This document shows positions 1 to 27,704 of a stretch of 27,704 bases of DNA, piece after piece. Numbering within the stretch: position 1 is the stretch's first letter; every line of letters starts with the position of its first letter. The notes under the pieces were generated by a model. It was not told the origin of the DNA and did not search any database. It saw only the letters and a list, made by a program, of their open reading frames with translations. This stretch comes from Gammaproteobacteria bacterium. Lineage in GTDB: Bacteria > Pseudomonadota > Gammaproteobacteria > Magnimaribacterales > TMED112. Location of the stretch: NCBI GenBank assembly GCA_042090165.1, contig JBELJV010000004.1, forward strand, positions 1 to 27,704, in the 5' to 3' direction. The position numbers and the translations under genes are program-made.

Positions 1-433
1 GGTCGGGGTTATTTGTTGCTCCTAGACCAACATTGTGTGGGAAGATAGTTGCTCCGAGGACATTGCTATGACCATGAACAGCATCTGTGCCCCAAAGCAC
101 AGGTATGTTGGCCCCTCCTCTAGTTGTTGATACTTCATAAAATTCTTGGGCTAAGCTTTTCCACTCTTCAGGAGAGGCTCTTAGTTTCCCTCTCGGTGAA
201 GTATTACCTCCGTTTAAAATTCCCCCAAGAGGATAGTTTTTCAAGTCTGATGGACTAACAAAATCTAAGTCACCCATTATCACCTGACCCACTTTTTCCT
301 CTAAGGTCATTGTTTCCATTAATTCAGCAACAAACTGTTCATCGCCAACTGGACATTCATTTGCTCTAGTCCAATCAACAGTTTGAGCAGAAATAGTCAG
401 AGATAAGAATATTAAACTTATTATTCGTTGCAT
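1..433 (-). CDS. GH3 beta-glucosidase / exo-beta-glucanase, N-terminal part (runs off the window), with signal peptide
   Basis: Not in ORF track. Manual translation from ATG 433: MQRIISLIFLSLTISAQTVDW...MTLEEKVGQ...GGILNGGN...PVLWGTDAVHGHSNVLGATIFPHNVGLGATNNPD. TLEEKVGQ, WGTDAVHGH and FPHNVGLGA are typical GH3 N-terminal motifs. Starts 4 nt after the symporter stop. Confidence 0.92.
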   Translation of the reverse strand, partial: MQRIISLIFLSLTISAQTVDWTRANECPVGDEQFVAELMETMTLEEKVGQVIMGDLDFVSPSDLKNYPLGGILNGGNTSPRGKLRASPEEWKSLAQEFYEVSTTRGGANIPVLWGTDAVHGHSNVLGATIFPHNVGLGATNNPD

Positions 434-437
434 TTTT

Positions 438-2039
438 TTACCAATAAAAGCTGTAAATACCGCCTAATATTACCAAAATAGCTATTGATCCTGTATTAAA
501 TAATTTGGAGGTATTAAAATCTGCTCGGGTAAGATTAAATACCTTCTCATTAGTTGTTTGTGGAGATCTAAAATAGTTCACTAAAAATGCTGCCACAAAA
601 GATATGGCCATTTGATGCATAAATGGTTCAATGGCACTACCTGGATTATTTGCTACATATAGTTTCAAAATTACTCCCAATGCTAAGGCGACAAATGAGC
701 CTTCCAAAACAGATCTAGTTGTAGAGTTTTTAAGGAAAATAGCTGAGAGAAACACAAATAAAATTACTGGGCTAAATAAACCCATGTACTCCTGCACATA
801 CTGAAATGCTGAATCAAGGCTTCCCAAAAATATTGGCGCTACAATTACAGAAGTCACTAACCCAACAAATCCTGCAATCCTACCAATCTTTACAAGACTT
901 ACATCAGTAATATCTTGATCTTTTCGATAGATATCCATAGTAAAGATAGTGCTTACACTGTTTGAAAGAGATGCTAGCGATGAAACTATAGCTGCAACTA
1001 GCGCTGCAAAAGTAAGACCTTTTATCCCTTCTGGTAACAGATTTAACATTGAAGGATAAGCATTGCTTCTGTCTCCTGCCAGATTTATTGTTCCATTAGC
1101 TTCTAAAGCAACTGCTATCAAACCAGGTAATACAACCACGATTGGCATGAATATTTTTAAGAAGCCAGCAAACATCAATCCATTTTGAGCTTCATCTAAA
1201 CTCTTACCACCCAATGCTCGTTGAGTGATGTACTGATTTGTGCCCCAATAGTAAAAGTGAGCGATCCACATACCGCCAATAAGAACCCATATGCCAGGTA
1301 ATTTTATGTAATTAGCATACGCTTCTGGATCAACTTCTTTTGGAGCATAAGATAGAATTGCATCGAACTTTTCTGGGAATTCACTCTGAAGAATCATAAA
1401 ACCTTCAAATAATCCGTTACCTTCAGACAGTAAATCAAGACCTTTATAAGTGACAAACAAACCACCAAAGATTAGAAGAACAACTTGAATCACATCTGTA
1501 AACGCGACAGCTTTCAGTCCACCATATAGAGAGTATGCTAATGACAGACCACCCAACAGTATCATTGCTGGGATAAGTTCTAAGCCTGTCAGATTGTTTA
1601 CTGCTTTTGCGCCCAACCATAAGATAGTTGGCAAGATCACCATTACATACATAATGAGCATTAGCACTGCCAAAAGTGTGCTGACACTTCGATCATATCT
1701 TTGGGATAAAAGTTGTGGCATGGTGAAAACCTGCTGCTTTAGATAAACAGGTAATAAAAATTTTCCAACAACTATCAAAGCAACTGCAGCAGTCCATTCA
1801 TAAGTAGCTATTGCTATGCCCATTGCGTAAGCATCACCATTCATGCCAATTATTTGGTCTGCAGCAATATTGGCTGCTATGAGGGATGTTCCTATAGCCC
1901 ACCAAGGCAAAGACCTACCAGCTAGAAAATATTCTTCGGCGGTTTTCTTTTCCCCACTTTTTGTTTTTGAAACAAATGTAGCAATAGCAATCAAAACAAC
2001 TGCGTAAAGCCCAACAATTAAATAGTCCAAACTAGTCAT
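438..2039 (-). CDS. Sodium:solute symporter (SSS/SGLT-like sugar transporter)
   Basis: 533 aa, highly hydrophobic. YFLAGRSLPWW, ANIAADQ, YEW, YYWGTNQYITQR and AAIVSSLAS (Na2 site) resemble vSGLT. Confidence 0.93.
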   Translation of the reverse strand: MTSLDYLIVGLYAVVLIAIATFVSKTKSGEKKTAEEYFLAGRSLPWWAIGTSLIAANIAADQIIGMNGDAYAMGIAIATYEWTAAVALIVVGKFLLPVYLKQQVFTMPQLLSQRYDRSVSTLLAVLMLIMYVMVILPTILWLGAKAVNNLTGLELIPAMILLGGLSLAYSLYGGLKAVAFTDVIQVVLLIFGGLFVTYKGLDLLSEGNGLFEGFMILQSEFPEKFDAILSYAPKEVDPEAYANYIKLPGIWVLIGGMWIAHFYYWGTNQYITQRALGGKSLDEAQNGLMFAGFLKIFMPIVVVLPGLIAVALEANGTINLAGDRSNAYPSMLNLLPEGIKGLTFAALVAAIVSSLASLSNSVSTIFTMDIYRKDQDITDVSLVKIGRIAGFVGLVTSVIVAPIFLGSLDSAFQYVQEYMGLFSPVILFVFLSAIFLKNSTTRSVLEGSFVALALGVILKLYVANNPGSAIEPFMHQMAISFVAAFLVNYFRSPQTTNEKVFNLTRADFNTSKLFNTGSIAILVILGGIYSFYW

Positions 2040-2961
2040 GCACTCTCCTTAATTTTGAATAGTTTAAGTTTCCATACAATGGAGTATGTTCTTTGTGAAT
2101 CACGTACAAAGGTATCCTTTCCAATATATCTGAATGTGCATTTGACGGATGGTTTTTAAAACTTTTTTCCATAAGCTCAATGCAGCTCATTTTTGTTAAG
2201 CTTCGCATTAGACTACCAGCAAAATAAACTCCTCCTGTGGCCATAAAGGATAACGAAAGATCAGCTAAAATAGTTGAGAAAGAAATTACAAAAGTATCAA
2301 CAATTTCCTTTGAGTATTTGTCACTATCATAACTAGATAATATTTCTTCAGCAGTTTTTTGTCCGCCAGTTCTGGATTTGTAGATTTTTCTTAGGCCCGT
2401 GCCAGAGATGTAATCCTCTAATACCTTGAAATCCTCGGTACTAGTGATCTTAAAAGCATCAGCTAAATAAGGGTTGCGTGAACGCGTGTTGCCAAGTTCT
2501 GTTGCATGAATGTGCGGTTTTCCATCTACATAAGTTAATAATGAAAAGCCAAGGCCTGTACCAGGACCAATAGCAATTGAGGTTTGGCAACTTCTGATAT
2601 CACCATCTTTTACGGTTGAAATATCCTCATTGGTCATGAGTGGAAGTGAGTAGCCGATAGATTCCCAATCATTTAACAAGAAGCAGTTTTTGATTTTGAG
2701 CTCATTTGCTAACAGATCACCATCTAAGTCTAAACTTCTATTAGTCATGCTAATTTTATTATCTATTCTTGGGCCTGCAGCAGAGAAAATGATCTCACTG
2801 ATATTGTTATCATTGATAGAGTTATTTACGACCTTAAAGATATCCTCATTTGAGTTGACTCTTACTTTTGAAACATCTCTGATAGTTAGATTTTCATCAT
2901 TTCCGTACCCGACTCTTAGGTTTGTTCCACCTAAATCAAGCAAAAGTTTTTCTGATCTCAA
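2032..2961 (-). CDS. glk: Glucokinase (Glk family)
   Basis: DLGGTNLR phosphate loop, LLNDW, GPGTGLG, ISGTGL, GGVYFAGS. TTG start preceded by GGGG. Overlaps the symporter start by 8 nt. Confidence 0.88.
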   Translation of the reverse strand: MRSEKLLLDLGGTNLRVGYGNDENLTIRDVSKVRVNSNEDIFKVVNNSINDNNISEIIFSAAGPRIDNKISMTNRSLDLDGDLLANELKIKNCFLLNDWESIGYSLPLMTNEDISTVKDGDIRSCQTSIAIGPGTGLGFSLLTYVDGKPHIHATELGNTRSRNPYLADAFKITSTEDFKVLEDYISGTGLRKIYKSRTGGQKTAEEILSSYDSDKYSKEIVDTFVISFSTILADLSLSFMATGGVYFAGSLMRSLTKMSCIELMEKSFKNHPSNAHSDILERIPLYVIHKEHTPLYGNLNYSKLRRVHD

Positions 2962-2986
2962 AGTTTCCCCGCGATGTGTATAAATA

Positions 2987-2992
2987 ATTATA
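2987..2992 (-). promoter_or_regulatory. Candidate -10 box (TATAAT) for the glk-SSS-GH3 operon
   Basis: Perfect TATAAT on the minus strand 25 nt upstream of the glk TTG. No convincing -35. Confidence 0.5.
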
Positions 2993-3020
2993 GCTTGTAT
3001 AAAACTTTTTTTTAATTGAA

Positions 3021-3036
3021 AAAGACGATAGTCTTT
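3021..3036. promoter_or_regulatory. Palindrome AAAGAC-N4-GTCTTT in the glk/GH13 divergent spacer (candidate operator)
   Basis: Perfect 6-bp arms with a 4-nt spacer between two divergent sugar genes. Confidence 0.4.
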
Positions 3037-3048
3037 ACTTTATTGCAT

Positions 3049-4398
3049 ATGAACGATTGGAAGAACAAAACCATATACCAAATATATCCACGAAGTTTTT
3101 TTGATTCCTCCAATTCTGGAGTTGGTGACCTAAAAGGAATCACTTCAAAAGTTAAATACATAAGAGATCTTGGGGTTGATTATGTATGGATATCTCCCTT
3201 TTTTAAATCACCTCAAAAAGATTTTGGCTACGATATTTCAGACTATAGAAAAGTAGATGATATTTTTGGAAGCAATCACGACTTTTATAAATTGCTTGAA
3301 GTTTTTCATAAAAATGGTTTGAAAGTTATTACAGATTTAGTGTTAAGCCACACATCTGATGAACATCCATGGTTTGTTGAAAGCCAACAAAGCCAAAATT
3401 CAAAATACAGTGATTGGTATGTATGGGCTGATGGCCAAGAAGGCAGTCCACCAAATAATTGGTTATCAGTTTTTGGTGGAAGTGCTTGGCAATGGTGCAA
3501 GCATAGGAACCAATTTTATTTACATAATTTTTTAAGATCTCAAGCAGATCTAAATTTTCATAACACAGAAGTGCAAGCACAAATGCTGGATGAAATTAAA
3601 TTTTGGCTAGACGCTGGTGTGGATGGCTTTAGATTTGATGTAATTAATTTTCTATTTCATGATCATGAATTACGCGATAACCCTCCCAAAGACCCAAAGT
3701 TAGTTAGACCGCTTGGTTTCAATAAAGACAATCCCTATGGACTGCAAGAACATATTTATGACAATACAAGACCGGAAATGCTTCCTTACTTAGAGAAAAT
3801 TAGACGACTTCTTGATGAATATGATGCTATCTCACTTGGTGAAATTGTAGCTGAACACCCATTTTCAACCATCGGAGAATACTCAAATGAACGAAGGCTG
3901 CATATGGCATACTGTTTTGAGTTTCTGTCCGATGAGTTTAATTATGATTCTGTTGATGAGGTTGTAGAAAATTTTCATAAAAAATATCCACAGAGTTGGC
4001 CTTGTTGGTCTTTTAGTAATCACGACTCGTCACGCATTGCTTCACGGATAGCTCGTGATCCAAAAGAACTTATGGCTAAACTTCTGTCACTTAAAGGCAC
4101 TGTATGCATATATCAGGGTGAGGAATTAGGTCTAAAAGATACTGATATTGCCTTTGAAGATCTGCAAGATCCATTTGGTAAAAATTTTTGGCCTGACTTC
4201 AAAGGCAGAGATGGGTGTAGAACACCTATTCCTTGGGAAGATACCAAAATAAATTTTGGATTTTCAGAAGCAAAACCTTGGTTGCCCATGGATCCGTCGG
4301 CTAAAAACTTAACTGTAAACATTCAAGAACAAAAGAGTGATTCGATGCTTAATTTCACAAGACAAGTAATTGCTAAGAGAAAAGGTATCGCCACCTAA
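3049..4398 (+). CDS. GH13 alpha-glucosidase (oligo-1,6-glucosidase-like group), cytoplasmic, apparently lacking the C-terminal beta domain
   Basis: IYQIYPRSFFDS, QKDFGYDISDY, QADLN, GFRFD (nucleophile), GEIV (acid/base), SNHD, YQGEELG, RDGCRTP. ATG 3049 preferred over the track's TTG 3016 because homology begins at MNDW. Confidence 0.88.
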   Translation: MNDWKNKTIYQIYPRSFFDSSNSGVGDLKGITSKVKYIRDLGVDYVWISPFFKSPQKDFGYDISDYRKVDDIFGSNHDFYKLLEVFHKNGLKVITDLVLSHTSDEHPWFVESQQSQNSKYSDWYVWADGQEGSPPNNWLSVFGGSAWQWCKHRNQFYLHNFLRSQADLNFHNTEVQAQMLDEIKFWLDAGVDGFRFDVINFLFHDHELRDNPPKDPKLVRPLGFNKDNPYGLQEHIYDNTRPEMLPYLEKIRRLLDEYDAISLGEIVAEHPFSTIGEYSNERRLHMAYCFEFLSDEFNYDSVDEVVENFHKKYPQSWPCWSFSNHDSSRIASRIARDPKELMAKLLSLKGTVCIYQGEELGLKDTDIAFEDLQDPFGKNFWPDFKGRDGCRTPIPWEDTKINFGFSEAKPWLPMDPSAKNLTVNIQEQKSDSMLNFTRQVIAKRKGIAT

Positions 4399-4627
4399 CA
4401 GAATTACAGAATGGAAGTTGGGCCAGACATTCTGAGGTAAACAATGCAGATGGCGATATCAATTTTTTATTCTATTTCATTTTTTCAAAAAAACTAGTTT
4501 TTTCTTGTATATGTACGAGTTTTGTTAAACTTTTTATATTTTTTTTATTAAAAGCTATTTTTTTTATAGTTAAATTAATTAATTAGACTAATAAAAAAAA
4601 AATTTCTAATTGTCTATAATTCTGTTA
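4396..4627. repeat. AT-rich spacer bounded by 15-bp inverted repeats (14/15 identical)
   Basis: Left 4396-4410 TAACAGAATTACAGA. Right 4613-4627 reverse-complements to TAACAGAATTATAGA. Internal palindrome AAAAAACTAGTTTTTT at 4488-4503. Confidence 0.6.
4615..4620 (+). promoter_or_regulatory. -10 box TATAAT 6 nt before the thioesterase ATG (likely leaderless)
   Basis: TATAAT-tctgtt-ATG, no SD, upstream A-tract. Confidence 0.55.
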
Positions 4628-5052
4628 TGAGTATTTGGCACAACAATCAAAAATTTGATGACCTCTCAAAATTTTCAGTGAATCTAGATAAACATCTAGG
4701 TATTGAGTATCTTGAGATGGGCGATGATTACATAAAATCAAGAATGCCTGTTGATGAAAGAACAAAGCAACCTATGGGTTTGCTTCATGGTGGTGCATCT
4801 TGCGCATTGGCTGAGAGCACAGCAAGTATGGCTGCTTTTCTTTCCATAGATATGAGTGAAAAGGTTGCAGTGGGTTTGAGCCTGCATGCTAACCATCTTA
4901 AGTCTGTAACAGAAGGATATGTTTATGCAAAAGCGATGCCACTTCATATCGGTAGAACAACCTCTTTGTGGAATGTGGAAATCACTGATGATGATAACAA
5001 TATGGTTTGCCGAGTTACTTTTACTGCAATGTATAAAGGCATAAAAAAATGA
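4627..5052 (+). CDS. Hotdog-fold acyl-CoA thioesterase (PaaI/YdiI-MenI/EntH-like)
   Basis: 141 aa. QPMGLLHGGASCALAES, ANHLKS, HIGRTTSLW motifs. Confidence 0.88.
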   Translation: MSIWHNNQKFDDLSKFSVNLDKHLGIEYLEMGDDYIKSRMPVDERTKQPMGLLHGGASCALAESTASMAAFLSIDMSEKVAVGLSLHANHLKSVTEGYVYAKAMPLHIGRTTSLWNVEITDDDNNMVCRVTFTAMYKGIKK

Positions 5053-5801
5053 GAATTTTTGCCCTCCTCTTTTCATTGCTGTTTGTAAAATTCCTTGCTG
5101 CAGATTATCCAAGCAGGATTTTATTTATTGGGAACAGCTACCTCTATTACAACGACAGTTTGCATAATCACGTCAAAAGACTTCTTGAAGAAAAATATCC
5201 AAATATTGAACCAGAAATAAAATCAGCCACTATTGGAGGGTCTCGATTAAGTGACCATGCATTTTCCCATCTCATCAACCATGAAAATCACAGACTTGAT
5301 ATGCCATTTAACTACGTAGTTATGCAAGGTGGGAGTTATGAGGTGATCAACCAAGAAAATCAGAATCACTTTTGGCAAACTGTAAAAAAGAATGCCGAAC
5401 TTGCTCAAGCCAATGATATTGAGACAGCACTTTACATGACACATGCTTACCTAGCTATCGATGAGCGATATGAACCAAACTTAATTGAAAAAATTAAAGC
5501 TACCTATTATCAAGCAGGCAAGCTTTCAAATTCCAGAGTGATACCTGTGGGTATTGCTTATGAACTTGCTTATGAGAAAGACCCTAAAATTAAACTACAT
5601 CATCCAGATGGAACACATCCAAGCATGTTGGGAACTTACTTGGGAGCCTGTGTAGTTTTTGCGACTTTAACTGACTCTAATCCAGTTGGCCTTTACTATA
5701 ATTACCTTGATAAGGTGTCCGACAAAGATAGGATTTTCCTCCAACAAATAGCGTGGGCAGCTTATTTGGAAAATAAAAAAATAATCCAAGAAGTGGACTA
5801 A
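5049..5801 (+). CDS. Secreted SGNH/GDSL-like hydrolase (DUF4886-like)
   Basis: Signal peptide, ILFIGNSY (block I Ser), VVMQG, DGTHPS (Asp-x-x-His). ATGA overlap with the thioesterase stop. Confidence 0.75.
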   Translation: MRIFALLFSLLFVKFLAADYPSRILFIGNSYLYYNDSLHNHVKRLLEEKYPNIEPEIKSATIGGSRLSDHAFSHLINHENHRLDMPFNYVVMQGGSYEVINQENQNHFWQTVKKNAELAQANDIETALYMTHAYLAIDERYEPNLIEKIKATYYQAGKLSNSRVIPVGIAYELAYEKDPKIKLHHPDGTHPSMLGTYLGACVVFATLTDSNPVGLYYNYLDKVSDKDRIFLQQIAWAAYLENKKIIQEVD

Positions 5802-6277
5802 GAATTATTTTTCAAATGAAGTATTTGGAAAAATACTGTTATTAAATAAATTAAAAAGAAAATTCCAAAGGAAACTAACAGAATTGGGTCAAATATTGAG
5901 TTTGCGATCGGTTGGCTTGGCGGAACCCTTGTAAAAACTTCTGAAATACCAGGAATTAAATGACACAGCATTGTCCCTGTGTAACAAATGGCTTGAAAAT
6001 ACTTAGAGAGGTCAAACAATTCTTCATGCTCAAATAGAAAGCCGAGAAAAACACCTAAAAGCGCAAAAACTCCCAGTAGATGTGCCAAATTAAATCCACC
6101 GTTATTGAAAATCATCAATGATGTAGCTGCTGTAATGATTGTCAGTATTAAATAAATTTTTCCAAGATTTGATTTAGAGCTAATGACACTAAATTTTGAG
6201 ATTAGATATATCCCTATAAAAATTGCTAACGTGCCTGCGATCGTATGAAACCATCCAACTATACTTAAGGAATACAT
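5798..6277 (-). CDS. Small multi-pass membrane protein, DUF2306-like
   Basis: 159 aa with about 5 hydrophobic segments. GWFHTIAG, LGKIY and AHLLG patterns. Confidence 0.6.
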   Translation of the reverse strand: MYSLSIVGWFHTIAGTLAIFIGIYLISKFSVISSKSNLGKIYLILTIITAATSLMIFNNGGFNLAHLLGVFALLGVFLGFLFEHEELFDLSKYFQAICYTGTMLCHLIPGISEVFTRVPPSQPIANSIFDPILLVSFGIFFLIYLITVFFQILHLKNNS

Positions 6278-6283
6278 GTGCGA

Positions 6284-6313
6284 AATCTAAACATGGATAT
6301 ATATAATTTTCAA
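6284..6313 (-). promoter_or_regulatory. Sigma70-like promoter TTGAAA-18-TAGATT, 6 nt before the ATG of the DUF2306-like gene
   Basis: -35 at 6313-6308, -10 at 6289-6284, ATG at 6277, no SD. Confidence 0.55.
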
Positions 6314-6321
6314 GAAAAGGC

Positions 6322-6349
6322 TTGCAATTTCAATTAAACAATATACAAC
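6322..6349 (+). promoter_or_regulatory. Weak candidate promoter TTGCAA-16-TACAAC, 7 nt before the rimK ATG
   Basis: Good -35, imperfect -10, no SD before ATG 6357. Confidence 0.35.
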
Positions 6350-6356
6350 GGTATCT

Positions 6357-7724
6357 ATGAATACAAACAATTATGTTGGATGGGAAGAATGGGTGAGTTT
6401 ACCAGAATTAAACCTACCTGCACTTATTGCAAAAACTGATACAGGTGCAGAAACTTCTGCATTACATGCATTTAATATTCAAGTATTTGGTAAGGAAAAT
6501 AACCAAATGGTGAGGTTTGGAATTAACCCTATAGAAAGCGATGAGCGATACTCTGTTTTTTGTTCAGCCAAGCTAATCGATCAAAGAAATGTGACCTCAT
6601 CCAACGGCATCACTGAGCTTAGGTACGTAATTGAAACAGAACTTGAGATCGGTGAAGTAAAAAGAAAGGTTCCAATTACACTTACAAATAGAGAAAACAT
6701 GAAATATAAAATGATTATTGGTAGAAGTGCCCTCGATGGATTTCAAATTTCCCCTGATAAAAGCTTCTTGCAAGATGAGCTATCTTTCGACTTTTATAAA
6801 AAAGCAAAAAACTACAACTACCGAAGAGCCCTTAGAATTGGTATTTTAAGCCTTGAACCCAATAATTACTCAAATCTTAAAATCATTGAAGCAGCAGAGA
6901 AAAATGGTCATTTTTGTGAAATTTTAAACACCAAACGTTGTTATTTAAATATCGAATATGATAATCCTGAAATTCACTATGATGGAAAGATTCTACCCCA
7001 TTACGACGTTATTATCCCTCGAATTGGCTCATCCATCACAAGATATGGAATGGCAGTTGTAAGGCAGTTTGAGGCAATTGGTACTTTTTGTTTAAATTCT
7101 TCGTCCTCAATTGGCATGTCAAGAGATAAGTTAGCCGCTCACCAAACTCTGGCGTTACATAAAATCCCAATGCCAGATACTGCATTTGCAAACTCTCCAA
7201 AAGATACTAAACATATCGTTGATATGACTACTGGAGCACCTTTGGTTGTAAAGCTACTTGAAAGCTCACAAGGCAAAGGGGTTATTCTAGCCGAAACAAA
7301 AAAAGCTGCATCAAGTGTAATTAGTGCTTTTCAAAAACTTCATGCACCATTTATTGTTCAAGACTTTGTTAAAGATTCAAATGGTGCAGACTTAAGATTA
7401 TTTGTGATTGGAGGTAAAGTAGTTGCAAGCATGATGAGATACGCTTCTGATGGAGATTTTAGGTCAAATTTACATGCAGGCGGATCAGCGTCCAAAGTTA
7501 AAATTACAAAAGAGGAAAGGCAAATAGCCAAACAAGCAGCAAAAGCTATGGGATTGAACATTGCTGGTGTTGATATTCTAAGATCTGATGAAGGTCCAAA
7601 AGTACTTGAAGTTAACAGCTCACCAGGGCTACAAGGCATTGAAAACGTCAATAAAATTAACATTGCAGGTAAAATTATTGATTACATTGAAAGACGATTA
7701 GGCCTTGCCAAAAAGCAAAGTTAA
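6357..7724 (+). CDS. rimK: RimB-like retropepsin-type protease domain fused to RimK ATP-grasp glutamate ligase
   Basis: N-terminal ~150 aa: VGWEEWV, AKTDTGAETSALHA, SSNG, MIIGR. C-terminal ~300 aa: IIPRIG, SRDKL, PLVVKLLESSQGKGV, FRSNLHAGG, GVDILRS, EVNSSPGL. Confidence 0.9.
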   Translation: MNTNNYVGWEEWVSLPELNLPALIAKTDTGAETSALHAFNIQVFGKENNQMVRFGINPIESDERYSVFCSAKLIDQRNVTSSNGITELRYVIETELEIGEVKRKVPITLTNRENMKYKMIIGRSALDGFQISPDKSFLQDELSFDFYKKAKNYNYRRALRIGILSLEPNNYSNLKIIEAAEKNGHFCEILNTKRCYLNIEYDNPEIHYDGKILPHYDVIIPRIGSSITRYGMAVVRQFEAIGTFCLNSSSSIGMSRDKLAAHQTLALHKIPMPDTAFANSPKDTKHIVDMTTGAPLVVKLLESSQGKGVILAETKKAASSVISAFQKLHAPFIVQDFVKDSNGADLRLFVIGGKVVASMMRYASDGDFRSNLHAGGSASKVKITKEERQIAKQAAKAMGLNIAGVDILRSDEGPKVLEVNSSPGLQGIENVNKINIAGKIIDYIERRLGLAKKQS

Positions 7725-7920
7725 ATTGGTTGAGCTACTGGCTCAAAACTGGAACCAGCTTATTCCCTATTTTAAGAAATTAGACTATTAATTTATTCTC
7801 TAGACTGAAAAACTTTATTTACTCTGCAAAAAGAGGTTTTTTACCCACTATATATCTTGATACATAAAAAATGTTTTTGTTTTTTCAAGAAGTTTATTAA
7901 AAGTTATGGAAAATAAAACA

Positions 7921-7949
7921 AAAAAAAAGGCCGGTAACCCGGCCTTTTT
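7921..7949 (-). terminator. Intrinsic terminator (probably bidirectional) downstream of TBDR1
   Basis: Stem GGCCGG 7929-7934 / CCGGCC 7939-7944, loop TAAC, long A-run on the left (U-tract on minus) and T5 on the right. Confidence 0.9.
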
Positions 7950-7965
7950 AAATAATATCAAACTA

Positions 7966-10900
7966 TTATAAGCTATATCTAAATCCAAAATATGTATATC
8001 TACTATCCCAGACTCTTGCATATGACTGAGCTGTGTAATGAGCACCTGGTACAGGCTCATTTTTACAGGTAGGACAAAATGGAGGATTTTGATCGCCTAC
8101 GTTATCCACACCCATGTACACACTTAGATTATCATTCAACTGATACCTAAGCTGTACATCTGTATAGACCATAGAGTCAACTGCATTAAGATGATATGCA
8201 TCTGGAGCTTGACCAACATCATCTCGAGCATCACCATAATAGTTGCTTTGCACTGATAGAAGCCATTCATTCAGTGTATAAACAGCGTTAAACTTAACAA
8301 TGTCTTCGTTGTATCCTACTTCACCTACGTAATCAAAAGGTGTAGATTCAGATGTTGTTTGGAAAACATGCTTATCTCTCAATGTGTAAATACCATTGAC
8401 TCTAAGTTCGCCAGGTACTTTTAAGTCAAAGTAACCAAGATCTCTAAAAGTATATGCAAAAGCTAAATCATAACCAGCTGTTTCATAGAATGACTGGTTG
8501 ATGCCATAAGAATACCAATATCTTAGTTTACCTGTTGGGAAACGCTCATGAGCACTACATTGAGCAACGTTTGGATAATTTTCAGAGTTATAACACTCGT
8601 TAATTAATCTTGAAGCAGATACAGAACCGATTACATCATCAATTTGAATGTTGTAATAATCTAAACTTAAAGCAAATTCTTCAAGATATGTTGGAGTATA
8701 TACAAAACCTACAGTTGTTGTTTCAGCAGTCTCTACATCTAAATTAGGGTTACCACCTATGAAACCAGAAATAGTCTGAATATCAGGCTGTGAGTAGTTG
8801 AAACCTGGAGTAGTTAAACCAGAATCTTGGTCAAACGAACCTTGTGCAGCAGTAGCAGCGATTCTAGAATCTGCTAGACAGTTAGCTATAACTATTGAGC
8901 TCATATTTGGCTCAGCGTCAGGGTTACCAACACCAGCACATGGATCAGCAATTGATGTGTAAGATTGAGCTTGACCAGAATACAACTCATCAATATTTGG
9001 CGCTCTGGTGGATTCAGCAACTACCGTTCTAAATCTAAAGTCATCAGTTACTGTCCAGTTAACTCCAAATTTTGATGCACCTACTCTTCCAGCTGTTGAA
9101 TAATCATCGGATCTATAAGCAGCTTCTAGTGTTAAATCTTGCACTAGGAAAACATCTGACACAAGTGGTACTAACACCTCGACATACGCGCCCTCAACGC
9201 TGTAAGAGCCGACCGTTGCAGGAGTTACATTTGAGCCATGAAGTCCAGCTTGTTGAAGTGAATCTGGAATATCAGCACCTGTTTCTGTTCTTCTCTCAAC
9301 ACCTGCAGCAAAACCTGCATCAAGTCCCAAAAGATTGAAGTCTCCGGTTACGTTAAAAGCCATAACCTCTTGTGTATTTTTACTTTGACGTAAAGTAATA
9401 GCTTTTACGTAATTTACAGCTTCATCTGATGCAGCCATCAAACCGAACAAATTAATAGGAACACAGCCCTGTGCTCTAGCAACGACGTCAGTACAAATTA
9501 CATTACCATTTGCATCTGTTGTTGCATTTAAGGCATTAGCCATATTAATTGCGTTGTAATTTTGACTGTACTGCATTCTGTCAGAAACACCGTATTGATA
9601 GTATGCATCCCATTCCATACCATTTGAGAATGTACCAACGGCACCTAATGCGGCCCTGAATGTTTCTCTTGTGTTGGACGAACCTCTGGTTCCGAACTCA
9701 AGAAGTCTTCTGATAAAAGGAACTTGAAGCTCATTACCATCAGCATCAACGTACATATTTGCTATTGGGTTGCCATCAGCATCAACTGCTTGAACACCGC
9801 CTTGGGCAGCTACAGCAGCATCTCTTATAGCAGCTGGCATGTACGGGTTAGAAATATTGTAACCAAATGTACCTAATCCACCGAATACATCTTCAGAACT
9901 AAATGGAACAGGTTCGAATTCTGATTGAGAGTCAACACTTGTATATGAGAATTCAGCAAACATTTCAGTTCCATTATCAAATTGGTAATTCGTTGCATTG
10001 AAAACACTATATCTTTCTAGTGGAACTTCAAGTGCTCTAAAATACGTTCTGTTAAAACCACAATTTGATGATCCACCTGCGTCAGACCAGCCAACAACTG
10101 TATCAGACTGCGTAACTGAGTAAGGACCTCTGCTTGAGCAGTCAAATGTTAACATTCCAGCAGAATCACTGTTATTTCCAGATACAAAGAATCTTCCTTG
10201 CGGAACATAAGAAGAATAGCCAGGGTCAGAGATCAAAGAATCATAAGGAGCTCCGAAATCTGCACCATAGTAATAACCATAGTAGAAAAGATCTCTGCCT
10301 GTATATCCTGTTCTGTCTCTAGCCATAACTCTGCCTTGCTCATCTGTTCTGATATTAAATACAGAGTTACCTTTACCATCTGCAAAGTTAGCACCAAAAG
10401 TCATGGAATATAATCTTGTCTCACCATCTCCTTTGTTGTACTTTCCGTCCATTGCCTCAAAAGTAAAACCTTCGAAATCATTTTTAAGGTTAATGTTAAT
10501 TACACCAGCTACAGCATCAGATCCGTAAACAGCAGATGCCCCACCAGTAATAACCTCTAAGTTAGCTATCAAATCAGTAGGTATTGAGTTCAAATCAACA
10601 GTTCCAGTGCCTGGGACACCACCTACCCATCTTCTACCATTAACAAGAGTAAGAGTTCTTCCATCCCCTAAACCTCTTAAGTCAACAGTTTGAAGACCAG
10701 AAGAACCAACAGTAAAGTTAGTGTTACCTCTTGATAACCCCTCTCCAGCCTGTGGTAATTCATTTAAAATATCATAAACGTTTATAGATCCAGTGAGCTC
10801 AATTTGATCTTCACCAAGAGTAATCATTGGTGTAGCTGAACTTAAATTATCTGCACGTTTAATCCTTGAACCAGTGATGACAATTTCTTCAACGCTATCA

Positions 10901-10998
10901 TCAACAGATTCGGAGCTATCAACCTCATCGCTTTGGGCATTCACCATGCCTACAGTAGATAGAGTCAATATGCTCAGTAAAAAGTATTTTTTAAACAT
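7966..10998 (-). CDS. TonB-dependent outer-membrane receptor 1 (1010 aa)
   Basis: Signal peptide, EEIVITGSRI TonB-box region, plug motifs DLRGLG, TLVNGRR, GGASAVYGSDAVAGVIN, C-terminal YFGFRYSL beta-strand. SD AAGGAGA at 11010-11004. Confidence 0.95.
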   Translation of the reverse strand: MFKKYFLLSILTLSTVGMVNAQSDEVDSSESVDDSVEEIVITGSRIKRADNLSSATPMITLGEDQIELTGSINVYDILNELPQAGEGLSRGNTNFTVGSSGLQTVDLRGLGDGRTLTLVNGRRWVGGVPGTGTVDLNSIPTDLIANLEVITGGASAVYGSDAVAGVININLKNDFEGFTFEAMDGKYNKGDGETRLYSMTFGANFADGKGNSVFNIRTDEQGRVMARDRTGYTGRDLFYYGYYYGADFGAPYDSLISDPGYSSYVPQGRFFVSGNNSDSAGMLTFDCSSRGPYSVTQSDTVVGWSDAGGSSNCGFNRTYFRALEVPLERYSVFNATNYQFDNGTEMFAEFSYTSVDSQSEFEPVPFSSEDVFGGLGTFGYNISNPYMPAAIRDAAVAAQGGVQAVDADGNPIANMYVDADGNELQVPFIRRLLEFGTRGSSNTRETFRAALGAVGTFSNGMEWDAYYQYGVSDRMQYSQNYNAINMANALNATTDANGNVICTDVVARAQGCVPINLFGLMAASDEAVNYVKAITLRQSKNTQEVMAFNVTGDFNLLGLDAGFAAGVERRTETGADIPDSLQQAGLHGSNVTPATVGSYSVEGAYVEVLVPLVSDVFLVQDLTLEAAYRSDDYSTAGRVGASKFGVNWTVTDDFRFRTVVAESTRAPNIDELYSGQAQSYTSIADPCAGVGNPDAEPNMSSIVIANCLADSRIAATAAQGSFDQDSGLTTPGFNYSQPDIQTISGFIGGNPNLDVETAETTTVGFVYTPTYLEEFALSLDYYNIQIDDVIGSVSASRLINECYNSENYPNVAQCSAHERFPTGKLRYWYSYGINQSFYETAGYDLAFAYTFRDLGYFDLKVPGELRVNGIYTLRDKHVFQTTSESTPFDYVGEVGYNEDIVKFNAVYTLNEWLLSVQSNYYGDARDDVGQAPDAYHLNAVDSMVYTDVQLRYQLNDNLSVYMGVDNVGDQNPPFCPTCKNEPVPGAHYTAQSYARVWDSRYTYFGFRYSL

Positions 10999-11193
10999 AA
11001 GATTCTCCTTATATGTATGTATTTATTAAACAATTAAAAAATTGATTAAACTTCATTGTGAACTGTTTTAGCCAATAATGCTACAAATATGTGAATTTTT
11101 TTAAGTTTTTTTGTATTCATATATTTATATTAAATAACGATGGATTTTTGTTAATCACAGTGAATGGTTTAACTTGTTTTAAAGCTGGTAAGG

Positions 11194-11269
11194 TGGTGGA
11201 GCTGACTGGGATTGAACCAGCTACCTTCTGCGTGCCACGCAGACGCTCTCCCAAATGAGCTACAGCCCC
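11194..11269 (-). tRNA. tRNA-Ala(GGC), 76 nt, encoded CCA
   Basis: Full cloverleaf: acceptor GGGGCTG/CAGCTCC with G3:U70, D-stem GCTC/GAGC, anticodon arm TCTGC-GTGGCAC-GCAGA, T-loop TTCAATC, A73-CCA. Confidence 0.97.
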
Positions 11270-11392
11270 ATCTCATTATTGTGCCATATCCTTTATAATA
11301 ATGCGCTCTTCCAGTCTGGCTATGGTTTAATAAATTGTGTATATTTTAACAATAAAATTTGTTTTTAAATTTAAAAAGGGAGGACTTTTTTC

Positions 11393-14329
11393 ATGTCCAA
11401 GTTAAAATACTTACTTTTATTAGTGTGTGCTGCTATCTCTGTAAATGCACAAGAGACAAACAGCAGCAATGATGTAGAAGAAATAGTGGTCACTGGTACC
11501 CAAATTAAAGGGGCCAGAATTAACGAAGCATTACCTGTAACAGTTATTACGGCTGATGATATTGATGACAGAGGCATTAACTCTGGTGATGAACTTCTTG
11601 CAACCTTAACCGAACAAGGCGTTAACCAGTTCAACGACGTTGGTTCCAACGGCGGTGGTGTTAACGCATCAAGAGGTGATGTCGGTGCTTTTGATATTAG
11701 GTCAATAGGTACAGGCAATTCACTTGTTCTTCTCAATGGTAGAAGAATGATTGCCACGCCTTCTTACCAAACAGAAGAAGTTGGCGGCAGCTTTGTTCCT
11801 GTTGCTACAGTGAACTCAAACGTCATTCCGGTTTCTCTTGTAGATCGAGTTGAAATCTTAAGAGACGGTGCTGGTGCTATTTATGGTACTGATGCTGTAG
11901 CTGGTGTCGTTAACACCGTTCTTGATGTCGACTATGTTGGTTTTGAAATGAGAGGAAGATTTCAAAACTGGCAGCACTTCGACAGAGATGATCACAAATT
12001 CTCTATGAAATGGGGTGAAAACTTCGGCAACACCAATGTTTCAATGTTTTTTAGTTTCTATGACAGAGACAGAGTAGCAGCAGCAGAAGACGAAATCATG
12101 GGTAGATGTGATTATCGTGATTTAGTCCCAGAACAATTTGCAAATGATGCATTCTACCGATGTTCATCAGTATCAGCATGGGCTCAATTTGATATGGCTG
12201 GAACAGCCCCATATACAGCAAGTGACGGTGAATTTACAATCAGAGCTACTGGAGATTCTCGATGTGCTCTCGACCTAGGCAATGGTACTTGTGCATCCCC
12301 ATCTACAAGTAGATACAGACATAACTGGAATGGGCAAAGAGATGTTCTTGGTGACGTGCAAAGACATAATATGTTCTTTTTCCTAAATCATGATTTAGGA
12401 GATGGACGAGAAGTATTCGCAGAAATTGGACAATATAGAAGCAAATACAATGGTAACAGACATTCGTCTTCATCATTTTCCTCTGTGAGACATGTTGTTC
12501 CAGCAACAAACCCATACAACTTCACTCGCCGAGCATTGCTGATCGATTTTTACAGGTTTGTAGATGCAGGTCCAAGAATTGTTGACAACGATAAGGAAAC
12601 AAACAGGTTGCTTTATGGTATGCGTGGTGATCTTAATTCAGGATGGTCATGGGAATCAGCTGTTTCTTACTCATGGGCAGAAGCATTTGATGTAACGCAT
12701 AATAGAGTATCAAATACAATAGTAGATGGCTTACTGCATGCTAGCGGGCCAAACGCTTACAACCCATTCAATGGTGGTGGTGTTTATGTATCTCCTACTG
12801 TTTCGCATAACCCCGTGGACTTAACTGATGGTGGTATTGCACCAGCTTTAGTGGATGTTTATAGAAAGAATGAAAGAACTATGACAACTTTTGACTTAAA
12901 AATGTCAAAAGCTGACTGGTGGGAAACTAATGCTGGGTTTATTGGTTTGGCATTGGGTCTAGAAACAAGACGAGATACTTTTTTTGATGATAGAGACCCA
13001 AGACTTGATGGCACCATTGTGTTCACAGAAAGAAAAACATCTGGTGCGCTTTCAACACGTGCAATCGATACATATCCATATGTATCTGATATTGTTAATA
13101 GCTCACCTACTCCTGATAGCGGGGGGAGCAGATTGGTTAACTCTCTCTACATAGAATTCGATGTTCCGGTAGTAAGTCCTGAAATGAATGTTCCTTTGGT
13201 TGAGCAGCTTGACCTTCAAGTAGCTTGGAGGAAAGAATCATACTCTGATTTCGAGGGTACAAGTGTACCAAGAGTTGCATTCGGTTGGCGAGTTAATGAC
13301 ATCTTGAAACTAAGAGGTTCTTTCCAAGAAACGTTCAGAGCACCAAACCTAATTACGATCAATGAAAGCATGGTCGTAAGAAGCAATACAAGAATTGATG
13401 CAGCTCTTAGATATGCAAATGGTCTTGGCATTAATTCAAATTCTGAATACTCTGTTCAAAGACAAGCATCAGGCAGTAGTAACTTAGAAGCCGAAACTTC
13501 TGACAACACCACTGTTGGTTTTGTTTTAGAACCTACAGATAACATAACTTTGACGTACGATGTATGGAGTATTGAGTCAGAAAATACTATTGGTTTGTTT
13601 GGCGAAGAAAACCATATGCTTCTGGATCTCTATCTAAGATTAGAACAGAATAATATAAATGATTGTTCTTCTGTAGTTGGAAATCCTGCTGTGTTGAGAC
13701 AAGCAGCTGATAATCCAGATTCATTTTTGGCTGCAGGACTTTGTCCAATAGGTCTAGCAGAAAGAGTCGAGGATAACTATGCTAATCTGAACAATAGAAC
13801 TATTGAAGGTTGGGACAGTGGGTTCTACTACAATACTGAGACACCACTTGGTAAATTGTCTTTCAAGCATCAAATTTCCCAGCTTACAATGAAAGAGCAA
13901 GAATATGGACCTACACTTGCTCTACTTGATGCGGAAATGAATAGCGGAAATCTTCCGATGACAGCTCTGCTTGGGTTTGGAGATATTCTTGCTGTTAATG
14001 GCGCACCAAAAAGAAAAACTTATACATCTCTAAGGCTTAGAAATGGTGATTGGGCCTTAGGCATAAACCAAAGGTCAAGAAGCACTGTGTACGAAGACAG
14101 AACTATTGAAGATGCCGGAGAAATGTGGGCTGTGGTTCCATTTAAACCAAGTAATGTATATGTGGACTACTACACAGAAACACCAAATACTGATCTTAGA
14201 ATTAGGCTAGGTGTAAATAACTGGTATGATAGAAGAGCTCCTCTTGCATCATCACGAATGGGTTATTTTGAAGACTTAGATAACAATTTAAGAAGAAACT
14301 TCTATCTTGACCTAAGGTTCACATACTAA
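11393..14329 (+). CDS. TonB-dependent outer-membrane receptor 2 (978 aa)
   Basis: Signal peptide, EEIVVTGTQI, LVLLNGRR, RVEILRDGAGAIYGTDAVAGVVN, C-terminal FYLDLRFTY. SD AGGGAGGA at 11377-11384. Confidence 0.95.
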   Translation: MSKLKYLLLLVCAAISVNAQETNSSNDVEEIVVTGTQIKGARINEALPVTVITADDIDDRGINSGDELLATLTEQGVNQFNDVGSNGGGVNASRGDVGAFDIRSIGTGNSLVLLNGRRMIATPSYQTEEVGGSFVPVATVNSNVIPVSLVDRVEILRDGAGAIYGTDAVAGVVNTVLDVDYVGFEMRGRFQNWQHFDRDDHKFSMKWGENFGNTNVSMFFSFYDRDRVAAAEDEIMGRCDYRDLVPEQFANDAFYRCSSVSAWAQFDMAGTAPYTASDGEFTIRATGDSRCALDLGNGTCASPSTSRYRHNWNGQRDVLGDVQRHNMFFFLNHDLGDGREVFAEIGQYRSKYNGNRHSSSSFSSVRHVVPATNPYNFTRRALLIDFYRFVDAGPRIVDNDKETNRLLYGMRGDLNSGWSWESAVSYSWAEAFDVTHNRVSNTIVDGLLHASGPNAYNPFNGGGVYVSPTVSHNPVDLTDGGIAPALVDVYRKNERTMTTFDLKMSKADWWETNAGFIGLALGLETRRDTFFDDRDPRLDGTIVFTERKTSGALSTRAIDTYPYVSDIVNSSPTPDSGGSRLVNSLYIEFDVPVVSPEMNVPLVEQLDLQVAWRKESYSDFEGTSVPRVAFGWRVNDILKLRGSFQETFRAPNLITINESMVVRSNTRIDAALRYANGLGINSNSEYSVQRQASGSSNLEAETSDNTTVGFVLEPTDNITLTYDVWSIESENTIGLFGEENHMLLDLYLRLEQNNINDCSSVVGNPAVLRQAADNPDSFLAAGLCPIGLAERVEDNYANLNNRTIEGWDSGFYYNTETPLGKLSFKHQISQLTMKEQEYGPTLALLDAEMNSGNLPMTALLGFGDILAVNGAPKRKTYTSLRLRNGDWALGINQRSRSTVYEDRTIEDAGEMWAVVPFKPSNVYVDYYTETPNTDLRIRLGVNNWYDRRAPLASSRMGYFEDLDNNLRRNFYLDLRFTY

Positions 14330-14341
14330 ATCTCATTACTT

Positions 14342-14371
14342 AAGGCGCGGTTAATTTCGCGCCTTTTTTTT
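14342..14371 (+). terminator. Intrinsic terminator between TBDR2 and the DASS gene
   Basis: AAGGCGCG-gttaattt-CGCGCCTT followed by a T-run ending 2 nt before the DASS ATG. Confidence 0.88.
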
Positions 14372-14373
14372 GA

Positions 14374-15843
14374 ATGAAAGACCGTACCAACCTAAAATCA
14401 ATCGGCTTTGTTGCTGGTATGTTTTTCTTTGCTCTGACATTATTTACAACTTCTCCAGCTGGTCTCACTATTGAGGCTTGGCATGTAGCAGGAGTTGTCA
14501 TCATGATGGCTTTTTGGTGGGCAACTGAGGCAATTCCACTTCCTGTTACTGCGCTACTTCCACTTGCTTTATTTCCTCTTCTTCAAGTTTATGGACCTTA
14601 TGTTGATGGTTTTACACCAAAAGAAGCATTTACTATTGCCGCTAAACCTTATGCACACCCAAACATATATTTATTTCTTGGTGGTTTTATTCTTGCACTG
14701 GCTATTGAAAAGGTAAATCTTCATAAGCGACTTGCATTAAAAATGCTATTAATGGTTGGCACTAATGCTAAATATTTGATAGGTGGTTTCATGTTAATCA
14801 GTGCCTTGATTAGTATGTGGATTATGAATACATCGACTACATTAATGCTTCTTCCAATTGCTTTGGCGATTGCTGCAGTAGTCAAAGACACCACAACATC
14901 ATTAGATGAACAACAATTCAATAACTTTCAAACATCGTTATTGCTAGGAGTAGCATATGCAGCGACCATAGGTGGCATGGCAACCATTATAGGAACTGGC
15001 CCCAATCTACTGGTAAAAAGTTTTATTGAAGATGAAGGTGTAAAAGTGTTTTTCTTTGATTGGATGTTATTAGCTACACCTATCTCGGCAGTTATGTTGT
15101 TCATTGGTTGGTTATTGTTAACCAATGTTATCTTTCCATTAAAAATAGAAGGTTCTGCTGAAACAACAAAGTCACTTGAGCAAATGTATGCATCACTTGG
15201 CAAAGTATCTACCGATGAACGAAGAGTCTTTTTTATTTTTGTAATAACGGCATTGGCTTGGATGTCCAGCAAAGCCTTGGTTCTAATTCCCTTCCTAGAG
15301 GGTTTAACAGATTATGCTATTGCTGTGTTTGCTGCATTAACTATTTTCATCACACGTTCTGAGAAAGGTACTGGACTGATAGATTGGAAAACAACAAAAG
15401 AACTGCCTTGGGGAATACTTTTATTATTCGGTGGTGGGTTATCAATGGCTGGAGCAATTAAAAGCTCAATGCTCGGTGACTGGATTGGGTCCTTTTTCAC
15501 TTCTGACATAAATGCCATTTTATTAATATTTATCATAGTGACTTTAATAGTTTTCTTAACAGAGCTGACAAGCAACCAAGCCACTACAGCAACATTTGTA
15601 CCAATTATGATTGCTATTGCTGGTTCAGATCTAGGTTTAATTTCACAACTTTCAATTCCTGTTGCACTTGCCGCTAGTTGTGCATTTATGTTGCCTGTAG
15701 CAACACCTCCAAATGCCATAGTTTACGGATCGGAAAAATTTACTATAGCTCAAATGATGAGAGCTGGCTTCTACCTGAATGTGGTGGGTATTATTGTTGT
15801 CACAATATTCTCAGCGTACGTATTACCATTAATATTTAACTGA
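14374..15843 (+). CDS. DASS/SLC13 family Na+-coupled anion symporter
   Basis: 489 aa membrane protein. WWATEAIPLPVTALLP, LFLGGF, NLHKRLAL, SMWIMNT, GTGPN, LLLFGGGLS, TELTSNQ, FMLPVATPPNAIVYG. Confidence 0.92.
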   Translation: MKDRTNLKSIGFVAGMFFFALTLFTTSPAGLTIEAWHVAGVVIMMAFWWATEAIPLPVTALLPLALFPLLQVYGPYVDGFTPKEAFTIAAKPYAHPNIYLFLGGFILALAIEKVNLHKRLALKMLLMVGTNAKYLIGGFMLISALISMWIMNTSTTLMLLPIALAIAAVVKDTTTSLDEQQFNNFQTSLLLGVAYAATIGGMATIIGTGPNLLVKSFIEDEGVKVFFFDWMLLATPISAVMLFIGWLLLTNVIFPLKIEGSAETTKSLEQMYASLGKVSTDERRVFFIFVITALAWMSSKALVLIPFLEGLTDYAIAVFAALTIFITRSEKGTGLIDWKTTKELPWGILLLFGGGLSMAGAIKSSMLGDWIGSFFTSDINAILLIFIIVTLIVFLTELTSNQATTATFVPIMIAIAGSDLGLISQLSIPVALAASCAFMLPVATPPNAIVYGSEKFTIAQMMRAGFYLNVVGIIVVTIFSAYVLPLIFN

Positions 15844-17540
15844 TGAGAATTTTTTTAACACTATTATTTGCTTCGATGGTTCATGCTCAAGCAAGCTTGA
15901 TAGATTATGATCATCCATATCATTCAACATACACCAGTAAAGGGATAGTGGTTTCACAGAACTATCTTTCCTCTGATATAGGTGTTGAAATACTTGATCA
16001 AGGTGGCAATGCTATAGATGCAGCAGTTGCCGTTGGTTTCTCGCTTGCAGCCACATTGCCAAGGGCAGGAAATATTGGTGGCGGTGGTTTTATGCAGATT
16101 TATATTGAAAAAGATAAGACAATCTTATCGATAGATTTCCGCTCCACTGCTCCGGCACTAGCAACAGGTGAATTCTACCAAGAACTTAAATCACAAGATG
16201 ATGATGTTACAAGAAAAGGTTACAAGGCAATTGCCGTACCAGGAACAATTGCTGGCCTTTATAAAGCTCATGAACTTTATGGATCACTACCAATGGAAAC
16301 ATTGCTTCAACCAACCATTGATCTTTTAACTGAAGGTGTCCCTATGACACAAGATCTGTACCACGCTATTAACATTGGAAAATATATTAGTGATGATCCT
16401 GAATCGCATAAAATTTATAAAAAGAATTTAGAGCCTAATGTACCATTATTCATTGAGGACCTAAAACAAACATTTATAAAACTTCAAAAATTTGGGCAGG
16501 ATGTTTTTTATCGTGGAGAAATAGCTGATCTAATAGAGAAGGAGATGCTCAAAAACAATGGTTTGATAAGAAAATCCGATTTAGAAAACTATAAAGTCAA
16601 TATCACCCAACCCATCAAAACAACATATAGAGATAAGCAGATTTTCGCCATAGGAGCCCCATCTGGTGGCGGAGTGGTAATACTCACAGCTTTGAATGTG
16701 TTGGAAAACTTTCAATTGAGTGGGCTGGCTCCCAATTCAGCGAGAACATATCACCTTCTTTCAGAGGCATTAAAGTATGGTCATCACAATAGATCAAAAT
16801 TTGTTGGCGATCCAGGGTATTTCAATGTTCCCTACGATATCTTGCTGTCAAAAAAACTGGCAAAAGAAAAGGCAAAGAAAATTAGTCTAACTTCTGCAAC
16901 AAATCCTAAAACTATCAATAAAAATGGAGATCGAATTAACTCTACTTATGAAGAATCAAAAGATACAACTCATTATTCTGTAGTGGATAAAGATGGTAAT
17001 GGCGTATCTGTTACCTACACTCTTGGTTATTCCTTTGGTTCTGGTGTAACAATTCCAGGCACAGGAATGCTTACTAATAACCAAATGAATAATTTTGCCC
17101 ATAGCTATGGGTTGATTGATTCTTATTTTAGAAGTTCCTCTCCAGCGAATAAGTTAGAACCAAGTAAACGACCAATGAGCACAATGACACCAGTCATGGT
17201 TTTCGACAGGGAAGGCAGGTTAGAACTAATAACAGGATCACCAGGAGGATCACAAATACCAGGCGTTGTTTTTCAAGTTCTTGTAAATTACATTGATTTT
17301 GATTTGGACATTGGTGAAGCCTCCATGCTTCCACGTATTCATCAAGACTCTCAAAGCACTGAGCTTAATTTTGAAAAGCATATGAGCAGAGATACACAAC
17401 GTATACTAGAGTCTTATGGTCATAACTTAGAGTTATCGGATACTATGGGAAGTACTCAAAGCATAGCTATCATTGATGGTGTAAGGTTTGGGTACGCTGA
17501 TCTAAGAAGACCAAACGCAAGAGTTAGTGTTCAGAAATAG
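15843..17540 (+). CDS. ggt: Periplasmic gamma-glutamyltransferase-family Ntn hydrolase with an atypical acyl pocket
   Basis: Signal peptide, GGNAIDAAVA, GNIGGGGF, IDFR, autocleavage site D/TTHYS (Thr375), GSPGGSQI. TGATG overlap with the DASS stop. Confidence 0.9.
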   Translation: MRIFLTLLFASMVHAQASLIDYDHPYHSTYTSKGIVVSQNYLSSDIGVEILDQGGNAIDAAVAVGFSLAATLPRAGNIGGGGFMQIYIEKDKTILSIDFRSTAPALATGEFYQELKSQDDDVTRKGYKAIAVPGTIAGLYKAHELYGSLPMETLLQPTIDLLTEGVPMTQDLYHAINIGKYISDDPESHKIYKKNLEPNVPLFIEDLKQTFIKLQKFGQDVFYRGEIADLIEKEMLKNNGLIRKSDLENYKVNITQPIKTTYRDKQIFAIGAPSGGGVVILTALNVLENFQLSGLAPNSARTYHLLSEALKYGHHNRSKFVGDPGYFNVPYDILLSKKLAKEKAKKISLTSATNPKTINKNGDRINSTYEESKDTTHYSVVDKDGNGVSVTYTLGYSFGSGVTIPGTGMLTNNQMNNFAHSYGLIDSYFRSSSPANKLEPSKRPMSTMTPVMVFDREGRLELITGSPGGSQIPGVVFQVLVNYIDFDLDIGEASMLPRIHQDSQSTELNFEKHMSRDTQRILESYGHNLELSDTMGSTQSIAIIDGVRFGYADLRRPNARVSVQK

Positions 17541-18918
17541 TTTTTAAAGCTTTCTGCAGTCTTTCAATAACTAATTCCTTTTTTATTAGATAGAGAGTAG
17601 CATCAAGGTTTGGTGATTTAGCTCGACCAATCAACGCTACTCTTAACGGTAAGCCAATTTTTGGCATAGGCAGCTGCAGCTCTTCTTTAGCCTGCTCAAT
17701 AAGTTTAGCCAAATTATCAACTGTCCACTCTTCTTGGTTAGATAAATTTGAAATAAAGAAATTAAGTACTGTTTCGCTGCCAAGCAGATGTTTTTCAAAA
17801 TCTTTTTCATCATAATTTTGAAAATCTACTATAAAGGGCTTAATGAAGTTTGAAATTTCAGTTAGATTATTGCCACTTCCAATACACAACCTTACTAATT
17901 TTTCTGGATCATGATGAGCATCAAGAGCAAATCTATTCTCATCATTAAAAGGCTTAATTTCTTCTAAAAGTTCTTTATCGCTAAGTTTAGTAATGTAATT
18001 TTGATTAATAAAATTTAATCTTTCTATATCAAACACGGCGCCAGATCTTTGAATGTCCATAAGCTCTAAATTTTCCACCAAGAAATCCATTGAAAATATA
18101 TCTTTTTCTGTCTTTGACCAACCGAGTCTGGCTAGCATATTCAATATTGCATCAGGTAGATAACCTAACTTTTTATAGACCATCAAATCTGTCGCTGCAT
18201 TTCTTTTAGACAGTCTTTTTTTATCTTCGCCCAAGACTAACGGTAGGTGTGCGTAATTGAATCCATCATATCCTAGTGCGTTTATAATTTGAATTTGTCT
18301 AGGTGTATTTGGTAGATGGTCCTCACCTCTAATAATATTAGTAACACCTTGTGCATTATCATCAATAACATTACACAAGTGGTAGGTTGGTGTTCTATTT
18401 GATCTTTGAATAATCAAATCATCAAGCTCTTTGTTAAGAAACTCAATCTTTCCATAGACTGCATCATCTAAGATAGTTGACCCCTCTGTTGGTGTTTTAA
18501 GTCTTACGACTGTTTTCTCATCAGTAATGCCTTTATCGCGGCACAAACCATCATACATAGGCTTTAAACCTTTAGATTCTTGTTCTTTTCGCAGAGCATC
18601 TAATCTCTCTGGACTACATGAACATCGGTAAGCCTTACCGCCTGAAAGTAGTCTATCAATTTCTTGTTTATATAATTCTGATCTTTGACTTTGAAATGTA
18701 GGACTGCCATCAAATGTTAATCCTAGCCAATTTAAACCTTCAATAATTGCATCGGTATATTTGGCATTGGATCTTTCTTGGTCAGTATCTTCTACACGTA
18801 GTAAAAAATCCCCTAAGTGTTTCTTAGCAAAGATATAATTGAATAAAGCAGTTCGCACTCCGCCAATGTGAAGGTGGCCTGTTGGACTTGGTGCAAATCT
18901 TGTTACTACCTTTTTCAT
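17524..18918 (-). CDS. gltX: Glutamyl-tRNA synthetase
   Basis: TRFAPSPTGHLHIGG (HIGH), IRGEDH, KKRLSKR (KMSKS-like), CSC...YDGLC zinc region. ATG 18918 forms a TAATG overlap with the dnaQ stop. Confidence 0.96.
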   Translation of the reverse strand: MKKVVTRFAPSPTGHLHIGGVRTALFNYIFAKKHLGDFLLRVEDTDQERSNAKYTDAIIEGLNWLGLTFDGSPTFQSQRSELYKQEIDRLLSGGKAYRCSCSPERLDALRKEQESKGLKPMYDGLCRDKGITDEKTVVRLKTPTEGSTILDDAVYGKIEFLNKELDDLIIQRSNRTPTYHLCNVIDDNAQGVTNIIRGEDHLPNTPRQIQIINALGYDGFNYAHLPLVLGEDKKRLSKRNAATDLMVYKKLGYLPDAILNMLARLGWSKTEKDIFSMDFLVENLELMDIQRSGAVFDIERLNFINQNYITKLSDKELLEEIKPFNDENRFALDAHHDPEKLVRLCIGSGNNLTEISNFIKPFIVDFQNYDEKDFEKHLLGSETVLNFFISNLSNQEEWTVDNLAKLIEQAKEELQLPMPKIGLPLRVALIGRAKSPNLDATLYLIKKELVIERLQKALKTISEH

Positions 18919-19619
18919 TACCAAGAAATTTCCTTATTTGTTTTTTGGTTAAGTTTTTTTAGAAATTTTTTATGCTTCTGGACATCATTTTCTTCAGCGA
19001 TAAATTTTTTGAACTTAATCTCTTTCAAGTCTTCCTCATTTATTTGTAAATTCTGTATTATTGAATTTTTTTGACTAAGATCGAAGGTTACTTGCCCACC
19101 AGTCAAGTTAAGATATGTGTCGGCAAGTATTTGCGCATCCAGCAGAGCTCCATGATATGTTCGATCATAACCAGAAATTCCCAATCTAGCCGATAATGCG
19201 TTTAAATTGTTGCGTTGCCCAGGAAACATGCTCTGAGCAGTTGTTAATGTATCATAAACTGTGCAGATATCTCGAATATCTTTTACTTCATGATTGGCAA
19301 GTTTAAGTTCGTTATTAAGAAAACCAACATCAAAATCTGCATTATGAATAACTAGTTCTGCTCCTTTTACAAAATTTAAAAAATCATCAGCGATGTCTTT
19401 AAATTTTGGTTTATCTTTTAATTGCTCATTGGTAATGCCTGTAATTTCTTGAGCTTTTTGACTTATTTCTCTGTCATCAGGGTTTAGATAAGTCTGAAAT
19501 TCTTCGCCTGTTTTATTTCTATCAAGTATTTCAACAGCACCTAACTCTATGACACGATCCCCAGTTGCAAAATCTAGTCCTGTTGTCTCTGTATCAAAAG
19601 AAATAATCCTAGCTGGCAT
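18918..19619 (-). CDS. dnaQ: DNA polymerase III epsilon subunit
   Basis: Exo I FDTETTG, Exo II HNADFD, Exo III HGALLDA. ATG 19619 preferred over the track's TTG 19631. Confidence 0.94.
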   Translation of the reverse strand: MPARIISFDTETTGLDFATGDRVIELGAVEILDRNKTGEEFQTYLNPDDREISQKAQEITGITNEQLKDKPKFKDIADDFLNFVKGAELVIHNADFDVGFLNNELKLANHEVKDIRDICTVYDTLTTAQSMFPGQRNNLNALSARLGISGYDRTYHGALLDAQILADTYLNLTGGQVTFDLSQKNSIIQNLQINEEDLKEIKFKKFIAEENDVQKHKKFLKKLNQKTNKEISW

Positions 19620-20043
19620 TTTCGACTCCAAGATTTGCTAAATAATCTGCGCGTTCATTGCCTGGATCACCATCATGCCCCTTTACCCAATGCCAATTTA
19701 CATCCATAACTGATGAAAGTTCTGAAATTTCAATCCACAAATCTTTGTTGGCAACTTGTTTTTTTGATGTGGTTCTCCAATTATTCTTTTTCCAATTAAA
19801 GATCCATTCAGTAATGCCTTGTCTTAAATAATTTGAGTCAGTATAAAGATCTATTGCCTGGTTTGTTTTTCTGAGGTACTTTAGAGCTTCTATGGCTGCC
19901 TGCATCTCCATTTGATTATTTGTTGTATTTGGTTTTCCATCAAAAAGCTCTATCTCTTTTGAATCTAGAATAATGTATGCACCCCATCCGCCAGGACCTG
20001 GGTTACCTTTACAAGCACCATCTGTATATACTTTAATAGACAT
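19609..20043 (-). CDS. rnhA: Ribonuclease HI
   Basis: YTDGACKGNPGPGGW, TNNQME, TDSNY, WVKGH, GNERAD. Confidence 0.96.
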   Translation of the reverse strand: MSIKVYTDGACKGNPGPGGWGAYIILDSKEIELFDGKPNTTNNQMEMQAAIEALKYLRKTNQAIDLYTDSNYLRQGITEWIFNWKKNNWRTTSKKQVANKDLWIEISELSSVMDVNWHWVKGHDGDPGNERADYLANLGVENAS

Positions 20044-20052
20044 TAAGTTTTA

Positions 20053-20058
20053 ATTATA
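20053..20058 (-). promoter_or_regulatory. -10 box TATAAT 9 nt before the rnhA ATG, inside a 20-bp divergent spacer
   Basis: Perfect hexamer on the minus strand, no SD. Confidence 0.5.
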
Positions 20059-20063
20059 AAGTA

Positions 20064-20795
20064 ATGAAGATAGATCACATACATGCTTTTACAGATAATT
20101 ACATTTGGGTTATTAGAAATAAGACTCAAGTCACACTTGTAGACCCTGGTGATCCTGCTCCTGTCCTAAAATTTTTACATGAAAATGACCTAAACCTCCA
20201 AGACATTCTTATTACACATCATCATTGGGATCACATAGGTGGTATTAATCAGCTAAAACCAGTATGTCAGGGCAAAATTTATGGGCCGGATAATCCTAAT
20301 ATAAAAGGTATAGATATTATTTTAAAACAAGATGATAAACTCTCTACTTTGGACGTTAGTTTTGAGGTAATTGAAACACCAGGACATACTCTTGATCATA
20401 TTGCCTTCTATGCTGAGGAAAAGTCTTTAGTTTTTTGTGGCGATACTCTTTTTTCAGGAGGTTGTGGAAGAATGTTTGAAGGTACTTATGATCAGCTTTG
20501 CAATTCACTGCAAAAATTAGCTAATTTACCTGATGAAACTTTTGTTTACTGCACTCATGAATACACGGTAAAAAATTTAGAATTTGTTAGATCAATCATT
20601 AGTGATGACGATGTAGATAATTATTACAGGATCTCACAAAATAAAAGAAATAAAAATGAGCCAACTTTGCCCTCCAGCATTGGTCTTGAAAAAATAATAA
20701 ATCCTTTCTTACTGCACAAGATACCTGATAATCTTAAAAGCCTATCTCGAGTAGATTGCTTTCGAGAATTAAGAATCGCGAAAGATAATTTTTAA
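20064..20795 (+). CDS. gloB: Hydroxyacylglutathione hydrolase (glyoxalase II)
   Basis: DNYIW, THHHWDHIGG, TPGHTLDH, FCGDTLFSGGCGR, HEYT. Confidence 0.94.
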   Translation: MKIDHIHAFTDNYIWVIRNKTQVTLVDPGDPAPVLKFLHENDLNLQDILITHHHWDHIGGINQLKPVCQGKIYGPDNPNIKGIDIILKQDDKLSTLDVSFEVIETPGHTLDHIAFYAEEKSLVFCGDTLFSGGCGRMFEGTYDQLCNSLQKLANLPDETFVYCTHEYTVKNLEFVRSIISDDDVDNYYRISQNKRNKNEPTLPSSIGLEKIINPFLLHKIPDNLKSLSRVDCFRELRIAKDNF

Positions 20796-20804
20796 AAATT
20801 GCAC

Positions 20805-20810
20805 TATAAT
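20805..20810 (+). promoter_or_regulatory. -10 box TATAAT 8 nt before the fabI ATG
   Basis: Perfect hexamer in the 23-bp gloB-fabI gap, no SD. Confidence 0.5.
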
Positions 20811-20818
20811 TCAAAAAA

Positions 20819-21595
20819 ATGGTTAAAAATAGAAAAATTCTAATTGTTGGGCTGGCGAATAAATATTCAATTGCAGCGGCAATCTCACAATCACTTTCAG
20901 AAAACGGTGCAACTTTGGGCTTCAGTTATCAAAACGAGAGGTTCGAGACATTCATTAATGAATTTTCAAAAAAAAATAATGGTGTATTTACAGAAATTTG
21001 CGATGTAACCAAAGACATTAATATTGAATCATTGATTAAAAGAGCTGTCGATGAGTGGGGAGAGATAGATGGACTTGTTCATTCTGTAGGTTTTGCTCCT
21101 GCAGATCAGATATCAGGAAATATTGAAGACTCCATAACACGTAAAGGCTTTGCCATTACACATGACGTAAGTGCATATAGTTTTGCCGGATTAGTCAAAG
21201 AAGCTTACCCATATATGAGTGATAATTCATCCATCATTACACTTACTTACATTGGATCGCAACAAGCCACACCAAACTACAATGTTATGGGTATGGCAAA
21301 GGCAAGTTTAGAGGCAAGTGTAAGATATTTTGCAGCCACCTTAGGGTCGAAAGGTATACGAGTGAACTCAATATCTGCAGGACCAATAAAAACACTAGCT
21401 GCATCTGGAATCAAGGGCTTTAAAGCCATGCTTAAGCAACATGGTACAAACACCCCTCTTTCCCGCAACATCACTGCAAGAGAAGTTGGTGATACAGCAA
21501 CATTTCTACTGAGCGATATGGCTGGGGGAATTACTGGCCAAACAATATACGTTGATGGTGGTTACAATATACAAGCTACGAACTCAGAGCAGTAA
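20819..21595 (+). CDS. fabI: Enoyl-ACP reductase
   Basis: GLANKYSIA, HSVGFAP, YNVMGMAKASLE (catalytic Y/K), RVNSISAGPIKTLAA, VDGG. Confidence 0.95.
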   Translation: MVKNRKILIVGLANKYSIAAAISQSLSENGATLGFSYQNERFETFINEFSKKNNGVFTEICDVTKDINIESLIKRAVDEWGEIDGLVHSVGFAPADQISGNIEDSITRKGFAITHDVSAYSFAGLVKEAYPYMSDNSSIITLTYIGSQQATPNYNVMGMAKASLEASVRYFAATLGSKGIRVNSISAGPIKTLAASGIKGFKAMLKQHGTNTPLSRNITAREVGDTATFLLSDMAGGITGQTIYVDGGYNIQATNSEQ

Positions 21596-23444
21596 ATTGA
21601 TTATTAAGAATCAATTTATTATCTAAGTCGTATTCCTTTCGTAATTTATTAATTGCTGTTTGCAGCAGGTTTCTTTTTGTTTCTTCATTTATAAACAGTT
21701 TATCCTCATTAGACACTTTGGAAATGTCTCCTTTAGTTCTGCTTACAACTTTATAAAACAAAATGCCATCATTTGTTACTTCTTTCAAAGTGACCCCAGT
21801 TTCATATTCATTAAAAAGAATGTTAATTAAATCTGATTTAAGCAGTGATGTAGATCTATTAATATTTTTAAACTCATCTACTGTAACGTTGTAAAGTGGA
21901 AATATTTCCTCTAAAGATTTAGCTTCAAGAACAAATTCCTCTTCACTAGCAAATAAATCATCCAGATAACTGCCTTTTTTTATATCTACTAAACTATCTA
22001 TTATTAAACTTTGAACGCTTGCTAATTCCTCAGCTGATTGGGCAATAACATCATAAACGTACGCAAAAGCAAACTCATCATTGCTCAGTTCTATAGCTTG
22101 TGACCAGCTTCCTATTTGTGAATCAAATATTGCTTGAGGGTCTGCAAAAATAAAATTTGTTTGAGAAATGTTTTGGTTTTCATAATTCTCAAGTGAAAGT
22201 GAGAATAATTCAGCAGTATCAGCAACCTCTTCAAAGTTATAGGCTTGTCCACCTATCGCGCTATTGATCTCTGAAATTTTTGCTTCAAATGCAATTTGCT
22301 TTAACTCATCTTTAAGTTCTGATCTTTTGTCTTCAAAACTTTCTATGCCTACTGCATCAAGCTCTGTAACTTTTAGAAAGTGGATATTACCGTCAAATGG
22401 GATTGCCTCTGAGACATCTCCAATATTTAAACCTGCTATAACTTTTTCAAACTCAGCAGGGAATATGTTTCCATTTGTAAACCCAAGGTCGCCATTTAAA
22501 TCTTTAGTTACTAAATCATCAGAAAAACTAGCGACAAGCTGATCAAAATTTGTAACTGTTAAAAGATCTTCAACTTCTGCCCTTCGGAATAAAAATTCTT
22601 CTTTACTATCATAGTTATCTCTAATTAACATGATATGAGAGACCCTTTTCTCTGGTACAGGTAAATTTTCTAAATACAAGTTGTATGCACTGTACAACTC
22701 TTCATCTGATACGTCTAGATCCAAATTATTTAAGTTTGCTTTAGCAATAAAGAAGGATCTTTTTTCAGGAATTGCATAGTTATTAAGATTGGAGTTATAG
22801 AAGGACTCTATCTCTTCATCAGTTGGAACAAAATCTGTCACTACATTTTCTGTTGTTACCTCTGCAAATTTAACAGTCCTTCTCTCAGTTAGTAAATCCA
22901 AATACTGTTCTTCAGATTTCTCATAAGAATTTGCTGTAGCACTTAAAAAAGATATTGCTAGATTAACTTTTATATTGGTTTTGTAATCACTGACCAAGTC
23001 TTCTTTGGACAAATTAAAGTTTACTAGATAATTTTTGAACAACTCTTGGTTAAATTCACCGTCTGCCCTAAACACATCTAATTTTGATAATTCTGTTTCT
23101 ACGAATGTATCAGGAACAATTATTTTAAACTCATCTAAAAAATTAATTATTGTATATTTTTCTATTAAGGAGTTATTGGTAAGGTTTTGTACAGCATCTA
23201 CTATAGAGGAGTCTGATAAATCTAGATCCTGTCCAAATTGATCTCTAAGATTCTGTTCTACTTGTCCTTTTGCTCTGAAGTATTCATTTTGGGATATTTC
23301 ATAATCTCCAAGTTTTGCATAGTTGTTTACGCTTAATGTTTGAGTAAAAGTGGGGAGCCCCAGGAACGCAAAGGTCAGGGCAACGATGACTAGAAAAGAA
23401 AAAGCTACAATTCCTTGTAGCTTCCCCCGTAAGAAACTGATCAC
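21576..23444 (-). CDS. ppiD: Membrane-anchored periplasmic chaperone/parvulin PpiD
   Basis: GTG start, N-terminal TM anchor, SurA-like region, parvulin-like SHIML...GDLGF...EFEKV segment. Canonical position after hupB. Confidence 0.85.
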   Translation of the reverse strand: MISFLRGKLQGIVAFSFLVIVALTFAFLGLPTFTQTLSVNNYAKLGDYEISQNEYFRAKGQVEQNLRDQFGQDLDLSDSSIVDAVQNLTNNSLIEKYTIINFLDEFKIIVPDTFVETELSKLDVFRADGEFNQELFKNYLVNFNLSKEDLVSDYKTNIKVNLAISFLSATANSYEKSEEQYLDLLTERRTVKFAEVTTENVVTDFVPTDEEIESFYNSNLNNYAIPEKRSFFIAKANLNNLDLDVSDEELYSAYNLYLENLPVPEKRVSHIMLIRDNYDSKEEFLFRRAEVEDLLTVTNFDQLVASFSDDLVTKDLNGDLGFTNGNIFPAEFEKVIAGLNIGDVSEAIPFDGNIHFLKVTELDAVGIESFEDKRSELKDELKQIAFEAKISEINSAIGGQAYNFEEVADTAELFSLSLENYENQNISQTNFIFADPQAIFDSQIGSWSQAIELSNDEFAFAYVYDVIAQSAEELASVQSLIIDSLVDIKKGSYLDDLFASEEEFVLEAKSLEEIFPLYNVTVDEFKNINRSTSLLKSDLINILFNEYETGVTLKEVTNDGILFYKVVSRTKGDISKVSNEDKLFINEETKRNLLQTAINKLRKEYDLDNKLILNNQFTALSS

Positions 23445-23454
23445 TCAGTTAATC

Positions 23455-23730
23455 TTAGTTTACTGCAGCTTTTAATGCTTTTCCGGCTTTAAAACCAGGT
23501 ACATTAGCTGCTGGTATTTGAATTTTCTGTGATGGGTTTTGCGGGTTGATACCTTCTCTAGCAGCTCTGTGTCTTACAGAAAAAGTTCCAAATCCTACAA
23601 GTGAAACAGAATCACCTTTAGCAAGTGCGCCTGTCACAGCATCTACAAATGCATCTAATGCTTTAGCAGCATCAACTTTTGTGCTACCAGTCTCGCTGGC
23701 AACTACGTCAATTAAATCAGCCTTATTCAT
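23455..23730 (-). CDS. hupB: DNA-binding protein HU (beta type)
   Basis: MNKADLID, VSLVGFGTFSV, PGFKAGKALK. SD GAGGAGA. Follows lon. Confidence 0.95.
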   Translation of the reverse strand: MNKADLIDVVASETGSTKVDAAKALDAFVDAVTGALAKGDSVSLVGFGTFSVRHRAAREGINPQNPSQKIQIPAANVPGFKAGKALKAAVN

Positions 23731-23768
23731 AAGTTCTCCTCAAATGCCTTGTTTCAGGCGTTTAACTA

Positions 23769-23797
23769 ACATTAGACCCTAAAAATCAATAAATCAA
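23769..23797 (-). promoter_or_regulatory. Sigma70-like hupB promoter TTGATT-17-TAATGT
   Basis: -35 at 23797-23792, 17-nt spacer, -10 at 23774-23769. The leader has a small GCCT/AGGC hairpin and a strong SD. Confidence 0.65.
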
Positions 23798-23864
23798 GAT
23801 TTAGTTATCAAATAAATGAACTTTTATTAAACTCGTTTTTCTTGACAAAATGACTGATTATGGG

Positions 23865-26180
23865 CTAAACAAGTGCTTTTTCTAGGACTTCTTCAATAGC
23901 TTTTACAGGGTGAATATTTAAATCCTTTAAAATATTGTTCTCTATTTCCTCAAGATCGCCTTTGTTTTCATGAGGGATGATTATATTAGTAATGCCACTT
24001 CTTTTGGCTGCAATAAGCTTTTCTTTGAGACCACCAATTTTTAAAACTTTACCAGCCAATGTAATTTCTCCCGTCATTGCTAGGTTTGCTTTAACTTTCT
24101 TATCAAAAATAAGTGAAGCTATGGCTGTACACATGGTAATACCGGCACTAGGCCCGTCTTTGGGGGTAGCTCCTTCTGGTACATGAATATGTAGATCCTG
24201 TTTTTCAAAGAAATCTGCCTTTGTGCTTTTTTTAGATTTTATATTTTTTGCAACCGTTAAAGCTGCTTGAATTGACTCTTGCATGACATCGCCCAATGAG
24301 CCTGTTTTAATAATCCTTCCTTTCCCAGCTGTTAAAGCTGCTTCAATTTGTAGCAATTCCCCACCAACAGAGGTCCATGCCAAACCATTAACCTGCCCTT
24401 TGGAATTTTCTTCATCATGCTGACCATATTTAAATGGCTCAGGCCCTAAAATATTCCTTACAACCCTATTATCAACCAGTCTTGCCGTTTTTGTTCCAAG
24501 AGAAAGCTCTTTTACCTTTTTCCTACAAACTTTATTAATCTCTCTATCAAGGCTTCTCACCCCTGCTTCTCTGGTATAGTTTCTAATGATTTTTAATACG
24601 GCGTTATCACTAAAATTTATCTCTTTTTCTAACAGACCATTCTTCTCTCTGTTGCGTGGCACTAGATAATTTTTTGCAATGTTAAGCTTTTCATCTTCAA
24701 TATATCCAGGTAGCCTAATTATTTCCATTCTATCTAAAAGTGGTGGTGGAATATTTAAAGAGTTTGCCGTGCAGATAAACATCACACCTGATAGATCATA
24801 ATCAACTTCAAGATAATGATCATTGAATGTATTGTTTTGCTCGGGATCAAGAACTTCAAGCAGAGCTGAACTTGGGTCACCTCTGTGATCCATACCAACT
24901 TTGTCTATTTCATCTAATAGAAATAATGGGTTTTTGACTTTTCCTTTTGAAAGTTTTTGGATGATTTTTCCTGGCATAGATCCAATATAAGTTTTTCTAT
25001 GGCCTCTTATTTCTGCCTCATCGCGTACCCCGCCCAAAGATAATCTAGTAAATTTTCTATTGACTGCTTTCGCAATCGATTCACCCAAAGATGTTTTGCC
25101 AACTCCTGGAGGGCCTACAAAACAAAGTACAGGAGCTTTAATCCTGTCTACCCTTTTTTGAACAGCTAGATACTCAAGTATGCGCTCCTTAACTTCTTTA
25201 AGACCATAATGATCTTCATCTAATATTTTTTTTGCTTTGTTAAGATCTAGGTTAATTTTTGTAGACTTCTCCCACGGTACATCAAGGATTGTCTCAATAT
25301 ACGTTCTAATGACTGTTGCCTCTGCTGACATTGGTGACATTTGCTTGAGTTTTGAAAACTCTGAACTGACCTTTTCTAGTGCTTCTTTTGAAAGCTTTGT
25401 CTCTTCAATTCGCTTGCTTAACTCATCTAATTCATTCTTTTCTTCGCCAATTTCTCCAAGTTCCTTTTGTGCTGCTTTAATTTGTTCATTTAAAAAATAC
25501 TCTTTTTGAGATTTTTCCATTTGCTTTCTGACCCTACCTCGTATTCTTTGCTCAACTTCAATGAGTTCTATCTGAGCTTCTAAAAGACTTGAAAGGAACT
25601 CTGCTCTTTCAACAATATTAATTTTTTCAAGGATTTCTTGTTTGTCTTTGACTGATAAATGAATATTCGATGAAATAATATCAACTGCCTTTGACAAGCT
25701 ACCCATAGATTCAACTTGATTAATAATTTCATGAGAAACCTTACGAGACACACTTACAAACTCGGTAAATTGGTTTTTTATTGTGTTAAGTAAATCTTGT
25801 TCGTACTTGGAGTCATCTATGACCTCATCAATTTTTTCAATTTCTGCGAAATAACCTTCATCTGTTGTAATGCTTTCAAGCTTAGCTCTTTGAATGCCTT
25901 CCACAAGAATCTTTACGGTGCCATCTGGCAGCTTAATCATTTGAAGCAGAGTCGATAGAGTTCCTATCTTTGGCAGATCTTTGATTGAAGGCTCTTCTGA
26001 TGCTGGAGAATTTTGTGCAATTAAGAAGATTTTTTTATTACTTCTTAGTGCATCTTCAAGCGAAAAAATTGATTTTTCACGCCCAACAAACAATGTTGAA
26101 ACTGTATTGGGAAATATCACAACATCCCTAAGAGGGATCATTGGCATTTTAATTTTTAACTTTAGGTCTTCTTGTTCCAT
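23865..26180 (-). CDS. lon: ATP-dependent protease La
   Basis: PLRDVVIFP, Walker [24 protein letters not shown] (catalytic Ser), IGGLKEK (Lys). Confidence 0.98.
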
Positions 26181-27409
26181 TAAGTGGCTGCTTTCTTGTT
26201 AAGAAGCTGGATAGGTTGCTCTCTTTTCTCAACAATATTTTTATCAATTACTATTTTTTCAACATTATTCTCAGAAGGGAGATTGAACATTGAGTCTAGC
26301 AGTATGTCTTCAAAAATTGATCTTATGGCTCTTGCACCAGATGCACTTGATTTTGCCTCTTTCGCAATTGATTCAAAAGCATCCTTTGTAAATTCAAGTT
26401 TAATGCCATCCATTTCAAAGAGATAAACAAACTGATCAACAATGGAGTTTTTTGTTTCAGACATTACTTTAATAAGCTCTTTTTTTGAAAGCTCCTCAAG
26501 AGCTGCAGTTACAGGGAACCTTCCAATGAATTCTGGGATAATTCCAAACTTAATAAGGTCTGCAGTATTTACGTCTTTAAAGATTGATCCTTTTGCCTTC
26601 TCATCTAAAGTTAATTCTTGGTTAAACCCAATTGAGCTATTGGAAAGCCTTTTGAGGACCTGTTCCTCTAAACCATTAAATGCTCCACCACAAATAAATA
26701 AAATATTTTTGGTATTTACATTAATGAATTCTTGTTGAGGATGTTTTCTGCCGCCTTTTGGAGGTATTGAAGCTATAGTTCCTTCAATGATTTTTAATAA
26801 AGCTTGTTGAACGCCCTCGCCTGAAACATCTCTTGTAATTGAAACATTTTCACCTTTTTTTGAGATCTTATCGATTTCATCAATATATATTATTCCTTGC
26901 TCTGCCCTTTCAATATCATAATCTGCATTCATTAAAAGTTTTTGAATAATATTTTCTACATCTTCTCCAACATAGCCTGCTTCTGTCAGTGATGTTGCAT
27001 CAACAATTGCAAATGGAACGTTCAAAATTTTTGCCAAGGTTTGAGCGAGCAAAGTTTTACCTGAGCCTGTTGGTCCCAGCAATAAGACATTGCTTTTTTG
27101 AATCTCAACTGCATCAGCAGTATCTTTGGTTGTGATTCTTTTGTAATGATTATAGACAGCAACTGAAAGCTTTCTTTTAGCTTCGTCTTGCCCAACCACA
27201 AGCTCGTTCAAGAGTGCATAGATTTGTTTAGGCTTTACGATTTCAAAAGACTGATCAGCTTCAGATTTTTCCTCTTCGACCAATATATCATTACAAAGGT
27301 CAACGCACTCGTTACATATATAAATGTTAGGTCCTGCAATAAGTTTTTTAACCTTTGACTGTTGCTTGCCACAGAAAGAACATGATAGTTTCGATTTTTT
27401 TACTTCCAT
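26180..27409 (-). CDS. clpX: ATP-dependent Clp protease ATPase ClpX
   Basis: CSFC...CNEC zinc domain, [32 protein letters not shown] loop. Confidence 0.98.
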
Positions 27410-27704
27410 TATTTTCTATTTTCTAAAATCTCGTCTATTAAACCATATTTTGCAGCTTCTCTAGAGTCCATGAAGAAATCACGCTCAGTATCCTTTTCAA
27501 TTTTCTTAAGTGTCTGGCCTGTTGCAGTTGCCAGTATATTATTGAGCTTCTCTTTAAGAGTTCTGATTTCTTTTGCATGAATTTCAATATCTGTTGCTTG
27601 ACCCTGAACTCCGCCCAATGGTTGATGTATCATCACCCTGCTATTCGGAAGTGCAAATCTTTTGCCCTTTGCTCCACCAGCTAACAAAACAGCGCCCATG
27701 CTTG
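27409..27704 (-). CDS. clpP: ClpP proteolytic subunit, C-terminal part (5' end outside the window)
   Basis: (A)[32 protein letters not shown]. The frame stays open to the window edge, so the track's Met is internal. Confidence 0.96.

Follow-up and report, generated by a model that had tools for sequence, protein, structure and literature searches.

The SAR86 genome studied here carries, on one strand, genes for a TonB-dependent receptor, a DASS anion symporter and a secreted hydrolase of the gamma-glutamyltransferase (GGT) family with an altered substrate pocket. By somewhat better than an even call, we favour the view that they take up a glutamate-like amide that lacks a free alpha-amine and hydrolyse it in the periplasm, after which the DASS would import the acid product; the likeliest such amide is an N-acylated gamma-(D-)glutamyl peptide. 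The logic of the enzyme's pocket and the gene neighbours in distant relatives suggest this substrate. We found no published account in the literature of a receptor–DASS–altered GGT system.

Organisation and expression of the locus

The window, the whole 27,704-nucleotide stretch that was analysed, comes from a metagenome-assembled genome (MAG) of SAR86/Magnimaribacterales. The three genes follow one another on the forward strand, with the open reading frames and families given in the preliminary description:

11194..11269, minus strand: tRNA-Ala(GGC), at the upstream edge of the module (ARAGORN; Rfam RF00005, 59 bits)
11270..11392, plus strand: AT-rich 5′ region of the receptor gene (sequence, Rfam scans, promoter scan)
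11393..14329, plus strand: TonB-dependent receptor, 978 aa, with Plug and beta-barrel domains
14342..14373, plus strand: intrinsic-terminator-like hairpin (9-bp stem, 6 GC pairs), then T8, ending at the DASS ATG
14374..15843, plus strand: DASS/SLC13-family anion symporter, 489 aa (TIGR00785, 283 bits against a cut-off of 198.6)
14824..14832, plus strand: DASS motif 1, M151-N152-T153, replacing S-N-T
15571..15579, plus strand: DASS motif 2, S400-N401-Q402 (motif comparison)
15841..15845, plus strand: TGATG stop/start overlap of DASS and GGT genes (sequence)
15843..17540, plus strand: periplasmic GGT-family Ntn hydrolase, 565 aa, N433 clade (PF01019, 6.8e-143; TIGR00066, 453 bits)
16965..16967, plus strand: Thr375, autoprocessing and catalytic nucleophile (E. 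coli Thr391; alignment)
17025..17027, plus strand: Gly395 where E. coli has Asn411 (alignment; PMC8062742)
17091..17093, plus strand: Asn417 where E. coli has Asp433 (alignment; PMC8062742)
17178..17183, plus strand: Ser446-Thr447, alpha-carboxylate binders (E. coli Ser462-Ser463; alignment)

Rfam scans found no riboswitch or other Rfam element in 11270..11392, and the promoter scan of this region gave a result not above shuffles. The receptor has a Sec signal and lacks an STN signalling domain; the signal peptide of the GGT spans residues 1-16. The A of the DASS stop TGA (15841-15843) is the first base of the GGT ATG (15843-15845), an overlap through which the two genes appear to be translationally coupled.

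Four seawater metatranscriptome runs contain the locus. Word depth falls stepwise from receptor (about 120-650) to DASS (30-120) to GGT (12-30), with gltX/dnaQ/rnhA at 2-20, a profile far from the flat one expected of contaminating DNA. Over the hairpin and its T-run (14342-14365), depth drops from roughly 450 to roughly 100. The T-run is polymorphic in length; the hairpin is likely an attenuator that sets receptor expression above that of DASS and GGT. Since so strong a terminator-like element separates receptor and DASS, the three genes are not one uniformly transcribed unit. Co-transcription is thus at best partial: contigs from the RNA libraries cross both gene junctions, and one (14234-14753) passes through the hairpin, but these are assemblies and no proof of single transcripts.

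Linkage within SAR86

Among 25 SAR86 loci retrieved with sufficient flanking sequence, 24 have the three genes side by side; they come from three (f1, f2 and f3) of four families. This is far beyond chance and shows the cassette described earlier to be a conserved module. Orthologue-level matches occur in about 23/29 genomes of the window's genus, and the module is retained in genomes of roughly 1 Mb. The Asn/Gly pocket also co-varies with DASS adjacency within SAR86: every N433-type GGT with an intact pocket (24/24) adjoins a DASS, canonical GGT paralogs do so only in tandem with an N433-type gene, and in the sole DASS-less locus the pocket is degraded as well (K114, T462, N463). Family f4 is the only one with a canonical GGT alone and no trio. 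DASS and GGT abut on one strand in f1 and f3 (0-25 bp between aligned ends), and in f2 the GGT genes are convergent with receptor-DASS. The f2 loci also hold an AmpH/PBP4B-like PF00144 gene, while f3 loci contain an M20D gene and are flanked by LysR regulators.

The strong terminator and the convergent f2 genes would suit neighbours without a common substrate, for instance a receptor with its own ligand beside a DASS-GGT pair in a separate role. We think this most improbable, given that adjacency has outlasted both rearrangement of the surrounding genome and the inversion of GGT in f2, and that an orthologous receptor-GGT pairing recurs in another bacterial class (see below).

The altered pocket of the hydrolase

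Pocket residues were mapped one by one through a HMMER alignment to the E. coli GGT chain 2e0w. The correspondences (this enzyme/E. coli) are R100/R114, T375/T391, G395/N411, Q414/Q430, N417/D433, S446/S462, T447/S463 and G468-G469/G483-G484. The Thr nucleophile, which is invariant across all relatives aligned, is thus kept, as are the oxyanion glycines and the residues that bind the alpha-carboxylate, including Arg114, Ser462 and Ser463 (as Thr), the Ser-to-Thr exchange being a mark of the N433 clade. That clade has an SH-like support of 99, with Asn433 in 24/25 tips, and most of the closest 50%-identity cluster representatives carry the signature. Within SAR86 every trio-linked orthologue, at identities from 95% to 43%, has this same signature. 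Canonical paralogs retain N/E/D/S; one with an intact N/E/D pocket lies elsewhere in the same genome, and others occur in all four families. At position 430 the altered enzyme has Gln against Glu in the canonical SAR86 paralog.

In E. coli GGT, Asp433 binds the donor alpha-amine as salt-bridge partner of the alpha-ammonium, and Asn411 binds the alpha-amine and forms a lid gate with Tyr444; D433N abolishes transpeptidation, retains 82% of hydrolysis and gains glutaryl-7-ACA acylase activity (PMC8062742). Judged against this mutagenesis precedent, the altered GGT appears to be a specialised paralog with a neutralised alpha-amino site, in line with the altered pocket residues first noted. Gly at 411 and loss of the Asn411-Tyr444 lid gate suggest room for a substituent on the alpha-carbon. 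Moreover, the kept Arg114/Ser462/Thr463 argue for C5 (glutamyl or glutaryl) spacing over succinyl or oxalyl, which speaks against the succinyl- and oxalyl-type substrates first put forward.

Ordinary scavenging of glutathione or gamma-glutamyl peptides for reduced sulfur, with the DASS merely importing glutamate or another anion, is the reading closest to current annotation: SAR86 has no assimilatory sulfate reduction, and a role for its GGTs in gaining access to glutathione has been suggested (PMC3358033; bioRxiv 10.1101/2024.03.17.584874). The hydrolysis left in the D433N E. coli enzyme (PMC8062742) would permit it, and because the NCBIfam gamma-glutamyltransferase equivalog model still scores our GGT above its cut-off, residual gamma-glutamyl activity may persist. 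However, the canonical intact-pocket paralog in the same genome makes the altered copy dispensable for glutathione; two of the altered copy's three alpha-amine ligands have been replaced, and the replacements have been fixed for a very long time; and f4 has the same sulfur dependency yet no module. We therefore hold this explanation to be very unlikely.

The symporter

The solved structures closest to the DASS are human NaDC1, NaCT and NaDC3, followed by VcINDY. It falls in a SAR86 subclade whose binding motifs are altered: they read MNT/SNQ here, in contrast to SNT/SNV in human SLC13 proteins and SNT/SNT in most other gammaproteobacterial DASS. The first residue of motif 1 is Met or Phe in every trio-linked DASS. 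The third residue of motif 2 differs among SAR86 families (Q, V, M or L), which seems odd if the families have one common substrate. DASS carriers are known to take small di- and tricarboxylates or sulfate, and to our knowledge import of N-acyl-glutamate or diaminopimelate by a DASS would be unprecedented.

Relatives of the locus in Alphaproteobacteria

The receptor shares 33-34% identity over about 1000 aa with the neighbours of N433-type GGTs in Caulobacter, Sphingorhabdus and Sphingomonas, against 25-27% for the adjacent receptor paralog. It is thus the orthologue of receptors flanking N433-type GGTs in Alphaproteobacteria, and the orthologous pair is found in these three genera, in Phenylobacterium and in another Pseudomonadota MAG. 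None of the alphaproteobacterial receptor-GGT loci has a DASS, which is the SAR86-specific partner of the pair. In its place, the Caulobacter and Phenylobacterium loci have inner-membrane carriers of MFS/Sugar_tr type close to the pair, as would fit the import of an organic acid.

Four of the relatives' loci contain D-aminoacylase/N-acyl-D-glutamate-deacylase-like genes (PDB 1M7J at 8e-58, 3GIP at 1e-49), three a DadA-like (D-amino-acid-dehydrogenase-like) gene, three a LysR gene and two a periplasmic M20D gene, 51% identical to that of the SAR86 f3 loci. The recurrent D-aminoacylase-like, DadA-like and M20D neighbours belong to the sister clade, in Sphingomonadales, and the window's own genome has no orthologues of them. 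These neighbours favour N-acylated gamma-D-glutamyl peptides over plain dicarboxylyl amides as the substrate.

A plain dicarboxylyl amide or hydroxamate (glutaryl, 2-oxoglutaryl or succinyl on a siderophore or fragment), from which the enzyme frees a dicarboxylate for the DASS, was nearer to the original proposal and is, in our view, unlikely. Example ligands are the 2-oxoglutaryl amides of vibrioferrin- and achromobactin-type siderophores and the succinyl hydroxamates of ferrioxamines. DASS and KgtP-like MFS carriers, whose typical cargo is 2-oxoglutarate or succinate, could carry the product. The Caulobacter and Sphingomonas receptors have STN domains and ECF-sigma and FecR genes lie beside the Caulobacter one, as for many siderophore receptors; the Sphingorhabdus locus holds a close relative of D-threo-3-hydroxyaspartate dehydratase (3WQC, 3e-122), and 3-hydroxyaspartate is a siderophore building block. 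The changes Asp to Asn and Glu to Gln would turn hydrogen-bond acceptors into donors suited to a 2-oxo or 2-hydroxy group, and glutaryl-amide acylase activity arises from D433N-type changes (PMC8062742). However, engineered glutaryl acylases improve with Tyr at position 411 (PMC8062742), where the SAR86 enzyme has Gly, and the retained carboxylate-binding geometry does not suit C4 or C2 acyl groups. The D-aminoacylase-like and DadA-like neighbours would be left unexplained. Nothing ties the locus to iron: no Fur-type signal was identified, and the regulators flanking it in Sphingomonadales, as in f3, are of LysR type.

A possible role in folate salvage

The receptor might instead import folylpoly-gamma-glutamates or p-aminobenzoyl-polyglutamate breakdown products, with GGT trimming the N-acylated gamma-glutamyl tail as a conjugase in the periplasm and the DASS importing the monoglutamate. 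DASS and AbgT belong to the same ion-transporter superfamily. Pterin_bind ORFs of dihydropteroate synthase (DHPS) size occur in 24/25 f4 genomes, in 0/14 of f1 and in none of f2 or f3, where the matches are 807-1246-aa ORFs, MetH-like by length only. The trio-carrying families are thus those without DHPS, and f4 the one with only a canonical GGT, hence the folate-tail reading. Moreover, f1 and f3 lack folC but retain folA, folB and folK; neither AbgT nor a BT1/FBT transporter was found (only a weak partial match to the latter in f2); an N-acyl-gamma-glutamyl donor fits the pocket; and retention in 1-Mb genomes can be counted in favour. An independent prediction of folate auxotrophy in SAR86 comes from a 2026 survey (PMC13408713). 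We nevertheless judge folate or vitamin salvage quite unlikely. Across the four families the complementarity amounts to no more than two evolutionary contrasts, and DHPS is present in all Alphaproteobacteria examined with the same receptor-GGT pair and identical pocket, whose loci look catabolic and D-amino-acid related. Folate is much larger than every known DASS substrate, and the M20D (AbgB-like) genes of f3 loci would destroy folate rather than salvage it. Retention of folB and folK without folP is unexplained under either view.

Proposed pathway

Taken together, receptor import, periplasmic release of an acid and DASS import stand as the best frame, as first suggested, with the specific substrates revised. 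A scarce or bulky anionic amide would enter the periplasm through the TonB-dependent receptor, which the hairpin 3′ of its gene would hold in excess over the two downstream proteins. The deep pocket of the secreted Ntn hydrolase would take the acyl part, which would be gamma-glutamyl-like, with a free alpha carboxylate, C5 spacing to the scissile amide and no free alpha-ammonium. The alpha-nitrogen would most likely be acylated, as in the L-Ala-gamma-D-Glu-mDAP peptidoglycan stem or oligo-gamma-glutamyl chains, or, less likely, absent, as in glutaryl or 2-oxoglutaryl. Acting as a hydrolase and not a transpeptidase, the enzyme would free a di- or tricarboxylic acid, which the coupled DASS, its first binding motif remodelled, would import using an ion gradient. 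SAR86, an abundant ocean bacterium, thus keeps and expresses a receptor, an anion symporter and an altered GGT-like enzyme, and the compound they scavenge is probably an acidic amide rather than glutathione.

Organisation of the module

The contig belongs to a 0.9-Mb metagenome-assembled genome (MAG) that is 88% complete and is of the SAR86 cluster, order Magnimaribacterales. Here the preliminary description had placed a TonB-dependent receptor, a DASS symporter and a GGT-family hydrolase in a row in one orientation, and ORF calls and profile matches bear out its coordinates and family assignments for all three, which lie on the + strand. The module and its boundaries are as follows.

11194-11269, - strand: tRNA-Ala(GGC), upstream boundary of the module
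11393-14329, + strand: TonB-dependent receptor, Plug and barrel (PF07715, 52 bits; PF00593, 46 bits)
14342-14373, + strand: GC-rich hairpin between receptor and DASS, 9-bp stem followed by eight T's, ending at the DASS ATG
14374-15843, + strand: DASS/SLC13 symporter (TIGR00785, 283 bits; cut-off 198.6)
15841-15845, + strand: TGATG overlap of the DASS stop and GGT start codons, read from the sequence
15843-17540, + strand: GGT-family protein with a Sec-type signal peptide (PF01019, 6.8e-143)
Beyond the GGT gene, - strand: gltX, dnaQ and rnhA, downstream boundary of the module

The receptor has a signal-like N-terminal sequence and the features of a TonB-dependent receptor. A profile search found no STN signalling domain in it, so that it does not class as a siderophore-type transducer. 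The GGT-family protein, of MEROPS family T03, matches its profiles over the full length (PF01019, 477.6 bits against a cut-off of 27; TIGR00066, 453 bits against 357.85). Upstream of the receptor gene, Rfam scans returned no riboswitch or other Rfam element, and a promoter scan scored no better than shuffles. The T-run at 14355-14373 is polymorphic in length, with one extra T behind 14363 in three metatranscriptome runs. Elsewhere in the window, in a single ORF at 6357-7724 (+), a complete RimK alpha-L-glutamate ligase (NF007764, 355 bits) is fused with a retropepsin domain resembling RimB (NF052261, 6e-31).

An altered donor pocket in the GGT-family protein

Pocket residues were counted one by one on a HMMER alignment to the E. 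coli GGT chain 2e0w. The nucleophile (T375 in DTTHYS, equivalent to Thr391) and the oxyanion glycines (G468/G469 for Gly483/Gly484) are retained, and are invariant in relatives. Also retained are the ligands of the donor's alpha-carboxylate: R100 (Arg114), S446 (Ser462) and T447 (Ser463, a conservative Ser to Thr exchange). It is the alpha-amine site that is altered, with G395 for Asn411, N417 for Asp433 and Q414 at position 430. The window GGT thus lacks the combination that marks a canonical glutathione-hydrolysing enzyme of EC 2.3.2.2 / 3.4.19.13 (Asn411, Gln/Glu430 and Asp433 with an Asn411-Tyr444 gate) and carries at N417 the Asn of GGT-derived glutaryl-amide acylases. We call GGTs with Asn at the Asp433 position N433-type, and those reading Asn411/Glu430/Asp433 (N-E-D) canonical. 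Across the N433-type clade described below, the lid-gate position 444 (Tyr444 in E. coli) is occupied by Y, L, I, E, R, N, Q, T or V.

In the E. coli enzyme Asp433 binds the alpha-amino group of the donor, and a hydrogen bond between Asn411 and Tyr444 forms the lid gate (PMC8062742). The D433N exchange abolished transpeptidation, retained 82% of hydrolysis and introduced acylase activity on glutaryl-7-ACA, a glutaryl amide that has no alpha-amine; Asn is natural at this position in class IV cephalosporin acylases, and a B. subtilis mutant altered at all three corresponding positions (E423Y/E442Q/D445N) gained 963-fold in acylase activity (PMC8062742). Judged from the alignment, the window GGT would have lost what clamps a free alpha-ammonium, namely the negative charge and the lid gate, and would have kept Ntn acyl-enzyme catalysis and the residues that hold the alpha-carboxylate. 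The D433N precedent leads us to expect hydrolysis and not transpeptidation. Moreover, Gly at 411, where engineering for plain glutaryl favours Tyr, and the unconserved position 444 suggest that the donor bears a substituent on the alpha-carbon that needs space.

The window's genome also encodes a canonical paralogue on another contig (C71), with Asn/Glu/Asp/Ser-Ser at the pocket positions and 35% identity. A third GGT match lies on a short contig (C74, locus L003), which holds an 88-94% identical second copy of the GGT 3' end, gltX, dnaQ and rnhA, with 94% identity to the window at the junction of GGT and gltX; this is probably a co-assembled strain variant and not a duplication.

Conservation of the trio in SAR86

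Our search covered 201 genomes of the order, and regions of 12 kb were extracted from 20 of them. Together with five loci from a species-representative collection these make 25 SAR86 loci, some genomes possibly being represented in both sets. The preliminary description had called for a neighbourhood search in relatives, and there the linkage is conserved: receptor, DASS and N433-type GGT are adjacent in 24 of the 25 loci. We distinguish four SAR86 families, f1 to f4, the window belonging to f1. All three genes lie on one strand in f1 and f3; in f2 a canonical and an N433-type GGT lie in tandem and converge with the receptor-DASS pair. The trio stays together while shifting relative to gltX-dnaQ-rnhA, and we regard a chance neighbourhood of the three genes as highly improbable. 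The pocket R-T-G-Q-N-S-T/S-G-G is found in every linked GGT, from 95% down to 43% identity; it is degraded (K114, T462, N463) at L051, the only locus that lacks a DASS. In f4 only canonical GGTs occur (five high-quality genomes checked), and the DASS homologue is located elsewhere, without receptor or GGT.

The families differ in what accompanies the trio. At f3 loci the trio is joined by genes for a periplasmic M20D amidohydrolase, found within SAR86 at these loci only, an esterase-like protein of 287 aa, an EthD-like protein and a LysR regulator, and at f2 loci by a gene of the PF00144 family (AmpH/PBP4B-like). In f1 the trio is alone, and no orthologue of the f2 and f3 extras, M20D included, was found in the window's genome.

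SAR86 GGTs have been annotated as glutathione-related in the literature (PMC3358033; bioRxiv 10.1101/2024.03.17.584874), and glutathione scavenging is the function that such annotation would give the window GGT. However, a canonical GGT copy with an intact pocket is present in every SAR86 family, and we consider this reading very unlikely for the N433-type enzyme.

The DASS symporter

The window DASS aligns over its whole length to NaDC1, NaCT and VcINDY, in keeping with the two-hairpin elevator architecture of the family. The two motifs for substrate and sodium that sit at its hairpin tips, Met-Asn-Thr and Ser-Asn-Gln, depart from the paired Ser-Asn-Thr/Val, and its first hairpin reads GTGPN in place of the usual GTPPN. 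All trio-linked DASS proteins replace the leading Ser of motif 1 by Met or Phe, and their first hairpin has GT[GA]PN; in motif 2 the third position can be Q, V, M or L. Most of the 30 DASS homologues compared from other Gammaproteobacteria (39-50% identity) are SNT/SNT. None of these 30 has a GGT within 1.5 kb, and one has an adjoining receptor. The link between DASS and GGT is therefore specific to SAR86.

The receptor-GGT pair outside SAR86

Of the best 150 representatives of clusters at 50% identity, almost all that lie closest carry the G/S-x-N and Ser-Thr signature, and the bulk read N-E-D. In a FastTree phylogeny of 159 sequences, built with the signature columns removed, 24 of 25 Asn433 sequences group in a single 25-tip clade with an SH-like support of 99. 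The SAR86 members make up one subclade (support 97), whose sister group is alphaproteobacterial and metagenomic. The contexts of the nearest cluster representatives were uninformative, their contigs being too short.

A receptor adjoins the GGT in all five non-SAR86 genomes with flanking sequence (a Caulobacter MAG, Sphingorhabdus, Sphingomonas, Phenylobacterium and a Pseudomonadota MAG). When the Caulobacter, Sphingorhabdus and Sphingomonas receptors were searched against the window's genome, the best match of each was the window's receptor, at 33-34% identity over ~1000 residues versus 25-27% to the neighbouring paralogue. Receptor orthology and pairing outside SAR86 thus make the receptor-GGT pair the old core, to which the DASS is the SAR86 partner. 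MFS/Sugar_tr carriers lie near the pair in two alphaproteobacterial loci. The Caulobacter and Sphingomonas receptor orthologues have an STN domain, and ECF sigma/FecR genes stand beside the Caulobacter receptor. A Caulobacter GGT is reported to be iron-responsive; no tie between it and the N433 clade was found.

A Sphingomonadales survey added five N433-type loci to two found earlier, giving seven for neighbour counts. A receptor is near the GGT in five of the seven. Four have a protein resembling D-aminoacylase (1M7J, 8e-58) and N-acyl-D-glutamate deacylase (3GIP, 1e-49), three a DadA-like D-amino-acid dehydrogenase, three a LysR regulator, and two an M20D amidohydrolase with 51% identity to the SAR86 f3 copy. 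Loci of canonical N-E-D GGTs from the same survey are mostly without these neighbours.

One Sphingomonadales operon (L213:2975-13980) runs in the order DadA-like protein, receptor, N433-type GGT (G/E/N), second GGT, dienelactone-hydrolase-like (DLH-like) hydrolase and a 667-aa PGA_cap (CapA-family) protein, which hints at poly-gamma-glutamate as the substrate in that organism. PGA_cap was seen in this one Sphingomonadales locus and not convincingly in SAR86.

The enzyme also has several variants. Sequences from Phenylobacterium and Sphingomonas (loci L080, L112 and L221; proteins P0137 and P0140) form an N433 subclade with Tyr for Arg114 and Ser/Thr at 411/430, which suggests a further shift in predicted specificity; in Sphingomonas (L112) such a Tyr114-type GGT is paired with a periplasmic M20D amidohydrolase. 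Two proteins, P0134 and P0154, are natural fusions, of a PF00144 beta-lactamase-family domain with GGT (960 aa) and of a dienelactone-hydrolase/S9 domain with GGT (918 aa), and echo the PF00144-GGT neighbourhood of SAR86 f2 and the DLH-GGT neighbourhood of L213. Tandem arrays of three GGT genes occur in several Sphingomonadales genomes; those at loci L225 and L226 are all canonical (N-E-D). Directly downstream of the Sphingorhabdus N433-type GGT (L066:10637-11902) lies a close relative of D-threo-3-hydroxyaspartate dehydratase (3WQC, 3e-122).

Expression in seawater

Up to 78% of the locus's sampled words are present in seawater metatranscriptome runs. We placed contigs of four runs, from two studies, on positions 7900-20100 of the window. 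Word depth is ~120-650 over the module receptor, ~30-120 over the DASS, ~12-30 over the GGT and ~2-20 over gltX, dnaQ and rnhA. Contaminating DNA would not show such a hundred-fold gradient over a single stretch, and the material is therefore largely RNA. Depth falls at the hairpin between receptor and DASS. One contig (14234-14753) spans this hairpin and another (15577-15907) crosses the DASS-GGT overlap, assembled contigs not being proof of single transcripts. The pattern fits an attenuated operon, in which the receptor is made in excess and read-through supplies the translationally coupled DASS and GGT.

By a wide margin, the most deeply covered gene of the region is a second, divergent TonB-dependent receptor (7966-10998, - strand, 1010 aa), with a depth of ~1400-3800 in the three deepest runs and ~120-170 in the fourth.

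Proposed mechanism and candidate substrates

At the level of substrate class, we think it somewhat more likely than not that the receptor takes up, and the GGT hydrolyses, a gamma-glutamyl-like amide without a free alpha-amine, and that the DASS imports a product. The obvious candidate for the alpha-carbon substituent in the donor pocket would be an acylated alpha-nitrogen. N-acylated gamma-glutamyl groups with a free alpha-carboxylate occur in the peptidoglycan stem (L-Ala-gamma-D-Glu-mDAP), in poly- and oligo-gamma-glutamate, and in the tails of folate and F420. Among these, compounds containing D-glutamate are indicated by the sister clade's D-aminoacylase-like and D-amino-acid-dehydrogenase-like neighbours. 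Bb3285-type deacylases, in the work of Cummings et al. from 2009, reportedly hydrolyse N-acyl-D-Glu, including L-Xaa-D-Glu dipeptides. Such a dipeptide is what cleavage of gamma-D-Glu-mDAP would leave. Peptidoglycan-type or oligo-gamma-D-glutamyl peptides are our leading concrete candidates. The products set free would be a dicarboxylic acid (N-acyl-Glu) and, for peptidoglycan, diaminopimelate as well; either could plausibly, we infer, be cargo for a DASS with a remodelled site.

The preliminary description had instead proposed that a plain dicarboxylic acyl group is released in the periplasm and imported by the DASS. Amides that would suit this scheme include 2-oxoglutaryl or succinyl pieces of siderophores. 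An acylase-type Asn433 agrees with such a substrate; Gly at 411 suggests a bulkier donor than plain glutaryl. We judge these amides an unlikely substrate.

A possible link to folate

A further candidate is suggested by the distribution of folate genes. Of 25 f4 genomes, 24 have Pterin_bind ORFs of the size of DHPS, against none of 14 f1 genomes; the matches in f2 and f3 all lie in ORFs of 807-1246 aa, MetH-like by length. The trio is present in exactly the DHPS-less families (f1-f3). FolC scores above cut-off only in f2 and f4, and folA, folB and folK are found in all families. A phmmer search of all ORFs of the window's genome with f4 DHPS and with f2 and f4 FolC found nothing, nor was a DHPS analogue found beside folB-folK. 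In an f2 genome, folC has a neighbour with a weak Pterin_bind match, which turned out to be TrpA-like and not a divergent DHPS. Families f1-f3 thus retain folB and folK without folP. Among known carriers, no convincing BT1/FBT protein was found in SAR86 (one weak partial BT1 match in f2), and AbgT (PF03806) was found in none of five SAR86 genomes. A 2026 survey likewise predicts folate auxotrophy in SAR86 (PMC13408713).

Under a folate reading, the receptor would take up folylpoly-gamma-glutamates or p-aminobenzoyl-polyglutamates, a GGT-derived conjugase in the periplasm would trim the N-acylated tail and the remodelled DASS would import the product. The pocket would suit a folyl-gamma-glutamyl donor. 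However, DHPS is present in all the alphaproteobacteria that share this pair and this pocket, and the family contrast between folP and trio amounts to at most two evolutionary events. We therefore hold folate acquisition to be distinctly unlikely. If true, it would be without precedent as a TonB-dependent folate system, as a bacterial folate conjugase of the GGT family and as a vitamin-carrying DASS, and would be part of the reason why SAR86 resists cultivation. The absence of folP from three of four SAR86 families, and of folC from two, itself bears directly on cultivation.

Relation to known systems

E. coli Ggt (2DBU, 2E0W) is of the same family and fold as the window GGT and aligns with it end to end (379 bits), sharing the signal peptide, autoprocessing Thr, oxyanion glycines, a carboxylate site of the Arg114/Ser462/Ser463 type and an equally long lid-loop segment. 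It differs at Asn411 and Asp433 (Gly and Asn in the window) and at Tyr444, unconserved in the clade; moreover, it stands alone, whereas the window GGT shares a putative operon with the DASS and the receptor. The engineered acylases (E. coli D433N; B. subtilis E423Y/E442Q/D445N) and class IV (glutaryl-7-ACA) acylases share Asn at 433 and Gln at 430/442. Unlike the N433 clade, with its Gly, the engineered enzymes have Tyr at 411/423. A cephalosporin is unlikely to be the natural substrate. The 'cephalosporin acylase' of B. halodurans, 2NLZ, matches the window GGT at a distance (1.4e-42).

CapD of B. anthracis (3G9K) is a GGT-family protein whose donor, poly-gamma-D-glutamate, is an N-acylated gamma-D-glutamyl compound of the kind proposed here. 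However, it is far more distant than E. coli GGT (1e-29, large chain) and serves Gram-positive capsule anchoring, and no convincing PGA_cap-type partner was found in SAR86. The scissile bond we propose, gamma-D-Glu-X with an acylated alpha-nitrogen, is that of the gamma-D-Glu-mDAP amidase MpaA, but MpaA is a cytoplasmic M14 metallopeptidase without kinship to GGT. Genes similar to the N-acyl-D-glutamate deacylase Bb3285 (3GIP) adjoin sister-clade GGTs; no orthologue was found in the window's genome.

E. coli abgABT likewise combines an N-acyl-glutamate compound, an amidohydrolase and a carrier of the ion-transporter superfamily, and an AbgB-like M20D flanks the f3 modules. The window nevertheless does not hold an abgABT system: no AbgT was found in the five SAR86 genomes searched, the window's genome is without an M20D orthologue, and the hydrolase here is a periplasmic Ntn enzyme of the GGT family served by an outer-membrane receptor. 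Carbohydrate loci with TonB-dependent receptors in Xanthomonas and Caulobacter, and BtuB-type vitamin receptors, share the logic of receptor, periplasmic hydrolase and inner-membrane carrier, with the receptor in excess, but act on glycans or corrinoids in place of the acidic amide proposed here.

Our literature search found no described locus combining TonB-dependent receptor, DASS and GGT, no relevant TonB-dependent folate or muropeptide system and no characterised N433-type GGT. The receptor, the DASS and the GGT-family Ntn hydrolase are of known kinds, and the architecture resembles other TonB-dependent utilisation loci. New are a natural, ancient GGT clade with a predicted 'acylase switch', the constant association of this clade with a dedicated receptor in two proteobacterial classes and, as the putative inner-membrane partner, a DASS subclade with an altered first motif.

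In summary, the GGT genes of SAR86, so far lumped as glutathione-degrading, include a second clade with a 'deaminated' donor pocket, in a module retained in genomes of only ~1 Mb. Peptidoglycan-derived D-glutamyl peptides are a long-discussed component of marine dissolved organic nitrogen. Once the substrate is identified, the cycling of this nitrogen would gain a defined route, the substrate range of DASS carriers would be extended, and D433N-type GGT variants, so far products of engineering only, would have a first natural function.

Follow-up and report, generated by a model that had tools for sequence, protein, structure and literature searches.

The window, the whole 27,704-nucleotide stretch of DNA that was analysed, encodes an enzyme of the gamma-glutamyltransferase (GGT) family, P0001, in which the residues gripping the donor's alpha-ammonium group are, as read from sequence alignment, dismantled (N411 to Gly, D433 to Asn, D432 to Asn and E115 to Ser, in E. 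coli GGT numbering). The changes are shared by a clade of proteobacterial enzymes, and P0001 is probably a periplasmic, self-processing hydrolase for gamma-glutamyl-type amides in which the alpha-nitrogen is blocked or absent, fed with substrate by an outer-membrane receptor.

The gene for this Ntn hydrolase of the GGT family, MEROPS T03, lies at 15843..17540 on the forward strand, as do all features given below, and its open reading frame codes for 565 amino acids. In profile searches P0001 matches PF01019 with 477.6 bits, residues 49-557 covering profile positions 2-511 of 512. It scores 453 bits against the TIGR00066 equivalog (cut-off 357.85), a profile in which the pocket residues carry no weight, and 435.7 bits against the E. 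coli-type model NF007187, far under the cut-off of 990. An AF2 model has a mean pLDDT of 93.8 and its top fold match is E. coli GGT. A putative Sec-type signal peptide, read from the translation as a hydrophobic core followed by an A-x-A motif, comprises residues 1-17 (15843..15893), ending in AQA before Ser18, and implies that P0001 is periplasmic; the mature protein would consist of residues 18-565. On this reading of its sequence, P0001 is a full-length, exported GGT-family Ntn hydrolase, for which we infer autoprocessing, a periplasmic location, a loss of transpeptidation and the direction of substrate flow proposed below. The suggestion in the initial annotation that such a gene is mis-annotated as an ordinary ggt is fair, because clade members appear in the sources simply as gamma-glutamyltransferase and P0001 passes the TIGR00066 cut-off.

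Residues were mapped with a phmmer (HMMER) alignment of P0001 to the E. coli GGT precursor (2e0w; E 2.8e-112), which runs without a gap from Thr375, the equivalent of E. coli T391, to about residue 455, and the codons of Gly395, Asn416 and Asn417 were checked directly in the DNA. Thr375 (16965..16967), the catalytic and autoprocessing nucleophile, is invariant in all alignments. Thr393 (17019..17021) corresponds to T409, the second Thr of the Thr-Thr dyad, and Gly468-Gly469 (17244..17249), within SPGGS, to the oxyanion-hole glycines G483-G484. The residues needed for autocatalytic cleavage into a large and a small subunit are present in P0001, and the cut would fall between Asp374 and Thr375.

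According to the crystal structure description quoted in PMC6769717, N411, Q430 and D433 of E. coli GGT bind the alpha-amino group of the donor, and R114, S462 and S463 bind its alpha-carboxylate. The alpha-carboxylate site is present in P0001 as Arg100, Ser446 and Thr447, the last being a conservative change. Arg100-Ser101 (16140..16145) aligns with R114-E115 (IDFRS vs IDFRE), the carboxylate-binding Arg being kept and the adjoining Glu replaced, and Ser446-Thr447 (17178..17183) aligns with S462-S463 (KRPMSTM vs KRPLSSM), the change of S463 to Thr being a marker of the clade. Of the alpha-amino site expected in a bona fide gamma-glutamyltranspeptidase or glutathione hydrolase, EC 2.3.2.2 and 3.4.19.13 (N411, Q/E430 and D433), a single residue in three, Gln414, is kept. 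Gly395 (codon GGT, 17025..17027; TYTLG vs TYTLN) replaces N411, and Gln414-Met415-Asn416-Asn417 (17082..17093; NNQMNN vs NNQMDD) corresponds to Q430-M431-D432-D433, with D432 neutralised to Asn416 (17088-17090) and D433 to Asn417 (AAT, 17091-17093); the acidic E115 is neutralised too. The equivalent of the lid-loop Y444, Tyr428 (17124..17126), is kept here and is variable across the clade, and the pLDDT of the model falls to 65 in this region, at residues 421-430. In E. coli GGT, N411 is also the partner of the lid-loop Tyr.

These assignments had been proposed in the initial annotation, which placed Gly395 at N411, Asn417 at D433 and PMSTM at PLSSM in a gap-free stretch from Thr375, and they are borne out by the HMMER alignment and the codons, with Gly395 and Asn417 instead of acidic residues at positions 411 and 433. 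Its statement that the Arg of IDFR and the GG oxyanion loop are retained likewise agrees with the alignment of Arg100 to R114 and of Gly468-Gly469 to G483-G484.

An identical signature at 13 tabulated positions is found in 118 of 120 close homologues (72-99% identity), and the remaining two, which retain G395 and N417, depart from it at one or two further positions apiece; the pattern is therefore no chance or sequencing oddity. On a phylogenetic tree P0001 falls within one 15-row clade (SH-aLRT 99; one Ile433 member included) that is nested among canonical GGTs and contains sequences from SAR86, Cellvibrionales, Steroidobacteraceae, Caulobacterales and Sphingomonadales. The signature of this N433-type clade is Gly or Ser at 411, Q430, N433 and T463, together with the change of E115 to Ser or Gly. 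Position 411 is Gly or Ser in all 13 clade representatives and Asn in 93% of the other representatives compared; position 433 is Asn in 12 of the 13 and Asp in 97% outside the clade; position 432 is Arg, Asn, Lys or Ala within the clade and Asp in 88% of the others; and position 115 is Ser or Gly within and Glu in 99% outside. The sites that separate the clade include known donor-pocket residues and the adjoining lid loop.

The GGT-like gene has a dN/dS of 0.067-0.084, below that of the adjoining gltX, and Thr375, Thr393 and Gly468-Gly469 do not vary in the clade alignments. Purifying selection on the gene is strong, and the pocket changes are a selected, clade-wide feature. A precedent for a dead or unprocessed paralogue, which might bind the cargo of the receptor in the periplasm or act on it like a chaperone, is Helicobacter bilis Bgh1, a natural paralogue beside a functional GGT that carries the same two changes, D422N (= D433N) and S452T (= S463T), and for which neither GGT nor GL-7-ACA activity was detected and no processing was seen in vitro (PMC3279353). 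However, Bgh1 additionally lacks the oxyanion glycine (G473S) and the lid-loop Tyr (Y433H), residues that P0001 keeps, and its organism and gene context differ. The invariant catalytic residues and a dN/dS of about 0.07 led to the rejection of a pseudogene or dead enzyme, and a binding protein like Bgh1 is an extremely unlikely description of P0001. As Bgh1 has neither activity, the D-to-N switch alone is no predictor of acylase activity. The inactivity of Bgh1 despite the same D-to-N and S-to-T changes is also a point against the function preferred here.

A canonical, D433-type GGT paralogue is present in the genome of the window on a separate contig (C71). Such a paralogue coexists in four of five other carrier genomes and has been kept even where the genome assembly measures about 0.9 Mb. 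P0001 might nevertheless be an ordinary, hydrolysis-only GGT for glutathione, glutamine or gamma-glutamyl peptides (for example in sulfur or glutamate scavenging) that differs mainly by its lack of transpeptidation, as P0001 lies above the TIGR00066 equivalog cut-off and retains Arg100, Gln414, Ser446 and Thr447, and in the literature on SAR86 ggt genes are linked to the conversion of glutathione to cysteine (PMC11582366). In E. coli GGT, the D433N mutation abolishes transpeptidation, leaves 82% of hydrolytic activity and adds glutaryl-7-ACA acylase activity, and the mutant still hydrolyses gamma-glutamyl-p-nitroanilide well (PMC8062742), so that a residual or even primary ordinary gamma-glutamyl activity is possible for P0001. 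Such a role sits poorly with the joint change of four alpha-amino-site residues, fixed throughout a clade with members in two proteobacterial classes, with the canonical paralogue retained alongside even in the small genome, and with a strict linkage to a large dedicated receptor that is found at none of 68 canonical GGT loci; a merely hydrolytic GGT is decidedly improbable.

The receptor is a TonB-dependent protein of 978 amino acids with plug and barrel domains (11393..14329) and is an ortholog of receptors that lie beside N433-type GGTs in other orders. It shares 32-41% identity over about 1000 amino acids with the receptors of four of these loci (L007, L010, L011 and L013), compared with 24% identity to the second receptor in the window. 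An orthologous receptor of about 1000 amino acids occurs within 8 kb at eight of nine clade loci (species genomes) and at 0 of 68 canonical loci (Fisher p = 4e-10, a statistic that ignores kinship and may partly reflect the shared descent of the gene pair). The receptor adjoins the GGT-like gene, in several gene orders, in SAR86, Pseudoteredinibacter, Steroidobacteraceae, Phenylobacterium, Caulobacter, Sphingorhabdus and Sphingomonas. Carriers that can be cultured include Phenylobacterium sp., Sphingomonas sp. DT-204 and Pseudoteredinibacter isoporae. Two clade members, at L020 and P0135 in L015, have no nearby receptor, and no paper on a GGT-paired TonB receptor in Caulobacter turned up in a literature search.

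Besides the receptor, no third partner is conserved across lineages when the neighbours at L010, L011, L013, L019, L028 and L039 are compared with all loci by tblastn; the sole repeat is an M14 peptidase at two Caulobacterales loci. The variable neighbours at clade loci include enzymes of amides and peptides (a TIGR01891 M20 amidohydrolase, Amidohydro_3 and M14), a DadA-like D-amino-acid dehydrogenase, a D-Ser-dehydratase-like PLP enzyme and anion or MFS carriers. FecR- or LysR-type regulators occur at L027 and L028.

Between receptor and enzyme the window encodes a DASS (SLC13-type) Na+-coupled anion symporter (14374..15843; PF00939 237.7 bits, TIGR00785 283 bits), the best solved relatives of which are NaDC1, NaCT and VcINDY. 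The TGA stop of this gene and the ATG of the GGT-like gene overlap by one base (TGATG, 15841-15845), and translational coupling is predicted. A DASS gene next to the GGT-like gene is conserved in SAR86 loci only and is absent from clade loci outside SAR86. A terminator-like hairpin with a 9-bp stem (6 GC pairs) followed by a T run (14342..14372) ends at the DASS start, and is likely an attenuator between the receptor and DASS-GGT. Seawater metatranscriptome assemblies cover the cassette, with contig depth, a poor measure of expression, highest for the receptor, then the DASS and then the GGT; adjacent genes differ about 1000-fold in depth, which speaks for RNA and against DNA carry-over.

The receptor-fed hydrolase proposed at the outset would combine retained catalytic machinery (Thr375, Thr393 and Gly468-Gly469) and a retained donor alpha-carboxylate site (Arg100, Ser446 and Thr447) with the loss, through the changes at 411, 433, 432 and 115, of the acidic, hydrogen-bonding cluster for a protonated alpha-amino group. 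With that cluster lost, P0001 would not be the cell's glutathione-type GGT, a role that would fall to the canonical paralogue on C71. The substrate would cross the outer membrane via the dedicated receptor of about 1000 amino acids encoded upstream and would be split by P0001 within the periplasm; in SAR86, the anionic product, N-acyl-glutamate-like or another dicarboxylate, would then be imported via the translationally coupled DASS symporter. Preferred as substrates are N-blocked gamma-(D/L)-glutamyl peptides, for example peptidoglycan stem peptides, oligo-gamma-glutamates or folate/p-aminobenzoyl-polyglutamate fragments. Gly or Ser at 411 and Ser or Gly at 115 make the pocket smaller-sided and more open, and this suggests that an N-acylated gamma-glutamyl donor would fit at least as well as a glutaryl type. 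With Gln414, Arg100 and Ser446 a glutamyl skeleton still fits, and this counts against the preferred reading. Much more tentatively, the clade may consist of unrecognised receptor-coupled periplasmic endo-gamma-glutamyl amidases, with which N-blocked gamma-(D)-glutamyl peptides would be harvested and N-acyl-glutamate imported via DASS or MFS carriers.

Alternatively, the donor might have no amino group at all, in which case glutaryl-, 2-oxoglutaryl- or succinyl-type amides would be cleaved, much as glutaryl-7-ACA is by class IV cephalosporin acylases, and the dicarboxylate imported by the DASS. Besides the acylase activity that D433N confers on E. coli GGT, class IV cephalosporin acylases are reported with Asn at the D433-equivalent (PMC8062742), and an engineered D-to-N GGT (the PnGGT D406N-based 'GGTxe') hydrolyses many glutaric-acid conjugates (PMC11421214). 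The predicted coupling of the DASS gene to the GGT-like gene in SAR86 points the same way, but clade loci outside SAR86 lack the DASS, and N-acyl-glutamates are dicarboxylates too, so that the linkage cannot discriminate between a blocked and an absent nitrogen. In the best engineered glutaryl-7-ACA acylase, E423Y/E442Q/D445N of B. subtilis GGT, the 411-equivalent is moreover filled by a bulky Tyr (PMC8062742, review), whereas the residues of the clade at 411 and 115 enlarge the pocket, and P0001 shares only 32-33% identity with the ACY 1 acylases. The initial annotation had proposed a natural amidase for acyl groups lacking an alpha-amino group; of this, the dismantling of the ammonium-binding set stands, being clade-wide, selected and accompanied by a canonical paralogue, whereas a glutaryl-type donor is not established, given the opened 411 and 115 positions and the Tyr of the best engineered acylase. 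We know of no abundant natural glutaryl amide for which a TonB receptor would be required, and an amino-less donor is on balance unlikely.

SAR86 is a very abundant ocean bacterium that carries a normal glutathione-cleaving enzyme and a second, exported GGT-like copy, which, from its pocket residues and the outer-membrane receptor encoded beside it, probably cleaves a different amide nutrient. The receptor, carrier and enzyme form a conserved 6-kb cassette that is found in seawater RNA libraries, and its target is probably a common dissolved compound. At present every ggt is scored in genome surveys as a gene for scavenging cysteine from glutathione (PMC11582366); the N433-type paralogue probably has another role, and ggt-based metabolic reconstructions are therefore likely wrong for it. 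If the reading as endo-gamma-glutamyl amidases is true, the clade would provide a new route for recycling dissolved organic nitrogen in marine and freshwater Proteobacteria (SAR86, Caulobacterales, Sphingomonadales and others). The specificity of an uncharacterised group of TonB-dependent transporters of about 1000 amino acids also becomes accessible to testing, through the strict pairing of one receptor family with the clade. The clade is, in addition, a natural experiment on the D433N "acylase switch", work on which has until now been limited to engineered GGTs, a few acylases and one natural Helicobacter paralogue that showed no activity, and it offers dozens of diverse, evidently functional sequences with extra pocket changes. 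Its members may serve as glutaryl- or N-acyl-gamma-glutamyl amidases, and engineered GGT variants are under development for cargo release from glutaric-acid conjugates (PMC11421214).

Among known systems, P0001 is most like E. coli Ggt (P18956; PDB 2DBU/2DBX/2E0W) in fold (TM 0.92), length and sequence (38% identity), and the two share the signal peptide, Thr nucleophile, Thr-Thr dyad, GG oxyanion hole, alpha-carboxylate site (Arg and Ser-Ser/Thr) and Tyr-bearing lid loop. P0001 differs in Gly for N411, Asn/Asn for D432/D433, Ser for E115, Thr for S463 and changes at H516, Q517 and P520, and in the linkage of its gene to a TonB receptor and a DASS carrier. With the engineered acylases (E. coli D433N, the B. 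subtilis triple mutant and GGTxe) P0001 has in common Asn at the 433-equivalent, Gln at the 430-equivalent and, by prediction, the loss of alpha-ammonium binding. Unlike them it is natural, has Gly and not Tyr at the 411-equivalent and is changed at 115 and 432 too.

The ACY 1 acylases (Pseudomonas sp. SE83 P15557 and V22 Q05053) resemble P0001 as GGT-fold proenzymes with a reported Asn at the D433 position (TM 0.88). The comparison with class IV cephalosporin acylases called for by the initial annotation gave no closer kinship, the identity to P15557 and Q05053 being lower than that to E. coli GGT, and membership in that class was rejected; the ACY 1 acylases are probably, from these identities, a lineage separate from P0001. 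We know of no receptor linkage for class IV cephalosporin acylases. In a 2015 analysis of GGT subfamilies, D433, N411 and cephalosporin acylases all go unmentioned (PMC4568574). Matches to CapD (E 1e-29 with the large and 2e-8 with the small chain), HpxW (5HFT; E 3e-22 and 6e-6, respectively) and LmbA (6J3A; E 3e-9) are far weaker than that to E. coli GGT, and membership in these groups was rejected on this comparison of sequence matches. CapD, which acts on poly-gamma-D-glutamate, the oxamate amidohydrolase HpxW and LmbA are nevertheless precedents for the recruitment of the GGT fold to N-blocked gamma-glutamyl polymers and to unrelated amides.

The GGT-like gene (15843-17540, forward strand) encodes a protein of 565 residues that is spanned end to end by the Pfam family PF01019 (GGT; 477.6 bits, residues 49-557). 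It scores above the threshold of TIGR00066, the general GGT equivalog model (453 bits, cut-off 357.85), and far under that of the E. coli-type model NF007187 (435.7 bits, cut-off 990). phmmer aligns it to 2E0W, the precursor of E. coli GGT, at E 2.8e-112. This alignment is gapless from Thr375, the equivalent of T391, to about residue 455, as the initial annotation had judged by eye, and exactly reproduces the residue changes reported there: on the forward strand, N411 is replaced by Gly395 (codon GGT, 17025-17027) and D433 by Asn417 (codon AAT, 17091-17093), and S462-S463 correspond to Ser446-Thr447. The arginine and the oxyanion glycines described as kept are found as Arg100 (R114) and Gly468-Gly469 (G483-G484). 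Beyond that list, D432 is replaced by Asn416 and E115 by Ser101, and the lid-loop tyrosine is retained (Tyr428, equivalent to Y444). In the glutamate complex of E. coli GGT, R114, S462 and S463 contact the alpha-carboxylate, and N411, Q430 and D433 contact the alpha-amino group (quoted in PMC6769717). The N-terminus, MRIFLTLLFASMVHAQA followed by Ser, looks like a Sec signal peptide, comparable to that of periplasmic E. coli GGT.

The AlphaFold model of the protein, made with an input alignment of 84 sequences, has a mean pLDDT of 93.8 and drops to low confidence only in the signal peptide, the lid loop and the pro-region that precedes Thr375. The model superposes on E. coli GGT with a TM-score of 0.92, and its large subunit on the E. 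coli glutamate complex with an rmsd of 1.5 Å, by which the residue equivalences are, at the level of a predicted structure, sound. The dN/dS of the gene against two relatives of 95-96% protein identity is 0.067 and 0.084, lower than that of the adjacent gltX (0.12-0.13) against the same two relatives, and Thr375, Thr393 and Gly468-Gly469 do not vary in any alignment. Judged from dN/dS and these invariant catalytic residues, the gene appears to be functional. Caution is urged by Bgh1 of H. bilis, in which matching D-to-N and S-to-T changes accompany an absence of both GGT and GL-7-ACA activity (PMC3279353); however, Bgh1 has lost one of the oxyanion glycines that the GGT-like protein keeps, and a dead paralogue is highly improbable.

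Among 5.8 billion proteins searched, over 100 homologues from marine metagenomes share 72-99% identity with the protein. The signature at 13 tabulated positions is identical in 118 of 120 close homologues, and the remaining two retain G395 and N417 and differ at one or two other positions each. When representatives of 50%-identity clusters were searched exhaustively with HMMER, the closest (E 1e-168 to about 1e-100) proved to carry [G/S]411, N433 and T463, and farther representatives carry the canonical N...E/Q-x-D-D...S-S. On a maximum-likelihood tree of 91 full-length sequences, all N433-type rows and one Ile433 member form one clade (15 rows, SH-aLRT 99), which sits among canonical, D433-type GGTs and has a canonical sister group. 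The sites whose residue reaches 70% conservation or more outside the clade but hardly ever occurs within it are E115, N411, E/Q430, D432, D433, lid-loop P441/N442, L461, S463, H516, Q517 and P520, together with large-subunit residues 123, 128 and 166 and residue 438, these four in the numbering of the GGT-like protein rather than of E. coli. Among the E. coli-mapped sites are those of the donor pocket and of the lid loop next to it, and the changes together leave three to four negative charges fewer. Arg or Lys occupies position 432 in many members, and conservation of the lid-loop Tyr does not extend to the whole clade. Named members, from Pseudoteredinibacter isoporae, Steroidobacteraceae MAGs and Phenylobacterium, are annotated plainly as "gamma-glutamyltransferase", and SAR86 genomics at present counts these genes as glutathione-cleaving ggt (PMC11582366); that the enzyme is an ordinary gamma-glutamyl hydrolase is considered improbable.

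Several clade members and relatives depart further from this pattern. Proteins P0128, P0135 and P0319/P0138 form a sub-branch with Tyr at the alpha-carboxylate-binding Arg site (E. coli R114), and their substrate has probably diverged further; P0135 has an IcmW-like gene near it, and the receptor was not found nearby. Steroidobacteraceae members represented by P0299 (859 aa; loci L011/L012, 8001-10580) have a C-terminal extension of ~270 aa, and the JGI name of fragments in this cluster, poly(3-hydroxybutyrate) depolymerase, suggests a fusion of a GGT-like amidase with an esterase-like domain. The top-scoring 50%-cluster representative, P0121 (1129 aa), was matched twice by the query and is apparently a tandem double-GGT fusion; its stretch aligned to the query by MAFFT has an E411/G432/D433-type signature.

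The N433-type protein coexists with canonical GGT. The window's genome (about 0.9 Mb, 90 contigs, 88% complete), which among named relatives is closest to single-cell and metagenome assemblies of SAR86, carries on contig C71 a second GGT with canonical TLN / NNEMDD / PLSSM motifs. Exactly two PF01019 genes are present in each of five other carrier genomes, the second being D433-type in four and a divergent paralogue in one SAR86 genome. In P. isoporae (locus L010, 8001-14891), the N433-type GGT, the orthologous receptor and the canonical GGT stand in a row on one strand, and therefore both paralogues are linked to the same receptor in that genome. Contig C74 of the window's genome (locus L003, 3-239 and 223-1623) gave a third GGT hit, a second and slightly different copy of the GGT-like C-terminus with gltX at the contig edge, which probably comes from a second strain in the MAG and not from a real duplication of the locus.

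Upstream of the GGT-like gene on the same strand lie a TonB-dependent receptor of 978 aa (11393-14329) and a DASS/SLC13-type symporter (14374-15843), the stop codon of which overlaps the GGT-like start (TGATG). This receptor is 32-41% identical over ~1000 residues to the receptors that neighbour N433-type GGTs in Pseudoteredinibacter, Steroidobacteraceae, Phenylobacterium and a SAR86 relative at 52% identity, whereas its identity to the other receptor of the window is only 24%. A scan of one genome per species recovered 80 GGT loci, nine of which carry the signature of the clade: three from SAR86 and one each from Caulobacter, Sphingorhabdus, a Sphingomonadaceae genome, Phenylobacterium, Sphingomonas and an unclassified Pseudomonadota MAG. 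The orthologous receptor lies within 8 kb in eight of these nine, compared with none of 68 D433-type loci (Fisher p = 4e-10, a statistic that ignores shared ancestry). The pair occurs in at least five orders, with the receptor and GGT arranged upstream, downstream, divergently or separated by other genes. DASS is found with the pair in SAR86 only, and the remaining neighbours, amide/peptide enzymes and carriers, vary. Phenylobacterium has Amidohydro_3 and peptidase M14, Caulobacter has FecR, MFS and M14, Sphingomonas has a TIGR01891-type M20 amidohydrolase together with an FMN-dependent dehydrogenase, and one SAR86 MAG has a beta-lactamase-fold protein and a canonical GGT immediately upstream. 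The Sphingorhabdus operon comprises the receptor, LysR, a DadA-like D-amino-acid dehydrogenase, the GGT-like gene and a D-Ser-dehydratase-like PLP enzyme, with Amidohydro_3 divergent. Elsewhere in the window, a RimK ATP-grasp ligase (6357-7724, forward strand) is fused to an N-terminal Zn_protease/RimB-like domain, as in relative L109, and the GGT-like gene and gltX, which converge, share 17 nt at their 3' ends (17524-17540), an overlap kept in relatives L004, L007, L107 and L109.

Four seawater metatranscriptome runs, belonging to two studies, gave assembled contigs that cover the cassette with at least 95% identity. Word depth, a crude measure in RNA libraries that may carry DNA contamination, was about 120-500 for the receptor, 27-105 for DASS, 6-36 for the GGT-like gene and 3-20 for gltX and dnaQ. 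The other TonB-dependent receptor of the window, 1010 aa long (7966-10998, reverse strand) and divergent from the cassette, reached 1400-5500 in the four assemblies, 10-1000 times its neighbours; so large a difference from one gene to the next, up to a thousand-fold, speaks for RNA. The 44-nt gap between the receptor stop and the DASS start is filled by a strong terminator-like element, a GC-rich 9-bp hairpin followed by a T run (14342-14372, forward strand), which looks like an intra-operon attenuator, as depth in the RNA libraries drops across it.

On balance, the GGT-like protein is rather likely to be a periplasmic hydrolase of gamma-glutamyl-type amides with a blocked or absent alpha-nitrogen, to which the dedicated receptor would supply substrate. 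An N-blocked, N-acylated gamma-glutamyl donor is proposed tentatively as the substrate class, and N-acyl-glutamate would then be the product. Gly/Ser411, Ser/Gly115, the frequent Arg/Lys432 and the loss of the N411-Y444 gate, which follows from the replacement of Asn411 and the variability of the lid-loop Tyr within the clade, form a pattern that would suit a donor with an alpha-nitrogen substituent. N-acylated gamma-glutamyl residues occur in peptidoglycan stem peptides (L-Ala-gamma-D-Glu-mDAP), poly- and oligo-gamma-glutamate, and folyl- and p-aminobenzoyl-polyglutamates. The scattered neighbours acting on N-acyl amino acids and D-amino acids, each a single observation, lean towards an N-blocked donor; linkage to DASS does not discriminate between this and an amino-less donor, since N-acyl-glutamate is a dicarboxylate without a positive charge.

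The initial annotation had instead proposed an amidase for acyl groups lacking an alpha-amino group, that is, amino-less dicarboxylyl amides, a reading that is borne out in part. It was a reasonable inference, given that the D433N exchange deprives E. coli GGT of transpeptidation, leaves most of its hydrolysis intact and confers glutaryl-7-ACA acylase activity, and that Asn is natural at this position in class IV cephalosporin acylases (PMC8062742). The protein is not closely related to those acylases, however: identity to ACY1 of strains SE83 and V22 is 32-33%, below the 38% shared with E. coli GGT. Among engineered glutaryl acylases, the best, E423Y/E442Q/D445N, has Tyr at the 411-equivalent, filling the space of the missing amino group (PMC8062742), whereas the N433-type clade opens the site with Gly/Ser at 411 and Ser/Gly at 115. 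With Bgh1 also lacking GL-7-ACA activity, the amino-less donor is unlikely. The GGT fold, its catalytic mechanism, the D433N switch, class IV acylases and one inactive natural paralogue are already known. According to a literature search, three things appear to be new: a widespread subfamily of Proteobacteria that is monophyletic and has its alpha-amino site remodelled in a coordinated way, the presence of this subfamily alongside canonical GGT, and its almost obligate association with a single orthologous family of ~1000-aa TonB-dependent receptors.
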